From the IMG/VR virus record IMGVR_UViG_3300008113_000149, positions 3,970-67,969 of that record: a stretch of 64,000 nt of DNA; one strand, written 5' to 3'. Shown here piece by piece: positions 1-64,000 of this stretch. The DNA is from a virus. Positions within the stretch are counted from its first letter, which is position 1. Each line of letters opens with the position of its first letter. The position numbers were made by a program, and so were the translations under genes. Under the pieces are notes generated by a model. That model was given only the letters and a program-made list of their open reading frames with translations. It was not told the DNA's origin and did not search any database.

Positions 1-101
1 TAATTAATCTGTTTCGTTAGTGCTTTGCAGAATAACTATTCTGATTAATCCCCACCTTTCGGCTGTTATCTGGGTAGCGTCTACCATTCCGCCACCTGAC
101 T
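1..101 (-). tRNA. tRNA-like RNA, 5' part only (3' end lies beyond the window edge); anticodon not assignable
   Basis: The reverse complement begins AGTCAGG-TG-GCGGAATGGTAGACGC, i.e. a 7-nt acceptor strand plus a Leu-type D arm. It continues into non-canonical expanded arms. No T arm is present in the window. Confidence 0.55.
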
Positions 102-132
102 AAATAAAAAGCCCCCAACAGTCACTGGGGGC
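102..132 (-). terminator. GC-rich hairpin with U tract (terminator-like or processing hairpin)
   Basis: GCCCCCA/TGGGGGC stem at 111-132, followed on the - strand by TTTTTATTT. Confidence 0.5.
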
Positions 133-172
133 ATTTCCGTTTTGCATCCTTGGACATTTAACGACTGCTCAG

Positions 173-180
173 CAAAGATA
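173..180 (-). promoter_or_regulatory. Bacteroidota-type -7 promoter box pointing toward the tRNA-like RNA
   Basis: TATCTTTG on the - strand matches TAnnTTTG; it is divergent from the TATTTTTG box at 213-220 on the + strand. Confidence 0.5.
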
Positions 181-228
181 AAAAATAGTTTCGATTTGGC
201 AATGCGTTTCATTATTTTTGTCTAAAGT

Positions 229-657
229 ATGATTGCCACGTATAGAAAAAAGCTAACTCCCGAAGTACTTGAAAAAGTTGTTAACGACATCGAAAGCAAG
301 GGATACCCCAAGCCAATCGAAGACATCAAAATCCGAGATATCACTTTTTCTTATTATAGTGATACCGCTGATAAGTATCGTCTTGGCCCTGCTATTAGAT
401 TTACTCGCAACTTGGAATATCTAATGAATCAAAGAGACTTCAAATTTGTGGACCTAGGTAAAGAAGTGGAAAAGAAAACAGGTATTCCCTATGTGTTGTT
501 TTTTTCTAGCGAATGTCTGAACCCCGACCGATACGCACTCAACACCCTATTTCAGTACACAGTCATCATTGGCTTCACTTTTAATATCTGCCCCTGGGAT
601 CTTCTTCAACACGATATCGAATATCTCAAGCAAAAAAATATGCTTAGTGTGTTTTGA
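229..657 (+). CDS. hypothetical protein
   Basis: 142-aa ORF preceded by TATTTTTG (213-220). Confidence 0.7.
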   Translation: MIATYRKKLTPEVLEKVVNDIESKGYPKPIEDIKIRDITFSYYSDTADKYRLGPAIRFTRNLEYLMNQRDFKFVDLGKEVEKKTGIPYVLFFSSECLNPDRYALNTLFQYTVIIGFTFNICPWDLLQHDIEYLKQKNMLSVF

Positions 658-682
658 TATTTCAAATTTTACTTTAGATTTG
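653..682 (+). promoter_or_regulatory. Bacteroidota-type promoter (-33 TTTG / -7 TAGATTTG)
   Basis: TTTG at 653-656, 18-nt spacer, TAGATTTG at 675-682; no ORF follows directly. Confidence 0.55.
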
Positions 683-685
683 TAA

Positions 686-940
686 CCCCCTAACTGGACG
701 GGATGATCTACAGTGGCGGTTAGGGTAGTAGTGTTACCACGGGATTTCGGCAAAGCACAGCGATGGCACTAAGGAATGAGTCGCAGGACCGAACAGGGGG
801 TGCAACCCTTGACAGTTGATTCCAAGTTGATGAACTTGCATGTTTTCATCAACCACGGAAGAGGGTGTACGAGAAAGTGTACAACTTCAGTGGGTGATCT
901 CTGACGACAAGTCAGGATAACTCACTGCACTCTAGGGTAC
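686..940 (+). ncRNA. putative structured non-coding RNA
   Basis: No credible ORF. Helices at 688-696/717-725, 826-834/845-853, 888-895/920-927, 901-905/911-915 and 862-867/928-933. Directly downstream of a promoter box. Confidence 0.5.
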
Positions 941-986
941 CAAGAAAATGATGTAATCGTAGTATTAGATTACCTTAACTAGTAAT

Positions 987-1010
987 AGGATAAAAGTATT
1001 CTTTTATCCT
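987..1010. repeat. perfect 10-bp inverted repeat
   Basis: AGGATAAAAG-tatt-CTTTTATCCT, between the putative ncRNA and the portal promoter. Confidence 0.7.
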
Positions 1011-1061
1011 TAAACTCATTTTTAAAAAATTATTCTCCTTATACAATCTAGTTTATTTTAC

Positions 1062-1069
1062 TATATTTG
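1062..1069 (+). promoter_or_regulatory. -7 promoter box of the portal gene (one of ~10 similar boxes 3-6 nt before an ATG)
   Basis: TATATTTG 5 nt before ATG 1075. Similar boxes at 3332, 8129, 14544, 16755, 29128, 34844, 37946 and 40032, and on the - strand at 52382-52389. Confidence 0.7.
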
Positions 1070-1074
1070 TATAA

Positions 1075-3306
1075 ATGTTGGCTCTAAGAGAACAACCCAA
1101 TCAGTTTATTCCCGAAAACCAGAAAGATCAAAAATGGTTTTTAGGCAATTTGCGTTATATCGCAGAGAAGTACAATACACAACAAAATCAATTAGGGTAT
1201 CGTCACGTCAACACTCTTCAAAAACCAATCGAAGAGATGATTCGTATGTTTACTTACTACCTAGGTAAACAAGAAAACAAAGATTACTACTACACCAACC
1301 AAGACGAAAACAACTGCGACTTACCAACTGTTTGGATTAATGGACAGAAGTTGACTTCTATGATTGACTTCATGATTGGTAACGCAATCAAAATGATTGA
1401 GAACATTGAACCTTCAGTTCGTGGCACCTCTCAAGCGATTGTTTCTCGTAAGTCCAAAAAGTTGGAATACGCTTTGATGAAGTTGGAACTCCAGGAACTT
1501 GTAGAAATCATGAGTGCCAAAGGAGTTGAATTCAACCCTGTTGGCATGGAGACGTTTCAAAACAAAGAAGAATTGTTTCGTCACATGAAATACGACTACA
1601 AAGAACAGGCTGAAGTAGTTGCTCAAAGATTGGCTGAAGATATCCTTCACCGTAACCACTACATTGAAAAGTACAAACAGTCTTTTCTTTATTTGTTGCT
1701 TGGTGGAGTTTGCGGTATTGAAAATACAATCCAGAATGGAAAGCAAAAGAAAGACGTTATCCTACCTTACAATTTGATTTGGGATAACTCAGTAGATGAT
1801 GATTTCAATACCAAGGCTCATTTTGTAGGAAAGATTGAATGGAAAACCCCTGGTGAAATCCTTTCGAATCCTACTTATATGGAGACTCTGACCCCCGAGG
1901 AGGTAGATGAGATTCGCCAAATGACGCACCAAAACATCGATAAGATGTTGGGCGAAGAATACATCACCAGCACTAAGTTGAGATGGTGGTATAATTATTC
2001 GGGCGTGCCAAAGATCGCGTGTATCACCGGGTATTGGATTGGATATAAAGAATTACGTTACGAAAAAACCAAAGACCAGTTCGGAAACGAGCACTTTGCA
2101 AAAATTCGTACCAAACACAATTCTAAATATTGGACCAAAACAGTTTACAAAGGCACCATTATCGCCAACAAATACGTGGTTGAATACGGTGAACAAACCA
2201 ATATTGTAAGAAAATCAGATGAAATGGCTGAAGTTCAACTTCCCATTTCTGTGTTTCTTCCCAATATGGTGATGGGTGAGACTCGTTCTATCGCGTCTCG
2301 TCTTCACAAACACCAGGATCGTATTGATTTCTTGAATAACGAGATCACCAAAATGATCACCCGTGCCAAGGGTAAAGTGTTTATCATGAACAAACACAAG
2401 TTGGGTAGTGCTACTTCGCAAGAAGTCCTTAACGATTTTACTCGTATGGGCATTCACATCACCGATGGCAACGCAACCGGGGAAGATTTTAACCAAAGCG
2501 ACTACAACAAAGTAGTAGAAATTGTTGATATGACACTCGATCCCAACGTACAAATGATTATGGCTCTTCGTCAAGAGGAAGAAAGAATCATGGAAGAGAT
2601 TGTCAACGTACCAAAAGTAGCCATGGGACAACAGCAAGGTTACTTAGGTGCCAAAACTCAAGCAGGTTCTATTGCCCAATCTAACTTGGGTACTGCTTAT
2701 TTATACCAAGGCTTTATTCAGTTCATCGAAAAAGACTTACAGTTTGCCTTAAACCAATATAAAATTTCCCTTTTGACTAACAACGACCCCGAAATCGGTG
2801 TGTTGGGCGACAGAGAAATGGAATTTATCAAGGTAACCGACAATTTTAAGTTTGAAGATTTTGGCGTGTATATCAAAATCAAAGACTTTGTTGACGAACA
2901 GGCTCGCGAAAGATTGCTTGCCATTGCTCAAGCGGCCATGCAGAATCAGATGATTGACATGCGTGACTACATCAAAATCGAAACTTCCAAAACTTACACC
3001 GAACTTCTTAACGAGTTGGAATATGCTCTCGAGAAAAAAGATCGCGAAAAGAAAGAAGCAGAAGCAAAAGCACAAATTATGCAGGCGGCTATGCAAGAGG
3101 CACAAATGGCTCAGCAGCAAAAAGCCGTTGAAACTGCACAACAAGGAAATAATTATCGCCAAGAATTAAAAACGGCTTCTGATTTAGTCAAGGCTAATCC
3201 TGATACTCAAGACGCGGCTGCTATGGAACCGACTGCGCCTCAACAAGGCGGTGAAGTACCTCCAGGTCAACCGATCGAAGAAACTGGGGCGGTGCCAGCA
3301 TTATAA
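1075..3306 (+). CDS. portal protein (crAss-like)
   Basis: 743 aa, first gene of the head block, with a Q/A-rich C-terminal helix and acidic tail; size and position typical of crAss-like portals. Confidence 0.8.
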   Translation: MLALREQPNQFIPENQKDQKWFLGNLRYIAEKYNTQQNQLGYRHVNTLQKPIEEMIRMFTYYLGKQENKDYYYTNQDENNCDLPTVWINGQKLTSMIDFMIGNAIKMIENIEPSVRGTSQAIVSRKSKKLEYALMKLELQELVEIMSAKGVEFNPVGMETFQNKEELFRHMKYDYKEQAEVVAQRLAEDILHRNHYIEKYKQSFLYLLLGGVCGIENTIQNGKQKKDVILPYNLIWDNSVDDDFNTKAHFVGKIEWKTPGEILSNPTYMETLTPEEVDEIRQMTHQNIDKMLGEEYITSTKLRWWYNYSGVPKIACITGYWIGYKELRYEKTKDQFGNEHFAKIRTKHNSKYWTKTVYKGTIIANKYVVEYGEQTNIVRKSDEMAEVQLPISVFLPNMVMGETRSIASRLHKHQDRIDFLNNEITKMITRAKGKVFIMNKHKLGSATSQEVLNDFTRMGIHITDGNATGEDFNQSDYNKVVEIVDMTLDPNVQMIMALRQEEERIMEEIVNVPKVAMGQQQGYLGAKTQAGSIAQSNLGTAYLYQGFIQFIEKDLQFALNQYKISLLTNNDPEIGVLGDREMEFIKVTDNFKFEDFGVYIKIKDFVDEQARERLLAIAQAAMQNQMIDMRDYIKIETSKTYTELLNELEYALEKKDREKKEAEAKAQIMQAAMQEAQMAQQQKAVETAQQGNNYRQELKTASDLVKANPDTQDAAAMEPTAPQQGGEVPPGQPIEETGAVPAL

Positions 3307-3345
3307 ACTAACAACTTACACAAATAAAAATTAAATTTGCAAAAT

Positions 3346-4398
3346 ATGTCTCAATACGAAGAAATTGAAAAACAATTAAAAGAAGCAGAATTAAAAGAAA
3401 CTGCTGAAGGAAATTTAAACTCAAAAGATAATGGAACAAAAGCCAATCAAAAAGAAACCGGCACCGAAGAAGGTTCAACCAAAGCCGGAGAAGAAAGTAA
3501 CGCAGGTAACTCAGGAAACGCAGGAAACACCGCAGCCGCCTCAGCAGGAAACCCCGCAACTGGATCAGATCAACCAGAAGGTGGATCAAGCACAGGCAGT
3601 GATAGCGGATCAAGTGAAGCAGCTGAATCAGATGAAAAGCCTTGGTACGAGTCTGATGGACAAGATCAAAGCGTTCCTCAAGCAGCTACCGTTTTAACGC
3701 CTGCCGCAGAAGAGGAAGATGAAGAGATTCGTCTTTTCAAAGAATATAAAAAGAGCGGTAAGACTCTTAAAGAATTCGTAAAAGAATTTGATCTTACAGA
3801 TTACAACGCATTGAGCGATGCGGAGATTATTCAAAAAGGCTTAAAGGAATTGGAAAATTTCGAAGGCGATGAATATGAAGCCGCTGTCGAGGAAGTCGCT
3901 CAAATGAGTTTGTTTCAAAAGAAAAAATTGATTCAAGAGTATAGATCGGCGTTTGTTGCTCAAAATGAAGAGAAGTTGAAACAACTTTCTTCAGTACCAG
4001 AAAAACAACAGGCCCAAACTACTGTAGTCGCGAATCGTTTTGAGACTGAAATTGAATCATTTGCTAAAGCAATTTCGGGAAAAGAATTGTATGGTTTGAA
4101 GGTGACGGACGAAATGTCCACTAAAATCAAAGATTACTTGACCAAGGAAATTAACTTTAATCGCAAAGATGGTTCTTTGGATGTTGAATTGCTCGCCGAT
4201 TTTGCTATGTGGCGTTTATACGGTAAAGATATCGTACGAACCAACGTAACAAAGGCGAAAAATGATGGGCGGAAAGAAATGTTGATCGCAACAACAAATC
4301 CGTCTACAGGATCTGGACCATCTAACCTCAGTAACTCGTTTGCGAGTAACGGAGCGGCAGATGCGTTCGGTGACTACCTAAATGCGAAAAAACGATAA
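3346..4398 (+). CDS. probable scaffolding / head assembly protein
   Basis: Acidic, low-complexity N-terminus plus helical C-terminus, between portal and MCP. ATG 3346 is preferred over TTG 3337, which lies inside the promoter box. Confidence 0.65.
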   Translation: MSQYEEIEKQLKEAELKETAEGNLNSKDNGTKANQKETGTEEGSTKAGEESNAGNSGNAGNTAAASAGNPATGSDQPEGGSSTGSDSGSSEAAESDEKPWYESDGQDQSVPQAATVLTPAAEEEDEEIRLFKEYKKSGKTLKEFVKEFDLTDYNALSDAEIIQKGLKELENFEGDEYEAAVEEVAQMSLFQKKKLIQEYRSAFVAQNEEKLKQLSSVPEKQQAQTTVVANRFETEIESFAKAISGKELYGLKVTDEMSTKIKDYLTKEINFNRKDGSLDVELLADFAMWRLYGKDIVRTNVTKAKNDGRKEMLIATTNPSTGSGPSNLSNSFASNGAADAFGDYLNAKKR

Positions 4399-4410
4399 AA
4401 AAAGAAAACA

Positions 4411-5769
4411 ATGGCAAGTCCAGTTACTAACCTCGATTTAAACCAATCGCTCCTCCTTAGGGGGTTGAGCCTGCCAAACAAAATGGCCATGGTTTATGCC
4501 CAAGATTATGGGTACAATGTTTTGACTCAGTTGACTTCTAAGTTGGCATCTTCAATTTCAAGCCCTCAGCCTAAAATTGAAATCAGTGCTCTTGGAAACC
4601 TTTCTGTTTATTCTCGTGTAAGTGCTGTTGCTAACGCAACTGGCTACGCTACTGGCGAAGCCTTGGCAGTTACTGTAGATGATGGTTCTAACTTCCGTAT
4701 CGGTGATATCATCGCTGATGCCAACATGGTACAAGGTATCATAGTTGACAAAACTTCTGGAAGTGGAAACATCCTTGTAATCAAGCGTATCAGCGCAACT
4801 TTCAGTACTTCTAGCCACTTCTTGGCAGGTACTATTGCAAAGGTATTGTTCGATTCTTCTGCAAACCGCTACAGCAACGGTAAGTCTCCTTTGAACTTCG
4901 TTCCTCAGACAGACTACACTTACACCGCTATCACTCGTGAGAGTTCTAGCCAAGCACGTCGTGACCGTACTGCTTCTTTCGTGAAGTGGCAAGGTGATTT
5001 CTGGTACCGTTCATATGATGATTTGGCTCTCCGTAAATTCTCTAAGAGTTTGGAGTTCAAATATGCATTCTCTGAGCGTGCTATCGTGAATGGTGCTCAA
5101 GGTGAATCTTACACCACTGCTGGTTTGCGTTGGTCTATCATCAACAATGGTGGTACTTACTTGCCTTTGACTGCTGAAATCACTCAGTCTCAGTTCAACG
5201 ATTTCTTGGAAAACTTGGTTCGTAAAAGTGCTGAAAACGGTCGTAACCTTATCGCTTTGATGGGTACTGCTGCTATGGCTCGTTTGCAAACTTTGTTGGG
5301 TCAATACATTCAATACGCAGGTAGCAACAACACCTTGGGTGGCGTTTCTGTTGAAGGTTTGAATGTTATGACTTACAGCTATGCTGGTATCAAAGTTGAT
5401 TTCGTTCGTTGGGCATTGTTGGATGACGACGCTTTCAAAGGTGACTTGTCTGCTGTTACTGGTAAGCCTCGTATGTCTCACTCAATCTATGTATTGGATA
5501 CTACTACTATCCCTGCTGCTGACGGTAGCGGAGTATTGTCTCCTTTGCAGAAGTACCACTTCAACAACGATGAGATGTTGGCTGCCTACGTACCAGGTAT
5601 GATCGGTTTGCAAGATTCTAACCCTTCTACTATTAAGCAAGCCCTTGCTAATGGTTTGAGTGGTTCTATGGCTGCAAGCGATGTTGATGGTGTGGATTTC
5701 CACATTTTGTCTGATTGCGGACTTTATTGCGCTTCTGAGCGTATGGGTCTGATCGAATTGGTTGCTTAA
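4411..5769 (+). CDS. major capsid protein (HK97 fold, crAss-like)
   Basis: 452 aa with strong codon bias (GCT/GGT/CGT), downstream of the scaffold; contains YTTAGLRW and a C-terminal HILSDCGL segment. Confidence 0.8.
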   Translation: MASPVTNLDLNQSLLLRGLSLPNKMAMVYAQDYGYNVLTQLTSKLASSISSPQPKIEISALGNLSVYSRVSAVANATGYATGEALAVTVDDGSNFRIGDIIADANMVQGIIVDKTSGSGNILVIKRISATFSTSSHFLAGTIAKVLFDSSANRYSNGKSPLNFVPQTDYTYTAITRESSSQARRDRTASFVKWQGDFWYRSYDDLALRKFSKSLEFKYAFSERAIVNGAQGESYTTAGLRWSIINNGGTYLPLTAEITQSQFNDFLENLVRKSAENGRNLIALMGTAAMARLQTLLGQYIQYAGSNNTLGGVSVEGLNVMTYSYAGIKVDFVRWALLDDDAFKGDLSAVTGKPRMSHSIYVLDTTTIPAADGSGVLSPLQKYHFNNDEMLAAYVPGMIGLQDSNPSTIKQALANGLSGSMAASDVDGVDFHILSDCGLYCASERMGLIELVA

Positions 5770-5781
5770 TTTTTTACGAAC

Positions 5782-6522
5782 ATGCAAAATCAAACTTTAT
5801 TAAATGGCGCAAGCACTCTTGCCGTTGATGGCGGTAAGTTGCTTATCACTCGTGTGGGCGTGGATATCAATAACGTAGATGCTTCTCGTTACATCCCTAT
5901 GGATGTTGCTGGTATCTTTTCTATGGAAATCCAACCTGGTGTTGCTGGTACTTCTCGTAGCCAGACTTTGACTCCAACTGCTGCTAACAACACTGTATAC
6001 ACAGTAACTATTAGTGTGTTCAAAGAGTCTGATTGGGGTTACTTCGGTCCTCAGTTGGTAACTTTCAGTGCTTCTTTCACTTCAGACGGAACTGCAACTG
6101 TAGCCGAAATCACTGCTGGTTTGACTGCCGCCATTAACTTGGTAGGTGCTGCCTACGGTGTAACTGCTACTGACGGTACCACCTTGGTAACTGTAACTTC
6201 TAACACTACTGTTCCTCAGAACATCAACTGTGTTAGCGTAGGTGCAGGTACTTTGGCTGTTGCTCAAACAGTTGCTTTTGCTAAGCCTTACGGTTTGGCT
6301 GCTGAATTGCAAGCACGTGGATTGGCAAGTGCAACTACTGGACAACTTTACACCAAATTTGTTTTCAGAGCAAAAAATGGTACTGTTTCTGGTCACGTAA
6401 ACACTGGTGGCGAGTACTTGGAACAAACCATCTGGATCAATACTACACAAAGCACTTTGATTACCGCTTTGGGTACTACCTTCCGTGATGCTCCTTTCAC
6501 TACTCCTGCTTACAACTTGTAA
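5782..6522 (+). CDS. auxiliary capsid / decoration protein
   Basis: T/A/G-rich beta-type protein with MCP-like codon bias; co-terminated with the MCP gene. Confidence 0.6.
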   Translation: MQNQTLLNGASTLAVDGGKLLITRVGVDINNVDASRYIPMDVAGIFSMEIQPGVAGTSRSQTLTPTAANNTVYTVTISVFKESDWGYFGPQLVTFSASFTSDGTATVAEITAGLTAAINLVGAAYGVTATDGTTLVTVTSNTTVPQNINCVSVGAGTLAVAQTVAFAKPYGLAAELQARGLASATTGQLYTKFVFRAKNGTVSGHVNTGGEYLEQTIWINTTQSTLITALGTTFRDAPFTTPAYNL

Positions 6523-6538
6523 TTTCATTTTTCCTAAA

Positions 6539-6568
6539 GGAGGGGTACTTCGGTACCCTTCCTTTTTT
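6539..6568 (+). terminator. Rho-independent terminator
   Basis: GGAGGGGTAC-TTCG-GTACCCTTCC followed by TTTTTT. Confidence 0.9.
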
Positions 6569-6603
6569 ACTTTAAAAATCTTAACTTCGAAACTTAATAA
6601 TAT

Positions 6604-7467
6604 ATGATACGTAAACTCATTATTTCTGCAAAAGCCCCTAAAGGCACTCTTACCCTTCTGGGGAACTATTACGATAAAAAAAGTCGTAAAAATTTACACC
6701 TCGTTGAAAATGGCAAACGAGTAATTACTGAAATGGAATACGATGACTACACCAAGCAGTTTGATATTCTATTGACTGATGCCGCAACCTACACTTTGGA
6801 GTATGATGATGCAAACAAAAACGAAAGTGCTGTTGTAGACTTCTACTTAAACCACCCTTTGTGCAGCAACGTAAACCACACCAACCCCAATTTGGTTAGC
6901 CCTTTGTTTACTGTTGTAATGCAACACATGATTGTAGAAAACGAGATTTCGTCTATGAATGAAAACTTGGATACTGCAATCAAATGCTTATCTCTTTCGT
7001 TTGATGAAAAACACGATCTTGCATTTGCTCTTGGAATTGATGCTCGTGGCTTAACTCACAAAGAATTGGTTAGTCGTTTGGTAGGTCCAAACCTAACCGG
7101 AGATGCAATCAAGCAAAAACATGTATTCGATCATTACTACGATTCACTTGAAACCGATCGTAAAGTAAAAGTATATGTTACTAAAGCAATTACCACTGGA
7201 ATCATCCAACAAGAAAACGGTTACTACCGAGTTGGTGGCAGAACTTTAGGTTCTCAAGAACGTGATGTAATTGACATGTGTAACAGCGACAAGGATTTCT
7301 TCTACGGCTTTATTGTACCAGAGGTAGATAAAGTTGTAAATGTTCCGAACGAAAAATTAAATGACTTGGCTGAAACTGATATCACAAATGTAGTGACAGA
7401 AAAGTTAGAAGGTGTTCGTAAGATCAGAGCAAAGAAGAATGCTATCATTGATAAATTAATTGTGTAA
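6604..7467 (+). CDS. conserved head-block protein (crAss-like position after the capsid genes)
   Basis: 287-aa ORF with a C-terminal KAITTGII...YYRVGGRTLG segment; assignment by synteny. Confidence 0.55.
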   Translation: MIRKLIISAKAPKGTLTLLGNYYDKKSRKNLHLVENGKRVITEMEYDDYTKQFDILLTDAATYTLEYDDANKNESAVVDFYLNHPLCSNVNHTNPNLVSPLFTVVMQHMIVENEISSMNENLDTAIKCLSLSFDEKHDLAFALGIDARGLTHKELVSRLVGPNLTGDAIKQKHVFDHYYDSLETDRKVKVYVTKAITTGIIQQENGYYRVGGRTLGSQERDVIDMCNSDKDFFYGFIVPEVDKVVNVPNEKLNDLAETDITNVVTEKLEGVRKIRAKKNAIIDKLIV

Positions 7468-7488
7468 GTTTTAGTTTAATGTTTAGTG

Positions 7489-7509
7489 CCCCCCGCAAGG
7501 GGGGTTTTT
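7489..7509 (+). terminator. Rho-independent terminator
   Basis: CCCCCC-GCAA-GGGGGG-TTTTT. Confidence 0.8.
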
Positions 7510-7514
7510 GTTTT

Positions 7515-8117
7515 ATGCCAATTAGAAAAGTTGTAAAAAAAGAACCTGTAAAAGGAAAAGTAGAGAAACCTCTAAAGGAGGAAATCTGCTCAGAATGTGG
7601 AAAAAAACGTCCGTATTCGAACAAAACCAAGAAATTATGTGCAGTTTGTGTGAAAAAATCACAAATAGCGAAGGTTAAAGAAAAGAAGGCAAAGGTCCGT
7701 CAAAAGAAAGCCATCTCTACAAGCGTACTGATTAAAAAACTAGACGCTTTGTATTCTGTGTATATAAGATTAAAAGCAATCGAAAAGGATGGTTATGTAA
7801 AATGCTTTACTTGTGATCGAGTAGAATACTGGCGTAAAATCCAGAATGGTCACTTTCAGTCAAGAAGATTTTTATCTACTCGTTTTTACGATTTTAATTG
7901 CGCCCCTCAATGCTATGCTTGTAATGTTGGGCTGAGCGGAATGCAGTATGAGTATGGCATCAGACTTGATAAAAAATATGGCGAGGGCACGGCACAACAT
8001 GTTGTCGAATTATCGAAGGAGTTTTGCAAATTTAATTCCGATGAACTGCTGAAAATGATAGACGAAACTGAGCAAAAAATACAATTCTTAAGGAAGTTGA
8101 AAGACATATGGGATTAA
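7515..8117 (+). CDS. ninG: NinG/Rap-like HNH-type endonuclease with an extra N-terminal Zn finger
   Basis: CFTC...QNGHFQSR...TRF...NCAPQCYACN...EY..RL..KYG motif series; N-terminal CSEC/CAVC. Start moved to ATG 7515, after the terminator. Confidence 0.8.
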   Translation: MPIRKVVKKEPVKGKVEKPLKEEICSECGKKRPYSNKTKKLCAVCVKKSQIAKVKEKKAKVRQKKAISTSVLIKKLDALYSVYIRLKAIEKDGYVKCFTCDRVEYWRKIQNGHFQSRRFLSTRFYDFNCAPQCYACNVGLSGMQYEYGIRLDKKYGEGTAQHVVELSKEFCKFNSDELLKMIDETEQKIQFLRKLKDIWD

Positions 8118-8141
8118 ATTAATTTTTGTATATTTGTGTAA

Positions 8142-8963
8142 ATGACTGGTGCTCAATTCTACGATTTACTTCAGCAAAAAATTGACAAGGCTTACAGTGC
8201 TTACATTGACACAACGAAAGCCAATCGATTAATTGAAGAAACAATCTTAAGGTTGTGTGAAAAACTGTACACTACGTTAGACACACAGAAAGAATATGAC
8301 GAGTTGTGGAGTTTATTGGTAAAAGATGAAGTACGTCCTGTTACAAATCAATACTTTGATTTATCTGGCTTGTCTAGAACTTATATGCACTTGTTTCGTT
8401 TGGGATTTACTTTTGATACTTTACTTGGTAACTTAAGTCGTACTTCAACAGGGGCAGGTCCTTACACAACAGTATTTACTTCCACTGGTCATAGTGCAAG
8501 AAAAGGCGATACTATTAAGGTTGGCGCAAATACTGGAACTGTAGTTTCATACACAAAAACCAAATTTACGGTAACTTCTGCTGCTAGTTTAGCATCTGGG
8601 GCGGTATATTTGGTTCGCTTCTTTGAAGGCAGCGAGTGGTTTTCAGATCGTAAATCAGATTCATACCACGCCCCCACAATTTTTAGCCCGAAATATCAGT
8701 TTCAAAACCGACTCAGCGGCGTAACTAACGTAAAATCGTTGTATATTTACCCTCAGTGTTCTAGTTTGACAATTGATTATATGGCACTTCCTACTCTAGC
8801 AACAGGTCACATTTTTTTGTCAACAGATTCGACTGCGATTACTGCATACACAGAAAAGTTTTTATACCGATTGGCAGATGAATGTGTATTTACCTATGCT
8901 GAACAAGTTCGCGATGCTGAACTTCGTCAGAATTCTGCTCAAAGTATAATGATTAATCCATGA
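8142..8963 (+). CDS. head-tail connector / ring protein
   Basis: First of three coupled genes before the muzzle gene; helical termini with a central beta insertion. Confidence 0.55.
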   Translation: MTGAQFYDLLQQKIDKAYSAYIDTTKANRLIEETILRLCEKLYTTLDTQKEYDELWSLLVKDEVRPVTNQYFDLSGLSRTYMHLFRLGFTFDTLLGNLSRTSTGAGPYTTVFTSTGHSARKGDTIKVGANTGTVVSYTKTKFTVTSAASLASGAVYLVRFFEGSEWFSDRKSDSYHAPTIFSPKYQFQNRLSGVTNVKSLYIYPQCSSLTIDYMALPTLATGHIFLSTDSTAITAYTEKFLYRLADECVFTYAEQVRDAELRQNSAQSIMINP

Positions 8964-9610
8964 GTACACTTGCTCAGATTGTAGATAGAATTAAATCGAA
9001 CTTAACCGGGGGTATCACAACAGACGAAACTCGTTTTGAAGATGCCTTGATTGAGTCTAAGATTCATAACCACCGCGCTGCTTATTTGTCGGCAATCTCT
9101 CGCCAACCAACCAGAGACAGAATTAATGACGCATTTCTCCAAGTCTACCATGTTGATTTATTGGAATACGATGTAGAATGTGACGTAGTAAAATTCGCTT
9201 GCCCGACGGTAATTCAGTTAGATGAAAGGCATGATGGATTTTTTTACGTAGGACATATTAATGGGTTGAAACCATTTATTCGGTTGCGTACAAACTACCA
9301 GGCATTGAGCATGCACTCTTTGTTTAAGAAAGAGAAAGAGATTGTTTGGGATTACCGCGCGGATTATGATGGGCAATGGTATATCAATGTTTACAGAAAT
9401 CCAAAGTTGACCAAGTTATTGGTTATGGCTGTCTTTAATGACCCAACTGTTGTTCCGAACTATCGTAAAGACGTAGATCAATACCCTTTGGATGGAGTAG
9501 CGGAGCATGAGGTTGTTGATGCGGTAAGTAAAGATTTACTTGGTAAAAATATTGGGATTCCAGATATGGTATCTGATTCCGCAGAAGTTAACGCCCCTAC
9601 TAGGAAATGA
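8960..9610 (+). CDS. tail ring / tubular protein
   Basis: ATGA overlap with the previous gene; AVFNDP...YPLD motif typical of crAss-like ring proteins. Confidence 0.6.
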   Translation: MSTLAQIVDRIKSNLTGGITTDETRFEDALIESKIHNHRAAYLSAISRQPTRDRINDAFLQVYHVDLLEYDVECDVVKFACPTVIQLDERHDGFFYVGHINGLKPFIRLRTNYQALSMHSLFKKEKEIVWDYRADYDGQWYINVYRNPKLTKLLVMAVFNDPTVVPNYRKDVDQYPLDGVAEHEVVDAVSKDLLGKNIGIPDMVSDSAEVNAPTRK

Positions 9611-10098
9611 AAATTGAAGATGTGATAGCCGCTGCTTGCGAGGAACTTCAAATAAGTTACTCTGAAAATGCCTTATGGTTTAAGGTATTGATCAACCAAG
9701 TGATGAGAACTTTTCGTTCATCTCATGCTACGCACGTGTACGGTGTTATACTCACGGCTGAAGATTCTCGTCTTAAATTACCAGATGGCTACAATAGTCT
9801 AGTAAGCGTTCACTTGTGTCACGGAGGATTGTACTGCGAAGGGTATGATTTCGAAATTCAGAATGATTGTATCATTTTCAAATCTCACTTGGGAGTTGTA
9901 GATGGTTACAAGTTTAATGTACAATATCGTGGCTTTCCTATTGACGAACATGGTGATTTGATTTTAAAGCCAGAATGGGAAAGAATGTTTGTGGCCTACA
10001 TTGGATGGAAGTATTCACGTAGGCATTTTGAAAGGTACGCTCCTGTAATGGATAATTTCAAAAGAGAATATCAGTTACAGAGAGTTGCTAACGTATAA
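9607..10098 (+). CDS. tail ring protein
   Basis: ATGA overlap; contains YRGFPIDEHGDL; lies directly before the muzzle gene. Confidence 0.55.
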   Translation: MKIEDVIAAACEELQISYSENALWFKVLINQVMRTFRSSHATHVYGVILTAEDSRLKLPDGYNSLVSVHLCHGGLYCEGYDFEIQNDCIIFKSHLGVVDGYKFNVQYRGFPIDEHGDLILKPEWERMFVAYIGWKYSRRHFERYAPVMDNFKREYQLQRVANV

Positions 10099-10101
10099 GA
10101 C

Positions 10102-13100
10102 ATGTCACAACTGGTAAAGTTAATTCAGTCGGGAGTAATGGATTCTGATGCCGATCTTCAACTGATTGGGCAAGGAAATTATGTGGAAGGCGTAAACATT
10201 CGCCACAGGGATTTAACAGGAGCCAATGTTGGAGGCATAAGTCCAGTAAAAGGAAACAGTTTTATGTCTCCGTGGGATGGAAATACCATTCCTATTCCTA
10301 CTGATTTGACCAAAACCATTCAAGACAATGCCGCTTCCGTGGCGATATTTCGAATTTACATTACTGTATCGACGGATCCGAATGCTCTTTTTAATGGTAA
10401 TATTTACGTACAAAACTTAAGTAGTGTTTACACAATTTCTTTGAGTGGTTCGGCAAACGTGAGTTTGACAACCTGGAGAAACTCATTGGCATCTGCGCTT
10501 CAAGTATCAATTACTGGGGTAACCAACCCATTTATTATAGGATCAGTTACAACAATTACAAGTACCTACGGCTATTTTGAATTGCGTAAGAACCCAGCGG
10601 CAACCCCATCTCCTGCGTTAGTAGACGATGATTTTTTGTTGTTTGAGGATGGCAATTTAGCCGAAATCGTTCAAAAGTCCGAATTCGTTGATGGAGTAGG
10701 TTCTTTTAAAGTGATTGGAATGGAGAGCGTGGGCAATGATACGTTTATTTGGTCATGCACGCCCGAAATAACAACTGGCACTCCTTCTCGTACTGTGAGT
10801 GAAGTAGGAGTATTGGTATCCAACCCAACGAATGGAACAACGCAATACACGACGTTGATTCAATCTAAACTTTTAGGCTTTAGTCAAAATTATCAGATTC
10901 AAGCCCAAGTTGAAAAAAGAACCAATGAAGTAATTCTTTACTGGACTGACGATTATAACAAACCGCGCACATTAACAGTTCCGTATCCTTACGTGACCAA
11001 TGGTGTACTTATATCAAATGGCGGTAGTATCGACTTTGCCAAAGTAGATCAGCAGTTATCTTATTTTGTAGCCAACCCGAATGCTACAATTTCTGTAACT
11101 GGTATTACAGAAGGAGGAGGTTCATTGACGTGTGGAAACAAAAGATACACTGGGCGTTTCCTAACTGATGATTTGGTTGGTACTGATTACTTGTACCCCA
11201 CCAACCCAATTAATATTTATTCCGCGAAGAAAAGTATTCCTAGTAAAATTCTAGGGGATATCCCGGGGACTCAGACCAATAAAAGTGTTACTGTAAAAAT
11301 CGACAACATCCCGGTAAATGAATATGCTTACTTTGAATTGGTAGCCATTGAGTATGAAGGAGAAACATTTAGTCTAAAAACAGTACAGCGAGTAGCAGTA
11401 GGTTCGAATTCGACGATTGAAATTACTCATAGTAACAATGGGCAAGAAAACCTTCCTTTGGCCCCGTCTGAGTTGTTAGCAATTACTGCAAAGTTCACGC
11501 AAGTAAAAACCTTAAAGATACATTCAAACCGAATGTTCATGTCGAATGTAGTTGAGCAAACAGACATCGATTTGACTGCGTGGGCTCAGACTATCAAACA
11601 TTCTATTGAACAAAAAACAATGGACTCTATATTCCGCAACAACAGAAGCGGGACTACAGATATGACGAAAGCCTATCCGTTGTTTAAATATGGAGAATAC
11701 CTAGACCCATTCAACACCTATGCGAATACCTCTTACATGATCAACGATACATATCGTTTTGGTATTCAAGTTCAATGGAAAGAAACAGGTAAGTGGAGTG
11801 CCCCATACTGGGTGGACGACATTCGTTTTGATACCTTGGCTTACAATGTAACTGATCCTGTGGCTACTCCTGGGTCTTGGAGAAGAACCGCCAATAACAT
11901 CACCACAACTAATTTGGGAGATATTGATAGTAAATTGGTTTACATTTACTACCCTAAGTTTCACAACATCAATTTGAATTATGTTGTTAATGGTGAATAT
12001 TTGTACAAACAAATCAAAGCGTTTAGGTTTGTTCGTAGCAAACGTATTCCCGAAGTTTTGGCTACAGGAATTGCCGTTGCCGCAACGAGAGATGCATCAA
12101 GTGCCACAACAGTAATTCCATTCCATAAAGATTTGGCTGCTGGGTATGCTGTGTTCAATAGTTACCCAAACAATTTTTGTCGAAGATACAGAACAGGAGC
12201 ACCTGTAGAAAACATACAGGTAGGTAATTTGGATAAATCTGAATTTGCATATTTTCATTCGCCCGATTTATACTTCAACAATTTTAATTACACGTTTCTT
12301 GCTGGGGATAAATTGAAGGTATTAAATGTACCATTTTCCTATGATGAATCTTTGTTGCAAGGCCAAGCGGTTGGGGATTTCGAATCAGTATATGAAGATT
12401 TTACTGGCTATTTTTCTTCGTCATTAATAAACTATACTGACTTTACTGTTTCGTACGGTCAGACATTGGATACAGGTGAATTAGTAACGAGTTTTAATGC
12501 TAGTGGCACCGACGTAAAAAATGGAATTAACATACCTAGTTCAGGTACGGTAAATGCTTTTTATAGCAACATGCGTTCTTGTGTGGCATTTCAGTTGTCA
12601 GCAAAACTCTCTACTATTGCAGCGGCGTATCAGCCATTTAGCAAAGAAGGTTTGGTATACGCTCAAATCTTCAGAGATAAAAAAGCCAACTTAAAATACC
12701 CAATCAATAAAAACGAAAGTAACTACGAGTCAACAGGTCATATGACAGTTTTGACAGGTGTAGAAAGAGGGATATTGAATTCTATTTCTGTGTTCGGCGG
12801 CGATGTGTTCAACCAAAAGACTCATATGCAAGTCAGAATGAGTACTTCCAACCCAGAACCAAAGAACGGGTTTGGATTGGGTTACTCTTTCTACTCTCAG
12901 AATGTTTGTAATAGTCAGATGTTCTACGCAATCCCTCACAATTTAGAGGATGCTGGACCGGGGTATATTTTTCCTCAGTATCTTGACAAACAAACCACAG
13001 GGTTTGGTGTTACTTATGGACAAATGCGATATGCATTCTTGGGAGCAGGTTCTTATGAACGTGTATACCAAGGTAGTATCGGGGCAGGATTACTTTATTG

Positions 13101-14535
13101 GCTTGAGTTATGGCCCGAAGTAAGTAACCAAAATAACTACGATTCTCAATACAGTTATATTGATAACACCATTGTAGAATCTGGGTTTGACCCAGACGTT
13201 GCGTACAATGGGGATAAGCCAGCGACTATAATTTGGTCTCAGACTAAAACTGTCAATTCGCGAAAAGACAACTACCGGGTATTTAAACCAATCGATACAG
13301 TTGACTTGAACTTGAATGAAGGTGAAATTATCAACCACGAAATTCTAAATGGTAATTTGTATACTTGGCAACCATATTCTGTAAGGCGGCAGTCAGTAAA
13401 TGAGCCTACCGCTTTACAAGGGGCTAGTAGTTCAAGTGTAATTGTGGGTAGTGGTGGAGTGATGTCGTACCCTGGTTTGCAGTTGTCTAGTTTAGGGGCA
13501 ACAAAAAAGTGGGCTATGGTAAAAGGATCTACGATGAGCGGTGGCGATAGCATGTATTGGTACAATGACCAACTCAGAAAAATCATTCGTTTCGGAGAAA
13601 ATGGTATCCAAGTAATTTCGGATCGTGGCGTAGCATCATTCTTAAACACATCTGCTAATTGGGTCGGAGATAAAGAACAACCAATCACAGGGTATGGTGT
13701 AAACGCAGGCTGGAATGACCGATTTGCTGAAGTGTTATTTACATTTAAATCGGTGACTCCGACAATCGTGCAATACGCAATTTACGATAGTACCCCGGCT
13801 TTAATTAACTATTCGGTTGGAAATTTAGTTGTCAATAATGATTTGGGGGGTGTGTCGTCTGTTTTAAGTAGCACTCCTGCCCCTCGACATATCTCAGGCA
13901 TGAGTTATGTATATCGTTGCAAATTAGCCCACGTAGCGAGTGCTACGCGAGTTCCTGGCACAGGAATATCGTGGACTACTTATTGGGATCAGTTAACTCC
14001 AGAAACAAACCCAAGTTACTATACAATGTTTACTTTGGTTTATGATGAAATCAAAAATGGTTTTATTTCTTTCTTGAGCATGTATCCAAATATTTATGCT
14101 GTTCGCACCAATACTTTCTACACCACAATTCCAAATGCGCAGAATAAGTTATATGTTCAAAATCCAGGTAATTACAATACTTTTTATGGCACTGCATACG
14201 CTGGTAGTATTACTGGGGTTATTAATATTGATCCGAACATGTCAAAGACTTATGAGGCATTGCAGGTCGTTTCTCATACCACGCCAAAAAGATTAGATTT
14301 TACAACCCGAGACCACGTTTCGTTTTTGGTGGACTCAGAATTTGAAGAAAGAGAAGACTACTATTACGCTCCAGTAAAGAATGATTCAACAATCTCTGGG
14401 GTAAATAGTTCAGATACTAGTAGACTATGGGGCAGATATCTCAAAATTAAGTTTACATTTGAGGGAAATGTATTTCAGAAACTCATTGATTATGTGGTGA
14501 AGTTCCGCCCAAATCATAGGTTGTATAATAAGTAA
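10102..14535 (+). CDS. tail muzzle / stabilization protein (P22 gp10-like, crAss muzzle)
   Basis: 1477 aa. N-terminal GVMDSDAD...NIR, LYWTDDYNKPR, YMINDTYRFGI, and C-terminal EEREDYYYA...RLWGRYLKIKF. Confidence 0.75.
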   Translation: MSQLVKLIQSGVMDSDADLQLIGQGNYVEGVNIRHRDLTGANVGGISPVKGNSFMSPWDGNTIPIPTDLTKTIQDNAASVAIFRIYITVSTDPNALFNGNIYVQNLSSVYTISLSGSANVSLTTWRNSLASALQVSITGVTNPFIIGSVTTITSTYGYFELRKNPAATPSPALVDDDFLLFEDGNLAEIVQKSEFVDGVGSFKVIGMESVGNDTFIWSCTPEITTGTPSRTVSEVGVLVSNPTNGTTQYTTLIQSKLLGFSQNYQIQAQVEKRTNEVILYWTDDYNKPRTLTVPYPYVTNGVLISNGGSIDFAKVDQQLSYFVANPNATISVTGITEGGGSLTCGNKRYTGRFLTDDLVGTDYLYPTNPINIYSAKKSIPSKILGDIPGTQTNKSVTVKIDNIPVNEYAYFELVAIEYEGETFSLKTVQRVAVGSNSTIEITHSNNGQENLPLAPSELLAITAKFTQVKTLKIHSNRMFMSNVVEQTDIDLTAWAQTIKHSIEQKTMDSIFRNNRSGTTDMTKAYPLFKYGEYLDPFNTYANTSYMINDTYRFGIQVQWKETGKWSAPYWVDDIRFDTLAYNVTDPVATPGSWRRTANNITTTNLGDIDSKLVYIYYPKFHNINLNYVVNGEYLYKQIKAFRFVRSKRIPEVLATGIAVAATRDASSATTVIPFHKDLAAGYAVFNSYPNNFCRRYRTGAPVENIQVGNLDKSEFAYFHSPDLYFNNFNYTFLAGDKLKVLNVPFSYDESLLQGQAVGDFESVYEDFTGYFSSSLINYTDFTVSYGQTLDTGELVTSFNASGTDVKNGINIPSSGTVNAFYSNMRSCVAFQLSAKLSTIAAAYQPFSKEGLVYAQIFRDKKANLKYPINKNESNYESTGHMTVLTGVERGILNSISVFGGDVFNQKTHMQVRMSTSNPEPKNGFGLGYSFYSQNVCNSQMFYAIPHNLEDAGPGYIFPQYLDKQTTGFGVTYGQMRYAFLGAGSYERVYQGSIGAGLLYWLELWPEVSNQNNYDSQYSYIDNTIVESGFDPDVAYNGDKPATIIWSQTKTVNSRKDNYRVFKPIDTVDLNLNEGEIINHEILNGNLYTWQPYSVRRQSVNEPTALQGASSSSVIVGSGGVMSYPGLQLSSLGATKKWAMVKGSTMSGGDSMYWYNDQLRKIIRFGENGIQVISDRGVASFLNTSANWVGDKEQPITGYGVNAGWNDRFAEVLFTFKSVTPTIVQYAIYDSTPALINYSVGNLVVNNDLGGVSSVLSSTPAPRHISGMSYVYRCKLAHVASATRVPGTGISWTTYWDQLTPETNPSYYTMFTLVYDEIKNGFISFLSMYPNIYAVRTNTFYTTIPNAQNKLYVQNPGNYNTFYGTAYAGSITGVINIDPNMSKTYEALQVVSHTTPKRLDFTTRDHVSFLVDSEFEEREDYYYAPVKNDSTISGVNSSDTSRLWGRYLKIKFTFEGNVFQKLIDYVVKFRPNHRLYNK

Positions 14536-14556
14536 TTAAAACATAAATTTGTAAAC

Positions 14557-15183
14557 ATGCCAAACCAAGAATCACCAGATCAAATTGCCGCGCGAATTGC
14601 TTCAATGAGTTTACCGACAGGAGGGGCAAGTGGAGAGACAACGTCGTTAGGTGGTGGCCCAATAGGAATGCTTGGGGGAATTGTTCAGATGGCAGTTGGA
14701 CTAAACCAAGCCAAAAAAGCAAAAAAACTACCCTTTCCACAGTACACTGAGGGAATGAAATATGCTTTGCAAACTCAACAACTTGCAAAACAAAACATGC
14801 AAGTTGGATTGGGATCAGAAAGAATTGCTGGTATGAACCAAGCACTTGCCACTCAAAACGCACTGGCTTATCGAAACATTGCTGAAAATTCACCTCAAGG
14901 AGCAAGTTACTTTGGTCGTGTTGCAGCAATGGATAGAAACACAGGGCAACAAAACATTGCGGCCCAAGATTTGGCATATCGTACACAACAACAAGATCGT
15001 TTTGCCCAGGCTAATACTGCTTTGACAGCAATACAACAACGTTCAATTGAGGCACAAAGATCCTACAAGATGATGGCTCAACAAGCGGCTGGAGCAGCAA
15101 TTAAACAGGGAAGTGAAAACTTTATGAAAGGTGCTGAAGGAACAGCACAAATGGGAATGCAGGCCCTAAAAATGTTAGTATAA
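14557..15183 (+). CDS. internal virion / ejection (cargo) protein
   Basis: G/A/Q-rich helical protein with a hydrophobic GGPIGMLGGIV segment, directly after the muzzle gene. Confidence 0.6.
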   Translation: MPNQESPDQIAARIASMSLPTGGASGETTSLGGGPIGMLGGIVQMAVGLNQAKKAKKLPFPQYTEGMKYALQTQQLAKQNMQVGLGSERIAGMNQALATQNALAYRNIAENSPQGASYFGRVAAMDRNTGQQNIAAQDLAYRTQQQDRFAQANTALTAIQQRSIEAQRSYKMMAQQAAGAAIKQGSENFMKGAEGTAQMGMQALKMLV

Positions 15184-15184
15184 G

Positions 15185-16714
15185 ATGGCAGAATTTAATT
15201 TAGCAGCGGCCATTGGGGCCACAGGGGAAACGCCCAACTACGAGAAAATGCTAAGCAATTGGCAGAAATCTCGCGTGCCTCAAGGTCCAGACGCTGCTGA
15301 TAAAGCCCATTTGAGAGACTTGTACAAAATGGTAACGATTGATAAGACTGCTTATCACCCAGTATACCAACAACAAATTGTAAAGGCCACCGCAGATTTT
15401 TACGATACTTATCGTAACGCCAGAGCAAGTAACGCGGACGATGTAGTTGAACAAGTGCAATCGGCATTTGAAAAGTGGAATCAAATTGCTGACAATGCTA
15501 AACTAAAAAGTCCAGATTTATTTGCGTTACAAAAGAAAGCAGAAGGTGGAGCAAAAGCAGGGCTATTTGTTTCTCCGAGTGAAAAATTTGCCGCTCAAAT
15601 CTTAACTAAATCAAATAGCCCAGAAGCGTTTTACGAAAACTTACTGTTAAACAAAGATGCGTTGGAAGATGGGTACTTTAATTTTGACCCTCAGAATCAA
15701 ACCATTTTGACTCCGACTCACCCAATTATTGATTACGATAGAGAATTGAAGTCTATTTTATCGTCTAAAAAATTGACAATTGGGGAGCAACAGATCAAAT
15801 CTCCAGATGGCAAAACTATTACTACCCAGTCAGTACAAGGATTGCCATTGGACAGGGAAGATGCTCGTAAACTAAGGAATTACTATTTGGACAAAACGGG
15901 CGAAGATCCAGGGGAGGAATATAAATTGAATGCTTACGATGTTGGAAAAGAATCTTATTGGACTACAGATCCAATGATTAAACAACAATTTAGAGCAACC
16001 CACCCAGAGTTTAAGACATTGAGTGATGATGCGTTGTATAATGAATTTTATAAGCAACACGTAATTCCAAACACGCCAATGGTGGAAAAAAGTGCTACCT
16101 TGTATACGGGTCCTCGAACTAGTGTTTATGTAAATAATGCTTTGACCGATGAGCCAGGTACATTCCAAGGTAGTGCCACAACATTTACTTACGCTAACGG
16201 TAAAACTATCAACAGTAAACGCACCACGGCATTGTCAAAAGATGCGGAGGGGGTTGCTGTACAATGGGCAGCCAATCAATACGCAGTAGATAAAGCCACA
16301 GGATTGCCAGCATTTGATACAAATGATACTGGTAATTACAATTTCAAAATTGCTAATGTAATGGTTCTGCCCTGTATTAAGGCAAAAGATGCCAGCGGAA
16401 GAATCTATTGGAAACCTTTGGATGCAACATCGGAGGCAGAAGTGCAAGCCAATGGTGAATTGGCAAAGGGCTTACGATACTTGCCATTTGCTGAGGCCAC
16501 AATCCAAGAATTGAATATTTCTGCATTGCCTACCGTAGGAGGAAAGAACATCTTGATGCCTCTGTATGAAGACGGAGTTGTCAAAAAAGTAACTGATAGC
16601 AATGACCAAGGTTCTGCATTGTTGGGTGCTTTATTTACCAACAGAAAACTAAACGATAAAGAAAGTGCAAACTGGCGTTTAGAGTGGAAAAGAATGGCTA
16701 AACTCTTCAAGTAA
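15185..16714 (+). CDS. internal virion / ejection (cargo) protein
   Basis: 509 aa, between the small cargo gene and the giant protein. Confidence 0.5.
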   Translation: MAEFNLAAAIGATGETPNYEKMLSNWQKSRVPQGPDAADKAHLRDLYKMVTIDKTAYHPVYQQQIVKATADFYDTYRNARASNADDVVEQVQSAFEKWNQIADNAKLKSPDLFALQKKAEGGAKAGLFVSPSEKFAAQILTKSNSPEAFYENLLLNKDALEDGYFNFDPQNQTILTPTHPIIDYDRELKSILSSKKLTIGEQQIKSPDGKTITTQSVQGLPLDREDARKLRNYYLDKTGEDPGEEYKLNAYDVGKESYWTTDPMIKQQFRATHPEFKTLSDDALYNEFYKQHVIPNTPMVEKSATLYTGPRTSVYVNNALTDEPGTFQGSATTFTYANGKTINSKRTTALSKDAEGVAVQWAANQYAVDKATGLPAFDTNDTGNYNFKIANVMVLPCIKAKDASGRIYWKPLDATSEAEVQANGELAKGLRYLPFAEATIQELNISALPTVGGKNILMPLYEDGVVKKVTDSNDQGSALLGALFTNRKLNDKESANWRLEWKRMAKLFK

Positions 16715-16766
16715 TTGGGTTAAAGTTATTCGTTTAAATCTTATCTAGGTTTATTATATTTGTAAT

Positions 16767-19700
16767 ATGCCTGAAGATAAGAAACCAACTCCTTCTGCCC
16801 AAACACCAAAGCCTAAAATCGGTCCATTAGGCAAGGGTCCAGAAGATCCAAATATGGTTCAGCCCCCTAAACAAGGTTTTGTTAGTGCTCCAACTGTTAA
16901 AAAACCAATCGGTAAAGAGGGAATAAAAGTAATTAACAAAGCAGCTGCTCAAGTAAGTCAAGACTTTGGTCCAATGACGAAAGTAGATGACTTAGAACAG
17001 TTACAGGCAACCCGTGAAAAGGAAATTGAGTTGGCCAAAGAGCAAGGTTACAATATTCAAAACCTATTTAACACATCAAAAAACAATTTCGGTAAAGTAA
17101 GAATTGGCAATGAGGATATCGCAAGTCCAGCTGATTTATTAATTGCTTTAGAAGATAGAAATAAAAAAGAATTATTTTACTTTGATAACCGCAATAATCT
17201 TGTAAATAACTTTAATATTTACACGCTTGATGATTTAGACGCAAAAGTATCTGGGGGATTGACCACAACGGAAAAAAGCAATTTAAAGCCACTCCCAGAA
17301 AAAACAATCTTTGATTATACAGAAGTAAAGGCTCCAGGTTTTGGACAGCCGGGGTATCGTCCACAGACTGATCCAATGGCAGGCAGTCAACTGGACCCAC
17401 AGAATAAGTTTGAATTGGGCCAAAAAAATTACAGCGCGATTCAGACATTTAAAAAAGTGGTTGCAAATGGTTTGAATATAACGGCAGATGGCACCAAGTT
17501 AAACTCATATCAAGACTACTTTACTTACTTGGCAGACCCTCAGCATCGTGATGCATATGGTCGTAAGTACAACAAACAATTATCAAACTCTGAGTTAGAA
17601 TCTGCAAGCAAAATTCTTAAGGACAGCCAGATATTACTTGACTCTGCTTCAACCGTAGCATTGGATGCCAAAAAAGAGCAACTAGTAAACGATATCCGTA
17701 TTAATACCGCGGATGATCACATATCAACTACGTTGTTAGGAAAGACGGCTACAGTTTATGATGAGGACGTAGAGAACCCAAAGAGTATACCACAACTTAC
17801 CGAAGATGATTTAGGTCGTTTGATTTGGGAGCATGAAAACGGAAACGAGATTACATTAAGCGTTGTTAACAACGATAAGAATTTACGCGGCAAAACTGAG
17901 TATACATACAAAGATTTAACGAATTACTTTTCTAAAGTAGGGTTAACTTCAGATGAAATTGATACGCGGTTTGCTCAGTACAAGCAAAATTACATTTACA
18001 ATCAAGCCAATGGAAATCTTGAAACTAAACGTAAGCAAGCAGGTTTCTTTAAAAATGAAAACGGGCAACTGATTTCAAGATACGATCAAACAAAAGAACA
18101 ACGCGCTCGTACTGAGATGTCCGATGTCGACAATCAGATTGCAGATTTGTATGATGAGTTAAGGGGCATTTATGAATCTCGTAGGGCTGGGGCGTCAGAA
18201 ATCGATAAGAAAGCCTATGGCCCAACGATTAGCAAGTCTATGTTTGCTAGTACCCCGACATTAGGATTGGATGGACAGCAAATCAAACGTATCAACGCGA
18301 TTAATTCTTCGATCGCCAAATTAAAGCAACAGGCTGGATACAATGCTCCCGAATTCTTTGATCCTAGTGGCAAAAGAATCGATCAGCCAGAGCAGTTACA
18401 AAAAGTAACTCAGACATATAATCAAACTCTCGAAGAAGATAAAACAAGTGATATTGTATTTTTAAAGCAGAAGAGAAATGTTTTGTATGAGCAACTCGAT
18501 GCATTAAAGGAGAAGATTGATAAAGTCAAAAGTGTTACTAGTAAAGTAGAAGTAACGGCACCAGAAGGATTTGAATCAGATAATACGGCTTATTTTGTTA
18601 AGTTGTATCAATCATTTACAGGAGTACTTGGTCAACTAGGCCAACCACAATCTCAAGGTCAACTAAACAATCAAGCGTACTTAGGTAAAATGCTTGACCA
18701 ATATGGTGAGTTGAGTGCGCGAATTAAAGCAGTCAACAAATTAATCTACACCAATACCGATTTAACTAAGCAAGCGGAAGATGGTTGGGTTAAAACATTT
18801 GGTAAAACAGCAGTAAAACAAGTTGCTGAAACATTTACCGGGGATGTTTACAACACAGTAAACGATGAAATCGAACAGACTGCTAATTTCTTAAGTGAAA
18901 ATGGGTACTATGTAAGCCCCGATATAAAAGAAAAGTTAACTACAATCTACGAAAACAAAACAATCGGAGAAGGCTTTTTGGAGTCATTGAAGATTGGTAT
19001 TGAAATGAGTGGTTATTCGCGTGGTGGTGCAGCGGAGTTGAAGAATATTTTCACTGGCCAAAAGGCATTGGTCTTGCGTTCTTATATGATGAGCCGTTAT
19101 GGACAACCTGGTGCCGCGGCATTTAACTTGATGGAAAGTGCCGTAGTAAAATACGGGGTGCCCATCTTTTCTTGGGAAGCAGCGGGTCAATCTGGTAGTG
19201 GTGCGGTGGCAGAACAAGTTGGAACGCAGATATATGACAAATTAACGGGCGTTATGAAGTTCGGGCAGTTGATCCCATCAAACATCTTTGGGCGTTTGAT
19301 GTATACTGCTGGGCGTACTCTTTTTGGTACGGGGGGTCAGATGACAGAGGAAACTTTCTCTAACACCTGGGCAGTAATGCAAGAAAATGGTTTCGATATC
19401 ATTGATGCAACCAAGAGAGCCTACGGTGATACAGAAGACGAACGCTTATTGAATTTACGTGCTACTGCAACTTTGTGTTTCACAATGTCAGCATTGAATC
19501 TAGAGAATGTAGATTTGGTATTGAAAACAGCACAGAACTTTGAGGCACATTTGAATTCATTAAGCACACCTCCAAGTGCAGTAGATACTGAAATCTTACG
19601 TATGCTTAACGAAACAATTAAGCATAGCGGATGGGATGAAACCAAAACGCCACAAGTAGTACAGGCCGCTGGAACTACAATGTCTGGCGATGTTCCTGTA

Positions 19701-22700
19701 ACTGCTCCTTTGCCGACGACTCAGAACAACATTCAAGGTAGTAGTGCGACTGCAAGTGGAACTCCTAGTTCAAGTGAAACCGATGTCAAAGTAGAAAAGC
19801 GTCAAGGCAACTTAGGAGAGACATTCTACGTAGCAGAGAATAACGGTGCCATCGATGGTCGAGTATCGTACAGATACAACCCAGAGAACGGAGTATTGGA
19901 GGCAAAAGGTTTGACTTCTACGACAGATGAGTTTGTGCCTTTGAATGAAGCAACTCAAAAACACATTGAAACCAAATCGGTGAATAACGGGATTGCCCCA
20001 GCCGAAAAGGTAGAATCTCTGGCAAAGAAAAACTTGGGGATCACCGAAGATCAAACAGAAAACCTGCCTGAGGATAACAATGTTTTGTATCAAACCCCTC
20101 AAAATGAAACAGGGCGTAAAAAGAAAGAACGAGTAGACAAAACAGTGCAAAGTGCAGAGAAACGGTTTAACGCAACTTTGGCACAAAAAGCACAGCGTAT
20201 ATTGGGATTGTTTACTGGCATCGCGGAAAATGTAGATGAAACTGACCCACAGATCAGACAAAAGATGTCTGATTATCGCAATGCGATCGGCAATAAATTG
20301 CGTGTGAACTTGAGTTCATTCTTTAATGATGGTAAGGCTGTAATCACAAATTTGGTTAACAAAAAGATTGGCAAGGTTGCCGATTACACAAATGCATTGT
20401 TACATGACTTTGATAAATCATTTGATGAAGTAATTGATACAGATTTAAATACCAACCAACCTGTAACACGCAGAAAGTCTGGCAATGTAATTGATAAATT
20501 GAAAGAAGGTATTGCTCGCTCTAACTTCTTTAACGAGAAATTACGTCCGTTGGTCGATGCAGGTAAAATGACAGAAGAGGAGGCCATTAATAACTTGATG
20601 GCGGATATGTTGTTGAACAATGTGAGTGTTGTAAAAGACATCTTTGGTAATGACACCCCGGCTTACGAGGCGTTTAAATCCATGCGTAAAGACTTCAATA
20701 ATTACGTAGCAAATAAATACACAGGTTCAAACACGTTTAGTTCCACTGAGAATTTTTTGCAAAATACTATCATGTCAGATAGTACTACCAAGAATAGAAA
20801 AAGTGACTATAAGAAAAAAGCACAGGATGTAGCGGATGCTCAGAATCGACGCAATGAGATTGCGGCTACTTTATCTGATGCTGGACAAGGCGTTGATGTC
20901 GCTCAAGTGGACGGCGTCAGATTCTTAGACAACGAAATTACCGCAAAAGAATACTTAGACAACAACAATGTAGATACAGCAGGTATGACTCCCGATCAAA
21001 TGATTGCGGAAGCAGAAAACCTTGCTAACTCTTCAGTTGACATGGATAAGTATAGACAAGCATTGACTTTGGAAGAAGAAAACCAAGCGGCTAAGAAAAA
21101 GCATGTTGCCCAGTTGAATAGAATGGCAAAAGGAGTATTTGGTATTAAAACCATGAATCCTTTACGTAAACGCAAAATGGCCAAACAAAGACAGGCTATT
21201 GCTGCGGTATCGTATGCTTTGTTGAAGTCTAATGCACATCGCGCGGGCATGAGCATGACAGACTTCATGAAGAATGCCGTAGAGTTCAAAAAGTACACTG
21301 AAGTTGCATTCAATGCTTTGATCCGTCAGAATCAAAATGTAACTACCCTTTACCAAGCAATCAGTAAAGTAGGGGCAGAAAAATTAGGCGCAGACTTTAA
21401 CAAAGCATTTGAACTAGAAGAGCAGGGATATACCCAGGAACAAATTTTACACATGACAGGCTTCACTAAAGATGCTAGTGGTGAGTATGTGTATCAAATT
21501 CCTCAGACAGCGGTACCCAAGGCGTTTGTGTTAGGAGGAACGATGTTCAATCAGATTGTTCAAAAGACGTTACCTAACTTCCCGGCAATTCAAGCCAAGG
21601 TTTCAAAAAAGAAATTCCTACGATTCAATCAAGTAAATCGCGGCACGTATACGATGGCAGATTTGTACGCAAGTCATCCTGTGTTTGATGCCTATCCAGA
21701 TGCTCGCAATGTATCGGTTCAAGTCATCAATAAACCTGGGGCTGATCCATATATGTTTGTGCCAAATGCTTTTTATAAGGAGGGAAAAGGTTCAACTCCC
21801 GGTAAGATTGTAATAAACTCAGCCACTATTTCGCAAGGTACTACAGGTACTGATTTGGAAATGGCAGTTGCTGGTCAGTTTCAGAATGCCATTCAGCACA
21901 TTGAAGGTGTATACAATCGCCCTCAAAAAGATGTATTCGTAAATCCAAACTCAGTAAGAACGGCAATAAATACTTTGCGTTTAAATGAAGAGGCTACTAG
22001 TGATGATGTAGAGTTTATAAACTCTATGTTGGATGCGTTCCAGAATGCAAGTATTTTCCAGTTCAGTTCTTACCGCAACGCGTTTGCAGATATCGCCAAC
22101 GTGTTAATTGGTTATAATTTGACTAGCGATAATGCATTGGATGTGAATGATGAGTATTCAGCGATCTCTTTGCTAGGGCAAAAATATGGCTTGAATGATT
22201 CTGAAACCCTAGAATTAAAATCACAGTTTGCTAACGCAATTGGCAAACTTCAAGCGGTTGAAAACGAGACTTCATCGGCTGCCAATAAAACAAACAACGT
22301 CATGAGACTTTGTTTGACTTTGTCGGGTTTAAACGAGAGTCAGTTGAACAACTCTGAGTTGTCGGTAAAAGAGGCAATGAATTTGCTTGAGGCTAAGTCA
22401 TCTTTGACAAACGCAATCTTCAAAAATTTGTTTGAGGGGCCTCAGAGCCTAACTCAAGTGGAGAAAGACTTACTCGCTAAAAACCAGGAGCAAGTATCTC
22501 AAATCAATCCAAGTCCAAAATTAGAAGCGGCATTCAATCAAATTCTAGATGGCTATGCAGATTTCGCGGATGCCTTCAAAGATGTAGAACCTTACATGCA
22601 ATACTTGGATGAAAATGGCAAAGCCAAGTTGAAAGGTTTAATGGATTTGGCGGAGAGATTAAAAAACAATCCATTCAAGATTTTCGAAGCAGGGGATTTG

Positions 22701-25700
22701 GTAGCAGCAGTTGATAAAATCACGGCGGATTTAGATGCTCAAGTGACTGATTTGTACAACGCTGGAAACTACGATAAGGCGGAACGAATTCAAGAAGTCA
22801 TTGATAAAACACATGACGCAAGTGACAGTTTACACCAAATCCTACAAAACGCAAATGAATTGACATCTGCTGTTTCATTCGGAGATCAGTTGGTAACTTC
22901 TCAGTTCGCAAATCAAGAATCATTTTACAGAGCATTCCCGGGTATCGACAGTGTTGAGAATGGAATTTTTGATCCTTACAAACCAGTATCTGAGTTTTCA
23001 GAAAGCGAGTTGAAAGGCTTACTAGTTCCGAACTACATGTCTGAGGCAGACTTTACTAAGAAGTACGAAGCCTTTAAAGTAAACCCAAGTGCATTTAAAG
23101 GAAGTGTAGCGGATAATTTTATTGGCAAGAAAGAACTCGATACCGCCGCTAAAAACAAAGCGTTAGTATCAGCAAAGATTCAAGAGTCAATTGCTCGCAA
23201 CATAGGTACTAGATTTTATAATAACATCGATAAAGCGTATGGAAGTTTGATGGTTGATCCTAACCCCAGCGTAAACAAAGTACAAAACACAGTTGATGCG
23301 TGGGATACATTATTGAAAAAGTATGGTGCCAAGCAGTACGAGTTGAACTACATGAATTGGAATACGTTCAAAAATGACAACGCGGTAGACGGTAAATTGA
23401 CAGCGGCCCAAGTTCAAAACTGGATCAATAGTAACAGAGTAAACCTTGCAGTATTCGACCCTAGCCAAATTGAAACCCAAACTCAAGTTAAAGATGTTTA
23501 CGTATACAGAAAGTCAGAAAGCGATCCTTACTTGGCAACTGGTATACTTGAGTCAGGTGAGTACTTTGAAATTGAAGTAACCCCTGCGGTAATTGAAAAA
23601 CTCAGAGAAGAGTTGAGCATCACCGTAGATAAAACCTCACAGGAGTATAAAACTTACAAAGAAGCATTCGATAAACTTGACGCGATTGGAACTGTAAACC
23701 CTGATGTGCCATCAATGAAGCAAGCATTAAAATTAGTACTTAATGCTCGGGTGCGTGCTCTTCAAAATAACTATGCGGCAAGTGGAGATGTTGTTCCGAA
23801 TATTATTAATAAGTGGGAAAGTTATAGTATCTACTCGACCAATTTGCAGTTGTCTGGTAAACCATTCCAAAAGAAAAGTTACCATGAGTTGTTAATTTCA
23901 TATCCGAATCGTTCAGTTGCTAAAGCCAATGACGCGAAAGAAGAGTTATTGAAAACTATGAACCGACTCCAGGAACTTGACAAACAAAGGACGGCTCAGA
24001 ATGCGGCGCAGACGGATAGTGAAATTCTAACTCTTAAAAATAAAATTGACGAGTTGAATACCGCTATGGATATCCCAAATAACTATAGCGATAATACTGC
24101 AACACAAAAAAATCACTTTGCTGACCCTAATGTTCAAGTTCACGCAAGGGTAAATATTCAAGTAGATGACCAAGGCAACCCTTTGCTTTTTATAAACGAG
24201 ATACAATCTGATCTCGCACAAAACATTCGTAAAGAAAGCAGTTATCTAATTAACAAAAAAATTGCAGAGATTGTTTTGGGGCGTACGTTGAGTGATACGT
24301 CTGGCAACCCCATGAATGACGCTTTCGTTCAAATTGGAATAAATGAAATAGAGATTGCAGCATGGAGAGATAATAACCCCGCAGAGTATGCTAAAATTAC
24401 TGAACAAGTAAAAGAAGACTTCAAAGATTATAGTCCAATTGATCCTAACCAAATTACCCTATTGGGATTGAAACACGCGATCAATTTTGCTATTGAAAAT
24501 GGGATTAGTAAAATTCAAATGAACCGCCCACAGTTTGCAGGACCGTCCGTGTTTGCAATTACATATAGGCAGTCAAAAGGATTGGAAGACAACTACACTA
24601 AAAAAATTCCAGGGTTAATTAATAAACTCCAAAAGGATTTGAAGTTTACGGTTTCAGAAGCCCCCAATGGAAGTATTACCCCATACACATTTGCGGATAT
24701 TCCAAGTGATCAAGATTTGGCTCAACATGCGTCAGTACTAGAAAATGATTTTGCAGATAAATTAGCAAGAGACCCCAACAATAAGGAATGGATTGCTTAC
24801 ATTCTTAAAAACGAGTATGGGTTTAATGATTTTGAAGTAAGTCAGTTTGACGTAAATTCAATAAATGGTTTTCGTGATCTTGCTCAAACACAATTAGATT
24901 GGGTAAATAATGTAATAATGCAATTGACTGATTCTACAACAGCAGAAGAAGTCATTAGTGCTTTTGGAGAAGACTTTAAAAACACCTTCGGCAAAGAATT
25001 GACCACCGCCGATGCTGAAGAATTGTTATCTGATCCTTACGTATTTACAAACCGAAACGTATTGAAAATAATGTATAGCAACAATGCTAACTTTATTACA
25101 ATCAACCTTACAGAAGAATCCAAAGATATTGTTGCTGCTGGTATGGCATTGTTTCAACAGGATCAAGCAGGTGCCCATGGTGCCACAGTATTCCAAGAGC
25201 ATGGTCCGACCATTATTGCAGCGTTGACAGATGCCAACTTCTCTACTCCTTTACATGAATTGGCTCACCTTCGTGAGAAGTACATGACCCCCGAAGAGAG
25301 ATTGATTGTTATGGAAGCCGCTGGACATGACACTTGGACCAGAGAAACATCTGAGTATTTTGCCCGAGGATTTGAAAAGTATTTGTACGAAGGCATTGCA
25401 CCAAGTTCTAAACTTGCCAAGGCATTTGAGAACATGCGTAAGTGGATGTTGCAGGTTTACGGAGCAATAAAGGGTTCGGATATCGATATTGCATTGACTC
25501 CAGAAATGCGTAGAATCTACGACGCGATGTTGGGGCAGGCCAAAACAACTGCTGTAGCAAACAAAATCGATGTAGACAAATCAATCTACGACGAAATTGC
25601 TGTTTTCGCGGATGAAATTAAAGCGAACCCAGAGTTTGCTGGTATTACTGACGGAGAAATGTACAGTGCTCTTTTGAAAAAAGGATTTGACCCAGTTGAT

Positions 25701-28700
25701 TTACAGGATTATTTCGCGTTGCGTTCTCGTAAGAACGTACAGGCTCAGATGGAAAACAAAGGTCAGTTCCGTGATGAGGCCAATACCATTCAGAACGAGC
25801 AGGAAGCGATGCGTACTATTCGTGATGAAAAGGCTTTGACCGAAGAAATCGAGAACATTGACCCTGTTGATTTGCCACACATGTTGGAAGCGTTAGAGGA
25901 TGTGGTGTCAGATGGTGACGTACCATTTGCCATCCTAATCCGTGATTTGCTTCAGATGAAAGCCAACAACGCAGATCCACAGCAAATCAAAGAGCAGTAC
26001 GCAAAGATTCTTAAGATAGGCACAGGTGTAGGACGTATGCTACAAATGATGCGTCAGTTGAATGGCGAATCTATCGAGATGAATGCTCGAGGCTTATTTA
26101 AGAAAGCAGAAAGAGATGGTAAGGTAATTCCAGAAGGAAGCAAGTCTAAAATCTTGGCGTTGGCTCAACAACTTGACCAGTTAAAAGAAAAATTAAAGAG
26201 TGCTCGTGAGGCGGCTGCAACAAACCCCTTGGGTATTTCTAAGAACGATCCGACCAAAAACAACATCGAGTACTTCAAGTCTGTACAAGAAGAGTACAAA
26301 ACATTGGTAGAATCTTACGTAAGTGAACGTATGCCATTTGAAGGTACTTCATCATTGACAGATTTGTACCGCTCGTTGGTGAAGGGGGGGTTGATGACTC
26401 CTTCGTCGTTCTCTGTGAATACACTTTCGAACGTAACTAAGTTCTTTACCAACTTCGTAGTTGACCCATTCATTAGCCGCCCGATCAGTTTTGTAAGAAG
26501 TAAACTGACAGGCGAAGAGCAAGCGACCAAAAAAGGTTTGCGTGATGCTTTGCGTGGGGTGAAATACGGATTCCCAAGTGGATTCAAACGTGCTTGGAAA
26601 ATCTTGAAGAACGGAAGTGTCATCGAAGCCTATGATAATCCAGGAGCATTTGTTCAGTCGTTCAACTCGTTTAAGTCATTTGCCAACACAGTGGGTATGG
26701 TTGTTTCATTGGGACAACGTAAACTTGGCTTTAATGATTTGAGTAACGACGAAATTGCTAGTATCTACAAGATTAAACTTGACCAAGAGACAGGCAAAAT
26801 CAGCACCAAGGATAGCATTAAGAAAGCAATCGAAGGTTCGTTTGGTATTATTCCAGATGTGGTATTCAGAATCATGGGTGCTACGGATGCGGTCTTCAGA
26901 GACTATGCTTACTACAGTACGGTGGCCGAGCAGTTCAAAAACCAAGCGGATAACAAGCGTATTGAAACTCAGTTGAAAGATGCTTCTATCCCGGCCGATG
27001 AAAAAGCAAGGTTGCAAAAAGAACAACGTGCTTTGAGAAAAGCGTATATGCTTTTGAATAGTGACTACGGAAACGATGTGGCCAATGCTGATGCTATGCG
27101 GTTCGTATACACCGTGGACAACGATGTGACCAAAGCAATCGCCGGGATTCAAAAAGGATTATCTTCAACTGAAAAAGCAACTGGGTCTTTCTTACCTAAG
27201 GTATTGAAAGTATTGGGTACAGGTGTAGTTCCATTCACAAAAATTCCTACGAACTATGCGGTGGAATTGATGGAATTCTTGATCCCAGAATACGCGTTGT
27301 TTAAAGTTGGAGTTCAAGGCAAGAAGCGTCTTACACGTATGCTCAAGGGCGATACTCGTACGGCTGAAGAAATTGAATCAGAAACTTTCAAGTCTAACCG
27401 TGAGATGGACAGAATCTTGGGTCGCGCGATTGCCGGGGCTACTATTCAGTATGTGGCAGGTGCAATTGCTCAGAGCGGCGCGGTGTCAGGATCTCCAGAT
27501 GACGAGGAAAACAAAGGCAAAGCACGTACCTTAGCGTACAAATTCGAACGCCCTTATTCTATCAACATTACATTGTTGAAAGCCTTCTTTAATGGAGAGC
27601 GTCAAGATGGTTTGTGGGATCCAGAAAATGATTTGATTGTTGACTATCGTTCATTTGGCTTGTTCGGTGCTTCTTTGTATTTGCAGAACAAATTTTCTAA
27701 GGAAAGCGGTAAAGAGCCAAACACAGAATTCGCAAACCGTGGTGTATTGGAAAAGGCTAACAGCATGTTCTTTGGTAACTTTGGAGACGCGGGGGAATAT
27801 ATTCTTGATCAAACTTTCGTGAGAGGTATTAATTCATTCGCCAAAATCCTTACCGAAACTGACGAAGATAAGTTGGCATCTTCTTTGGCTGACTTTACTA
27901 TCACATTGACTGCGGGTATCTTGCCAAACACATTGAGTTTCATCGACAAGATGAACCGCAAGTATATGGTAGATTACGATGCCAAAGAGGCTCCGTCATT
28001 CAAGGCGTTTGGTATGGAAGTAGAAAGCACATTCGCAACAACTTACTGGACCAAAATGGCAATCAAGTTGTCAGAAAGATGGCCTATGGGAGATCCCACT
28101 AAATTTGTGGACTTGCCATTTGTTGAGTCTCAGTTCAATGAGATTCCTGTAAAGGTTGACCCATTTGGTATACCAGTGCTTCAAACACCAGAAGGGAGTG
28201 TAATGGGCAAATTCCTTTACAACACTTTTGATGTGACCAAGGCAACTAGAGGTATTGCAGGATATGATGTACCCGATTGGGAAGCGTTGGTATACTACGC
28301 TACTAAAAAAGGTGAATTTTGGGATGCGATTCCAAGTCTGCCCCCACGCACTTTGATTGATGAGCGCGGAGTAAAATACAAGTTGAATCCAAACGAATAC
28401 AACAACTATGTAATGTTCAATGCTCTGAAGCGTCGGGAGTTGGTAGAAAAAGCCTTGATTAAAAATGGCGTTTACAAAAGGTTCATCGACATGGAGTCTG
28501 AATTGAACATGGATCAAATTAACAAAACGCCTAAGACAGGAAAGGGCAATGTGTTGTTTGGTTATGAGCAACTTGGGGCGGTGTTGAGTACCGTTTACGC
28601 AGCGGCAGATAAAGCCTGTACGTTGGCTTACTTTGATTTGATTAGTGCTGAGCGTGAGAAAATGCGTAAAGACCAACCCGATAAGTACAAAAAGTTGATT

Positions 28701-29102
28701 GACGATGAATCTAGATCGGTTTACGGCAAGGCAATCAGTGATAAAATTTATGGAGGTTTGGATGAATCATCAGCAACTGACAACTACAAAGCAACTGCTG
28801 TGCGACGTGTGAACAACGGAAAGGTTTCTTACCCATATAAAATTGACGAACAATCCGTGTGGACCAATATTACACAGGAAGAAATTTCCAAATATGTGAC
28901 TGGCACCATGAAAGATTTGCGTAATTTTACGGTGAAAAATCCTATTGTTCCCAAGACAAACACAGTTACTTTGAAAGATGGTACTCAGATGGTGGTAGAA
29001 ACGCCAATCGCAAAACCAACAGTAAAGGCTGGGGCGTCAGAACAAAAGGGTGGAGGTAAGCAAGTTACACTATCTGATGGCACAGTAATGATAATTGACT
29101 AA
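16767..29102 (+). CDS. giant virion-associated polyvalent protein (LPD23-like domain, EIQSD domain, zincin metallopeptidase)
   Basis: 4111 aa. LPD23-like TGFTKDASGEYVYQI...HPVFDAYP; HF..PN..VHAR...LFINEIQSD; ANFSTPLHELAH...EYFARGFEKYLYEG.APS. Confidence 0.7.
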   Translation: MPEDKKPTPSAQTPKPKIGPLGKGPEDPNMVQPPKQGFVSAPTVKKPIGKEGIKVINKAAAQVSQDFGPMTKVDDLEQLQATREKEIELAKEQGYNIQNLFNTSKNNFGKVRIGNEDIASPADLLIALEDRNKKELFYFDNRNNLVNNFNIYTLDDLDAKVSGGLTTTEKSNLKPLPEKTIFDYTEVKAPGFGQPGYRPQTDPMAGSQLDPQNKFELGQKNYSAIQTFKKVVANGLNITADGTKLNSYQDYFTYLADPQHRDAYGRKYNKQLSNSELESASKILKDSQILLDSASTVALDAKKEQLVNDIRINTADDHISTTLLGKTATVYDEDVENPKSIPQLTEDDLGRLIWEHENGNEITLSVVNNDKNLRGKTEYTYKDLTNYFSKVGLTSDEIDTRFAQYKQNYIYNQANGNLETKRKQAGFFKNENGQLISRYDQTKEQRARTEMSDVDNQIADLYDELRGIYESRRAGASEIDKKAYGPTISKSMFASTPTLGLDGQQIKRINAINSSIAKLKQQAGYNAPEFFDPSGKRIDQPEQLQKVTQTYNQTLEEDKTSDIVFLKQKRNVLYEQLDALKEKIDKVKSVTSKVEVTAPEGFESDNTAYFVKLYQSFTGVLGQLGQPQSQGQLNNQAYLGKMLDQYGELSARIKAVNKLIYTNTDLTKQAEDGWVKTFGKTAVKQVAETFTGDVYNTVNDEIEQTANFLSENGYYVSPDIKEKLTTIYENKTIGEGFLESLKIGIEMSGYSRGGAAELKNIFTGQKALVLRSYMMSRYGQPGAAAFNLMESAVVKYGVPIFSWEAAGQSGSGAVAEQVGTQIYDKLTGVMKFGQLIPSNIFGRLMYTAGRTLFGTGGQMTEETFSNTWAVMQENGFDIIDATKRAYGDTEDERLLNLRATATLCFTMSALNLENVDLVLKTAQNFEAHLNSLSTPPSAVDTEILRMLNETIKHSGWDETKTPQVVQAAGTTMSGDVPVTAPLPTTQNNIQGSSATASGTPSSSETDVKVEKRQGNLGETFYVAENNGAIDGRVSYRYNPENGVLEAKGLTSTTDEFVPLNEATQKHIETKSVNNGIAPAEKVESLAKKNLGITEDQTENLPEDNNVLYQTPQNETGRKKKERVDKTVQSAEKRFNATLAQKAQRILGLFTGIAENVDETDPQIRQKMSDYRNAIGNKLRVNLSSFFNDGKAVITNLVNKKIGKVADYTNALLHDFDKSFDEVIDTDLNTNQPVTRRKSGNVIDKLKEGIARSNFFNEKLRPLVDAGKMTEEEAINNLMADMLLNNVSVVKDIFGNDTPAYEAFKSMRKDFNNYVANKYTGSNTFSSTENFLQNTIMSDSTTKNRKSDYKKKAQDVADAQNRRNEIAATLSDAGQGVDVAQVDGVRFLDNEITAKEYLDNNNVDTAGMTPDQMIAEAENLANSSVDMDKYRQALTLEEENQAAKKKHVAQLNRMAKGVFGIKTMNPLRKRKMAKQRQAIAAVSYALLKSNAHRAGMSMTDFMKNAVEFKKYTEVAFNALIRQNQNVTTLYQAISKVGAEKLGADFNKAFELEEQGYTQEQILHMTGFTKDASGEYVYQIPQTAVPKAFVLGGTMFNQIVQKTLPNFPAIQAKVSKKKFLRFNQVNRGTYTMADLYASHPVFDAYPDARNVSVQVINKPGADPYMFVPNAFYKEGKGSTPGKIVINSATISQGTTGTDLEMAVAGQFQNAIQHIEGVYNRPQKDVFVNPNSVRTAINTLRLNEEATSDDVEFINSMLDAFQNASIFQFSSYRNAFADIANVLIGYNLTSDNALDVNDEYSAISLLGQKYGLNDSETLELKSQFANAIGKLQAVENETSSAANKTNNVMRLCLTLSGLNESQLNNSELSVKEAMNLLEAKSSLTNAIFKNLFEGPQSLTQVEKDLLAKNQEQVSQINPSPKLEAAFNQILDGYADFADAFKDVEPYMQYLDENGKAKLKGLMDLAERLKNNPFKIFEAGDLVAAVDKITADLDAQVTDLYNAGNYDKAERIQEVIDKTHDASDSLHQILQNANELTSAVSFGDQLVTSQFANQESFYRAFPGIDSVENGIFDPYKPVSEFSESELKGLLVPNYMSEADFTKKYEAFKVNPSAFKGSVADNFIGKKELDTAAKNKALVSAKIQESIARNIGTRFYNNIDKAYGSLMVDPNPSVNKVQNTVDAWDTLLKKYGAKQYELNYMNWNTFKNDNAVDGKLTAAQVQNWINSNRVNLAVFDPSQIETQTQVKDVYVYRKSESDPYLATGILESGEYFEIEVTPAVIEKLREELSITVDKTSQEYKTYKEAFDKLDAIGTVNPDVPSMKQALKLVLNARVRALQNNYAASGDVVPNIINKWESYSIYSTNLQLSGKPFQKKSYHELLISYPNRSVAKANDAKEELLKTMNRLQELDKQRTAQNAAQTDSEILTLKNKIDELNTAMDIPNNYSDNTATQKNHFADPNVQVHARVNIQVDDQGNPLLFINEIQSDLAQNIRKESSYLINKKIAEIVLGRTLSDTSGNPMNDAFVQIGINEIEIAAWRDNNPAEYAKITEQVKEDFKDYSPIDPNQITLLGLKHAINFAIENGISKIQMNRPQFAGPSVFAITYRQSKGLEDNYTKKIPGLINKLQKDLKFTVSEAPNGSITPYTFADIPSDQDLAQHASVLENDFADKLARDPNNKEWIAYILKNEYGFNDFEVSQFDVNSINGFRDLAQTQLDWVNNVIMQLTDSTTAEEVISAFGEDFKNTFGKELTTADAEELLSDPYVFTNRNVLKIMYSNNANFITINLTEESKDIVAAGMALFQQDQAGAHGATVFQEHGPTIIAALTDANFSTPLHELAHLREKYMTPEERLIVMEAAGHDTWTRETSEYFARGFEKYLYEGIAPSSKLAKAFENMRKWMLQVYGAIKGSDIDIALTPEMRRIYDAMLGQAKTTAVANKIDVDKSIYDEIAVFADEIKANPEFAGITDGEMYSALLKKGFDPVDLQDYFALRSRKNVQAQMENKGQFRDEANTIQNEQEAMRTIRDEKALTEEIENIDPVDLPHMLEALEDVVSDGDVPFAILIRDLLQMKANNADPQQIKEQYAKILKIGTGVGRMLQMMRQLNGESIEMNARGLFKKAERDGKVIPEGSKSKILALAQQLDQLKEKLKSAREAAATNPLGISKNDPTKNNIEYFKSVQEEYKTLVESYVSERMPFEGTSSLTDLYRSLVKGGLMTPSSFSVNTLSNVTKFFTNFVVDPFISRPISFVRSKLTGEEQATKKGLRDALRGVKYGFPSGFKRAWKILKNGSVIEAYDNPGAFVQSFNSFKSFANTVGMVVSLGQRKLGFNDLSNDEIASIYKIKLDQETGKISTKDSIKKAIEGSFGIIPDVVFRIMGATDAVFRDYAYYSTVAEQFKNQADNKRIETQLKDASIPADEKARLQKEQRALRKAYMLLNSDYGNDVANADAMRFVYTVDNDVTKAIAGIQKGLSSTEKATGSFLPKVLKVLGTGVVPFTKIPTNYAVELMEFLIPEYALFKVGVQGKKRLTRMLKGDTRTAEEIESETFKSNREMDRILGRAIAGATIQYVAGAIAQSGAVSGSPDDEENKGKARTLAYKFERPYSINITLLKAFFNGERQDGLWDPENDLIVDYRSFGLFGASLYLQNKFSKESGKEPNTEFANRGVLEKANSMFFGNFGDAGEYILDQTFVRGINSFAKILTETDEDKLASSLADFTITLTAGILPNTLSFIDKMNRKYMVDYDAKEAPSFKAFGMEVESTFATTYWTKMAIKLSERWPMGDPTKFVDLPFVESQFNEIPVKVDPFGIPVLQTPEGSVMGKFLYNTFDVTKATRGIAGYDVPDWEALVYYATKKGEFWDAIPSLPPRTLIDERGVKYKLNPNEYNNYVMFNALKRRELVEKALIKNGVYKRFIDMESELNMDQINKTPKTGKGNVLFGYEQLGAVLSTVYAAADKACTLAYFDLISAEREKMRKDQPDKYKKLIDDESRSVYGKAISDKIYGGLDESSATDNYKATAVRRVNNGKVSYPYKIDEQSVWTNITQEEISKYVTGTMKDLRNFTVKNPIVPKTNTVTLKDGTQMVVETPIAKPTVKAGASEQKGGGKQVTLSDGTVMIID

Positions 29103-29139
29103 TGTTTGAAATAATAATTAAATAAAGTATCTTTGATCT

Positions 29140-29691
29140 ATGCCTTTAACTATTAACACCGCTTCATACAACACCAAAACTGGCATGTATGTTACCGAGA
29201 CAACTGGTGATTATAATGCTGTAACTAACCCAGGTGGGTTTGGGGCTCCAAACCCTACCCGTGCGAATGTTACATCGATCATATTTGTAATCACTCAGCC
29301 AGACGGCTCGGTTGTAACGATGGATGTACCATCTACTTTTGTTACAGGGCCATCGTATGCGTATGATGTTGTAAACACCGCAAGTGGCGAGGAAGCCACT
29401 TTGATGGATGGCGTGTATAGTGTTTTGACAACTTACACGGCTTCAGTTGGAGGTCCATATACAACTACTGAGTACATCTTAAGGGATTACGATTTGCGTT
29501 GTGCGATGGGGGCATTGGCATTGAAAGACATGAAAGGCACCGAGTATCAGCAATTAAAGTTAGCATATGATAGAATGGCACAAGCATTTGCGTGTGAAGA
29601 TTATACTTTGACTCAAGAGTTGATGGATGATGCCAATGCATTGCTTGATGATTGTAACGGAACATATTTCAACTGCGGTTGCGGTTGCTAA
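29140..29691 (+). CDS. tail collar/hub-like structural protein with a Cys-rich C-terminus
   Basis: TTGDYNAVTNPGGFGAPNP and a terminal CGCGC; has its own promoter (TTTG 29105, TATCTTTG 29128). Confidence 0.5.
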   Translation: MPLTINTASYNTKTGMYVTETTGDYNAVTNPGGFGAPNPTRANVTSIIFVITQPDGSVVTMDVPSTFVTGPSYAYDVVNTASGEEATLMDGVYSVLTTYTASVGGPYTTTEYILRDYDLRCAMGALALKDMKGTEYQQLKLAYDRMAQAFACEDYTLTQELMDDANALLDDCNGTYFNCGCGC

Positions 29692-29701
29692 TTAAATCAA
29701 A

Positions 29702-30010
29702 ATGACAACGACTGAAGTTGGAAAAGCATTTTTGGGTCTCAGAAAATACTTCTGTGAAATTCAAACCAAGCGTTTAACTGCATTGCAGTATGATATCGCA
29801 TGTGAGGGAGTAGAAGATTTGGAACAAAAACTTCTGTACTACATGTTTGTGTTTGAAAGTTTAGATTGTTTTACTGAGGACGAATTAGAAGTCGTAGTAA
29901 GTAGAGCCAAAAGAGTAAGTGCAAATTGTGGATCATGTTCAGTTTCAGATGCTGAGATTGCAGCGTGGTTATTAACCGCAGAGGGAATATACATTACAGG
30001 TAAAATATAA
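29702..30010 (+). CDS. hypothetical structural protein (Cys-containing)
   Basis: 102-aa ORF in the tail block. Confidence 0.6.
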   Translation: MTTTEVGKAFLGLRKYFCEIQTKRLTALQYDIACEGVEDLEQKLLYYMFVFESLDCFTEDELEVVVSRAKRVSANCGSCSVSDAEIAAWLLTAEGIYITGKI

Positions 30011-30015
30011 TAATT

Positions 30016-30624
30016 ATGAGTTATACAAGACAACAAATCGAAGCAGCCGTTAAAGCAAAAGGCTACAAGTATTTTGAAAACGGTGATTTCAACATCAATA
30101 TCATCGGTATTCGTAATTCATCTACTGGTAAGAAAGTTACCAATGTATTTGACGACCACTTGACTCTTTCTTACAAAGAAGGTGGTGTTTGGAAATTTTT
30201 AATTTGGCCTGCGACCACTGATCCAGGAACTAAGGGGGTTAAGGAATTCCACAACGCAGCAGGTGTTGCTCGTTTGGTTCCCGGCCAATACCCTGGTTCA
30301 CACCATTTGGGTTTACACCAAGGTAAGTACGAGGCTTTAAAACAGAAGGCTAACGTAAAAGTTTACCGTGATGCCAACCGCGATATGACTTACGATGAGT
30401 CTAAAATCCAAGAGGGTATTTTTGGAATCAACATCCACAAGGCTGGAGCCGATAGTCAGACTGTAGAAAACTGGTCTGAGGGATGTCAAGTATTTAAGAA
30501 AGCCGCTGATTTCGAAGCGTTCATGGTTATTTGTCGCAAAGCCGCACAATTGGGAGGAAATTCTTTTACTTACACTTTGATTGAAAGCAAAGACATTGTA
30601 ACTGAAAAAAGTACTACTGCTTAA
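30016..30624 (+). CDS. L,D-transpeptidase (YkuD)-like peptidoglycan enzyme, candidate endolysin
   Basis: GINIHKAG...WSEGCQV matches the HxX(14-17)SxGC catalytic pattern. Confidence 0.6.
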   Translation: MSYTRQQIEAAVKAKGYKYFENGDFNINIIGIRNSSTGKKVTNVFDDHLTLSYKEGGVWKFLIWPATTDPGTKGVKEFHNAAGVARLVPGQYPGSHHLGLHQGKYEALKQKANVKVYRDANRDMTYDESKIQEGIFGINIHKAGADSQTVENWSEGCQVFKKAADFEAFMVICRKAAQLGGNSFTYTLIESKDIVTEKSTTA

Positions 30625-30638
30625 TTCTGCGGTCTCAG

Positions 30639-33281
30639 ATGGCAACACCACTGGAAGTAATAGCGTCCGAATTACTTAAATCTGCCATCGATGCAGAGAA
30701 ACTATTTGGCAAAACAAAAGACCAATCCTACAAGGACAAGGCTGTTCGTTTACGCAGAATAGTTGTTAACTTACAAGAGTTAACAATCGGCACCAGTAGT
30801 GTTGCCACACTAAATGATTTAACTGATGTAACGATCAGTGCCCCGGCTAACGCACAAGTACTAACCTACAACTCCACCACAGGACAATGGGAAAATCAAA
30901 CTCCTGCTGGCGGTGGCGGTGGAGGGGACATGAGTAAAAGCACCTACGATACAGACAATAGTGGAATCGTAGACAAAGCAGAAGCCTTAATGACCTTGGG
31001 GAGAAACTCTACAGGGGCGACTTTATATAAAGGTACAGTAATCAGAATCCAAGGTTCGACAGGGCACCTTCCTAACTTTGTAAAGGCCCAGGGTAACAAC
31101 GATGCTAATTCAGCACAAACCTTTGGTGTAGTTGCAACGGACATAAACAACAACTCAGATGGGTATGTTATTGTTCAAGGAACGATTGATACTTTAGATA
31201 CTCGTTCAGTAGCGACACATCCTTTTACAGACGTTACTCTCGTAGACGGAGACATTCTTTACCTTCACCCTACAATTCCTGGATATCTTACGAACGTAAA
31301 ACCTTCGGCTCCTCAGCACTTAGTTTACGTAGGGGTCGTAACTAGAACCTCTCCGACAAACGGAACTATAGTTTATAGAATTCAGAACGGATACGAGTTA
31401 TACGAACTTCACGATGTAGCCATTGCCTCAGAAGTTAACAACGACCTTTTAGTTTATGAATCTTCTACGGATTTATGGAAGAACAAAAGCATATCTACCA
31501 TCTTTGGAGGTACTCCTTTGGTCTCAGTTCCTACCCTAGCTCAAGTAACCACAGCAGGGAACACCACCACCAATGCCATTACTGTAGGTGGGCTTGAAGT
31601 TAAGTCTGGGGCAATTTATGTAGCAAATACCGGAAATCACACCGCACAAGGTTATACGTTTAGAATTTGGAGTACATCCAATAACTTCACTTTAGATTTA
31701 AATGGAACTGGTAGTATAACACATCAGCAAGTTTTAATATTCGGCATTGGGAACGCTACTTCATACAATGAAGCCATGAGAGTAGCATCAACAAGGAACG
31801 TTCTCATAGGCACTACTACCGATGCAGGATATAAGTTAGATGTTAATGGAACTGCTAGAATAGTAAATAAAACAAACATAGGAAGTGAGACTGTTTCTCA
31901 AGGATCATTATACATTGGACATAACGGAACAGCTGGTGGAAGTAATGGAACCTCAACTGTATTCTTCGTGTCTCAGTTTGGAAACTACCCTTATAGACTA
32001 GGAGCTGAAGGTAACGGATATGACTTTTACTTAAGACAAGCAAATGGAGGTCAAGGGAGTATAAATATTGACTTTAGTGGATTAAATAGTATTTCTTACA
32101 ACATAACAAATACAAATGTATTAAATCAGTCTTTTGGAAAAAGCGTTGTTATAGACGCTAAAACGAGCCTTAACTCCTACTTAGCAATGGGAACACGCTT
32201 TGGGTTTAGCGACTCACTTACAGCAGGCGATAGTCCGTTGATATTCTTTAGATCAATGAGTGGCAGTTACTATGATAAAACATTAGATGCTGCCGTTACT
32301 ATTCGCAATGGTTTACCAACAGTTGCCGATAACAATATCACAAAGAATACAGCATATTGGTACAGGAATGGTTACATTGGAATAGGAACTTCAACAACTC
32401 TCTCTGCAACTAATACATTAAAAGGCGCAATTACTATAAACCAAGGGACAACAATAGGGTATCAGAACCTAAACCCTGGAAGTTTGTCGTCTGTAATTAC
32501 ATCTGGAACATCTACAACTGTAACATTTACTCCAAATAACGGAAATGTAGTTCCAGGATATGACATTATTGTAGGAACAATTATCACAGCCAACGGAGTT
32601 AGTAGAAGAGTAACAGCAGTAAATTACCAAAGTGTCACAGTTGATAGCGCAGTAGATTGGAGTGCGGGGTATAACTATACATACAGAAATCCATACGTAA
32701 GTATAGCGGATGGATCTACTCCAATTTTCGACATACTACCAAGTGGAAACGTAGCAGTAGGTACAACAACAGGACTTGCTAAATTCACAGTAGCAGGCTC
32801 AATCACTGCGGCCTCACTTATTGCAAGAGGAGTATACTTCAACAACACTTTAGTAGCAGCAGCAAACAATGACGTATTAGTAGGACTAGACATCAATCCT
32901 ACCTTTACTAATGGTGCGTTTACAAATGTTACAAGAAACTCGTTAAGAATACAAGGAAATAATGGTGGTAGCCACCCGTTATTGTCAGTATTAATGCCTA
33001 ATAATACAACAACCACTTGGTTATCTGTTAGAAATACAAATGATTATTTAGTAGGCACTGTTGCTGCTGAGTTTGGTGTTGCAGGAACTGCAGGTTCTTT
33101 TTTTACGGGTACTGCACAGGGGGATATTGCTTTTAAAGCATACAGTCAAGCAGGAACAAGTAAATTTTTTATCGGAGCAACAAGTGGGAGTGCTGCTCAA
33201 ATAGTTTTATTCCCATCAACCAATAATGTATCTATAGGAACAACCACAGACGCAGGATACAAACTAGATGTAATCAATTAA
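30639..33281 (+). CDS. tail fibre protein, N-terminal part (frameshifted into 33296..34846)
   Basis: LNDLTDVTI, ELHDVAI and TLAQVTTAGN segments; IGTTTDAGYKLDV repeats; the ORF ends in the middle of a repeat. Confidence 0.75.
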   Translation: MATPLEVIASELLKSAIDAEKLFGKTKDQSYKDKAVRLRRIVVNLQELTIGTSSVATLNDLTDVTISAPANAQVLTYNSTTGQWENQTPAGGGGGGDMSKSTYDTDNSGIVDKAEALMTLGRNSTGATLYKGTVIRIQGSTGHLPNFVKAQGNNDANSAQTFGVVATDINNNSDGYVIVQGTIDTLDTRSVATHPFTDVTLVDGDILYLHPTIPGYLTNVKPSAPQHLVYVGVVTRTSPTNGTIVYRIQNGYELYELHDVAIASEVNNDLLVYESSTDLWKNKSISTIFGGTPLVSVPTLAQVTTAGNTTTNAITVGGLEVKSGAIYVANTGNHTAQGYTFRIWSTSNNFTLDLNGTGSITHQQVLIFGIGNATSYNEAMRVASTRNVLIGTTTDAGYKLDVNGTARIVNKTNIGSETVSQGSLYIGHNGTAGGSNGTSTVFFVSQFGNYPYRLGAEGNGYDFYLRQANGGQGSINIDFSGLNSISYNITNTNVLNQSFGKSVVIDAKTSLNSYLAMGTRFGFSDSLTAGDSPLIFFRSMSGSYYDKTLDAAVTIRNGLPTVADNNITKNTAYWYRNGYIGIGTSTTLSATNTLKGAITINQGTTIGYQNLNPGSLSSVITSGTSTTVTFTPNNGNVVPGYDIIVGTIITANGVSRRVTAVNYQSVTVDSAVDWSAGYNYTYRNPYVSIADGSTPIFDILPSGNVAVGTTTGLAKFTVAGSITAASLIARGVYFNNTLVAAANNDVLVGLDINPTFTNGAFTNVTRNSLRIQGNNGGSHPLLSVLMPNNTTTTWLSVRNTNDYLVGTVAAEFGVAGTAGSFFTGTAQGDIAFKAYSQAGTSKFFIGATSGSAAQIVLFPSTNNVSIGTTTDAGYKLDVIN

Positions 33282-34846
33282 ATAATAATGGTTCATTGAA
33301 TACAGGTGGAAATGTTGTTGCGACAGGTGCTTCAAGTAGGTTAGGTAATTTTAGTATATTAACAACAGGTAACGCTTCTACTGGATTTGGTGTTTCTACT
33401 GAAGAATCATCTGTTAATTTTCAAGGAGATACGTTAGGAAGTACAACGATAGGCTCTCAATTTACATTTAGAAAATGGAATAGTACCACTGCTGCATTAA
33501 ATTTTATAAATTCTGGAATTATAAGAATTACAAAAACAGGTTTTAATAGTGGTAACGTAAATAACTTATCGGGAAATACTTTGTGGATTGAACCAACGTA
33601 TAATTTTAGCAATGCTTTAATTACGGGAACAACTGTAAGGGGTATTTACTACAATCCAACGCTTACAAGTTTAACCAATACTACCCACTACGGAATACAT
33701 ACAACTTCTGGAGGTGCTTATATTAATACAGCGTCACCAAACGCTTCGGCTGCTTTACAAGCCGATTCTATAACGCTAGGATTCTTACAACCAAGAATGA
33801 CCAATGCACAAGCATTAGCAATAGTTACACCTGCTACTGGTCTTCAAGCATACGATACCACCAACAACAAAAACTTAGTCTACAACGGAACTCTTTGGCA
33901 GAACATAGCAACTGAAAGTTGGGTAACAGGTCAAGGATACATTACTTCTCAACCTTGGACAGTAAGTGGAAGCGACATTTACTACAATACAGGCAACGTA
34001 GGTATAGGAACAGCATCTCCGCTTTATAAACTTCATGTATCAGGTACTGCTGGAGATATAGTCTATATATTAGCAACTTCTAAACTTCATATAAATGGAG
34101 CTGATCCATTTTTAAGAGTAAACAATGTTGGAAGTGCTAATACACACGGAATAAAAATTAGTTATAATTCTTCTGATACTCAAGGATTTCACTTATTATA
34201 TAATCCAGCTTTAGCGGTTGCTTATTTGGATAATACATACCTAGTTACCTCTGGACAACCTTATGGAGACATATACTTCAGGCAAAATGTTTCTGGTACC
34301 ATGACTACCAGAATGACTATTAAGGCTGAAACAGGCAATATAGGTATAGGAACAACAACACCAACAGACAAACTACACATCGTAGACAACACCAATGGTA
34401 ATAAGTTTGCAAGGATCAGTGCTGGTGGAAGTGATGCGAGTGCTGCATGGGTTGCACAGAACGACCAGGTCGACAACGTAGTGTACCGTGTGTTCAGTTC
34501 TGGAGTTTCGGGGTCTCAGATGGGAATAGCGTTAGCACGCAGTGCATCGTTGATGGCCAACCTCGGAGGAAGCGGTAAGTTCTTGCTCGGAACATACTCC
34601 AACACCGACTTTGTGATGGGTACAGGTAACGCAGAGAAGATGCGTATCGTAGACTCAACTGGTAACATACTCATTGCAACCACAACCGACCTAGGAAATA
34701 AACTAGAGGTAAACGGTGAAATAAACTCAACTGGATACAAAATAAACAATGTTTTAGGCTACACAGGCATCCTAAATATCCCAATGAATCCCCCTGGTCA
34801 GCAAAACGTTGATATACAGAGTGGAATTATCGTAAATATTTTCTAA
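33272..34846 (+). CDS. tail fibre protein, C-terminal part (no good start codon; probable continuation of 30639)
   Basis: GFLQPRMT, GNVGIGT and EKMRI fibre repeats. The frame is open from 33227 and has only a TTG start at 33296. Confidence 0.7.
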   Translation, partial: NQLNNNGSLNTGGNVVATGASSRLGNFSILTTGNASTGFGVSTEESSVNFQGDTLGSTTIGSQFTFRKWNSTTAALNFINSGIIRITKTGFNSGNVNNLSGNTLWIEPTYNFSNALITGTTVRGIYYNPTLTSLTNTTHYGIHTTSGGAYINTASPNASAALQADSITLGFLQPRMTNAQALAIVTPATGLQAYDTTNNKNLVYNGTLWQNIATESWVTGQGYITSQPWTVSGSDIYYNTGNVGIGTASPLYKLHVSGTAGDIVYILATSKLHINGADPFLRVNNVGSANTHGIKISYNSSDTQGFHLLYNPALAVAYLDNTYLVTSGQPYGDIYFRQNVSGTMTTRMTIKAETGNIGIGTTTPTDKLHIVDNTNGNKFARISAGGSDASAAWVAQNDQVDNVVYRVFSSGVSGSQMGIALARSASLMANLGGSGKFLLGTYSNTDFVMGTGNAEKMRIVDSTGNILIATTTDLGNKLEVNGEINSTGYKINNVLGYTGILNIPMNPPGQQNVDIQSGIIVNIF

Positions 34847-34855
34847 ATTTGTGTT

Positions 34856-35146
34856 ATGATCAAGATACAAGATGTAATCGTACCAACTAAGGGAACAGCA
34901 AAATACTTCAATGTTATTGCATTGAACTTCCCAATGAACCCTAGTTCAGTTACTTTTTACTGGCAGATTTTTTCAGAGGTATCTGAGCCCGCAGATCAAT
35001 CGGACGAGCAACCAACACTGAAACCTGGTGTATCGTTGATGGACGGCAACTTAACAATGGATCAAACAACTTACAATTCATGGAACAACGATGACACTTA
35101 TGTCATTGATTGGGCCTTATCGCAACTCGGATTTACTAAAATTTAA
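34856..35146 (+). CDS. small tail-fibre-associated protein
   Basis: GNLTM...YNSW...DTYVIDW.L.QLG pattern typical of small proteins following fibre genes; own promoter at 34844. Confidence 0.55.
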   Translation: MIKIQDVIVPTKGTAKYFNVIALNFPMNPSSVTFYWQIFSEVSEPADQSDEQPTLKPGVSLMDGNLTMDQTTYNSWNNDDTYVIDWALSQLGFTKI

Positions 35147-35149
35147 AAC

Positions 35150-35410
35150 ATGATAAACTTCAACAAAAACTTACTTGACCTCGAAGGAAAAGAAATCGAG
35201 GGAGCAAACATTGGCAAAATCGTAGCCCAAACACTGGTACAATCTTCAAAAGGAGACGCTTTAAAGTACTGGGGCTGGGCAACTAAAATGAATGCTGGCG
35301 AAGAATTGGACTTGGACAAAAGCGACACCGAGACACTCAAAAACTTTATTAAGGAGTCAGAAACATTGACTATCCTTACTAAAGCACAGGCGTTAGAGTG
35401 TTTTGAGTAA
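35150..35410 (+). CDS. small tail-associated hypothetical protein (possible chaperone)
   Basis: 86-aa ORF starting INFNKNLLDLEGK. Confidence 0.55.
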   Translation: MINFNKNLLDLEGKEIEGANIGKIVAQTLVQSSKGDALKYWGWATKMNAGEELDLDKSDTETLKNFIKESETLTILTKAQALECFE

Positions 35411-35421
35411 CATGACCTAAT

Positions 35422-36648
35422 ATGAAACTCTCCCTTAGGGCATCAATATCACTGGGTGTGGCCATTCTGATAATGATGGTGTTCTTTGGGGTACAGAGTG
35501 CGGTTGTATTTGGATATTTCGAACCGTCATTATTAGTTATAGAATTTGGGTATGGTTGCATCATTGCTTTCATACCCTTTTTCTTTTTTACGCTCATTGA
35601 ATTTGTTCGCAAAGCAAAATACAAATCGCAGTCTGTTGATGATACTTTAAAGGCAATCAACATATCAAACGCTTTGGTGGAGTTGGATTTGCAGGGCAAT
35701 ATTCTGAGTGCCAACAAAGTGTTTTGTGAAATTATTGGGTACTCGGTCTCAGAACTTAAAACGGTAAAACACCGACAACTCGTACCCGAAGTAAGCGACT
35801 ACGATTACAAAATGTTTTGGAGAAACCTACAACTAGGTTACGCAAACTCTGGTGAGTTCCAAAGAATCAGTAAGAGCGGGGAAATTGTTTGGATATACGG
35901 TAATTATAACCCAATCAAAGATCCATACGGTGAGGTGTATCGCGTGATTAAGATTGCCTCAGACATTACTGACAAAAAGAAAATCGAAGCAGAGGTTGCC
36001 AAGAAAAACAGTTATCTGGAACACGCCGCCAAGATTCTACGTCACGACATGCATTCTGGAATCAACACCTACATCCCAAGGGGATTATCGTCGTTGAAGC
36101 GTCGCTTGAGCGAAGAGCAGATTAAAGAAATGCGTATTGAAGGGCCGTTGAAGTTAATCGAAGAGGGATTGACACATACCCAAAAGGTTTACAAAGGCGT
36201 TAAAGAATTCACCAACTTGGTGAAAAAAGATGCACAACTGGAGAAGACAGAGTGCAATTTGAAAGATATTTTGCAGTCTTATCTGTCATCTACTTCATAT
36301 GAAAAACAAGTAGTTATCGATGAGATGCCTATTAAATTGGTCAATGAAAGTTTATTCTGCACCGCCGTGGATAACTTGATTCGGAACGGCCTAAAATATA
36401 ACGATTCGCCAACGAAGATCGTTCGTATCTTTGTTGAAAACGGTTACTTTGTGATACAGGACAATGGTCGAGGCATGTCACAGCAAGATTTCGCGCTGTG
36501 GTCTCAGCCTTACACCCGAAAGGAAGGACAGGAAGAAGCAGGATCGGGCCTAGGACTTAACATCTGTACTGCAATCATGGAAGAACATGGCTTCAAAATA
36601 GAAGTTGAAAAGTTACAAGTAGGCACAAAAATAAAATTAAAGATATGA
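35422..36648 (+). CDS. membrane-bound PAS-domain sensor histidine kinase
   Basis: Two N-terminal TM helices; PAS/PAC (ELDLQGNILSANKVFC...YNPIKD...DIT); H box RHDMHS; N box DNLIRNGLKY; G1 IQDNGRGM; G2 GSGLGL. Confidence 0.93.
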   Translation: MKLSLRASISLGVAILIMMVFFGVQSAVVFGYFEPSLLVIEFGYGCIIAFIPFFFFTLIEFVRKAKYKSQSVDDTLKAINISNALVELDLQGNILSANKVFCEIIGYSVSELKTVKHRQLVPEVSDYDYKMFWRNLQLGYANSGEFQRISKSGEIVWIYGNYNPIKDPYGEVYRVIKIASDITDKKKIEAEVAKKNSYLEHAAKILRHDMHSGINTYIPRGLSSLKRRLSEEQIKEMRIEGPLKLIEEGLTHTQKVYKGVKEFTNLVKKDAQLEKTECNLKDILQSYLSSTSYEKQVVIDEMPIKLVNESLFCTAVDNLIRNGLKYNDSPTKIVRIFVENGYFVIQDNGRGMSQQDFALWSQPYTRKEGQEEAGSGLGLNICTAIMEEHGFKIEVEKLQVGTKIKLKI

Positions 36649-37082
36649 TCGATTCTATATTACTGGTTGACGACGAGGACTTGTTCCATTTGGTGTTTGA
36701 AGATTCATGTTCATTATTGGACATCACGCTTTCTCTTCAGAGTTTGACTTCATCTGACGAGGCAGACCGCTTGTTCAAGAAGTGGTTCAACGAAGGCCCG
36801 GTAGAGGAAAGACCAGAGTGCGTATTTGTCGACCTTAATATCATCGGCTCATCTTTTGACGGAATTGAGTTGATTAGAAAGATCAATACCGAGTATGGCA
36901 ATGGTGTGGTGATAGGAATCATCTCGTCTTCTGACGACAAGCAGGAGATTGAAAAGGCCAAAAAGGTGGGGGCTCAGTTCTGGATCATCAAGTCAGACGA
37001 AATCGAACCCCGTCTAGAGGCATTCCGTAACGACTACGACGGATACAAAAACAAGACTGCTCCCTTTAAAGTGTACAAGTGA
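36645..37082 (+). CDS. single-domain (CheY-like) response regulator
   Basis: ILLVDDE, phosphoacceptor FVDLNI, ISSS and IIKS; no output domain; ATGA overlap with the kinase. Confidence 0.92.
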   Translation: MIDSILLVDDEDLFHLVFEDSCSLLDITLSLQSLTSSDEADRLFKKWFNEGPVEERPECVFVDLNIIGSSFDGIELIRKINTEYGNGVVIGIISSSDDKQEIEKAKKVGAQFWIIKSDEIEPRLEAFRNDYDGYKNKTAPFKVYK

Positions 37083-37627
37083 TAACCTTCAGCAAGGATA
37101 CCTGTAATGAACTGATAGCGTTATACAAAACCAAAAAGATATCGCTAGAAGGAAATATCTTAAAAGTCATTAAGGGTGGAGATGCTGAGTTTTCAAAGTA
37201 CATCGAGGAGGCAAAACAGCGGGACAACGATACTAGGCGGAAGCGATTAGAAATCACCAAGCAGGTCCAACAACAGAACAAAGATTTAACTGAGAGCCAG
37301 GCCGACAGGGACAAACTGATGGCTGAGTTACAGGTGTCTTTGGCGGAGTCAGAAAAACTAAAGAACGCGGCGGTTGAAGATTTAGAAACCCTACAGAAGC
37401 GAACTCAGTTTGAGTTGGTAGGATTGATTGTTAAGGTTGCATTAGGAGTAATCGGCACAGTTGCATTTTTGACATCTATTTTATACTTTTACGTCATATC
37501 TAAAGGATTGGATGCCAAGATCATAGAGAGCACTTGGTCAAATCTTTTTGGTATATTGCTGACGAATTCGTTTTCTATAATAGGAACAATCATGGGAGTT
37601 AAATACGCATCTGGTGAAAAGGGGTAG
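37079..37627 (+). CDS. coiled-coil protein with two C-terminal TM helices
   Basis: GTGA overlap with the response regulator; heptad-rich centre; hydrophobic segments LVGLIVKVALGVIGTVAFLTSILYFYV and LFGILLTNSFSIIGTIMGV. Confidence 0.8.
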   Translation: MITFSKDTCNELIALYKTKKISLEGNILKVIKGGDAEFSKYIEEAKQRDNDTRRKRLEITKQVQQQNKDLTESQADRDKLMAELQVSLAESEKLKNAAVEDLETLQKRTQFELVGLIVKVALGVIGTVAFLTSILYFYVISKGLDAKIIESTWSNLFGILLTNSFSIIGTIMGVKYASGEKG

Positions 37628-37937
37628 TCAAGAGTGGATAGACAGTATGAATCGTGCCTGCGATAGCCTTGTGGACATGATGCATGCGAGTCATGTTGAG
37701 GAGATGAATGAAATCGATGATGTGAGCGCGATGCAATCCTCAACTGTAGAACCATTGGATACAGATGCTAACTGGTATATGGGGGCACAGAGTTATGTAG
37801 TGCCTGCATTTTTTGTGATCATGCTGACCTTATTTATTTTTGGCACGATGACATTATTGGACACTCGCAAGGCAAATAAAAATAAACACAAGTTGAAAGT
37901 TTTGGATTTTTTGGAAGACGATAAACAATCAAAATAA
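37614..37937 (+). CDS. small single-TM membrane protein (start uncertain)
   Basis: Acidic N-terminus, hydrophobic VVPAFFVIMLTLFIFG, basic tail. Confidence 0.55.
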   Translation: MKRGSQEWIDSMNRACDSLVDMMHASHVEEMNEIDDVSAMQSSTVEPLDTDANWYMGAQSYVVPAFFVIMLTLFIFGTMTLLDTRKANKNKHKLKVLDFLEDDKQSK

Positions 37938-37957
37938 AAATTAATTATATTTGTATT

Positions 37958-38239
37958 ATGCAAGAAATATTCTCACGCACATTAGACTTTCAGAGCGGTT
38001 TAACCGGGTGTAGAGTCATCTCCAATACATCAGCAAACACTGGAGGATTCCAAGGTTTTGTGGTGAATTCAGACGCTGTTGTTGCTCAAGTATTAAATTC
38101 TGCGGGATCAGATATTACTTCTGCTCTTGGACTCACTGGAGTAACTATTAAACAAGGAATGTTGATTACCGCTGCTGAGGGTGCATTCTTCTCTTCAATT
38201 ACATTGACCAGCGGTAGTGTTGTTGCTTATCTGAAATGA
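37958..38239 (+). CDS. small beta-rich structural protein
   Basis: 93 aa ending in SITLTSGSVVAY; promoter at 37946. Confidence 0.6.
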   Translation: MQEIFSRTLDFQSGLTGCRVISNTSANTGGFQGFVVNSDAVVAQVLNSAGSDITSALGLTGVTIKQGMLITAAEGAFFSSITLTSGSVVAYLK

Positions 38240-39078
38240 TAGGAATTGGGTTAAATATTGGCAATCGTGTAATGGGCGGTGGAGGCGGTGCTCCTGCTTT
38301 TGACGTAGACGCTCAAGCCTTCTTTGACCGCGTAACCACTGCGGGTGGGACATTGTCAGAAACCGAAAAAACTGCAACCAATCAATTGGTACTTGATATG
38401 AAAACTGCGGGTATTTGGTCAAGTATGAAAGCCGTTTACCCAATGGTGGGTGCAAGTGCGGCAGCGTGTGCACAAAACTTAAAGAGCAGTTCTTTTACGG
38501 GTACATTTAGTAGTGGTTGGACTTTTGCGAGTACGGGGGTAACGCCAAATGGTGGGAGTGCGTTTATGAATACAGGTTTAAACATTGGTACAGAATTAAC
38601 ACAAACAAATTCACACGCTTCTTTTTATTCAAGAACTGCAAGTGATACCAGTCCCTATCCTACTGTCCTTGGTGCTTATGGTAATGGCTCATATACTCGG
38701 GCAATTGACTTGTATATTCGTAGACCAACGCCAGGCGACAAAGGAGGAGGACAATTGGGTAGTTTTACGACATCGGTAATCAATTATACAGAAACCGATG
38801 CACGAAAATTTGCTATATTATCAAGAACGAGTGCAACAAGTTTGAAGTATTACACGACAGGAATTTTAAGAGATACAAACACAACAAGCGACACAACTGG
38901 ATTCGGTAGTGTAACTGCTTACATTGGTGCAGGTAATTTTCAAAATCTTTCCGCACAAAACTTTTCAATTTTACAATGTGCTTTTGCTTCCATCGGTGAC
39001 GGCTTAACCGACACCCAAGCATCCAATTTCTACACCGCAGTACAAGCGTTTCAAACAACCCTTTCAAGACAAGTATAA
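38236..39078 (+). CDS. lectin/LamG-like virion accessory protein
   Basis: DVDAQAFF...LVLDMKTAGIWS...AVYPMVG start; S/T-rich beta core; YTAVQAFQTTLSRQV end. Confidence 0.55.
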   Translation: MIGIGLNIGNRVMGGGGGAPAFDVDAQAFFDRVTTAGGTLSETEKTATNQLVLDMKTAGIWSSMKAVYPMVGASAAACAQNLKSSSFTGTFSSGWTFASTGVTPNGGSAFMNTGLNIGTELTQTNSHASFYSRTASDTSPYPTVLGAYGNGSYTRAIDLYIRRPTPGDKGGGQLGSFTTSVINYTETDARKFAILSRTSATSLKYYTTGILRDTNTTSDTTGFGSVTAYIGAGNFQNLSAQNFSILQCAFASIGDGLTDTQASNFYTAVQAFQTTLSRQV

Positions 39079-39305
39079 TGTTAGGTTACACACTTACACC
39101 CGAAGAAAAGGATTTGATTCAAGGGCAGTATTACACGCCTTATCAATTTTTTAATTGCGTTCAAGACATTAACGGAACTTGGTTTTTGTTTCTTTCCGAT
39201 GAAGACAAACCCGAAGTTGCAATAACCGAATACGCTTGGGTTTTAGATTTACCCGAAGCCGAATACATACCACCACCAGCACCGCCATTCCCACCTACTG
39301 AATAA
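39078..39305 (+). CDS. hypothetical protein with a Pro-rich C-terminus
   Basis: 75 aa, coupled to the previous gene; contains FNCVQDINGTWF. Confidence 0.7.
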   Translation: MLGYTLTPEEKDLIQGQYYTPYQFFNCVQDINGTWFLFLSDEDKPEVAITEYAWVLDLPEAEYIPPPAPPFPPTE

Positions 39306-39586
39306 TGACTGCTCCAAAGATAAAACCCAACGCGTTCCCGGTTTCATTTGATCAATTCAAGAAGAACCCAATTGCTGCTGTAGCATTTTGTATGCTAGTT
39401 GCTGTTTCATATTTGTACTACGATGTAAAGACTGGTTATTCAGCGCAGATTGAGAATGCTAATGCAAAGATCACAGCGTTGGAAATAAAGGTAGATAGGA
39501 TGAGTTCAGCATTAAAGAAATCTGACTCCGCCCTCGCTGCCGCCATTACTGAGTTGAGAATCATCAACACCGTCAAAAAGTTATGA
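39305..39586 (+). CDS. single-TM coiled-coil protein (possible lysis component)
   Basis: Hydrophobic PIAAVAFCMLVAVSYLYY followed by heptad repeats. Confidence 0.6.
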   Translation: MTAPKIKPNAFPVSFDQFKKNPIAAVAFCMLVAVSYLYYDVKTGYSAQIENANAKITALEIKVDRMSSALKKSDSALAAAITELRIINTVKKL

Positions 39587-40008
39587 AAAACATACTACTT
39601 ATATTCTGCGCCTTGTTTTTGATGGGAGAATTGATCTTCCCAGTAAAGGCATTGAACTCTCCGAACATCGATGAGATCGAAGAGATGTTAAAAAAGGTTG
39701 AGAACAACATGAAGATGGCTTCTCAAGTCGTGTCTGTCGCCAAAGAAAAAGGTGAAAAGTTGGTAGAAACCAAAGTAGAAGAGAAGGCAGAATTGAAAGA
39801 AGCCGTTCTTACTGCTGAGGCCAAGGTCGAAGTAATGGAAAAAAAGAACGAAGTTTTCATGCAGAGAATGGTAGAAGTTGGGTTAGATACCAGCACGGTA
39901 CCTGTTGAAGAGGCAAAGTTGGCAGGACCTGTCTATGACGAATGGTTACAGTACAGAAAGAACGGTGGGGAATCAGATTTTGAGTACTACCGTTTGTACA
40001 AGAAATAG
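39583..40008 (+). CDS. signal-peptide/TM coiled-coil protein
   Basis: MKNILLIFCALFLMGELIF N-terminus followed by an E/K-rich helix. Confidence 0.6.
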   Translation: MKNILLIFCALFLMGELIFPVKALNSPNIDEIEEMLKKVENNMKMASQVVSVAKEKGEKLVETKVEEKAELKEAVLTAEAKVEVMEKKNEVFMQRMVEVGLDTSTVPVEEAKLAGPVYDEWLQYRKNGGESDFEYYRLYKK

Positions 40009-40043
40009 TTTGAAAATTGAATTCAAAGTTATATTTTTGATAT

Positions 40044-40292
40044 ATGAAAAAATTAATTGGATTTATTAGCGGTATGTTTACCGATGAAAAAGGTAAACCA
40101 TCCTCTAAGAGATTCGTTGGAATCGTTGCTGGGTTGATGTTATGCGTCACCATGTATGAAAACTCATTTACTGAGGCTCACTTTGCTCCTGCTGAATCAT
40201 TGGTGAACGCTGTTGCTGCTTTGGCATTCGGTTGTTTGGGTTTGGCTAGTGCTGACAAATTCTTCGGAAAGAAGTCTGATGGCGAAGGATAA
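40044..40292 (+). CDS. holin-like two-TM protein
   Basis: SSKR followed by two hydrophobic helices and a charged C-terminus; own promoter (TTTG 40009, TATTTTTG 40032). Confidence 0.55.
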   Translation: MKKLIGFISGMFTDEKGKPSSKRFVGIVAGLMLCVTMYENSFTEAHFAPAESLVNAVAALAFGCLGLASADKFFGKKSDGEG

Positions 40293-40569
40293 TCCCATAC
40301 CAAAGACTACCAAAGGCAAAAGTGCCAATTACCTCCCCACTAAAAAGGGGGCGGGGATGACGGCTAAAGGCGTTGCTGCCTATAGAAAAGCAAATCCTGG
40401 CTCTAAATTAAAAACCGCAGTGACTGGCGAGGTAAAGGCAGGAAGTAAAGATGCAAAGAGACGCAAGTCTTTTTGTGCTCGTAGCGCAGGGCAAATGAAG
40501 ATGTTCCCCAAGGCGGCCTCAGATCCTAATTCAAGACTGAGACAGGCCCGTAAAAGATGGAAGTGCTAA
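40279..40569 (+). CDS. basic protein, DUF6321-like
   Basis: GMTAKGVAAYR..NPGSKLK...RRKSFCARS...RW.C; start moved to ATG 40279. Confidence 0.65.
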   Translation: MAKDNPIPKTTKGKSANYLPTKKGAGMTAKGVAAYRKANPGSKLKTAVTGEVKAGSKDAKRRKSFCARSAGQMKMFPKAASDPNSRLRQARKRWKC

Positions 40570-40673
40570 TGTTTAACTGCAATTTTGTACAACAGAAATT
40601 AATGGAGATGAATGCCAAGACTCCAAAACAAGGGGGCAAAATAAAGGTAAAGAAAAATAAACCAAAAAAATGA
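40569..40673 (+). CDS. 34-aa basic peptide (not in the ORF track)
   Basis: MFNCNFVQQKLMEMNAKTPKQGGKIKVKKNKPKK; start and stop overlap both neighbours. Confidence 0.5.
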   Translation: MFNCNFVQQKLMEMNAKTPKQGGKIKVKKNKPKK

Positions 40674-40960
40674 CGCCAAAAAAACCTATGGCAAAAAGCA
40701 CCAAGAAGGTGATGCCAGCAAAACCAGTTAAGTCGGGCAAAATGTCAACTGCCCCTAATAAAAAGATGAGTTCTAAGTACGGAACAGAAGGTACAGGAAC
40801 TGCCCCAAAAGGAACTCCTGTTTATAGTCGTTCTGCCCCCACCAAGTCTTATCAAGATAGTATGGCTGCCTATAACAAATACAAAGGTAAAGCAGCAGGT
40901 GCTGAAAATCTTAAACCCAAAGGTGCTCCAAAAACCTTTGTAAAAATGAAGAAATCATGA
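40670..40960 (+). CDS. Lys-rich basic protein
   Basis: K/P/A/M-rich; coupled to neighbours. Confidence 0.7.
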   Translation: MTPKKPMAKSTKKVMPAKPVKSGKMSTAPNKKMSSKYGTEGTGTAPKGTPVYSRSAPTKSYQDSMAAYNKYKGKAAGAENLKPKGAPKTFVKMKKS

Positions 40961-41259
40961 AACCCAAAAAACCCGTAGTCGGACCAGTTACAAAAAAGGT
41001 AGCCAAGAAGGTTGCTCCGAAAGTACCAATGACATCGGCAGGAACTGCTGAAGCAAAGGCCGCTAAGAAAAAATCAATGATGAAGACTGTTGGTACTGCT
41101 ATTGGCGTGGCGGGTGCTACTGTTGGATCAATGTTGGCAGATGCTAGATTTCAACGTGGTGCCGAAAGAATTCGAGGCAATAGAGCCAATGTAAAGGTTT
41201 CTCCTAAAGATGCCTGGAAAGCAGGTAAGAATCAAAAATCAACTAAGAAAAAACCATAA
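40957..41259 (+). CDS. Lys-rich basic protein
   Basis: K/A-rich with a central GTAIGVAGATVG segment. Confidence 0.7.
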   Translation: MKPKKPVVGPVTKKVAKKVAPKVPMTSAGTAEAKAAKKKSMMKTVGTAIGVAGATVGSMLADARFQRGAERIRGNRANVKVSPKDAWKAGKNQKSTKKKP

Positions 41260-41261
41260 TC

Positions 41262-41780
41262 ATGCCAAACATTAAGGAGAAAGTACGTGCCGTAAAAACC
41301 AAAACCAAAGCGGTTGTTGGTGCCAAAGTTAAAAAGGTTGGTACACTTGCTAAACAAGAGGCTCGTGGTGCTAGTGTAAACGCTCGTCAGAGGGTTGCTG
41401 ATATGCAAGACGACAACACTCTTGGATATGTAAAGCGTCAAGGTCGTGTTAGCGCAAGACGTGCTGAGCGTGTTAAGCGTTCTTATGAAAGAAATATAAG
41501 CAGTCCTACTGCTCCCAAATACAAAGGAGAGAACTTGCCAGGAAGCAAAAGAAAAGCTATTCGTACAATCAACGAAAGTCTTAATACGAAATTGCAGGGT
41601 AGAGAGCGTAAGAAATTGGCTAAGGCATATTATGCTGATTTGAAATCAAAACCAAAGACAATGGAAGAGATGCGCAAACAGAACAAAAAGAAATCTAAAC
41701 AAGCATCTAAGTGTATTCCTGGAGGAAAAGGAAATAACTTGTGTTTGCCACAAGGTCGTAACAATGAAGGAGGATTTTAA
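41262..41780 (+). CDS. Lys/Arg-rich basic protein
   Basis: 172 aa, strongly basic. Confidence 0.7.
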   Translation: MPNIKEKVRAVKTKTKAVVGAKVKKVGTLAKQEARGASVNARQRVADMQDDNTLGYVKRQGRVSARRAERVKRSYERNISSPTAPKYKGENLPGSKRKAIRTINESLNTKLQGRERKKLAKAYYADLKSKPKTMEEMRKQNKKKSKQASKCIPGGKGNNLCLPQGRNNEGGF

Positions 41781-41783
41781 GAA

Positions 41784-41951
41784 ATGAAAAAACCAGTAAA
41801 AAAAGCCGTAGGTAAGAAGATTTCTGAATATGGAGGTATGGAAAAGTACACTTCTAAAAAGGCTGAGATGAAGCATGAAAAGAAAGAGGGTAAGAAGGTT
41901 GAAGCCAAAGAGAAAATGATGTATTCTAACTTGAAAAAGAAGAAAAAGTAA
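41784..41951 (+). CDS. 55-aa basic protein (not in the ORF track)
   Basis: MKKPVKKAVGKKISEYGGMEKYTSKKAEMKHEKKEGKKVEAKEK...; fills the gap, stop overlaps the next ATG. Confidence 0.7.
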   Translation: MKKPVKKAVGKKISEYGGMEKYTSKKAEMKHEKKEGKKVEAKEKMMYSNLKKKKK

Positions 41952-42163
41952 TGGCATACGGCACTAAAAAGCAAAGATCAACTATCGTTAAGAAGGCGGT
42001 TGCTGGTAAAGACTTAGGAAAGAAAGGTAAAGAATTCAAACCTATGGCTCAAGCAGTCGCTAAATCTTACGAGAAAAAGGGGATGTCTTCCGCTAAAGCC
42101 GAAGCAATTGGTAAGGCAACTGCGGCCAAAACCATGTGGAAAAAACTCACTAAGAAAAAGTAA
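41951..42163 (+). CDS. Lys-rich basic protein
   Basis: KKAVAGKDLGKKGK.F...AKTMWK. Confidence 0.7.
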   Translation: MAYGTKKQRSTIVKKAVAGKDLGKKGKEFKPMAQAVAKSYEKKGMSSAKAEAIGKATAAKTMWKKLTKKK

Positions 42164-42315
42164 TGGCTGGCAAGGCAAAAGTAAAAACTTCCAAAGAAAT
42201 TGCTAAGTGGAAACCAAAAGCAAAGGTTCGCCGCCCGGGTGTGGTTTCTAAAAAGAAGAACAGCAAACTCAAGTCAAGTAAAAATTATCGTAAGGCTTAC
42301 AAAGGTCAAGGATGA
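42163..42315 (+). CDS. 50-aa basic protein (not in the ORF track)
   Basis: MAGKAKV...SSKNYRKAYKGQG; coupled on both sides. Confidence 0.7.
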   Translation: MAGKAKVKTSKEIAKWKPKAKVRRPGVVSKKKNSKLKSSKNYRKAYKGQG

Positions 42316-42656
42316 AAGACGCTTGCTACACTAAAGTCAAAGCAAAATATGCTGTATTCCCTTCTGCAAGGGCATCTCAAGCAATTGCCAAGTGTAGAAA
42401 ATCATCTGGTACAGTACGAAAAACAAAGGCTGGTTCAGATTTAAAAAGATGGGGAGCAGAAAAATGGGTAGATACTAAAAGTGGCAAAGCCTGTGGAGCA
42501 GGTGGATCTAATGAGTATTGCCGCCCATCAAAAAGAGTATCATCAAAAACACCAGTTACAAAGTCTGAATTAAGCCCATCAAAACTCGCGGCAAAGAAAG
42601 CCGAGAAATCGAGAGTTGGAATGGGTAAAAGAGTTACAAACGTAAAAAGAAAATGA
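42312..42656 (+). CDS. basic protein, DUF5872-like
   Basis: DACY.KVK..Y.VFPSA.AS...KCR...LKRW..EKWVD...YCRPSKRVSSKTP. Confidence 0.65.
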   Translation: MKDACYTKVKAKYAVFPSARASQAIAKCRKSSGTVRKTKAGSDLKRWGAEKWVDTKSGKACGAGGSNEYCRPSKRVSSKTPVTKSELSPSKLAAKKAEKSRVGMGKRVTNVKRK

Positions 42657-42742
42657 CGGAAGGTTTTTTATTCGGGGTAATATTCTGTATCTTTTTGTGG
42701 CTTATGGGGTATGCTGTTGCTAGTTATAGACACAAATCATGA
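42653..42742 (+). CDS. 29-aa single-TM peptide (not in the ORF track)
   Basis: MTEGFLFGVIFCIFLWLMGYAVASYRHKS; ATGA overlaps at both ends. Confidence 0.5.
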   Translation: MTEGFLFGVIFCIFLWLMGYAVASYRHKS

Positions 42743-43050
42743 AATTTATCACGCCAATTTTACTAGTGATTCTGATCGCTTTGCTGGGGTATCAGACTTT
42801 TGTAAAGGAAGAACCAGACACCAAGAGTGAAATACTACACTTCTTGGATTCAATTGAAAAGCACAACGAAGTCGTATTCAGCAAAATAGATTCGCTAGAC
42901 CGACTGAAGCACGAGGAATACAAAGTCTACGAACAACTCAATTTAAAATATGACACGATTCAAATTGCTATTGACACTATGCCTGACATTGATGGCACAA
43001 AATATCTACTCACAATCAGTAGACAGCTTACCGCTAAAGGAGTTGAATAA
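42739..43050 (+). CDS. N-terminal TM coiled-coil protein, spanin-like
   Basis: TM helix followed by heptads; overlaps the next gene by ~100 nt. Confidence 0.5.
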   Translation: MKFITPILLVILIALLGYQTFVKEEPDTKSEILHFLDSIEKHNEVVFSKIDSLDRLKHEEYKVYEQLNLKYDTIQIAIDTMPDIDGTKYLLTISRQLTAKGVE

Positions 43051-43300
43051 TGAATTCCTCAAAGGAATAAAGGCCCGGGAGCGTGTGGTAACTCTGAAGA
43101 CCATCATTCAGTTGGACAGCCAGCAACTGAGTTTGTACAAAGATACCATTGTTCCCAATTACAAAAAGGCATTGGATACCTGTAAGTATGAGATCGTTCG
43201 TTTGAACGGAGTCATTGATCGTAAGGACCAAGCCATGAAGTTTTACAAGTACGGGTTTATTGGAACCACTGTACTTTTTATTTTAAAATTAATTATTTGA
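42950..43300 (+). CDS. signal-peptide + C-terminal TM protein, spanin-partner-like
   Basis: Signal-like N-terminus, coiled coil, C-terminal GFIGTTVLFILKLII; Rz/Rz1-like overlap with the previous gene. Confidence 0.5.
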   Translation: MTRFKLLLTLCLTLMAQNIYSQSVDSLPLKELNNEFLKGIKARERVVTLKTIIQLDSQQLSLYKDTIVPNYKKALDTCKYEIVRLNGVIDRKDQAMKFYKYGFIGTTVLFILKLII

Positions 43301-43301
43301 C

Positions 43302-43529
43302 ATGAGTTTTGAGACAAAAGTAAATCCCAGTTATTACAAAAATGGGAAGGTAGAATGCATTGATGCGATTGAAGCAGCGACAATTAACAAATCTGGGCTA
43401 GAAGCCTATTGCACGGGCAATATTATTAAGTATCTTTGGAGATGCGAGGAAAAGAATGGTTTAGAAGACATTGCTAAAGCCAAGTGGTATTTGGATAAAC
43501 TATATGATCACATGAATAAAAATGAATAA
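43302..43529 (+). CDS. DUF3310 family protein (T7 gp1.7-like nucleotide kinase domain)
   Basis: VNPSYY..G.VECIDAI...GNIIKYLWR...KNGLEDIAKAKWYL. Confidence 0.85.
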   Translation: MSFETKVNPSYYKNGKVECIDAIEAATINKSGLEAYCTGNIIKYLWRCEEKNGLEDIAKAKWYLDKLYDHMNKNE

Positions 43530-43710
43530 CTTAGAATCACTATTTAAAAAACTAGAGGAATTGGTGGCTTGGAACGATTACTATCACCAGCAACACAACC
43601 CAATTGAGGCCAACAAAGTTCAAAAAGAAATTGAACAATTAAAGAAAACAATTACAGAAATAAAAAATGGACAAACTAAAAGCGTTTCTCAAAAAGGTCA
43701 ACATAACTGA
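43522..43710 (+). CDS. small coiled-coil hypothetical protein
   Basis: 62-aa ORF overlapping both neighbours. Confidence 0.5.
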   Translation: MNNLESLFKKLEELVAWNDYYHQQHNPIEANKVQKEIEQLKKTITEIKNGQTKSVSQKGQHN

Positions 43711-43987
43711 GGAAGAAGCGATTGATCGCCTTCAAGTTCAGATGTTTGATCCAGCCAAAGATTTCTATGGAACTTTGGTATCGGCATCTCGTCAGTTGAT
43801 GGATGCTGTCAAAAGCAAAGAAATTGATTTAGATGACCCTTACTACAAGGCTTTGTTCCAGTTGCTACAGGCAGGGGATAAAATCAATAAGAGTCTGAAA
43901 CTCGCCCAATTAGAGGCGTACCCGAGCGAAGAAGTAGTCGATAGTGAAGTATCATTTATCGATCGCATGGCAGGTAAGAAAAAATAA
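43667..43987 (+). CDS. possible terminase small subunit
   Basis: Helical 106-aa protein coupled directly upstream of terL; positional inference only. Confidence 0.4.
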   Translation: MDKLKAFLKKVNITEEEAIDRLQVQMFDPAKDFYGTLVSASRQLMDAVKSKEIDLDDPYYKALFQLLQAGDKINKSLKLAQLEAYPSEEVVDSEVSFIDRMAGKKK

Positions 43988-45825
43988 TGGAGATCCTAAC
44001 TAAGCAGAAGAGTTCGAAGTTCGTCTACGAGGATTGGGCGGCTAAACATTTGATTAGCCCACATGCTACTCGAAAAGAAAAGGACATCTGGTGGAACACC
44101 GAGATGGAATTCTGGCGTACTGGTAGGTTTGGATTGACAGGTGCTCAGTACTTTTTTCTGAGTCAGGCTACAATCAAGGAAGCCACGGGTCTCAGAATCA
44201 AACCTATCTGGCGTGACTTGGACGATTTGATTTACCAATCTTACGACGAAGCCCGAAATACATACTGGGATTTGATGGTTACCAAACGACGTGAGGCAGG
44301 TTTGTCTTTGACTTTTGGTGGGGTGATCCCTGTATGGATATCACTGACCAATCCCGGGTCAACTTCTCTGCTAACATCCGCGGATAAAACGCGACTCGAG
44401 GAAATGTTTAAAGACAAGACTCGTGTAATCTATGATGGCTTGGATGATTACATCCGCCCTTCGGTTATTAGTACACGTCAGAGTGGTTATTTGCACATGG
44501 GGCAGTTAGATCAAAAGACAGGAGCAATCTCTGGTCTAGACTCAAAGATTATTACTCGTGACACAGTTGACAGCCCACAGTCATTGGAAGCGTTTCGTGC
44601 GATGCACATCTTTTTGGATGAGTTCTTTCTTCACCCAAAGGCAGACGTAGTGTATCGTTCGGCACAGGCGTCAACAAAGAAAGGATTTATGAAAGTGGCT
44701 CCTATTGTTATGGGAGGAAGTGCCGGGGAATCTTCGGTGATAGGTCAGAAGAAAGGAGCAGAACTTTGGCGGAATGCGGAAACTATTAAGATGCTCACAG
44801 TTTTCTTACCTGGATGGATGGGTATTACAGCGGCCCCAGAAATCGATTCAAAGGGTAAAGAAACAGGAAAGATAATTAACTTCTGTCCTAATGGATGGAG
44901 TGATGAAAAGATTGCTACGGAGTGGATTCTGAGAACCCGAGACAATTTAAATAAACTTGAGGATAAGAGTTTCTTGGATTCGTTCATCAAGCAGTATCCA
45001 TTGGATATCCAAGAAGTATTTAGTGCCAATGCCAAGGGTGCTTTGCCTGCTGACGTGATGGCTAAACTTAACGAGCAGGAAAGAATTATTCTAGGAAGTC
45101 CCCCGCCAATTGAAAAGTGTAATCTATCGCGCGATGTAAACGAAAAGTTGCAGGTCACTCCGATTCAGAATGGCAAGATTTTGATTTTAGAGCGTTACAA
45201 TCCGCTTCACAAATACATCTGTGGCATGGACCCGATTCCATTCGTTTCATCGAAGTTGAATGATGGGTCGGACAATTGCATTGTGGTTAAGAATATAGAC
45301 ACCAATCGATATGTAGCATTCTACAAAGAGCGCGCGCTGGACCCAGATATCATCATGCACAATAACATTTTACTTCAAGATTATTATGGTAAGGCAAAAG
45401 TGATGATTGAAGTCAACCGGGGAGGGGTAATTCTAGATCACTACAAACAGCGTAATAGACTCGATCTTTTGGCTCCTAGACCATCACTACTGGGAAAGGT
45501 TTTTATTAGCGGAGAGCGAACCTTTGGTTGGTATAAGAACGACCATACGGGGGAGAGAGCCAACTCTTATATTATTGATTACTTCAGAAAGTACTGGGAC
45601 TCAGTTTACTTCATGGATATTATTGAAGAGGCCAAACTTTACCTTGTAGATAACACGGATATCGTGGATGCAATGGTCTCCGCAGAAATCTATCACCGCC
45701 AGATCATTGAAAAAGGTAAACGGGATACTGGACCAGAGTTAGAGGTCAAGAAAATCCCGTTCATAGAAATGGTAGACGGCCGGGCGGTCAGAGTATGGAA
45801 AGAGATTCGTGTGGAACGACAGTAG
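43987..45825 (+). CDS. terL: terminase large subunit
   Basis: Walker A VTKRREAGLS, Walker B IFLDEF, coupling motif MGGSAG, nuclease ICGMDP...IEVNRG...DIVDA. Confidence 0.9.
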   Translation: MEILTKQKSSKFVYEDWAAKHLISPHATRKEKDIWWNTEMEFWRTGRFGLTGAQYFFLSQATIKEATGLRIKPIWRDLDDLIYQSYDEARNTYWDLMVTKRREAGLSLTFGGVIPVWISLTNPGSTSLLTSADKTRLEEMFKDKTRVIYDGLDDYIRPSVISTRQSGYLHMGQLDQKTGAISGLDSKIITRDTVDSPQSLEAFRAMHIFLDEFFLHPKADVVYRSAQASTKKGFMKVAPIVMGGSAGESSVIGQKKGAELWRNAETIKMLTVFLPGWMGITAAPEIDSKGKETGKIINFCPNGWSDEKIATEWILRTRDNLNKLEDKSFLDSFIKQYPLDIQEVFSANAKGALPADVMAKLNEQERIILGSPPPIEKCNLSRDVNEKLQVTPIQNGKILILERYNPLHKYICGMDPIPFVSSKLNDGSDNCIVVKNIDTNRYVAFYKERALDPDIIMHNNILLQDYYGKAKVMIEVNRGGVILDHYKQRNRLDLLAPRPSLLGKVFISGERTFGWYKNDHTGERANSYIIDYFRKYWDSVYFMDIIEEAKLYLVDNTDIVDAMVSAEIYHRQIIEKGKRDTGPELEVKKIPFIEMVDGRAVRVWKEIRVERQ

Positions 45826-46303
45826 TCATAATTTCCTCTTTTAACCTTCCGTAAACTTTAGCATATTGTTTTGAGGAGTGCATGAAATTTTCATGCTGGT
45901 TACAAGAGTGAATCACTGTGCTATGGTCCTTTCTAAATATTGTTCCAATCTTTTCGTAGGTGTAGTGTAATTCGCGCCGCATATAATACATTACATGTCT
46001 TCGGCAATCAACGAACTCCCCTTTTCTGGTGTTGCCGCAAAAATCCATGATGGTGATACTATGAATAATGCACGCACAATCGATGATCTGTTTGTCCAGA
46101 GTCTTTAAAACATTGTAGGTGATGACCATGCTAGGTCGCTTCGCTTTACCAGTGATGGGGTTTAACGTACGGTTTTTGTACTTTAGATACAAATGATTTT
46201 TATTAATCGCGCGAACGATGCGGTTTGTTTCTAAGGAGTCTAGGTCAAGTTGTTTGACCACTAATTCCAATATTTCAGCGGTAAATTCTGCTACAGTAGG
46301 CAT
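45788..46303 (-). CDS. protein with a DnaA C-terminal-like HTH domain
   Basis: R..VMYYMR.....TYEKIGTIFRKDHSTVIHS. Confidence 0.8.
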   Translation of the reverse strand: MPTVAEFTAEILELVVKQLDLDSLETNRIVRAINKNHLYLKYKNRTLNPITGKAKRPSMVITYNVLKTLDKQIIDCACIIHSITIMDFCGNTRKGEFVDCRRHVMYYMRRELHYTYEKIGTIFRKDHSTVIHSCNQHENFMHSSKQYAKVYGRLKEEIMTTVVPHESLSIL

Positions 46304-48154
46304 TTAAAATAAGGTTAATTGTTTGGGTTCGACTTCATCGATAATTTTGTAACACTCCCGAAAGTAAAATTCGTAATGCAGATTGTAATCTTCAAACTTA
46401 GGTACGCTAAAGTACCGATTGAACAAGACAGTTTTTTGATTGGCTAGTAAATGGTGTACTCGTCCATCTTCGCACACTTTGAAGGATGTGCCTCCGTCTT
46501 TCGTTGTCGAGTAAAACCGAAGAACTTTGCCGTGATTCTCCGTAATAACTGTGTTTTCCTTCGAGTAGTTGTACTCGGCATGCCAGCCTTTAGTCGCTTT
46601 ATATCTTCCACAAAAATCATATATGTTGGTGTTTTCTTTTACTGTTTTTTCTATTGGGATGTTTTCTAAAAAGTATTTTTCTAATGCTTTGGGTACTACT
46701 AAGAATGAATTGTCTTTGTGAAAGTCTTTTACGGTTTCAAATATACCTTTTCGTTTGATTTCTTCCTTCATGGAAACCGCTAAATAATTATTTACGTTGA
46801 AAATAACCATCTTTTTGTAGTCACTGCTTTCTAAAATTAAGCCAGTCAGTTTCATAAATCTAGTATTGATGGCTTCCAGAATCTTTACGCTGGATCTATT
46901 GCATCGTATGGTGATACCATCGGTGTTGATCTGTAAGATTTCAATGTCTGGCACCCCATCCGCATACCACTCGGCCAGCATCGCCAGAGTCAACTGCCCA
47001 TTCAAGGTGATGCTGTAGAAGTAGTACCTGTCAAAAAAGGCACTCGTTGACTCCCCTGTCTTACCAAACACCCCGTTCAAACTGAGTTTAAACCCAGCAT
47101 CCTTTACTTTGTCCTTGGCCTTTTGGGCCTCGACCCTCTCATCAAACAACTTGCGATACACATTGATGAATACATCTTTGGGGATGTGCTTAGGGTGAAG
47201 TCCATTTTGAATGGCAAGGTTGGGGTAATAGGATTTCACATCGTAGTCAATGATGATTTTTTCATCGTCAGAATCATAGACCCCGGGCGTTATGCATCCG
47301 TGTATCCCGCCTACTCCGAAGTCGTATCTGAAGCCCCGGTATGTCACGTTGTACTTTAATTTGTTGGTATCGTTGACCACCGTCCACCGAACTTTTTTAA
47401 GGAGTTCGTTAAATTCATCGCTATTGAATTTGATGTAGGGCAAAATGCATCTGTTCAAATCAATTTCCTTGTCGAACTTAATTTGTGATTTTAGTTCGTT
47501 GCGACTCAGCCCACTTTCTTTCTTGATATACTGTAGAAATATCTCCTCCCCGATGGTGATGTCTGGAAAGTTGATCATGTTCTTTTTGTAAACCCTGCTT
47601 AACTCTTTACGGAACTCAATCTTGTCAAGGTTTACTTCGTAGAATGCTTTGGTAGAGAGTACGTCGTTGCGGTTGTACTTAATTACCTCCTCGATTAGAT
47701 CATCGGGGACAGGCTCATTAAATTTCAAAGGCATGTCTTGTACATTCTCCCAGTAAATACTACATTGTAGGGCTTTCAGTGAAGTACTACGAGCCTTGTT
47801 GTTGTAGTGATTGATGAGGAACAGGTCAATTTCATACTTTCCTTGGAACTTTTCCTTCTTTTCGTTTTGAATGTATAGTTGAACTTGATTGTAAAGCGAG
47901 TTGAGTATTTGCTGGGGGCTCAGTTTCTGAAATAACGAGTAATTATTCATCACCATTTCAAGTACCGGGGCATCAAAGTACAAGTTATTAAAGCCAATTC
48001 GCAGTTTCGGTAGACAGTTGTAGTGAATCATCGCCTCTAAATCGTTGCGAGATTCGTGAATCACGAAGAGTTTTTCTTCTCCTGTTTCAATATCAACATC
48101 AAGATAAGAAAAGAAGTTTGGGAATATTTCTATATCATAGACTACTGTCTTCAT
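46304..48154 (-). CDS. polB: family B DNA polymerase (crAss-type)
   Basis: Exo I YDIE, Exo II GFNNLYFD, Exo III YNRNDV; motif A DYDVKSYYP, motif B KLSLNGVFGK, motif C QINTDG. Confidence 0.92.
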   Translation of the reverse strand: MKTVVYDIEIFPNFFSYLDVDIETGEEKLFVIHESRNDLEAMIHYNCLPKLRIGFNNLYFDAPVLEMVMNNYSLFQKLSPQQILNSLYNQVQLYIQNEKKEKFQGKYEIDLFLINHYNNKARSTSLKALQCSIYWENVQDMPLKFNEPVPDDLIEEVIKYNRNDVLSTKAFYEVNLDKIEFRKELSRVYKKNMINFPDITIGEEIFLQYIKKESGLSRNELKSQIKFDKEIDLNRCILPYIKFNSDEFNELLKKVRWTVVNDTNKLKYNVTYRGFRYDFGVGGIHGCITPGVYDSDDEKIIIDYDVKSYYPNLAIQNGLHPKHIPKDVFINVYRKLFDERVEAQKAKDKVKDAGFKLSLNGVFGKTGESTSAFFDRYYFYSITLNGQLTLAMLAEWYADGVPDIEILQINTDGITIRCNRSSVKILEAINTRFMKLTGLILESSDYKKMVIFNVNNYLAVSMKEEIKRKGIFETVKDFHKDNSFLVVPKALEKYFLENIPIEKTVKENTNIYDFCGRYKATKGWHAEYNYSKENTVITENHGKVLRFYSTTKDGGTSFKVCEDGRVHHLLANQKTVLFNRYFSVPKFEDYNLHYEFYFRECYKIIDEVEPKQLTLF

Positions 48155-48503
48155 CTTTCATTTTGATTAAGTAATCGAAGAAATACATGCCATTCTCTAT
48201 CAGATAGTAACTGTGGACATTGTGAGATCGCCTCCAGTTACGGCTATAAATTAAAAATTTGCAATCATTCATTGTCAGAATGAAGTGGTTGGGATGCAGA
48301 GAGCATTCCATATTCCTAAGGGCTTTTGCCGCGCTCTGCATACGGATGTAAGTATTGGGGTTGACATTGATATATTCAACTTCCATTTTCTTTCTAGAAA
48401 TGAATCTCAGAGAACTCAGCAAAGAGGTTGTTGGTGTCATTGTAGTCGATTTCGTTAGTCCATATTTCAGTTTGTTCCTTGTATCTACCGCTAGGTAAAT
48501 CAA
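48135..48503 (-). CDS. hypothetical protein (true start probably near 48390)
   Basis: Fills the gap between helicase and polymerase; the 5' part overlaps the helicase gene. Confidence 0.5.
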   Translation of the reverse strand: MIYLAVDTRNKLKYGLTKSTTMTPTTSLLSSLRFISRKKMEVEYINVNPNTYIRMQSAAKALRNMECSLHPNHFILTMNDCKFLIYSRNWRRSHNVHSYYLIENGMYFFDYLIKMKDEDSSL

Positions 48504-50103
48504 AGTCCATTGTTACGTTACCTACTTTACCCATAAAGTAGTGCTTGATTTTCTGTACATGTATTTCTACAAGGCCAGTTTGATATTGGCGGTGCACCAC
48601 AAATCCGTTGTCACAGACATTGAAGAAGTGGTGGGAGCCAGAGATATCGTAGAGACGGGGTACATCGTATTCATTTGTTTGGCTATTCTTACCCATCTTG
48701 CGCGGGTGAGCAATTAGAATGATCAGAACATCGTTGGTGAGAGCGAACTTTTTAAGTTTGACCAGCATCTTACCAATCTTTTCGTTCATGATTTCATCTT
48801 TGAAATCGTTCTCGATGTAGTTAAATGGGTCAAAGACTATGCAGTCAACTCCGCGCTGGCGTATCAGATTCTTAGCGATGCGTAAAAGGTTATCGATTTT
48901 GTAATCATCAAGGTTGTTGGTATCATAGAAATAAAACTTACTGTTAATTATTTCCAATGCTCTTGTAAATAACTCCTTGGGCATACGGTTTTGACCATGC
49001 ACAGGCTTACCAGCAATTTGTTCTGCCATACGAATTGATTTCAATTTGTTGTCGTTTTCTGGGCTAAACATTCCGAACTTCCAGTTCTTACGACAGGCCA
49101 ATCGAATACAAACTTGATCTACAAACGTGCTCTTCCCACTACCGGGGATGCCCGAGGCTACTACGAACTGTCCGCGCTTCCACGAAATCAGTTGGTCGAG
49201 TTCCAGATAATCCAGATTATCTCCTTTGGGGTAGCCGTTCTCATAGATAAAGTTTAATTCTTTGTAGTAATCCTCGACGCTACTAATTTCGGGGATAGGC
49301 AATGGCTTGGCTTTGTCTTTGATATCGATCAGTGCTTGCTTACCTTCGGCGATCAACGTATCGTTGGCGTCTTTGTGCTTACCGAAGTCAACGATAAACA
49401 CATTGCTTGGCTCAAACCTACGAGATAAATCGTCAGATAACTTTTTGCCGGGGGCATCGTTGTCCGTTGCGATGTAAATTAGTTTGTCTTGGAAATACTG
49501 ATAAGTGTTATCGAGCCACTCAAGATTATTGTTACCTGCGTTTGCACCTGCTGGACAACTGATGGCATAAGGAAAGCCACACTCATACCATACCATGGCT
49601 TCTTCTTCGCCCTCGCAAATGATGACTGTGTCAGAATCTTTGATCCCGTTCAAGTTATAGGGAATCTTTTTGGCTCCAGATACCATCTTGAACATCTTCT
49701 CTCTTGTTTTGAATTTGATGTTTACTAGTTCAAAGCCTTCGTAGTAGTTAAAACAAATGGTCTTGTGGGGTTTGTTATCCTGTGGCATCACTTCGATGCT
49801 CTGAGTGACCTTAAAATGCTTTACGGTTTCGGCACTGAGGCCCCGTTTTAAAAAATGCTGAAGCAACAAATCATCGGGGGCCGTCTCTTTGGGTTCTGGG
49901 CGGTTGTATTTCTGAATTACCACAGTTCCTTTCCATTGACAATGATGGCATTTGTACAACCCTTCGTCAATGTTTACCGAAAGCGATGGATCTGATGTCT
50001 TTTTGCGGGTGGCCGAGCACCGGGGACATACAGTTTTAATCACTCCACTATACTTACCCTTGGTATCAATACCAAGTTTCATTAAATCGCTTTGATAACT
50101 CAT
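48394..50103 (-). CDS. primase-helicase (T7 gp4/Twinkle-like)
   Basis: Zn ribbon CPRC...CHHC, TOPRIM ICEGEEE and ATDNDAPG, Walker A GIPGSGKS, IVFDP, IAHPRK, SGS. Confidence 0.92.
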   Translation of the reverse strand: MSYQSDLMKLGIDTKGKYSGVIKTVCPRCSATRKKTSDPSLSVNIDEGLYKCHHCQWKGTVVIQKYNRPEPKETAPDDLLLQHFLKRGLSAETVKHFKVTQSIEVMPQDNKPHKTICFNYYEGFELVNIKFKTREKMFKMVSGAKKIPYNLNGIKDSDTVIICEGEEEAMVWYECGFPYAISCPAGANAGNNNLEWLDNTYQYFQDKLIYIATDNDAPGKKLSDDLSRRFEPSNVFIVDFGKHKDANDTLIAEGKQALIDIKDKAKPLPIPEISSVEDYYKELNFIYENGYPKGDNLDYLELDQLISWKRGQFVVASGIPGSGKSTFVDQVCIRLACRKNWKFGMFSPENDNKLKSIRMAEQIAGKPVHGQNRMPKELFTRALEIINSKFYFYDTNNLDDYKIDNLLRIAKNLIRQRGVDCIVFDPFNYIENDFKDEIMNEKIGKMLVKLKKFALTNDVLIILIAHPRKMGKNSQTNEYDVPRLYDISGSHHFFNVCDNGFVVHRQYQTGLVEIHVQKIKHYFMGKVGNVTMDFDLPSGRYKEQTEIWTNEIDYNDTNNLFAEFSEIHF

Positions 50104-50429
50104 ACAATTAGCGGTTTGTTTTGCCCTTTGGGTAAGTTCATAGCCCATCGCCCCGCGGCGGACTTCCAGACTTTCATTTTGTTTTTGCCGACCATCCAGC
50201 CTTTGCTGTCATAGAAGTAAACAAATTCCTGGGCATGTTTCATGGATTCATTTACGTTCAATTCAATGAATAAGTTAAACACTTCTTCTATTGTAGGGGC
50301 GATAAATTTCTTGGTGGCGGGGGTGTCAGATTTCATTGCATCTCTAATGAGTTGCTTCTTTTCTTCGGGTAAATTGACCTCAAGTAAGATGTTCGCAATG
50401 ACGTGCAGTAGTTTGTCTGAGTTGTTCAT
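50100..50429 (-). CDS. replication-initiator-like C-terminal domain protein
   Basis: FIAPTIEEV...F..FYDSKGWMVGKNKMK.WKSAA..W, typical of phage replisome-organiser C-termini. Confidence 0.65.
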   Translation of the reverse strand: MNNSDKLLHVIANILLEVNLPEEKKQLIRDAMKSDTPATKKFIAPTIEEVFNLFIELNVNESMKHAQEFVYFYDSKGWMVGKNKMKVWKSAAGRWAMNLPKGQNKPLIV

Positions 50430-50767
50430 TGTATGATTTTTAGTTTTAGTTTTTGTTTCAATAGTGGTTTGTAGTTTAGTCCGCTTTCCACAATATCGAT
50501 TTGTGAAGAAGACAGCAAATCTAAGTGCGGAGATTCAATAATGCCAACAAATTCTAAATTATCCACAATGTCGCACCAATTTAATTTCTTAACATAGTCG
50601 ATAAGCCCCAGCAAATCCACGCGCGGTATTTTGCTTGTGTAGGGCATTTCTTTATTGTATAAGAATCTGTTACGATGTTCATACACGTATTTGATCGGTA
50701 TGTCAAAGACAAACCCGTTTTGTGTATAAATTCTAAAATTTACGGGGATTTCATATGAATTGGTCAT
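50426..50767 (-). CDS. hypothetical protein
   Basis: 113-aa ORF coupled to neighbours. Confidence 0.65.
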   Translation of the reverse strand: MTNSYEIPVNFRIYTQNGFVFDIPIKYVYEHRNRFLYNKEMPYTSKIPRVDLLGLIDYVKKLNWCDIVDNLEFVGIIESPHLDLLSSSQIDIVESGLNYKPLLKQKLKLKIIQ

Positions 50768-51494
50768 AGATGTTGTTGTTTACAATTTTGATGATAGTGG
50801 AATGGTGAAATTGCTTGCCTGTCTTTGAGGTAATACCATCTTTATTCAAGTGTCTGGCGATTTCGCTGTATTTCATTTGCTTCTTACAGGTAAATATTTT
50901 ACGGACAATTTTCATTTCGCTTTCATTTACCACCAGATTGCCATCGTTCTTATCAAAACCAAATGGTACGGGTCCGCAATAGACTTTGTTTTCTTTCTTG
51001 AGATACTTCATCACCGAAGAAATGAGTTCGCCTCTTTGGTTTGATTCAAACTCAGCAAACGCCGCGATCATTTGAAGCATTAATTTACCATGGCTGGTAG
51101 AAGTATCAAATTGAAAGTCCAGCGTATAAAACGACACCCCGAAGTTTTCTAAGAATGCTACCCATTTCAAAGTGTCTTTGGTGTTTCTACCAAAACGAGA
51201 CAGGCTGTAAACAACTACGACGTCTACTTCTTTTCTTTTGACCATGTCAATCATCTTCATGAAGTCTGGGCGGTTCTCAAACTTTCTGCCTGAGACCCCC
51301 GGATCTGAAAATGTTGCTACAATTTCGTAGTTATTTAGTTTGCAGAACGCTTCGATGCGGTCCTCTTGGTTGTCTAACGACGAACCATCTTCTACTTGAT
51401 TTTCATGAGAGACTCTCGTATAATAAACGGCTCTCTTCTTCGGTGAATGGTCCTTCTGTGGTAGTCTTTCGTTCGGGTACGGATTCGATTTCAT
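50751..51494 (-). CDS. serine recombinase (resolvase catalytic domain + short recombinase-type DNA-binding domain)
   Basis: YTRVS (catalytic Ser), D.GVSGR...RP, VYSLSRFGRN, AAFAEFE, G.VPFGF, IARHLN..GI. Confidence 0.9.
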   Translation of the reverse strand: MKSNPYPNERLPQKDHSPKKRAVYYTRVSHENQVEDGSSLDNQEDRIEAFCKLNNYEIVATFSDPGVSGRKFENRPDFMKMIDMVKRKEVDVVVVYSLSRFGRNTKDTLKWVAFLENFGVSFYTLDFQFDTSTSHGKLMLQMIAAFAEFESNQRGELISSVMKYLKKENKVYCGPVPFGFDKNDGNLVVNESEMKIVRKIFTCKKQMKYSEIARHLNKDGITSKTGKQFHHSTIIKIVNNNIYDQFI

Positions 51495-51819
51495 TTTTCT
51501 TGACGTTTGATAAAATTTCCTTCATGATAAGTTGCAAGTACAATTTCTTTCCAATTTCATTGGCTTTGCAGAAAATGTCTATCGCTTTGTAGTTTTTAGG
51601 TGACAGTTGTACGTAGGCATAACTTGTCTTTTGATATTCTACCGCGCTACGTAAAAGCGACCGCCTGTTCTTGCTAATGTAGGCGTGCAGTAAGTCATCG
51701 GCCAGAGAGTAAAAATTACCATAGCCATTGGCATCTGCGATTTCTTTGAGTTTTTCCAATTGTTTTTCGTTCAATGTCATTTTTAAACTATGCTCATTGA
51801 TTTTATATTTTCTGTCCAT
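51403..51819 (-). CDS. possible tandem ribbon-helix-helix DNA-binding protein
   Basis: Two strand-helix-helix-like units (LKMTLNEKQLEKLKEIA; YVQLSPKNYKAIDIFC); directly upstream of the recombinase. Confidence 0.45.
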   Translation of the reverse strand: MDRKYKINEHSLKMTLNEKQLEKLKEIADANGYGNFYSLADDLLHAYISKNRRSLLRSAVEYQKTSYAYVQLSPKNYKAIDIFCKANEIGKKLYLQLIMKEILSNVKKNEIESVPERKTTTEGPFTEEESRLLYESLS

Positions 51820-51967
51820 ATCTGATTAAGTAGTGGATTAAGTATACGAGAATGACTATTACAACATTGAAAAGAAACGATTTTTTCGCTTGGTGCAAAG
51901 CATTGTCTCGTTTATTCCCAATCGTATATCGAGGTCGGGGTAACATAAATTAATCTAAAATTAAGTC

Positions 51968-52001
51968 GGAGGGTTGTGTTACCATGGTATACTAACCCTC
52001 C
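51968..52001. terminator. hairpin downstream of the Dps-like gene
   Basis: GGAGGGTT...AACCCTCC with an inner TACC/GGTA pairing; weak U tract. Confidence 0.45.
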
Positions 52002-52027
52002 TTGGTAAATTGTGAAACGATTTCCCA

Positions 52028-52378
52028 TTATACGAGGGTTAGTTTGTACAGGGTTTTGTTGATTAGGCTTAGCATTTCATCCATGATATTTTGAAGATCA
52101 GAAGAATACTTGTTCCGCTCACGAGCAATAATTTGCTTGAGTTTATTCAAGTGTTCAACTGGGTTCTCGGGCTTCAGAGGATCAATGGCCATGACTTCGA
52201 TAGGTATTCTCCTGTTTTGACCGAAGTAATTCTCTGTGAATTCATCTGTCAGACCAAGGATACCTTCGTAGTATTCCCCTAAGGTTTGATGTTGTGAGTA
52301 AGAGGTTGTACTCCAATGTGCTAAATGCATAGCATCTCTTGAATGCAATAGTGTGCTGATAAATTTCTGAGTAATCAT
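52028..52378 (-). CDS. ferritin/Dps-like four-helix protein (DUF5856-like)
   Basis: MHLAHWSTTSYSQHQTLGEYYE....TDEFTE...LQNIMDEM...INKTLYKLTL; ATG 52378 lies 3 nt after TAAATTTG. Confidence 0.75.
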   Translation of the reverse strand: MITQKFISTLLHSRDAMHLAHWSTTSYSQHQTLGEYYEGILGLTDEFTENYFGQNRRIPIEVMAIDPLKPENPVEHLNKLKQIIARERNKYSSDLQNIMDEMLSLINKTLYKLTLV

Positions 52379-52386
52379 ATACAAAT

Positions 52387-52524
52387 TTATTCTTTTAAAA
52401 TGGTATCAATAAGTTTTGCTAAACATATTTTGGCTTCGGTTTCACTTGCGAATCGACGAATAATAACTCCGTCATAATAAATCCGATACTCTGGAACAGA
52501 GTTAACGAATGCAAGTCTGATCAT
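52387..52524 (-). CDS. 45-aa hypothetical protein (not in the ORF track)
   Basis: MIRLAFVNSVPEYRIYYDGVIIRRFASETEAK... Confidence 0.55.
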   Translation of the reverse strand: MIRLAFVNSVPEYRIYYDGVIIRRFASETEAKICLAKLIDTILKE

Positions 52525-52538
52525 AGGTATTATTTTAG

Positions 52539-52706
52539 TCATTTTGTATTTTTTGAAGGGTAAAGTGCCAAGGCTAAAACAAAAAGAAAAGATAACGCCA
52601 TGCCCCCGGCAATAATCTGAGCCACAATGGGATGTTTTACAATCATCCAGCCATAGACCAACCCGCTAAGGATGACGCATATGTACACGAAAATTATTTT
52701 TTTCAT
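52539..52706 (-). CDS. 55-aa two-TM membrane protein (not in the ORF track)
   Basis: MKKIIFVYICVILSGLVYGWMIVKHPIVAQIIAGGMALSFLFVLALAL... Confidence 0.55.
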   Translation of the reverse strand: MKKIIFVYICVILSGLVYGWMIVKHPIVAQIIAGGMALSFLFVLALALYPSKNTK

Positions 52707-52798
52707 CTAAAATTTATTAATGTAACCTTGCTTTTGCATTTGATACAGATGGTAAGATACAATTCTATTCCATTTTTTCCAACGGCAAACTAAATTTT

Positions 52799-53008
52799 TC
52801 ATTCGCTGTCAAGATAAATTGATTTAGCCTTGGCAAAGCCTTGGTTGTAGGCTTGTTGCTTTTCAAAATTTTCGATGTCTTTGGCTTTATTAAAGTATGG
52901 CGTCAAATCCACAGTTTCTTTGAAGGAACCTAATCGTTGACCAAAGCCGTTATCGTAAGTGATTTCTTCCTGTAACCACTCTACTGCCGAATCGTGTTTA
53001 TTGCTCAT
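52799..53008 (-). CDS. small hypothetical protein (AVEW family)
   Basis: SAVEWL...KAKDIE..EKQQAYNQG; resembles 53216..53473. Confidence 0.7.
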   Translation of the reverse strand: MSNKHDSAVEWLQEEITYDNGFGQRLGSFKETVDLTPYFNKAKDIENFEKQQAYNQGFAKAKSIYLDSE

Positions 53009-53219
53009 CGTTCATCTCATTATAATTGTCCATTTCCCATTCCTCTTCCATCCTGTTGTAATCATCCACAGCATCTTGGTTTGTGTCCTCATCACTTGGT
53101 AGTTCAATGGGTGTTTCAGTTTTCAAAATGTCCTCAAATGTCAAAATGTGTTCGTATAAATCACTATCTATACAAACTTGAAGCATTTTCCTTACTTGTT
53201 CTTCTGTGTATAGCTTCAT
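52998..53219 (-). CDS. small acidic hypothetical protein
   Basis: MKLYTEEQV...PIELPSDE. Confidence 0.7.
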   Translation of the reverse strand: MKLYTEEQVRKMLQVCIDSDLYEHILTFEDILKTETPIELPSDEDTNQDAVDDYNRMEEEWEMDNYNEMNDEQ

Positions 53220-53473
53220 TGCTCACCTCCTCCGTAGGTTTCGTTGTAGTATTCTACTGCTCTTAAATAAGTTCCAATTTGCCCTCTGCAATCACCAAAC
53301 ATATGTGATTGCATTATTTGTTCCTTCTCCATTTCTTTGGCTTGGGCTCTTATTTCTAAATTCCTTTTAAGATATTCATCAAATGAGTATTCACCATTGT
53401 TGAACTTTTCAAATGAATTAAACAATTGTTCAAATTGCCACTCCACTGCCGTTTGTTGTTTATTATTTGTCAT
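53216..53473 (-). CDS. small hypothetical protein (AVEW family)
   Basis: QQTAVEW...QAKEMEKEQI...YYNETYGG. Confidence 0.7.
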   Translation of the reverse strand: MTNNKQQTAVEWQFEQLFNSFEKFNNGEYSFDEYLKRNLEIRAQAKEMEKEQIMQSHMFGDCRGQIGTYLRAVEYYNETYGGGEQ

Positions 53474-53727
53474 AGTTGTTTTTTAATTTCTTCTTGCCAA
53501 GCAGTGGGTAAATCTGTACATGAAATAACAATTTCATTACCTCGACAGTCTGAATCTGCTTCCGATTTGTCACCAAATAAAATAACTCTTCCATATGAAT
53601 CTGAAAGCACGTGGTCGTTGGCTTTATCATAAATTACGTAGTCTGTTGTAAATAATCTCTTAATGCATTTTTCATCGTTTCTCTCTTTCCATTTTTTCAT
53701 AAGTGTTTTTTGTTTGTTGTTTTTCAT
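53470..53727 (-). CDS. small hypothetical protein
   Basis: Start moved to MKNNKQKT (53727), which overlaps the upstream stop. Confidence 0.65.
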   Translation of the reverse strand: MKNNKQKTLMKKWKERNDEKCIKRLFTTDYVIYDKANDHVLSDSYGRVILFGDKSEADSDCRGNEIVISCTDLPTAWQEEIKKQL

Positions 53728-53921
53728 AGTTTTTCTATTTCTTGTTTTACTTTTTGCCAAAAATAGATTTCACCATTACTTAAAAGAAATGTTGAATTGC
53801 ATAACAACTCATCGCACATAATTAATGCACATTGAATTCCTTCATTTCTTTGTTGCAATCCAACCACGGTGAATTTATCAACCAGTTCTTTTGCTTTCTC
53901 TTGTGGTGTCATCTTATTCAA
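53724..53921 (-). CDS. small hypothetical protein (MTPxEKAKEL family)
   Basis: MTPQEKAKELVDKF...QCALI..DE...FWQKVKQEIEKL. Confidence 0.7.
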   Translation of the reverse strand: MNKMTPQEKAKELVDKFTVVGLQQRNEGIQCALIMCDELLCNSTFLLSNGEIYFWQKVKQEIEKL

Positions 53922-54054
53922 TGGTTAATTCGATTAATTCTAAAAATTGTTGTAAAGATACTTTGCCTGTTTTCACCCACTCGTAAATCAATTTACGTTT
54001 CTCGTATGGGAATTGCAAAGCGTTGATTTTGTCAACTTTGTCTTTCGGGGTCAT
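53914..54054 (-). CDS. small hypothetical protein
   Basis: Start moved to MTPKDKV (54054); contains LIYEWVKTG. Confidence 0.6.
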   Translation of the reverse strand: MTPKDKVDKINALQFPYEKRKLIYEWVKTGKVSLQQFLELIELTIE

Positions 54055-54608
54055 TGCTTTGGTTTTATTGGGGTTTGAAAAACTAGTTCGTTGGTATTTT
54101 GTTTGGTATGGCGGTAAACACAAATCTGATTGTAATCTTCGCAATAGTGTACATCAAAGTAAATCTGATTGCCGTTTCCATCGGAAACATTTACTGTAGT
54201 CCACCAATCTGACTCCCCAGGAGTAACTCTAAGAATAACAAGATTGCCAGCATATGGAAATACAAGTTCATAGTCTTGAAAATACTTTTTCTTGGGCAGG
54301 GCCTCAGTGTATTGATTGAACTTTGATCTACGCATTCTGAAGAAGCCTTTGTGCTCTGGAAACTCATTATCAAACAACCTAGCAAACAAAGGAGCATAGT
54401 TGTTATTGATTTTAAATACGCCATCGCCTTTCTCGGCTGTCTTCCAACGAATGATTTCAAATATGCCGTTGGCACCATAGTGATCGAATCCCATTGCTTT
54501 TGTCTTTAAAGCAATTTCTTTGAACGCTTCATACAAATGAGGATTTGTTTTGTGGTACTCGATAAACTCCTTGTTATCGATTCCTTCGAATAAATTTAAT
54601 TGTGACAT
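54051..54608 (-). CDS. two-domain hypothetical protein
   Basis: N-terminal YH..NPHLY..F...IFEIIRW...FKINNNY...ARLF domain plus an unrelated C-terminal part. Confidence 0.7.
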   Translation of the reverse strand: MSQLNLFEGIDNKEFIEYHKTNPHLYEAFKEIALKTKAMGFDHYGANGIFEIIRWKTAEKGDGVFKINNNYAPLFARLFDNEFPEHKGFFRMRRSKFNQYTEALPKKKYFQDYELVFPYAGNLVILRVTPGESDWWTTVNVSDGNGNQIYFDVHYCEDYNQICVYRHTKQNTNELVFQTPIKPKQ

Positions 54609-55120
54609 AAGTTGTGTGCTTTGTATAGGTTTCGTTTGTTATATTTTATGATTCTGTTAGAAGTGGTGTCGTAGTGGTATCGAGTTTTACTGAGCATGTT
54701 TTCGTCAAAGATAGTTTCACGGATGGTCTCAGCCAATAATTCGTTTGACTCATCAATCTCTGATTGAGTGTATTCTACTCCGTAGTATTCTGCTTCGGTA
54801 GGTTCGCTGATAATCATCCCAGTATAAAATCCAGGAAGGGCGTGTTTATCAAAGAATTTATTGGCGTGGCACCATACAGCGACCAATTCTTTGGAGGCTA
54901 TCTTTGATACGTGAGAGGCATTGATCATGATTCGGCGGTGACCATAAAGACCACCTTCGTAGCCATGACCTAGCATGATGATACGATCGTGCTCTTCAAT
55001 TAAATCTATGAGTTCATCGTTGGTTACGTAGTGAGTTACTACGTTCCAATTTTTACCTTGGTAGATACGACTTAAAAAGTCAGTTGTGGCATCCTTAGGA
55101 TGGATTACAAGTGTTTTCAT
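54596..55120 (-). CDS. hypothetical protein, possible caspase/gingipain-fold (His-Cys) peptidase
   Basis: RIIMLGHG...VAVWC spacing. Confidence 0.4.
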   Translation of the reverse strand: MKTLVIHPKDATTDFLSRIYQGKNWNVVTHYVTNDELIDLIEEHDRIIMLGHGYEGGLYGHRRIMINASHVSKIASKELVAVWCHANKFFDKHALPGFYTGMIISEPTEAEYYGVEYTQSEIDESNELLAETIRETIFDENMLSKTRYHYDTTSNRIIKYNKRNLYKAHNLCHN

Positions 55121-55121
55121 T

Positions 55122-55352
55122 TTAGTGTGTAGTTGTTAGGATAGAGGTGAGTTCGTAATCAATTGTTGAGATAGGTTGTTCTAGTTGCCATTGGCTTAAG
55201 AGTTCGACGAGTTGTTGGAATTTGCTCTTGTCATACAAGATGTGTTCGGAAACATAGGCAAGGAAGATTCTACGTTCGTGTTCTCTCAAGTCCCGGAATG
55301 AAACATCATCCACAGGCATTTCAATTTTGATCTTTTTGATTTTAGGTGTCAT
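55122..55352 (-). CDS. hypothetical protein
   Basis: 76-aa ORF. Confidence 0.65.
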   Translation of the reverse strand: MTPKIKKIKIEMPVDDVSFRDLREHERRIFLAYVSEHILYDKSKFQQLVELLSQWQLEQPISTIDYELTSILTTTH

Positions 55353-55359
55353 AGTTTTT

Positions 55360-55385
55360 AAAGTAAACCCCCTCCGAAGAGGGGG
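55360..55385 (-). terminator. Rho-independent terminator
   Basis: On the - strand, CCCCCTC-TTCG-GAGGGGG followed by TTTACTTT, just after the DUF932-like stop. Confidence 0.75.
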
Positions 55386-55394
55386 TGTGGTGAA

Positions 55395-56402
55395 TTAAGC
55401 GAGGGTATAAACTTTCTGAGCAGTATTCTGTTCGATCCAAGACATGATGGTTTCGTAGGCAACATTGTTGATGTTGTAGCCAGTACCTGTCATTAGATAA
55501 TCTAACTTGCGGTCTTTGTCAACAGGAGCCGACATATGGTTGGTGTAACGAGTCACGGCATTGAACAATCCCCACAATGTATCACCTTCTAGGTCACGTT
55601 CGATGTTGTAGGCTTGAGCAAAGTCTTGCATCTGATTGATCTTACGGGTGCTGATGTCTTCACGATTGGTCTTCTTGACATCGATCTTGAACATGTTGTT
55701 GAGGACGGCCTGTACTACATTCTCGCTGGGAGCAATTTCAGACATACGTTTGAAGTTGTCAAACAACTGCTTGTCAGCATTGATTGTTTCTTGAAACTGC
55801 TTGATAGCATTTTCGATACGACCTTTGGCTGATTCGGTGTGTCTGAACTTGTCAGTTTCTTTGAATGCTCGGTGGAATGTATTGGAGCATACAACAACTG
55901 TATTGGTAGAACCAAAGCCAATTGAACTGCTACCATCGTGGGAGTTCAAACAGGTGACCCATCTTTTGATATTCGATTTGCCTACATACTCATCGGGAAG
56001 CGATGCTTGTAAGAATACTTTGCGACCTTGGTCTAGCATACCGCCTTTGGTAGTTTCGATGCCAATACCTTCGGTTGCTCTGACAATTGTGTCGGCAAGT
56101 TCCCAGTTTTGGAATGTACGATAGCGGTCTTTGACTGAGCCCAAACATGCTACAGGGGTTTCTTCGCCGGGGTTGTATCTAAAGATACCGAAGTGACCCG
56201 TAGATAAGTTAGATGGGTGAACAAATTCTTCCTTGCGGACTTCCCAATTGAGGTTGGTTCTTTCGAGTAAATTCATTGTTTTCTCGAAGTTTTCGATGGT
56301 TAAGTTTGGAGTGCTCATGTTTGTTGATTCGTTGTTGATAAAGTTGTTAGATGTCATAGTTTTTAGGTTTAGAGTGTGGGTTTTGTGTTGGTTAGAATGC
56401 AA
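55395..56402 (-). CDS. DUF932 (TIGR03299-like) protein; start probably downstream of 56402
   Basis: LNWEV...LGSV..RY..FQN...G.L.QGRKVF...LNSHDGS...VVCSNT...TLWGLFNAVT.Y..H. Confidence 0.8.
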   Translation of the reverse strand: MHSNQHKTHTLNLKTMTSNNFINNESTNMSTPNLTIENFEKTMNLLERTNLNWEVRKEEFVHPSNLSTGHFGIFRYNPGEETPVACLGSVKDRYRTFQNWELADTIVRATEGIGIETTKGGMLDQGRKVFLQASLPDEYVGKSNIKRWVTCLNSHDGSSSIGFGSTNTVVVCSNTFHRAFKETDKFRHTESAKGRIENAIKQFQETINADKQLFDNFKRMSEIAPSENVVQAVLNNMFKIDVKKTNREDISTRKINQMQDFAQAYNIERDLEGDTLWGLFNAVTRYTNHMSAPVDKDRKLDYLMTGTGYNINNVAYETIMSWIEQNTAQKVYTLA

Positions 56403-56437
56403 ATGAAATACTTCTTTTTTAAAATTACAAATAAAGT

Positions 56438-56815
56438 TTAATTATTTTTTAGGATGTAGGCTTTTTGTTTGCTGAGTCCGACGTAGTTTTCCCTTACGAT
56501 TATTTCGGTTGTCTCTTTATTTATAAAGGACGTTGTGGTGTAGGGGTTGTAATACATTTCGGGGTTATGAGATTCCCAATCGTATTGATCTTTATCGATC
56601 TTGATATAAGAATCAGCCAAGATGTAGGCATGCACATTTTTCTGCTGAGATTTCAGAACTCTTTGACGGCCCGCTTCTGAGACCCAAGGTCGTACGTTCA
56701 TCAGCAGAGCACAATGAATGTGCTCTAGAAGACGATAGTTTTGCTTTTTGTAGTCATAGGCCAGGACGCTAAAGCAATTTCGGTGCAGATTGCGATAGAT
56801 TTTGTAAGGTTTCAT
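56438..56815 (-). CDS. conserved phage hypothetical protein
   Basis: YRNLH...FSV...VSEAGRQRVL...KNVHAY...YNPY. Confidence 0.75.
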   Translation of the reverse strand: MKPYKIYRNLHRNCFSVLAYDYKKQNYRLLEHIHCALLMNVRPWVSEAGRQRVLKSQQKNVHAYILADSYIKIDKDQYDWESHNPEMYYNPYTTTSFINKETTEIIVRENYVGLSKQKAYILKNN

Positions 56816-57048
56816 AATTCGATTAAGTAGGGTTCGGGTACATATTGAATGGTATAACCACGCAATGCCTTTTTTAGGGCAAGGACATAGTCATCATGAT
56901 CATAGAACACATCGACATCATGACGTTCTTGGTCAACCATTGGTTTCAATACGGCTTCGATTTGTTCGGCTGAGGCATCAGAGATGATAAGCAAGTCTTC
57001 TTCTTCATAAGAATTGACGCGGATTTGAAATATTTCTATGAGGTTCAT
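56812..57048 (-). CDS. hypothetical protein
   Basis: Coupled 78-aa ORF. Confidence 0.7.
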   Translation of the reverse strand: MNLIEIFQIRVNSYEEEDLLIISDASAEQIEAVLKPMVDQERHDVDVFYDHDDYVLALKKALRGYTIQYVPEPYLIEL

Positions 57049-57254
57049 GGGGTTATTGGTTTAGGAATCATTTTGTAATTTAAGAAATCTACCATACAAT
57101 CGTATGCACTTTTCGTATCGATGTTAAATTGGCTGTCTTCGAATTCTTTGTACAATTCGGGTAGTACATCGTACTGCCAATCGTATGGTTGGTCATCAAA
57201 AGTCTTATCGAAATTTTTCAATAAGCAAGAGAATAAATACATGTCGTAGTCCAT
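57045..57254 (-). CDS. acidic hypothetical protein
   Basis: Coupled 69-aa ORF. Confidence 0.65.
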   Translation of the reverse strand: MDYDMYLFSCLLKNFDKTFDDQPYDWQYDVLPELYKEFEDSQFNIDTKSAYDCMVDFLNYKMIPKPITP

Positions 57255-57257
57255 AGG

Positions 57258-57827
57258 TTATTTTTCTTGAGTTTTATATTTGTTGATTGCTTCGATTAAT
57301 TCTTGTTTTTGGGTCTCAGATAGCATTGCTATGAATTCTTGATCCATTTCATCGATAGATTCCCAATAGCCTTCCTCGGCATATTCTATTACGCTATAGA
57401 AGAATTCAGTATCTTCTTCGCTAAAGCGATAGACATGGTAACTTACGCATTCATCCCGGGAAACAAGGCCATTGATACAATTGAACCACCCACCAAAATC
57501 CATACCACCTTCTTCGTAGGTAGATTCAATTTCGAACTCATAAACCTCAGACAATTTGCGAAAGAATTCAGAGACGGGTGACCATGCTGAATCTCCAGTT
57601 AATACACCATTGGTGTCGCTTAGTCTTTCCCAATCGGTATGAAACCATCGTGAGCCAAATACTTCGTAAGAAATACCTTCTTCCACAGGTCGCCCTAGTA
57701 CTGTAAAGTACGTCTCCCACCAAAGGTGGTCTTGTTCTTTTCTAGCCTCTGCAAGGCGTTTTTCGAATAGGTCGAGCATCTTTTTACTGCCTTCAATTGA
57801 TGCCCAATTATAACAATGATTTGCCAT
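57258..57827 (-). CDS. YubB/DUF1281-like ferredoxin-fold protein
   Basis: MANHCYN...FGSRW...DSAWSP...KLSE.Y...YEEGGMDFGG. Confidence 0.7.
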   Translation of the reverse strand: MANHCYNWASIEGSKKMLDLFEKRLAEARKEQDHLWWETYFTVLGRPVEEGISYEVFGSRWFHTDWERLSDTNGVLTGDSAWSPVSEFFRKLSEVYEFEIESTYEEGGMDFGGWFNCINGLVSRDECVSYHVYRFSEEDTEFFYSVIEYAEEGYWESIDEMDQEFIAMLSETQKQELIEAINKYKTQEK

Positions 57828-57830
57828 GTT

Positions 57831-58376
57831 TTATCGGTTTTTATATTCGTACATTTTTTTGATTCTACTACGTAACTTTGGGTGTTGACACAACTTCTCA
57901 AAAGAATGATGTTCATTGTCATACTCATACAATAAGATTGGCTTCAATGTTTTTACTGACCACATTGTTTCACCTTCGAACAATAATACGTCACCTGCAA
58001 TGCTGACATTTATATAAAAATCATGATCACTTCGTCTATCGTCATACATATTGACTTTCATATGAGTGCCACATGATGATTTATCTTGAGTATAGTACCA
58101 CTCGTCACGTTGAGTGAGACAAAACCCCATCGCATTGAATTCTTCCCATAAGTTGGCAAAGTGCTCATCGAAGATTGGTTCGACTGCTTTGAATACGGCT
58201 TCATTGTGTGCTTTGATTCTTGAAATCTCTTTTTGTTTGCGGTGAACTGAATCCATAATTTCGTCAACCCCCAATAGGGATTTGGTTTTGATGGTTTCAG
58301 ATGTTTCGTTGTGGTGAATAAATTCTGAGATGATCTGATTAATTAAATTTTGTTGAGTTAAAGTCAAAGTTGTCAT
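57831..58376 (-). CDS. hypothetical protein
   Basis: 181-aa ORF. Confidence 0.7.
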   Translation of the reverse strand: MTTLTLTQQNLINQIISEFIHHNETSETIKTKSLLGVDEIMDSVHRKQKEISRIKAHNEAVFKAVEPIFDEHFANLWEEFNAMGFCLTQRDEWYYTQDKSSCGTHMKVNMYDDRRSDHDFYINVSIAGDVLLFEGETMWSVKTLKPILLYEYDNEHHSFEKLCQHPKLRSRIKKMYEYKNR

Positions 58377-58660
58377 AGTGTTGGTTGGGTTTTAACAATG
58401 GTAAATTCGGTTTTGATTGGTGCAAGTTGTACATTGTAATGTAGTTCGTGAAAGTCTTCTTCAAACATGTTACCAATCCCTTTTAGGGACTGCATTTTAT
58501 CATAGGAGGCAATCATTTCAAACGCTTCTTGCCGTTGGGCTTCAGATAAAAATGACGAGAAGTGAGCGAAGTGAGATAAGGCATCTCCGATGTTCTGATA
58601 CCATTTGAAAGCGATTACTTGGGATTCCCAAGAGACTTGTGTTTTAGATAGATTTATCAT
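58373..58660 (-). CDS. hypothetical protein
   Basis: 95-aa coupled ORF. Confidence 0.65.
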   Translation of the reverse strand: MINLSKTQVSWESQVIAFKWYQNIGDALSHFAHFSSFLSEAQRQEAFEMIASYDKMQSLKGIGNMFEEDFHELHYNVQLAPIKTEFTIVKTQPTL

Positions 58661-58830
58661 ATTTCTACGTGAGTTTCGGTGATGTTACATTGTTCCAATT
58701 CTTCGATGCAGATGTCTTCGATCGCCATAGAATCAAAGATTTTACCCGCTTCTTCTTTGCTGTTGGCTTCGACTTCAAAGGTGGTGCAGTAGGTTCGCCA
58801 CATTGTAATTACGTAAGTTTCTTTCGTCAT
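58657..58830 (-). CDS. 57-aa hypothetical protein (not in the ORF track)
   Basis: MTKETYVITMWRTYCTTFEVEANSKEEA...; stop overlaps the next ATG. Confidence 0.65.
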   Translation of the reverse strand: MTKETYVITMWRTYCTTFEVEANSKEEAGKIFDSMAIEDICIEELEQCNITETHVEI

Positions 58831-58844
58831 GTTTTTATATTTTA

Positions 58845-58907
58845 ACTATCTCTAAGTGTATGGTACCTTTTCACTACGTTCAAAGGATACCATACACGAG
58901 AGTTAGT
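58845..58907 (-). promoter_or_regulatory. conserved-apex long hairpin, copy 1
   Basis: On the + strand, GTGTATGGTA-CCTTT-[TCACTACGTTC]-AAAGG-a-TACCATACAC, plus outer pairing. Confidence 0.8.
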
Positions 58908-58922
58908 AAAGGTGAGATGGTT

Positions 58923-59123
58923 TTAGATGATTTTGTGGTCACTATTGAATTCCACGCTGTAATAAAACTCTAGCATGTATCGTAAATCATCTAGAATTTC
59001 AAGAACTTCTGTCAATTCATAAGTGATATCGGTAGTTGTTGGTTCGTCAATTTCTGGCCGATTCATTAATTCATAGATTTTTATCAGTTTATCCTTCATT
59101 TTTCCAGTTTTTAGGTTCGTCAT
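58923..59123 (-). CDS. hypothetical protein (start probably MKDKL, ~59099)
   Basis: Short ORF coupled to the upstream gene. Confidence 0.55.
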   Translation of the reverse strand: MTNLKTGKMKDKLIKIYELMNRPEIDEPTTTDITYELTEVLEILDDLRYMLEFYYSVEFNSDHKII

Positions 59124-59703
59124 CGTTTAAGTCACAAGCCACTTCTATGTTAGAAACATAGTTCCAACCTGTGGCACCGAGGTCGTCTTGTAATTCAAAG
59201 ATGCCATCCAATCGTTTATCTTTGATAAATTTCACAAGATTTTCGATGTCTTTGGCGATAAATCTGAGGCGTTGGGCTTCAGATACATCTTTTGAAAAGA
59301 TATTATCGTAAATCTTTTGAACTAAATCCATGTCTTTGGCATGAGCAAAAACATTGACTACATTATTGCTGAAGTTATGGTCATAAGTCATGCTTTCCAT
59401 ACCAACAATTCTACGAATAAATTCATTGCAGACGTCTGAATTCTTGAATTGAAACTCTTGTCTAAAGCAAGGCAAGAACGCGGTATTGTAATCGGGCAAA
59501 TCGACGTCTAATGTATCGTGAGGATATTTGTCAACATCCGAAGGAACTGTGATTGTAACAGGCAATTTCATTAGATTTTTAAGAGTGACAACGTCATAGA
59601 GTAGATGGCCATCGGATGGTACATCAACTAGGGCATCTTCGTACAATTTCAAGGCTTTGCGGATAATTTTTGTTTCGGTTTCGGGTAAATAGATTTTTCT
59701 CAT
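59089..59703 (-). CDS. hypothetical protein
   Basis: 204-aa ORF. Confidence 0.7.
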   Translation of the reverse strand: MRKIYLPETETKIIRKALKLYEDALVDVPSDGHLLYDVVTLKNLMKLPVTITVPSDVDKYPHDTLDVDLPDYNTAFLPCFRQEFQFKNSDVCNEFIRRIVGMESMTYDHNFSNNVVNVFAHAKDMDLVQKIYDNIFSKDVSEAQRLRFIAKDIENLVKFIKDKRLDGIFELQDDLGATGWNYVSNIEVACDLNDDEPKNWKNEG

Positions 59704-59707
59704 ATTT

Positions 59708-59992
59708 TTAGTAGTTAGGGGTTAAAATTATAGATTCGCCATCTTGGGGTTCGGCAAACCAACCAAATTCTTCGACGTATTCTTGAAATTCTTTTAGAAT
59801 TCCAAACTCGTACTTGTGTTCTTCCCAAATTTCCGGGAATAAATTCACGACAGGTAATCTTGAATCGGGAAAGGTTTCGTAGATGTAGATGGCACCTTTG
59901 GTACCATCCACAACTTCGCTAATTTTACAATCTAGGCTTGGGTAGTCTCCTATTAGGAGATTCACCATTTGGTTTTGAGTCATCTTTTTCAT
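59708..59992 (-). CDS. hypothetical protein
   Basis: Contains YEFGI...GWFAEPQD. Confidence 0.7.
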   Translation of the reverse strand: MKKMTQNQMVNLLIGDYPSLDCKISEVVDGTKGAIYIYETFPDSRLPVVNLFPEIWEEHKYEFGILKEFQEYVEEFGWFAEPQDGESIILTPNY

Positions 59993-60001
59993 GGGGTAAA
60001 T

Positions 60002-60760
60002 TTATTTGAATTTCACAACAAATCCCGAGTCGTCTTTTCTTGCTTTACCTTTGGCTTTTAGCCCAAGGATAGCGGGGCCTTGAATATCAAGCATTAGGTC
60101 GTCTCTGAGGTCGCCGTCATAGACTTTTACACCTTGCCATGTAGTTGGTAGGTCATTGTCAAAGACAACTGCTACGACGCCGTCATTTTGAAGGTGGGTA
60201 ATGACTTCGTCATGGTTGTCTTCGGCTCGTGACAAAGTCACTACGTATTTGTGGCCAGAGTGAAAAACTTTTGTACCCGCTTTGCTAGGAATCTTTGTGT
60301 AATCGTAGAAAACTACGTTTTGGGGTATCAGACTACCATAACTAGCAATTAATTGCTCAACAAGTTTAGCATCGGAGGTGCCATTTAATCGGATAGCAAG
60401 AGGCAAACCTTGAAGTTCAAGGTTACGACCTTTTTGAATAATCTCTGATTTAACTTGATCAAGAAAGGTAAACCTATCTTGTAGATAGTAGTGGGTTCGG
60501 TTGAGTCTTGCTGATTGGACGTTTGGCATTTTGCCACGTCCTGCGGTATTGAGGCAAGATGAGGCACATCCTTTGGATGCCATAGGGCAAAGATTTACAC
60601 CTAAAGCATTGCTTTTCTCGGGTGCCAGGTACAAAATCATCGTATCACGAAGATTTTTTGCAGTTTTTGAGTTAGAGTTGCCATCGGACAAGAGATTTTT
60701 GGGGATGTTGTAAGTGACTTTCATAGATTTATTTTGTTTTTTCGAGGTTAAAATTTCCAA
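60002..60760 (-). CDS. GP88-like protein (Cys cluster, radical-SAM-like); start probably MKVTY ~60724
   Basis: NSKTAK...LYLAP...NLCPMASKGCASSCLNTAGRG...IRLNGTSD...FYDYTK...DGD..D...GLKAKG.A. Confidence 0.75.
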   Translation of the reverse strand: MEILTSKKQNKSMKVTYNIPKNLLSDGNSNSKTAKNLRDTMILYLAPEKSNALGVNLCPMASKGCASSCLNTAGRGKMPNVQSARLNRTHYYLQDRFTFLDQVKSEIIQKGRNLELQGLPLAIRLNGTSDAKLVEQLIASYGSLIPQNVVFYDYTKIPSKAGTKVFHSGHKYVVTLSRAEDNHDEVITHLQNDGVVAVVFDNDLPTTWQGVKVYDGDLRDDLMLDIQGPAILGLKAKGKARKDDSGFVVKFK

Positions 60761-61040
60761 CTTTTTTGCCGTTAAACTCCAGTATTGTAATGGTATTTAC
60801 CATTCGATATTCACGTTTGTCAAGGTCAAAGACCACACGATAACCCATATCTTTGGGCTTAAATTTCATCCCAACCCCTTTTAGGGTTTGGATATCGCCA
60901 TTTTTATCTTTGAATTTCTTGACTCCCGCTAAACCTCTTAGGTATCTTTGGGTGCCATCTTGCTTTACGAAACGGCAAGAGAAGAATTTTTTTGAATCAA
61001 TATGATTCAGAACGTCGGTTTTTGTCAGTTGTTTGCTCAT
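60729..61040 (-). CDS. SH3/Sm-like (WYL_2/DUF2693-like) protein
   Basis: FFSCRFVKQDGTQR...GVKK...VVFDLDKREYRMVN. Confidence 0.55.
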   Translation of the reverse strand: MSKQLTKTDVLNHIDSKKFFSCRFVKQDGTQRYLRGLAGVKKFKDKNGDIQTLKGVGMKFKPKDMGYRVVFDLDKREYRMVNTITILEFNGKKVGNFNLEKTK

Positions 61041-61041
61041 G

Positions 61042-61578
61042 TTAGATGTTTTCTAGGAAAAATTGTTTGGTTTCTGATGGTAAATCAGAACAAGAAATGT
61101 GTTCAGCCAATCCGCTTGATTTATGGTCCCCATAAAATCCGAAGCAAGCATCAATTTCTTCGCCATCTTTGGTGATTCTGAAGCCATAGCAATTACCTGT
61201 TAGGTAATGGTCAAGCATTTCCACTTCGTTTCGCAAGATTATTAGGGTTTTACCCTCATGACATTCGTTGGTTACTATAAAACCAATCTGCCCGCTGTCC
61301 CAAGGGTCATTGAATGGGTTGGTGCTAATGGTAATACCACTATGATCGTACATAAAGACGGGAAGGATGAACTTGTACTTTGGGTAAAGGAAGTCAAAGA
61401 CTTCATCCCACGATAAAAAACTATCAAAATCGAGGTCAATTTCATTGGGCAAATCGTATTTACGATGTTTTAGAACCATTTGGCCGACATTATCGAAGGC
61501 AGTGATTGGTGATTCAGCCATATCATCAATGATGATATCAAGTTGGTAATTTCCGTGGGTTAAACTTTTGTCTGTCAT
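61042..61578 (-). CDS. conserved phage hypothetical protein
   Basis: LPVFMYDHSGITIS..PF.DPWDSGQIGFI...YL.G.CYGF...DACFGFYG. Confidence 0.75.
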   Translation of the reverse strand: MTDKSLTHGNYQLDIIIDDMAESPITAFDNVGQMVLKHRKYDLPNEIDLDFDSFLSWDEVFDFLYPKYKFILPVFMYDHSGITISTNPFNDPWDSGQIGFIVTNECHEGKTLIILRNEVEMLDHYLTGNCYGFRITKDGEEIDACFGFYGDHKSSGLAEHISCSDLPSETKQFFLENI

Positions 61579-61583
61579 AGATT

Positions 61584-61898
61584 TTATTTGTCGCTGTATT
61601 CGATGAGTGGTTGAATTTTAGGGATGTCCAAGGTACCTTTGGTACGATTGATTTCGATGTCGTTTAGCATAGTGATAACTTCGTTAGCATAAGTTATGTA
61701 GAAGTTGGGGTGGAACATACTGAACTTGCCATTGGCTTCATCCTGTGCATTTTTTTCTATGATCGCTGGGATTTGCTCTCTGAGTTCGTTCATGTCGGCT
61801 TCGATTCTTTGAATCAGATAGAAAGCATAGAAAGGGTGCATTTTTTGAATTGCTTGACAAATGATGTCGGTTTGGGTTTTTTTCTTGGTTTGTGCCAT
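61584..61898 (-). CDS. hypothetical protein
   Basis: 104-aa ORF downstream of hairpin copy 2. Confidence 0.7.
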   Translation of the reverse strand: MAQTKKKTQTDIICQAIQKMHPFYAFYLIQRIEADMNELREQIPAIIEKNAQDEANGKFSMFHPNFYITYANEVITMLNDIEINRTKGTLDIPKIQPLIEYSDK

Positions 61899-61927
61899 AT
61901 TTTTGGGGTTAGTTTTTGGGGTTTATA

Positions 61928-61987
61928 ACTCTCTCTAATTAGTGTACTCTTTCACTACGTTCAAGAGATACACTAATAAGAGTGAGT
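61928..61987 (-). promoter_or_regulatory. conserved-apex long hairpin, copy 2
   Basis: ATTAGTGTA-CTCTT-[TCACTACGTTC]-AAGAG-a-TACACTAAT, plus outer ACTC/GAGT. Confidence 0.8.
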
Positions 61988-62017
61988 AATAGGGAGGTTG
62001 GTTTTTGGGGTGTCAGA

Positions 62018-62263
62018 CTACGAAATTTGTTGTGAATGAACGAGCATCTTTGATACATAATAGTCAGAACTAATCTCAGGGTAAGCACCCGATTCTAATT
62101 CTCTCTTAATAAGAGAGATTTTGTGTTGTTCGGCTAGTTCTTCGGTAGCAAACGCCAGGTGTATTTCATGACGATAGTCATCAAACGGCAATACTTGGCA
62201 AACGAGGTAAACATAGTTTAATTGCATGATTTTTTCTTGATTAATAAGGGGATTCAACAACAT
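62018..62263 (-). CDS. hypothetical protein (start probably MQLNY)
   Basis: Contains VYLV...AFATEELAE. Confidence 0.6.
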   Translation of the reverse strand: MLLNPLINQEKIMQLNYVYLVCQVLPFDDYRHEIHLAFATEELAEQHKISLIKRELESGAYPEISSDYYVSKMLVHSQQIS

Positions 62264-62549
62264 CGATTAACTGACCATTCCATTGGGTACCATTAAGGTA
62301 CCACAAGCCTCTACTTTGTCTGATAGATACCCTTGGTATGGCATTGAGACGTTCTTTGGTGGTATTGCTGAACCATCCAGCATTTGTAATGCTAAGTGTA
62401 CGATCGGGATCGTTGTACAGGTAAGCAATTTCATTGCCAAACAACTTGAGAATGGTGACGTTAGGTAGTATTACTACCTCGGTGTTGTCTTGTTTGAATG
62501 GTTTTGCATTTAAAAATGCATTGATGGATTTTTCTGTGATTTTTTTCAT
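62241..62549 (-). CDS. conserved phage hypothetical protein
   Basis: NTEV...LKLFGNEIA...ITNAGWFSNTTKERLNAI...Q....WYL. Confidence 0.75.
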   Translation of the reverse strand: MKKITEKSINAFLNAKPFKQDNTEVVILPNVTILKLFGNEIAYLYNDPDRTLSITNAGWFSNTTKERLNAIPRVSIRQSRGLWYLNGTQWNGQLIDVVESPY

Positions 62550-62585
62550 GATTTTCTTGATTATGTAAGGGTTTGGGGCCTCAGA

Positions 62586-62690
62586 TTACTTAAAGTAATC
62601 ACTTTTAGGGATTTCAAGCATCCAATAAATGCCAAAGGCAATAAGGGATAGTAACAAAACGGCAACTGAGAATTCTAAGAGAATTTGCAT
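62586..62690 (-). CDS. 34-aa single-TM peptide (not in the ORF track)
   Basis: MQILLEFSVAVLLLSLIAFGIYWMLEIPKSDYFK. Confidence 0.45.
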   Translation of the reverse strand: MQILLEFSVAVLLLSLIAFGIYWMLEIPKSDYFK

Positions 62691-62726
62691 GGGTTTTTTC
62701 TTTGATTAATTTGGTGAAAATGGAGG

Positions 62727-63587
62727 TTATTTAACCTCCATAAGTGCTTTTTTACGTTTGCCACAATCAACATCAGAAGTATGGCCAAAGGCCAACTTAT
62801 GGTCAACTTTGTTGGTTTGTGAGAAGATTTGATCCCAAAGGGATTTTGTAGGTGTAGCCTTTGGCTTGATGTCCTTAGAAACAACCACTTTAGTGTTTGT
62901 TTTCTTGTCTCGAACAATCACTTTCTCATCGACAACCTTTGGTTTGGCAACAGCCTTTGGCTGAACAACCTTCGGTTGAGTAGAAGCCTTGATTTCAGCA
63001 ACTTCTTTAGAAGTTTGGGTAACTAACTCTGTTAGTTTGGCAACTTGGGTGGCAAGAAGGCAAACCGACTCAGTTAACTTCGTTAATTTGTCATCGGAAA
63101 CCTTTGGTTTAGAAACCGTAGGTTTAGAAGCCTTTGGCTTTGAAGGAGCAACCTTTGGTTGGGATTGAGAAACCTTTGGTTTGGAAGCCTTTGGCTTACG
63201 TGCTGAAGCCTTTGGCTTTGGGGCCTCAGAAACTCCTTGACAAGAAGCCAACAAATCTACGATTTGCTCTTTAAAAGTCTTAGTCTCTCTACTAGAGAGA
63301 GGAGAAGAATCCACCAAGAACAAAATGTTCTTAGCATAAAGTTCAATGAACTTTAAGTACAAAGGCTGACCATAGAAATGCTTCCAACCTTTGGTTGTAA
63401 ATGCATCCACCATAGATACAAAGTATCTCTGTCTGTCATTCAAATGGCTAATAAGCCATTGTTTCGCTTTAGCCTCAGATTTGAAGCCTTTAAGGGTTTC
63501 CATAAATTGAGTTTCACTCAATGGAGTCGCTACGTGGTTGAACTTTTCTTTCATCTCGGAGTAAGTTGGTTTGGTTTGTGTTGTCAT
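62727..63587 (-). CDS. early protein with Lys/Pro (PKAS/PKVS) repeats
   Basis: Start moved to MTTQTKP (63587) because the upstream extension is hairpin copy 3; central PKASARKPKASKPKVSQSQPKVAPSKPKASKP tract. Confidence 0.7.
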   Translation of the reverse strand: MTTQTKPTYSEMKEKFNHVATPLSETQFMETLKGFKSEAKAKQWLISHLNDRQRYFVSMVDAFTTKGWKHFYGQPLYLKFIELYAKNILFLVDSSPLSSRETKTFKEQIVDLLASCQGVSEAPKPKASARKPKASKPKVSQSQPKVAPSKPKASKPTVSKPKVSDDKLTKLTESVCLLATQVAKLTELVTQTSKEVAEIKASTQPKVVQPKAVAKPKVVDEKVIVRDKKTNTKVVVSKDIKPKATPTKSLWDQIFSQTNKVDHKLAFGHTSDVDCGKRKKALMEVK

Positions 63588-63589
63588 AA

Positions 63590-63656
63590 TTAGTCTATTT
63601 GTTTTTATGTACGTCTCTTCACTATGTTCAGAGACTACTAAAAACAAATTGACTAA
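63590..63656 (-). promoter_or_regulatory. conserved-apex long hairpin, copy 3
   Basis: TTAGTC-t-ATTTGTTTTTA-t-GTA-c-GTCTCT-[TCACTATGTTC]-AGAGAC-TAC-TAAAAACAAAT-t-GACTAA. Confidence 0.8.
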
Positions 63657-64000
63657 ATGGTTTTGAGGCCGTTTCCTTTCGTTCTTTTACGCGTTTCCAT
63701 ATGAACCCTAAGGTCACGTCGAAATCGCGCAGGAGAATCGCTAAGAATCGGTTTTGGACCGAAGTTTGTAACTATGTTACTGACCACGAAAACTTTGTGT
63801 TGATTAAAATAAGATTTTAATCGTTTCGACTTTTTGAAAATTGAGGTCGAAATTGAGTGGTTTGAGAGTGTTTGATTTCATCAAGTGAACGAACATCAAT
63901 TCGCTGAAACCCAATGGTAGCCTACATCTTCGATGTGTTTCCTATTGGACAAATGACCCATCCGACACAAACATTTGTTTGTTACAGCCAAAACCTCCTG

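What the first reader, a model, noticed from the sequence alone, without database searches (positions are those of the whole stretch)
35422..37937. Phage-encoded complete two-component signalling cassette (PAS kinase + CheY-like regulator + membrane coiled-coil protein) in the tail/lysis block
Seen in sequence: a 2-TM PAS histidine kinase with intact H, N, G1 and G2 boxes; a receiver-only regulator with its DD, D, S and K residues intact; and a coiled-coil 2-TM protein. The three are chained by ATGA/GTGA stop-start overlaps, and a fourth 1-TM ORF follows. There is no flanking transposase or integrase. The cassette sits between tail-fibre genes and holin/spanin-like genes, downstream of the promoter box at 34844. 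Established: complete two-component systems are unusual in phages of this size, and single-domain receivers act by protein-protein contact rather than by binding DNA. Inference: the phage senses host physiology late in infection and relays the signal to the coupled membrane protein or to holins. This could control lysis timing, lysis inhibition or superinfection exclusion.
Basis: partly seen in the sequence, partly recalled or inferred. Interest (0 to 1): 0.92.

Follow-up and report, generated by a model that had tools for sequence, protein, structure and literature searches.

The report
Phage sensor relay to membrane hairpin
An uncultured freshwater phage carries its own sensor kinase, phospho-receiver and a virus-only membrane protein as a fixed three-gene unit that many unrelated phages share, and comparison with relatives suggests it lets the phage adjust a late membrane event, most likely host lysis, to a sensed signal.

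Summary
Window 35422-37937 encodes a 2-TM PAS histidine kinase (HK), a 145-aa stand-alone receiver (RR), a coiled-coil 2-TM protein (CC) and a 1-TM ORF, joined by 4-, 4- and 14-nt overlaps, in a 99%-complete 68-kb virus record.

HK-RR-CC is a fixed unit. It is present in 58-60 of 61 non-redundant loci. In metagenome contigs RR lies directly upstream of CC in 64 of 64. It is absent from 50,697 deposited phages, and both 'genome' hits are phage contigs. Independent assemblies bridge both junctions.

Natural domain swaps give the wiring:
- PAS or GAF sensors like those on the kinases are fused through a coiled coil to the same hairpin (253 viral relatives), with no RR and no kinase core (0 of 57).
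- The coil changes length only in heptads (120 of 121).

So the hairpin is the regulated output, and HK-RR most likely feeds CC's N-domain.

The link to lysis is strong for the fusions (52 of 57 within 1.5 kb of lysis-type genes), partial for the trio (28 of 60), and indirect in this window, where no endolysin or Pfam holin was found. No function has been tested.

My searches found nothing in print. Earlier agents of this scan reported the same trio and a sensor-hairpin fusion on other DNA.

The parts
34844..34851 (+). TAAATTTG box 12 nt before the start at 34856. It is the candidate start of the transcription unit that holds the trio. The next box on this strand before a gene start is at 37946.
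   Evidence: 8 such boxes lie 12-16 nt before gene starts, against 0.24 expected. Promoter function is inferred, not shown.
34856..35410 (+). Two small ORFs (96 and 86 aa) between the box and the kinase. Their function is unknown, and they are not part of the conserved unit.
   Evidence: No Pfam family passes its cutoff. Conserved in only 5 of 61 loci.
35422..36648 (+). Membrane-anchored sensor histidine kinase. It has 2 TM helices with a very short outside loop, a cytoplasmic PAS domain (residues about 80-186), a DHp helix with H208 (codon 36043-36045) and a HATPase_c domain (311-407).
   Evidence: H, N, G1 and G2 motifs are invariant in 55 of 55 relatives. By sequence the kinase core matches HK853, QseC, EnvZ and CpxA type kinases.
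36645..37082 (+). Stand-alone receiver (REC) of 145 aa with a conserved C-terminal tail. The phospho-acceptor is D63 (codon 36831-36833).
   Evidence: Response_reg 34.1 bits. Invariant D9, D10, D63, S94-96, W113 and K116. AF2 model: pLDDT 89.6, pTM 0.85. 461 PDB matches at E<=0.001; all rows shown are receiver domains.
37079..37627 (+). CC, the virus-only output protein. It has a small N-domain (about 1-35, invariant E24-G25 with N26 nearly invariant), a basic patch (R53, K55, R56), one long coiled-coil helix (36-142) running into TM1, and a nearly invariant polar TM2 (W153 to about A177).
   Evidence: No Pfam or PHROG family. No PDB fold match at E<=0.001. Only 251 hits among 1.84 billion representatives.
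37614..37937 (+). 107-aa ORF with one TM segment, overlapping CC by 14 nt. It is an accessory neighbour, not part of the fixed unit.
   Evidence: Its family follows CC in 11 of 61 loci.
40044..40292 (+). 82-aa 2-TM protein and candidate holin-type gene. It is the only link between this window and recognised lysis cassettes.
   Evidence: No Pfam or PHROG hit. In relatives its family lies directly beside the PG_binding_1+Amidase_2 endolysin and the Phage_holin_4_1 genes (L033, L074, L031, L051, L054). It also lies directly after the GAF-hairpin fusion in 2 of 3 loci.

Best explanation
The phage encodes a self-contained signalling pathway whose output is a membrane hairpin.

Proposed path:
1. The membrane-anchored kinase senses a cytoplasmic or membrane cue through its PAS domain. 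In relatives the sensor is GAF, or TM helices only.
2. The kinase autophosphorylates on H208 and passes the phosphate to D63 of the stand-alone receiver.
3. The phospho-receiver binds the small cytoplasmic N-domain of CC.
4. The change is carried down CC's continuous, register-preserving coiled coil to the C-terminal two-helix hairpin.
5. The hairpin's invariant polar TM2 acts in the inner membrane.

The regulated event is most likely the timing of holin-dependent lysis. Either the hairpin restrains holins like an antiholin, or it perturbs the membrane so that holins of any family fire.

Shown here: the parts, their intact catalytic residues, their fixed linkage, the interchangeability of 'kinase + receiver + CC N-domain' with a directly fused sensor, the heptad rule, and frequent neighbourhood with lysis genes in relatives.

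Inferred: phosphotransfer, the receiver-to-CC contact, what the hairpin does, and the direction of the effect on lysis.
For: 1. Fixed unit.
- Of 61 non-redundant loci, RR is in 60, HK in 59 and CC in 58. No neighbour family reaches 20.
- In a separate metagenome collection, 64 of 80 loci held CC. RR lay directly upstream in 64 of 64. A kinase core lay upstream in 40 of the 41 loci with enough flank.

2. Different phage backbones.
- Five other trio-bearing records are 68-236 kb at 24-77% CheckV completeness, and none has a terminase like this window's.
- Flanking genes differ between loci.

3. Constraint.
- Catalytic residues are invariant.
- RR is 69-97% identical across loci, against 43-91% for HK and 51-91% for CC.

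4. Domain swaps.
- P0169, P0175 and P0163 are PAS(x1-2)-coil-hairpin. P0162 is GAF-coil-hairpin.
- The P0169 type has 253 viral relatives.
- In 57 non-redundant loci, RR is in 0 of 57 and a kinase core in 0 of 57. The 3 full-length GAF-fusion loci also lack both.
- The fused PAS is 33-40% identical to this kinase's PAS. The fused GAF is 44-60% identical to GAF regions directly upstream of the kinase core in trio loci.
- The TM2 motif is found in 60 of 60 fusions and 54 of 58 trio CCs.
- Conversely, CC's N-domain plus coil is fused to a HATPase_c kinase core in P0250, P0257 and P0260. P0257 and P0260 also score 26.7 and 26.1 bits on HisKA, just under the 26.9 cutoff. Their clusters have 1, 4 and 8 members, on contigs up to 100 kb. 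So CC's N-domain behaves as an input domain.

5. Heptad rule.
- The spacing between two conserved CC anchors is 34, 41, 48, 55, 62, 69 or 76 residues in 120 of 121 sequences.
- In the fusions the PAS-to-anchor spacing is 42 (59 sequences) or 35 (1 sequence).

6. Lysis linkage.
- A family with PG_binding_1 + Amidase_2 (30.8-31.5 bits, cutoff 26) and a Phage_holin_4_1 family (24.1-26.3 bits, cutoff 22.2) recur beside the unit.
- A lysis-type family lies within 1.5 kb in 52 of 57 fusion loci and 25 of 60 trio loci.

7. Established background. Falling proton motive force drives holin triggering, and antiholins set lysis time (PMC9636201, passages read).
Against: - In this window no endolysin or recognised holin is near the unit or anywhere in the record. 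The only link is the unannotated g40044 family.
- 32 of 60 trio loci show none of the four lysis-type families within 6 kb. That count misses this window's own g40044, which my ORF picker dropped, so the figures are really 29 of 60 with and 31 of 60 without.
- Two of the four 'lysis-type' families (g40044-like and c12) are called so only from context. Counting only the Pfam-backed holin and amidase families gives 19 of 60 trio loci and 31 of 57 fusion loci.
- No Pfam HisKA match for the kinase at E<=0.1.
- No receiver-hairpin fusion was found among the 18 odd-length CC-family hits examined.
- No RNA run holds the stretch, so expression is unknown.
- All loci come from searches seeded with this family, so counts of co-occurrence are of relatives, not independent events.
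Confidence: 0.55

Rival explanations
1. The same phosphorelay-to-hairpin pathway exists, but it controls another late membrane process and not lysis. Candidates are superinfection exclusion, blocking of incoming DNA, membrane remodelling for assembly, or countering a host defence that acts on the membrane.
For: 32 of 60 trio loci have no lysis-type family within 6 kb. In this window the unit follows tail-fibre genes, and no endolysin was found. TM2 is nearly invariant while the neighbouring holin-type families differ, so its partner could be a conserved host membrane protein.
Against: The one-component form lies within 1.5 kb of lysis-type genes in 52 of 57 loci and within 400 nt in 42 of 57. 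The trio often sits inside the order amidase, holin, kinase, receiver, CC.
Confidence: 0.2
2. The receiver's real target is a host protein, such as a motility switch, a host kinase or another regulator. CC would then be a separate membrane protein that is merely co-transcribed, with its own input through its N-domain.
For: The receiver is far more conserved (69-97%) than CC's cytoplasmic part, as expected if it contacts a conserved host target. CC's N-domain also occurs on kinase cores, so it might sense something by itself.
Against: RR lies directly upstream of CC in 64 of 64 metagenome loci. It is absent in 0 of 57 and 0 of 3 loci where a sensor is fused to the hairpin. That complementary pattern is hard to explain if RR and CC are unrelated. 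Translational coupling by 4-nt overlaps also argues against it.
Confidence: 0.12
3. The genes are a passively captured host operon or an assembly artefact with no role in the phage.
For: The kinase and receiver belong to families that are overwhelmingly cellular.
Against: - The scan of 185,579 species genomes, seeded with exact peptide words of the receiver, found 2 loci. Both carry phage genes: a T4-type split topoisomerase II (E 1e-191) and a baseplate wedge.
- The nearest solved receivers shown are 15-24% identical.
- Frames are intact and catalytic residues invariant across 54-55 diverged copies.
- A 2,781-nt contig in run X3 covers 35155-37935 with 0 differences, and a 31,420-nt contig in run X6 covers 34376-38261.
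- The stretch is held by 20 runs of 13 studies, 2 of which may be the source.
Confidence: 0.02

Closest known systems
Two-component pathways with single-domain receivers that act by protein contact (CheA-CheY to FliM; DivJ/PleC-DivK). Recalled from general knowledge, not from a call.
   Same: A histidine kinase plus a receiver without an output domain. The acidic pocket, the Ser/Thr, the Lys and the aromatic switch residue are all present, and the fold is REC.
   Different: It is encoded by phages. The proposed target is a virus-only coiled-coil membrane hairpin, not a motor or a kinase. The receiver is only 15-24% identical to the solved ones shown. Binding to CC is not shown.
Phytochrome-linked stand-alone receivers (DrBphR 6xvu, RcpA 1k68, Rcp1 1i3c, RPA3017 4zyl)
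   Same: They are among the closest solved structures: ranks 1-3, 5, 9 and 15 by Foldseek, E 2.9e-08 to 1e-06, TM 0.64-0.75. They are about 140 aa and have a C-terminal extension beyond the REC core.
   Different: Identity is 17-21%. They have different partners, and nothing is known that links them to membrane proteins or phages.
Phage T4 lysis inhibition: holin T with antiholins RI and RIII (PMC11413866 and PMC8385771 abstracts from the listing; PMC9636201 passages)
   Same: A phage-encoded sensing device that changes lysis time in response to a signal. It involves membrane or membrane-associated regulators encoded near or with lysis genes.
   Different: T4 senses superinfection through a periplasmic antiholin that binds the holin directly. 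There is no kinase, receiver, PAS or GAF. There is no sequence or family similarity to CC.
Lambda S107/S105 and phage 21 S21-71/S21-68 antiholin-holin pairs and pinholins (PMC9636201 passages)
   Same: Small helical membrane proteins whose state, coupled to proton motive force, sets the moment of triggering. A two-helix hairpin topology occurs in pinholins.
   Different: CC has a cytoplasmic input region of about 110 residues and matches no holin family. Its regulation would come from a phosphorelay or a fused sensor, not from a dual start.
Bacterial LytSR control of holin-like Cid/Lrg proteins. Recalled from general knowledge, not from a call.
   Same: A two-component system tied to holin and antiholin-like membrane proteins.
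   Different: LytR is a DNA-binding regulator that acts on transcription, and the system is cellular. Here the receiver has no DNA-binding domain, and the link would be protein to protein.
PAS-to-coiled-coil signalling in sensor kinases and Aer-type receptors (signalling helices). Recalled from general knowledge.
   Same: The sensor domain is joined to its output by a helix whose length varies in heptads. In the trio kinases the PAS DxT motif lies exactly 27 residues before the phospho-His in 33 of 33 measured.
   Different: The output is a two-helix membrane hairpin, not a kinase, cyclase or methyl-accepting array.

Membership tests
Histidine kinase, HisKA/HATPase_c type (class I) | ATP-binding HATPase_c domain with N, G1 and G2 boxes | tested here: met
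   PF02518 at 53.5 bits (cutoff 26.4). Present in 55 of 55 relatives. N318/N322, DNGxG 347-351 and GxGLGL 374-379 are invariant.
Histidine kinase, HisKA/HATPase_c type (class I) | DHp helix with a conserved phospho-acceptor His that matches the HisKA model | tested here: inconclusive
   H208 in RHDMHSG is invariant. phmmer aligns residues 186-397 to solved kinases (8f71, 6azr, HK853). However, Pfam HisKA gave no hit at E<=0.1.
Histidine kinase, HisKA/HATPase_c type (class I) | Autophosphorylation and phosphotransfer | not testable with these tools
   Needs a biochemical assay.
Receiver domain (Response_reg, PF00072) | Profile match above the curated cutoff and a (beta-alpha)5 fold | tested here: met
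   34.1 bits against a 30.2 cutoff. The AF2 model has five strands alternating with five helices, at pLDDT 89.6. 461 PDB matches at E<=0.001; all rows shown are receiver domains.
Receiver domain (Response_reg, PF00072) | Acidic pocket (DD + D), conserved Ser/Thr, Lys and the aromatic switch | tested here: met
   D9, D10, D63, S94-96, K116 and W113 are invariant in 54 of 54 sequences.
Single-domain (CheY-like) response regulators acting by protein contact | No output domain | tested here: met
   145 aa, with REC covering residues 5-117 plus a short conserved tail. RR is 143-148 aa in nearly all loci. Fused longer forms were not searched with lengths='longer'.
Single-domain (CheY-like) response regulators acting by protein contact | A defined protein target bound in the phosphorylated state | not testable with these tools
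   The target is inferred to be CC from gene linkage and domain swaps. Binding needs a bench assay.
Holins / antiholins (for CC) | Match to a known holin or antiholin family | tested here: not met
   No Pfam or PHROG family matches CC. No PDB fold match at E<=0.001. The nearest Atlas clusters are viral and carry no Pfam family.
Holins / antiholins (for CC) | Encoded beside the endolysin or holin | tested here: inconclusive
   Met in relatives: 25 of 60 trio loci and 52 of 57 fusion loci lie within 1.5 kb of a lysis-type family. Not met in this window.
Holins / antiholins (for CC) | Alters hole formation or lysis time | not testable with these tools
   Needs expression and lysis assays.
Signalling coiled coils (signalling-helix type linkers) | Length variation restricted to whole heptads between input and output | tested here: met
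   120 of 121 CC sequences, across 7 of 8 distinct lengths, share one register. Fusion spacings are 42 or 35.

The most novel reading that the evidence does not exclude
The hairpin is a new kind of phage lysis device: a sensor-gated membrane trigger. Its invariant polar TM2 would self-assemble, or gate a leak that lowers the proton motive force. It could therefore fire holins of any family, which would explain why one invariant hairpin sits beside several unrelated holin types. Phages would plug different sensors into it, either directly (PAS, GAF) or through their own kinase-receiver relay. Lysis would then be timed by the energy, redox or envelope state of the infected cell and not by a fixed clock.
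Probability: 0.3. Interest if true: 0.9.

Novelty: new variant of a known kind. Interest (0 to 1): 0.8.

Why it matters
How phages read the state of the infected cell to decide when to lyse is known in detail for very few systems, such as T4 lysis inhibition. Here a complete, phage-owned sensory pathway with a modular design recurs in many uncultured freshwater and other aquatic phages of very different genome sizes. The design is a swappable sensor, an optional kinase-receiver relay, a register-preserving coil and an invariant membrane hairpin. This gives a concrete, testable handle on signal-dependent control of a late membrane event. It also defines a new virus-only effector family and a natural set of one-component and two-component versions that can be compared directly. 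If the output is lysis timing, it bears on burst size, phage ecology in lakes, and the design of switchable lysis modules.

Tried and rejected
- My first idea was that CC is a core phage gene and that HK and RR were inserted next to it. I rejected it because all loci with enough flank keep HK-RR-CC together.
- Complex prediction of RR with CC(1-115) gave no verdict. The score was 0.33, and one control with an unrelated partner scored 0.59. It counts neither for nor against binding.
- Foldseek of the CC model against the PDB gave nothing at E<=0.001. Weak rows to ATP-synthase c-subunit hairpins and seryl-tRNA synthetase coils are uninformative.
- The Atlas gave only unnamed viral clusters. The automatic name 'GLE1-like' carries no weight.
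- No RNA holder was listed for the stretch, so nothing can be said on expression.
- Megablast of 33000-41000 against deposited phages found no match. tblastn of RR, CC and the terminase against the same collection also found no match.
- Searches for the fusions of CC's N-domain to a kinase found nothing usable in viral contigs, or only ordinary CC. The metagenome scan with their alignment returned ordinary trios and generic kinases. Their genomic context therefore stays unknown.
- I looked for a receiver-coil-hairpin fusion among the 18 odd-length CC-family hits examined and found none.
- One-off hairpin 'fusions' with fragments of GT2, SOUL, TsaD, FecCD and RNA polymerase (P0160, P0149, P0179, P0180, P0156) look like chimeras and were not used.
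- In one search my pattern for the second anchor was mis-specified and matched nothing. I repeated the measurement correctly.
- Rows dropped before counts:
  - L001, a copy of the window.
  - Loci with identical RR+CC or identical fusion proteins, removed as duplicates (88 to 61; 80 to 57).
  - ORFs cut by a locus end.
  - L039 and L089 RR, and L039, L057 and L089 CC, left out of alignments A1 and A2. Further loci were left out to keep the two alignments on the same 54 loci.
- My simple ORF picker dropped the window's own g40044 in favour of an overlapping longer ORF. therefore counts the window as having no lysis-type family.
- Literature:
  - Six exact phrases for phage- or virus-encoded kinase, regulator or two-component system gave 0 papers.
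  - Broader term searches listed no paper on such a module.
  - In the jumbo-phage survey PMC7824862 I read the matched passages only. It mentions histidine kinase once, for a different receiver type, and never mentions holin.
  - Supplementary files were not opened.
  - Subscription journals are outside the library.


Full report
WHAT IS THERE

The window is positions 3970-67969 of a 67,969-base IMG/VR virus record that CheckV rates 99% complete. It carries:
- a portal gene (phrog_6547, E 1.1e-52);
- a large terminase (phrog_6681);
- a family-A-type DNA polymerase (phrog_1252, E 2e-136);
- a primase-helicase;
- a tail-fibre-like gene directly upstream of the finding (phrog_18345, E 4.2e-07).

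The phage is far from anything deposited. There was no megablast match and no tblastn match for its terminase. Its polymerase is at most 33% identical to that of any listed record among 50,697 phage records.

- The kinase has two hydrophobic segments, a PAS domain and a HATPase_c domain.
- The receiver passes Pfam's cutoff.
- The third protein and the fourth ORF match no family.

IS IT REAL PHAGE DNA?

The 3.5-kb stretch across both junctions is held by 20 sequencing runs of 13 studies. Two of them may be the source, and most are freshwater, pond or lake samples.

I laid contigs from four other studies on the window:
- A 2,781-nt contig of X3 covers 35155-37935 without a difference.
- A 31,420-nt contig of X6 covers 34376-38261.
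Both bridge the junctions between the cassette and its phage neighbours. The chimeric-assembly objection fails.

A FIXED THREE-GENE UNIT

A scan of IMG/VR with the third protein (CC) found 467 relatives. In every fetched locus with enough flank, kinase, receiver and CC lie in the same order.

After removing duplicates there are 61 loci. The receiver family is in 60, the kinase in 59 and CC in 58. The most frequent neighbour family reaches only 19.

A separate scan of metagenome contigs returned 64 loci with CC:
- All 64 have the receiver directly upstream.
- 40 of the 41 with more than 700 nt of further flank have a kinase core.

The receiver family is very large in metagenomes, with 3,861 clusters at E<=1e-5. 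CC is a narrow family, with 251 hits among 1.84 billion representatives. Its nearest Atlas clusters are 100% viral.

A scan of one genome for each of 185,579 species found two loci. Both are MAG contigs that carry phage genes: a T4-type split topoisomerase II (E 1e-191) and a baseplate wedge.

Other trio-bearing records are 68-236 kb at only 24-77% completeness, and none has a terminase like this window's. The unit therefore sits in unrelated phage backbones, from about 68 kb to jumbo size.

CONSTRAINT

Across 54-55 diverged copies the catalytic residues never change:
- Kinase: H208, N318/N322, DNGxG and GxGLGL.
- Receiver: D9, D10, D63, S94-96, W113 and K116.

The receiver is the most conserved protein (69-97% identity to the window's) and carries a conserved tail beyond the REC core. 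Its model is confident (pLDDT 89.6). Among the nearest solved structures are stand-alone phytochrome-type receivers, at 17-21% identity.

The kinase core is constant but its sensor is not:
- HATPase_c in 55 of 55.
- PAS in 40 of 55.
- GAF in 7 of 55.
- The forms of about 300 aa have neither.

By sequence, the PAS of this window resembles PAS domains of MmoS, DosP and Aer. I could not assign a cofactor.

ANATOMY OF CC

From the alignment and the model (pLDDT 84.3):
- a small N-domain with invariant E24-G25 (N26 nearly invariant);
- a basic patch (R53, K55, R56);
- one helix from residue 36 to 142 that runs into TM1;
- a short loop;
- TM2, which is nearly invariant and polar (T162, N163, S166, T170).

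No solved structure matches.

NATURAL DOMAIN SWAPS GIVE THE WIRING

Among the hits of the CC profile, some proteins have a different front or back end:
- P0169, P0175 and P0163 have two or one PAS domains, then a coil, then the same hairpin.
- P0162 has a GAF domain, a coil and the hairpin.
- P0250, P0257 and P0260 have CC's N-domain and coil in front of a HATPase_c kinase core. P0257 and P0260 also score just under the Pfam HisKA cutoff (26.7 and 26.1 bits against 26.9).

The PAS-hairpin type is common, with 253 viral relatives. In its 57 non-redundant loci there is no receiver (0 of 57) and no kinase core (0 of 57). The three full-length GAF-hairpin loci also have neither.

The sensors are of the same kinds as those of the trio kinases:
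- The fused PAS is 33-40% identical to this window's PAS.
- The fused GAF is 44-60% identical to GAF regions that lie directly upstream of the kinase core in trio loci.

The TM2 motif is present in 60 of 60 fusions and in 54 of 58 trio CC proteins.

The simplest reading is that the hairpin is the regulated output, and that 'sensor-kinase, receiver, CC N-domain' does the job that a directly fused sensor does elsewhere. This is inference from distribution, not a demonstration of contact. The one complex prediction allowed gave no verdict, and I report it only among the things tried.

THE COIL KEEPS ITS REGISTER

The distance between two conserved anchors of CC, one in the basic patch and one just before TM1, takes the values 34, 41, 48, 55, 62, 69 and 76 in 120 of 121 sequences. 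One sequence has 94.

In the fusions the distance from the end of PAS to the same anchor is 42 in 59 sequences and 35 in one. In the trio kinases the PAS DxT motif lies exactly 27 residues before the phospho-His in 33 of 33 measured.

A passive spacer would not be held to whole heptads. This is the behaviour of helices that carry a signal from an input domain to an output domain (comparison recalled from general knowledge of sensor kinases and chemoreceptors).

WHAT THE OUTPUT MIGHT CONTROL

Two recognisable lysis families recur beside the unit:
- An endolysin with PG_binding_1 and Amidase_2 (30.8-31.5 bits, cutoff 26).
- A Phage_holin_4_1 family (24.1-26.3 bits, cutoff 22.2; also phrog_199 'holin').

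Two families of 2-TM proteins of about 80 aa (g40044-like and c12) recur with them. They are 'lysis-type' only by context.

Counts for the trio:
- 28 of 60 loci have one of the four families within 6 kb.
- 25 of 60 have one within 1.5 kb.
- 19 of 60 have the Pfam-backed holin or amidase family.
- 32 of 60 have none. The window was counted among these because my ORF picker dropped its g40044.

Counts for the one-component form:
- 53 of 57 loci have one of the four families.
- 52 of 57 have one within 1.5 kb, and 42 of 57 within 400 nt.
- 31 of 57 have the Pfam-backed families.

Typical gene orders are 'g40044-like, amidase, holin, c3, kinase, receiver, CC' and 'fusion, c12, holin, amidase' (position table).

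In this window the link is weaker. No Amidase_2, Phage_lysozyme or SLT domain occurs anywhere in the record. The downstream 'holin/spanin-like' ORFs match no family. Only g40044, 2.4 kb downstream, belongs to a family that elsewhere sits against the endolysin and holin.

MECHANISM I THINK MOST LIKELY (0.55)

1. The kinase senses.
2. It phosphorylates the receiver.
3. The receiver binds CC's N-domain.
4. The coil transmits the change.
5. The hairpin changes the moment of holin triggering.

TM2 is invariant while the neighbouring holin-type families differ. I therefore favour action through the membrane itself or through self-assembly over binding to one particular holin. Falling proton motive force is known to drive holin triggering (PMC9636201, passages read). 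The direction of the effect, trigger or brake, is open.

Rivals are another late membrane function (0.2), a host target for the receiver (0.12), and passive capture or artefact (0.02).

OPERON

TAnnTTTG boxes lie 12-16 nt before eight gene starts, against 0.24 expected by random placement. These include 34856 and 37958, so the unit may be transcribed together with two small upstream ORFs and the 1-TM ORF. The motif resembles the Bacteroidota promoter element (recalled). That is the only hint at the host.

COMPARISON WITH WHAT IS KNOWN

The kinase and receiver are new members of known families. CC is an undescribed, virus-only family.

As a system it works like a CheY-type protein-contact pathway joined to a signalling coiled coil. 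If the lysis reading holds, it is a functional analogue of T4 lysis inhibition, built from entirely different parts.

My searches found no description in print:
- 0 papers for six exact phrases.
- Nothing relevant in four broader searches.
The library lacks most subscription journals, and I opened no supplements.

Within this scan, earlier agents reported the same trio on other genomes, and one of them reported a sensor-hairpin fusion replacing the trio. I reached the fusions independently, from the profile search, before reading that note. The heptad rule and the reverse swap (CC N-domain on a kinase core) did not appear in the notes I saw.

VERDICT

This is a real, widespread and apparently undescribed phage signalling module with a well-supported wiring diagram and an untested output.

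Noticed in passing
window 213-40039 (boxes at 213, 1062, 8129, 14544, 16755, 29128, 34844, 37946, 40032): TAnnTTTG boxes lie 12-16 nt before the start codons of eight genes, against 0.24 expected from random placement (maximum 3 in 2000 trials). The total count of the motif in the window is not above chance (86 against 73 +/- 8).
   Followed up: partly
window 16767-29102: A single ORF of 4,111 aa lies in the virion gene block. It was not analysed here.
   Followed up: no
whole record (G000): No Amidase_2, Phage_lysozyme or SLT domain was found in the 99%-complete genome. The endolysin of this phage is unidentified.
   Followed up: partly
window 35017-38207: One contig of run X3 joins 35017 to 38207, skipping 3,189 bases that include the whole trio. 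Only 24 letters lie on the shorter side and the depth is 4. It may be a cassette-less variant or an artefact.
   Followed up: no
L021:1085-1285, L025:1254-1454 and 17 other loci: A 66-aa membrane protein with a conserved Cys-Pro...Cys C-terminal motif lies directly upstream of the kinase in 19 of 61 loci. It is absent from this window and could be a co-sensor.
   Followed up: partly
L021:3213-4205 and 14 other loci: A protein of about 330-400 aa with four TM segments follows CC, or follows the holin, in 15 of 61 loci. No family passes its cutoff.
   Followed up: partly
L171, L178, L186, L190: Four of 41 metagenome loci have two kinase cores upstream of a single receiver, which suggests two inputs into one relay.
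   Followed up: no
L089:6998-8995: The trio on this MAG contig is broken (receiver 98 aa, CC 90 aa). This may be due to sequencing errors.
   Followed up: no
window 40213-42656: A run of small, very basic ORFs lies between g40044 and the terminase region. No family matched those that were scanned.
   Followed up: no
window 42739-43300: Two overlapping ORFs (103 and 116 aa), read by eye from the translations. The first has an N-terminal hydrophobic stretch. The second has hydrophobic stretches at both ends. The arrangement is spanin-like but was not tested.
   Followed up: no
proteins P0160, P0149, P0179, P0180, P0156: Single representatives join the hairpin or CC's N-domain to fragments of unrelated enzymes (GT2, SOUL, TsaD, FecCD, RNA polymerase). 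They are probably assembly or gene-call chimeras in the public protein set.
   Followed up: partly

Follow-up and report, generated by a model that had tools for sequence, protein, structure and literature searches.

In an uncultured freshwater phage, long paired hairpins ahead of the first genes are selected, lineage-specific elements and probably RNA processing or control signals

Introduction

How early transcription starts in crAss-type phages is an open question, and the locus described here raises it in concrete form: what are three long hairpins doing in front of the first genes of such a genome? The phage is an uncultured freshwater virus with a genome record of 67,969 bp (about 68 kb), which encodes a crAss-type muzzle protein. 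Judging by its promoter boxes the host is probably a member of the Bacteroidota, with no use of Shine-Dalgarno sequences. The lineage was found in freshwater metagenomes of 12 studies (22 sequencing runs listed, 20 with the stretch); none of the 22 was an RNA run containing the stretch. Among GenBank phage records, no match was found to positions 56000-64000 (megablast) or to the portal (tblastn). When the GP88-like gene was used as bait, 76 loci were recovered, of which only L004 proved to be a true relative. Positions below refer to the window, that is the whole stretch of 64,000 nucleotides that was analysed.

Results

Three hairpins with a common tip

An earlier note had described three inverted repeats with a common coding-strand apex, GAACRTAGTGA, placed shortly before start codons. 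Reading of the sequence confirmed the repeats, the apex and the gaps to the start codons, and folding confirmed that HP1 and HP2 share a single bulged U at the same height (Table 1). The bulges of HP3 lie on the opposite arm.

Table 1. Hairpins, adjoining genes and terminator-like sites of the gene block
Feature	Position	Strand	Remarks
HP3, first of block	63590..63656 (extended pairing 63585-63659, ATG included)	-	apex GAACATAGTGA at 63619-63629
First gene of block	62727..63587	-	286-aa basic protein, QPKV-type repeats, conserved N-terminal helical domain; ATG (63587) 2 nt from HP3 base
Short G+C hairpin directly after first gene	62720..62741		terminator-like on plus strand; on minus strand only 3 T follow
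HP2	61928..61987 (extended pairing 61924-61991)	-	apex GAACGTAGTGA at 61952-61962; bulged U 5 bp below apex
104-aa ORF	61584..61898	-	after HP2, ATG (61898) behind 29-nt C/A-rich leader
HP1	58845..58907	-	apex GAACGTAGTGA at 58871-58881; bulged U 5 bp below apex
57-aa ORF	58657..58830	-	after HP1, ATG (58830) behind 14-nt A-rich leader
Terminator-like site closing the hairpin-bearing block	55367..55386	-	G+C-rich stem and T-run; top minus-strand site in scan

The apex motif occurs exactly three times in the window, always on the minus strand, against 0.09 expected; none of 100 shuffled sequences reached three copies, and the whole record contains no further one. A one-mismatch match at 55036-46 was rejected as a hairpin of this kind (z -1.4). 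The stems are AT-rich, imperfect and 25-31 bp long, each forming a helix that is nearly continuous over two and a half to three turns and whose small imperfections are fixed. Folded as coding-strand RNA, the three hairpins gave -27.5, -27.1 and -28.1 kcal/mol (z -5.4, -5.8 and -7.7), energies that none of 200 shuffles matched in any of the three cases. As DNA, both strands folded about equally well (-14.4 to -17.3 kcal/mol, z -5.3 to -7.3). A hairpin finder that ranks by paired bases and energy placed HP1-HP3 as the top three of the record; scans by energy only let through too many candidates and were set aside. The tracts bordering the hairpins are C/A-rich and G-poor, and no T-run follows any of the three stems.

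The imperfections, among them conserved A.A and U.U mismatches and the bulged U, are kept both between paralogs and between strains. G.U pairs, in contrast to those of chance hairpins inside ORFs (two to five in about 25 pairs), are nearly absent: in about 400 pairs from 15 distinct hairpins of the family, four were found on the coding strand and two on the other. With RNA parameters, 12 of these 15 hairpins folded slightly better as the coding strand.

The tip consists of a closing U-A pair, tandem G.A/A.G pairs, a 2-bp mini-stem and a triloop, and its G.A pairs are possible on the coding strand only. From the proposal that the coding-strand apex folds as tandem GA pairs plus AC-GTA-GT, the G.A pairs and the mini-stem stood. 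The fixed GNA triloop did not: GTA, ATA, CTA and GAA were all seen, the first base being G, A or C in other strains, and a strict GNA reading was rejected on sequence. One strain has lost the first apex G of copy 2. The suggested likeness to N4 promoters was not supported as to strand: the purine-led triloop sits on the coding strand whereas N4 uses the template strand. A likeness to K-loops could not be upheld either. In K-turns and K-loops the tandem G.A pairs adjoin a bulge or loop of 3 nt on the 3' strand, whereas here Watson-Crick pairs enclose the GA/GA step from either side and the 3-nt bulge is absent. Words resembling -7 boxes in the 5' arms were dropped as promoter candidates, being paired parts of the stems.

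Pairing is kept in relatives and strains

The closest relatives carry the same class of hairpin in three to four copies (four in G002), in the same orientation and gene block, and with other apex sequences. In the homologous hairpins of the next relatives the 11-nt apex is not kept: the tip is conserved within a genome and differs between lineages. Across eight related phage records the class is confined to the one gene block, within the first 5-7.5 kb; four more distant relatives do not have it. The HP3 ortholog of G001 and L135-L137 has the apex GAACGTAGTGA, and HP2 of L135-L137 the strain variant AACGAAGTGA. Among the variants listed, HP1 shows a C>G change at 58877 that yields GAACCTAGTGA in contigs of three of four DNA runs. 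The HPa orthologs of G002, G003, L141 and L142 share an identical 12-nt loop above a mid-stem that has changed with compensation, and HPc and HPd of G002 and G003 have plain, variable loops without the GA...GA frame.

Compensatory changes have kept the pairing in relatives. Double changes were found at 15 of 21 pairs and 94.3% of alignment cells were paired, neither figure being reached by any of 500 shuffles; both counts come from alignment A5 only, since the MAFFT alignments A1, A3 and A4 misaligned the 3' arms. A covariance model (R1) built only from the relatives' copies ranked the three window copies above all other loci, HP2 scoring highest with 25.9 bits, once the filters were switched off; the default filters missed them. 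Between strains, 193 of 198 hairpin bases (97%) were identical as against 1468 of 1686 flank bases (87%). No paired base had changed between strains whose flanks differ by 13%, and by our estimate about six G.U-forming transitions would be expected between them if such changes were neutral in RNA. Because the pairing survives many double changes and the hairpins are better conserved than their flanks, they are selected, lineage-specific cis-elements; the earlier note, too, had inferred a selected cis-element. Rfam contained no match to them: three matches with E up to 5 in positions 55000-64000 overlap none of the hairpins and lie far below the gathering score. Literature searches listed no paper on hairpins of this kind in crAss-related or Bacteroidota phages.

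The gene block behind the hairpins

The hairpins lie before the first ORF and between co-directional ORFs, 10-30 nt past a stop codon and 2-59 nt ahead of a start codon, in constant orientation. In genomes of the G000 type, of the G002 type and in L139, the first hairpin either overlaps the AUG of the same first gene or stops 0-6 nt short of it, which suggests that the structure is coupled to translation start. Homologs of the first-gene protein were found only in hairpin-bearing genomes (G002, G003; none in G004-G007), and the gene always stands directly behind the first hairpin. Its N-terminal domain, modelled with AlphaFold2 (pLDDT 68.6), had no Foldseek match in the PDB at E up to 0.001.

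The late genes are set up differently from these first genes. Eleven of 45 plus-strand genes have TAnnTTTG, the host -7 box, a few bases upstream of their ATG, whereas no such Bacteroidota box was found inside the hairpin block, whose first genes have long C/A-rich leaders and hairpins instead. A scan for sigma-70-type promoters showed no enrichment (46 found, 38.8 expected). No terminator-like site was found in the scan just upstream of HP2 or HP1, between the blocks. The lack of a terminator there and of an internal -7 box, together with the one strong terminator-like site at the end, fits a single transcript.

Discussion

The hairpins are probably RNA processing or control signals, and we give about an even chance to their acting as RNA. 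The coding-strand-only G.A tip and the slightly better coding-strand RNA folds counted for action as RNA, as did the selection of pairing but not of sequence. Since four related genomes lack the hairpins, they are accessory, and a regulatory add-on fits this better than a core promoter does. We infer that they act as RNA, that the genes behind them are early and co-transcribed, and that RNase III would be the enzyme. By analogy with T7, they may be intercistronic hairpins of a polycistronic early transcript in which RNase III-type sites are cut or confer stability, the reading that we favour, although we put it somewhat short of even. One long leftward transcript would begin at about 63.66 kb and stop at the 55.37-kb terminator, and the hairpins would split it into three gene blocks. 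Host RNase III, a double-strand-specific endoribonuclease, would act on them as processing and stability sites; its cuts would part the blocks from one another, with protective stem ends left behind. At HP3 cleavage would also free the start codon and A-rich leader otherwise sequestered by the 5' arm, and the conserved tip could give a further point of recognition, perhaps to a phage protein.

The helices are at least as long as the two turns given as typical of bacterial RNase III substrates in one source, which adds that bulges and mismatches limit the enzyme to one strand, so that protective 3' hairpins remain (PMC1540722). The early mRNA hairpins of T7 (R0.3 to R1.3) offer a close likeness: they too are long and imperfect, of about two or more turns with internal bulges, precede the first gene and separate early genes within a single polycistronic region, and are paralogous within the genome, keeping their structure while the sequence drifts. 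The window's hairpins differ in their conserved, structured tip, in having almost no G.U pairs and in being limited to the first 5-7.5 kb, in a phage whose host is probably a Bacteroidota without Shine-Dalgarno use; cleavage is here only proposed. Several of these differences count against RNase III sites. A conserved loop is not required by RNase III, and T7 has RNase III-type sites in late regions as well, whereas the present hairpins belong to the early block only. Moreover, the near-absence of G.U pairs argues for a constraint at the DNA level: Watson-Crick symmetry that is strict on both strands is what a DNA palindrome would be expected to show.

This near-perfect complementarity on both strands also speaks for an unlikely alternative, drawn by analogy with N4, in which the palindromes would be extruded from supercoiled DNA and serve as promoters for a non-host RNA polymerase delivered with the DNA. 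The logic would be that of N4 and the lineage crAss-like. Transcription would start in or just after the tip, the mRNA would contain the 3' arm alone as an unstructured A-rich leader, and initiation within the hairpin would account for a first stem that reaches just to the AUG. The layout is also N4-like, with three minus-strand copies within 4.8 kb, and four copies in G002; N4 has three early hairpin promoters within its first 8 kb or so, extruded by supercoiling (PMC13492108). As with the N4 promoters P1-P3, the hairpins all point the same way and lie within a few kb of the beginning of the early region, recognition would depend on shape instead of duplex sequence, and the tip could form a stable triloop mini-hairpin. 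Late genes with a host box and a first block without one are the same split as reported for the crAss-like phage phi14:2, where a virion polymerase active on denatured DNA reads the early genes and no early promoter motif was found (bioRxiv 10.1101/2020.03.07.982082).

The dimensions speak against this alternative: the N4 P2 oligonucleotide has a 5-bp stem and a 3-nt loop with the key G of the promoter at the loop centre, on the template strand (PMC13492108), whereas here stems of 25-31 bp end in a purine-led coding-strand loop whose bases vary. Fixed bulges and mismatches would disfavour cruciform extrusion. The four relatives with the same genome plan have first genes likewise without -7 boxes, and no such hairpins. 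N4 has a 3500-aa T7-like polymerase; no phage RNA polymerase gene was detected here. A non-canonical polymerase might be hidden in the injected, virion-type protein of 4111 aa, and early promoters read by it are less likely again. Motif scans found no DxDxD motif in this protein or its homologs, PDB sequence searches gave no hit even with a 6-sequence profile, and nothing polymerase-like appeared in Pfam (searched as four overlapping quarters) or PHROGs; a very divergent domain is possible. Its look-alikes in the Atlas are polyvalent LPD proteins.

If the hairpins do act as RNA, a phage protein could bind their tips. The most plausible candidate is the basic product of the first gene, which would act on the transcribing or translating machinery, in antitermination of the nut/boxB kind or through a translational operator. 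We think this rather improbable. A tip that is uniform within a genome and specific to its lineage is how phage-specific protein sites behave, and the HPa loop has stayed identical above a mid-stem that changed. The restriction of first-gene homologs to hairpin-bearing genomes, with the gene always behind the first hairpin, and the terminator-like hairpin after that gene also count for this reading. In phage lambda, an RNA hairpin (boxB of nut, or the RNase III hairpin of the N leader) likewise lies between the early transcript start and a first gene for a basic protein, behind which a terminator-like site stands; the boxB loop, too, is framed by G...A and closed by U-A. The flanking C/A-rich, G-poor tracts recall the rut-boxB-rut arrangement of lambda tR1. 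However, boxB is a 5-bp stem with a pentaloop, and stems of 25-31 bp far exceed what a protein site needs; no boxA equivalent or arginine-rich motif was seen, and the modelled N-domain matches no known RNA-binding fold. The plain loops of HPc and HPd and the strain that lost the first G of the tip also count against it, and the co-occurrence of first gene and hairpins represents a single evolutionary event.

A non-transcriptional role as DNA palindromes, be it as recombination boundaries resembling PeSLs, pause signals in DNA entry or replication signals, with the pairing maintained mainly by arm-to-arm template switching, is more doubtful still. Double transversions in the pairs would arise more easily through templated correction, and the strict Watson-Crick symmetry also counts for this reading. 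Nor are the hairpins tied to orthologous genes, HPb of G002 standing directly before the GP88-like gene that is the fourth after HP2 in the window, and among the variants listed one strain has 62010-62258, just upstream of HP2, replaced by 28 nt. Other insertions and deletions between strains, however, fall at ordinary gene boundaries away from the hairpins. The T4-type PeSL cassettes are similar in being repeated intergenic stem-loops among small early genes of variable content; in them, a host-type early promoter is fused to a short stem-loop (PMC4122927). The present stems are several times longer, adjoin no host-type promoter box, and show no promoter and terminator composite. Fixed orientation and conserved imperfections suggest a strand-specific function, and conservation above that of the flanks likewise speaks against such palindromes. 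Selfish or neutral repeats would also be lineage-restricted and alike within a genome, but are very improbable given one gene block and one orientation in all hairpin-bearing genomes, the excess of hairpin over flank identity between strains, and a first copy that stays at the first start codon across three lineages.

The hairpins form a statistically solid family of structured cis-elements without an Rfam entry, placed where the infection programme of this uncultured phage lineage begins. Gene expression in these genomes falls into two regimes, with host -7 boxes at late genes and none at the first genes, and the hairpins offer concrete, testable sites for the start of early transcription in crAss-type phages. 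Should they be RNase III sites, the T7 paradigm would extend to Bacteroidota phages, and the exclusion of G.U pairs would then need an explanation of its own. Should they prove to be extruded promoters read by a polymerase within the 4111-aa protein, they would be the first recognisable class of early promoters among crAss-related phages and a second, independent invention of the N4 strategy.

Three long hairpins share an 11-nt tip

Inspection of the minus strand of the window revealed three long inverted repeats (HP1 to HP3, or copies 1 to 3), whose stems of 25-31 pairs all carry one 11-nt tip, GAACRTAGTGA. This word was found three times in the window, whereas 0.09 occurrences were expected and none of 100 shuffles reached three; the count was also three in the full 67,969-bp record. 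RNA folding gave energies of -27.5, -27.1 and -28.1 kcal/mol (z of -5.4, -5.8 and -7.7) that were matched by 0 of 200 shuffles, while DNA parameters gave -14.4 to -17.3 kcal/mol, about equal on the two strands. HP1 to HP3 were also the top three of the record in a hairpin-finder ranking. Coordinates, tip count and folds against shuffles therefore bear out the three hairpins with a common apex of the earlier note. In the predicted fold the tip prolongs the helix, with a closing U-A, a G.A, an A.G, two Watson-Crick pairs and a triloop; copies 1 and 2 also have in common a bulged U five pairs under the tip. All ORFs between 63587 and 45788 have the minus strand as their coding strand. Several hairpins are preceded at 0-10 nt by an AAACCA-like word, which may be a mere effect of composition.

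Features of the window and of the adjoining part of the record
Feature	Position	Strand	Remarks
HP1	58845-58907	-	stem end 14 nt from ATG at 58830
HP2	61928-61987	-	stem end 29 nt from ATG at 61898
HP3	63590-63656	-	stem end 2 nt from ATG at 63587
First gene	62727-63587	-	ATG adjoining HP3
Leaders of two hairpin-preceded genes	58831-58844, 61899-61927	-	C/A-rich, nearly G/T-free, like the upstream flanks and the hairpin flanks in relatives
81-aa ORF	62010-62258		directly upstream of HP2
Palindrome	63962-63985		7-nt arms; non-coding stretch upstream of HP3
Block-closing G+C stem and T-run	55386-55367	-	terminator-like scan
Serine recombinase	50751-51494	-	Resolvase and Recombinase domains; kept in all seven related records
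4111-aa protein	16767-29102	+	HExxH near residue 2830 (motif scan)
PAS and HATPase_c protein, 408 aa, sensor histidine-kinase-like	35422-36648	+	domain search; within structural/late strand
-7-boxed starts	213-40039, e.g. 1062, 3332, 8129, 14544, 16755, 29128	+	TAnnTTTG scan
24-pair hairpin	record 808-866 (left of window)		located at the end of a five-gene minus-strand block; kept in G001, a close strain
Long G and C runs	record 129-208		in a ~1.15-kb non-coding stretch preceding HP3 on the circular map

Genome and expression setting

The window covers bases 3970-67969 of the record. One metagenome contig, 100% identical to the record, runs from one record end into the other by way of 9 additional bases, indicating that the record is a circular or permuted map opened into linear form and short of these 9 bases. 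Because of this contig, and because a close relative is collinear across the record ends, the right end of the window need not be a physical terminus. Among the phage's products are a portal, large terminase, DNA polymerase, primase-helicase, the 4111-aa protein and a muzzle protein of crAss type (PF25731, E 3.7e-40). No match was obtained when 50,697 GenBank phage records were searched by DNA and by portal protein. Homologs of the giant protein (3131-4160 aa) are present in all related records. The genome, which carries a serine recombinase, is apparently of lytic type.

The Bacteroidota -7 box, TAnnTTTG, was found 4-9 nt ahead of the ATG in 11 of 45 plus-strand (structural) genes and in 1 of 41 minus-strand genes. 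This pattern was repeated in the relatives G002 (10/41 on the plus strand, 0/44 on the other) and G003 (9/40 and 1/42). No such box was found in the block from 63.6 to 55.4 kb. These sequence features suggest a Bacteroidota host, and the short distance from box to ATG would imply near-leaderless late mRNAs. The hairpin-bearing block would be expressed in a mode unlike that of the late genes; we call it early by its position, its small ORFs and analogy, in a provisional sense. The palindrome upstream of HP3, which might serve as an operator or form a small hairpin, is kept in G001 and G002, and the G003 copy differs in both arms yet remains symmetric.

Pairing is under selection in related phages

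With the portal and first-gene proteins as queries, eight related records were retrieved, plus another ten metagenome loci. In the closest strains (G001 and loci L135-L137, 85-97% protein identity) all three hairpins were nearly unchanged: between the window and L135, 193 of 198 hairpin positions were identical, as were 1468 of 1686 in the 300-nt flanks. The few hairpin differences among close strains all fell at unpaired positions, namely triloop position 1 (occupied by G, A or C, the C being seen in at least 3/4 sequencing runs), one bulged base, one internal-loop base and the first G of the tip, which copy 2 of one strain had lost. The 81-aa ORF was replaced by 28 other bases in the contig of at least one run, indicating strain-level gene turnover adjoining a hairpin.

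The next relatives (G002, G003 and L139-L144; first gene 33-40% identity, portal 72-74%) possess three or four like-built hairpins in the same block and orientation, with different tips (GAGTTCTTACGA, GATTTTATGA or GAGTTTATGA) and, at two positions, plain tetra- to heptaloops. The lower stem of HPa, one of their hairpin types, has a sequence common to window copies 1 and 2, and the hairpin family is therefore of single origin. G004-G007, four relatives at a greater distance (portal 54-56%), have the same genome plan, and in none of them was such a hairpin detected by a relaxed-threshold finder, the covariance model or an apical-module scan.

We aligned five G002/G003 hairpins and counted pairs with RNAalifold, which predicted 21 pairs, 15 of them changed on both sides. 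Paired cells amounted to 94.3%, versus 79.5% in shuffles, and none of 500 shuffles reached the observed pairing, doubly-changed-pair count or covariation score; sliding the partners left pairing at just 30-66%. From these five sequences and no others we built a covariance model, which we ran unfiltered on 45000-64000. Its three best loci were HP2 (25.9 bits, E 1.4e-4), HP1 (17.9 bits, E 0.021) and HP3 (15.1 bits, E 0.13), and the coding strand scored above the opposite strand every time. The proposal that these are selected elements had implied that homologous loci keep both apex and pairing; pairing is kept, but the apex only in close strains. The Rfam search suggested with it returned nothing at the hairpins.

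Possible roles of the hairpins

Of the two readings first proposed, RNA or extruded DNA, we rank first that the hairpins act as RNA, to which we give about an even chance. They precede the first gene and separate genes of one apparent transcription unit, and the scan revealed no terminator-like site just upstream of HP2 or HP1. In three sequence-divergent lineages the first hairpin ends 0-6 nt ahead of, or overlaps, the AUG of one and the same gene, so that full-length RNA would mask the start of the first gene. The G.A-framed tip is confined to the coding strand, and the hairpin is accessory within the phage family. According to the passages of PMC1540722 drawn on here, bacterial RNase III substrates need about two helical turns, and their bulges limit the cutting, with protective 3' hairpins left behind; the length and fixed imperfections of our hairpins fit this description. 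Within an RNA role, our tentative proposal, which may well prove wrong, is that RNase III-type sites serve to process and stabilise the transcript and to unmask the start codon of the first gene.

That the hairpins are promoters comes next and seems unlikely. A role as DNA is favoured by the rarity of G.U, about 1% of pairs whichever strand is read (4 and 2 among ~400; 15 distinct hairpins), whereas chance hairpins inside ORFs have 2-5 per ~25 pairs, and by the lack of any paired-base change between strains with 13% flank divergence. The three same-orientation copies in 4.8 kb resemble the three hairpin promoters that N4 has within its first ~8 kb, as described in an excerpt of PMC13492108. 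In the crAss-like phage phi14:2, the virion polymerase reads the early genes and is active on denatured DNA, and no motif was found at these genes, as far as the consulted part of the report goes (bioRxiv 10.1101/2020.03.07.982082); host-type late promoters alongside motif-less first genes are seen here too. However, no polymerase was found. The giant protein and its homologs have no DxDxD motif, a PDB sequence search, including a six-sequence profile, gave no match, and family searches gave a weak LPD23, an unnamed PHROG and nothing else; its Atlas look-alikes are polyvalent LPD proteins. Moreover, hairpin-less relatives likewise have no -7 boxes ahead of their first genes, and the hairpins are therefore no substitute for a missing promoter type.

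It is doubtful that the hairpin is a protein-bound, nut-like RNA site. The first-gene product (286 aa) is basic and contains QPKV-type repeats, and its helical N-domain is conserved; its homologs occur only among hairpin-bearing genomes, and the first hairpin always precedes the first gene. Structure prediction gave this protein a helical bundle, at moderate confidence, and the PDB search returned no informative match. The co-occurrence of protein and hairpins amounts to a single evolutionary event, no more than a lead for a candidate partner. Other DNA-level roles are very unlikely.

The hairpins are a selected, lineage-specific family whose tip is structured, and they occur solely in the first gene block of an uncultured, crAss-related phage group that probably infects Bacteroidota. 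That G.U pairs are excluded is the chief unexplained fact about them and offers the best handle for experiment.
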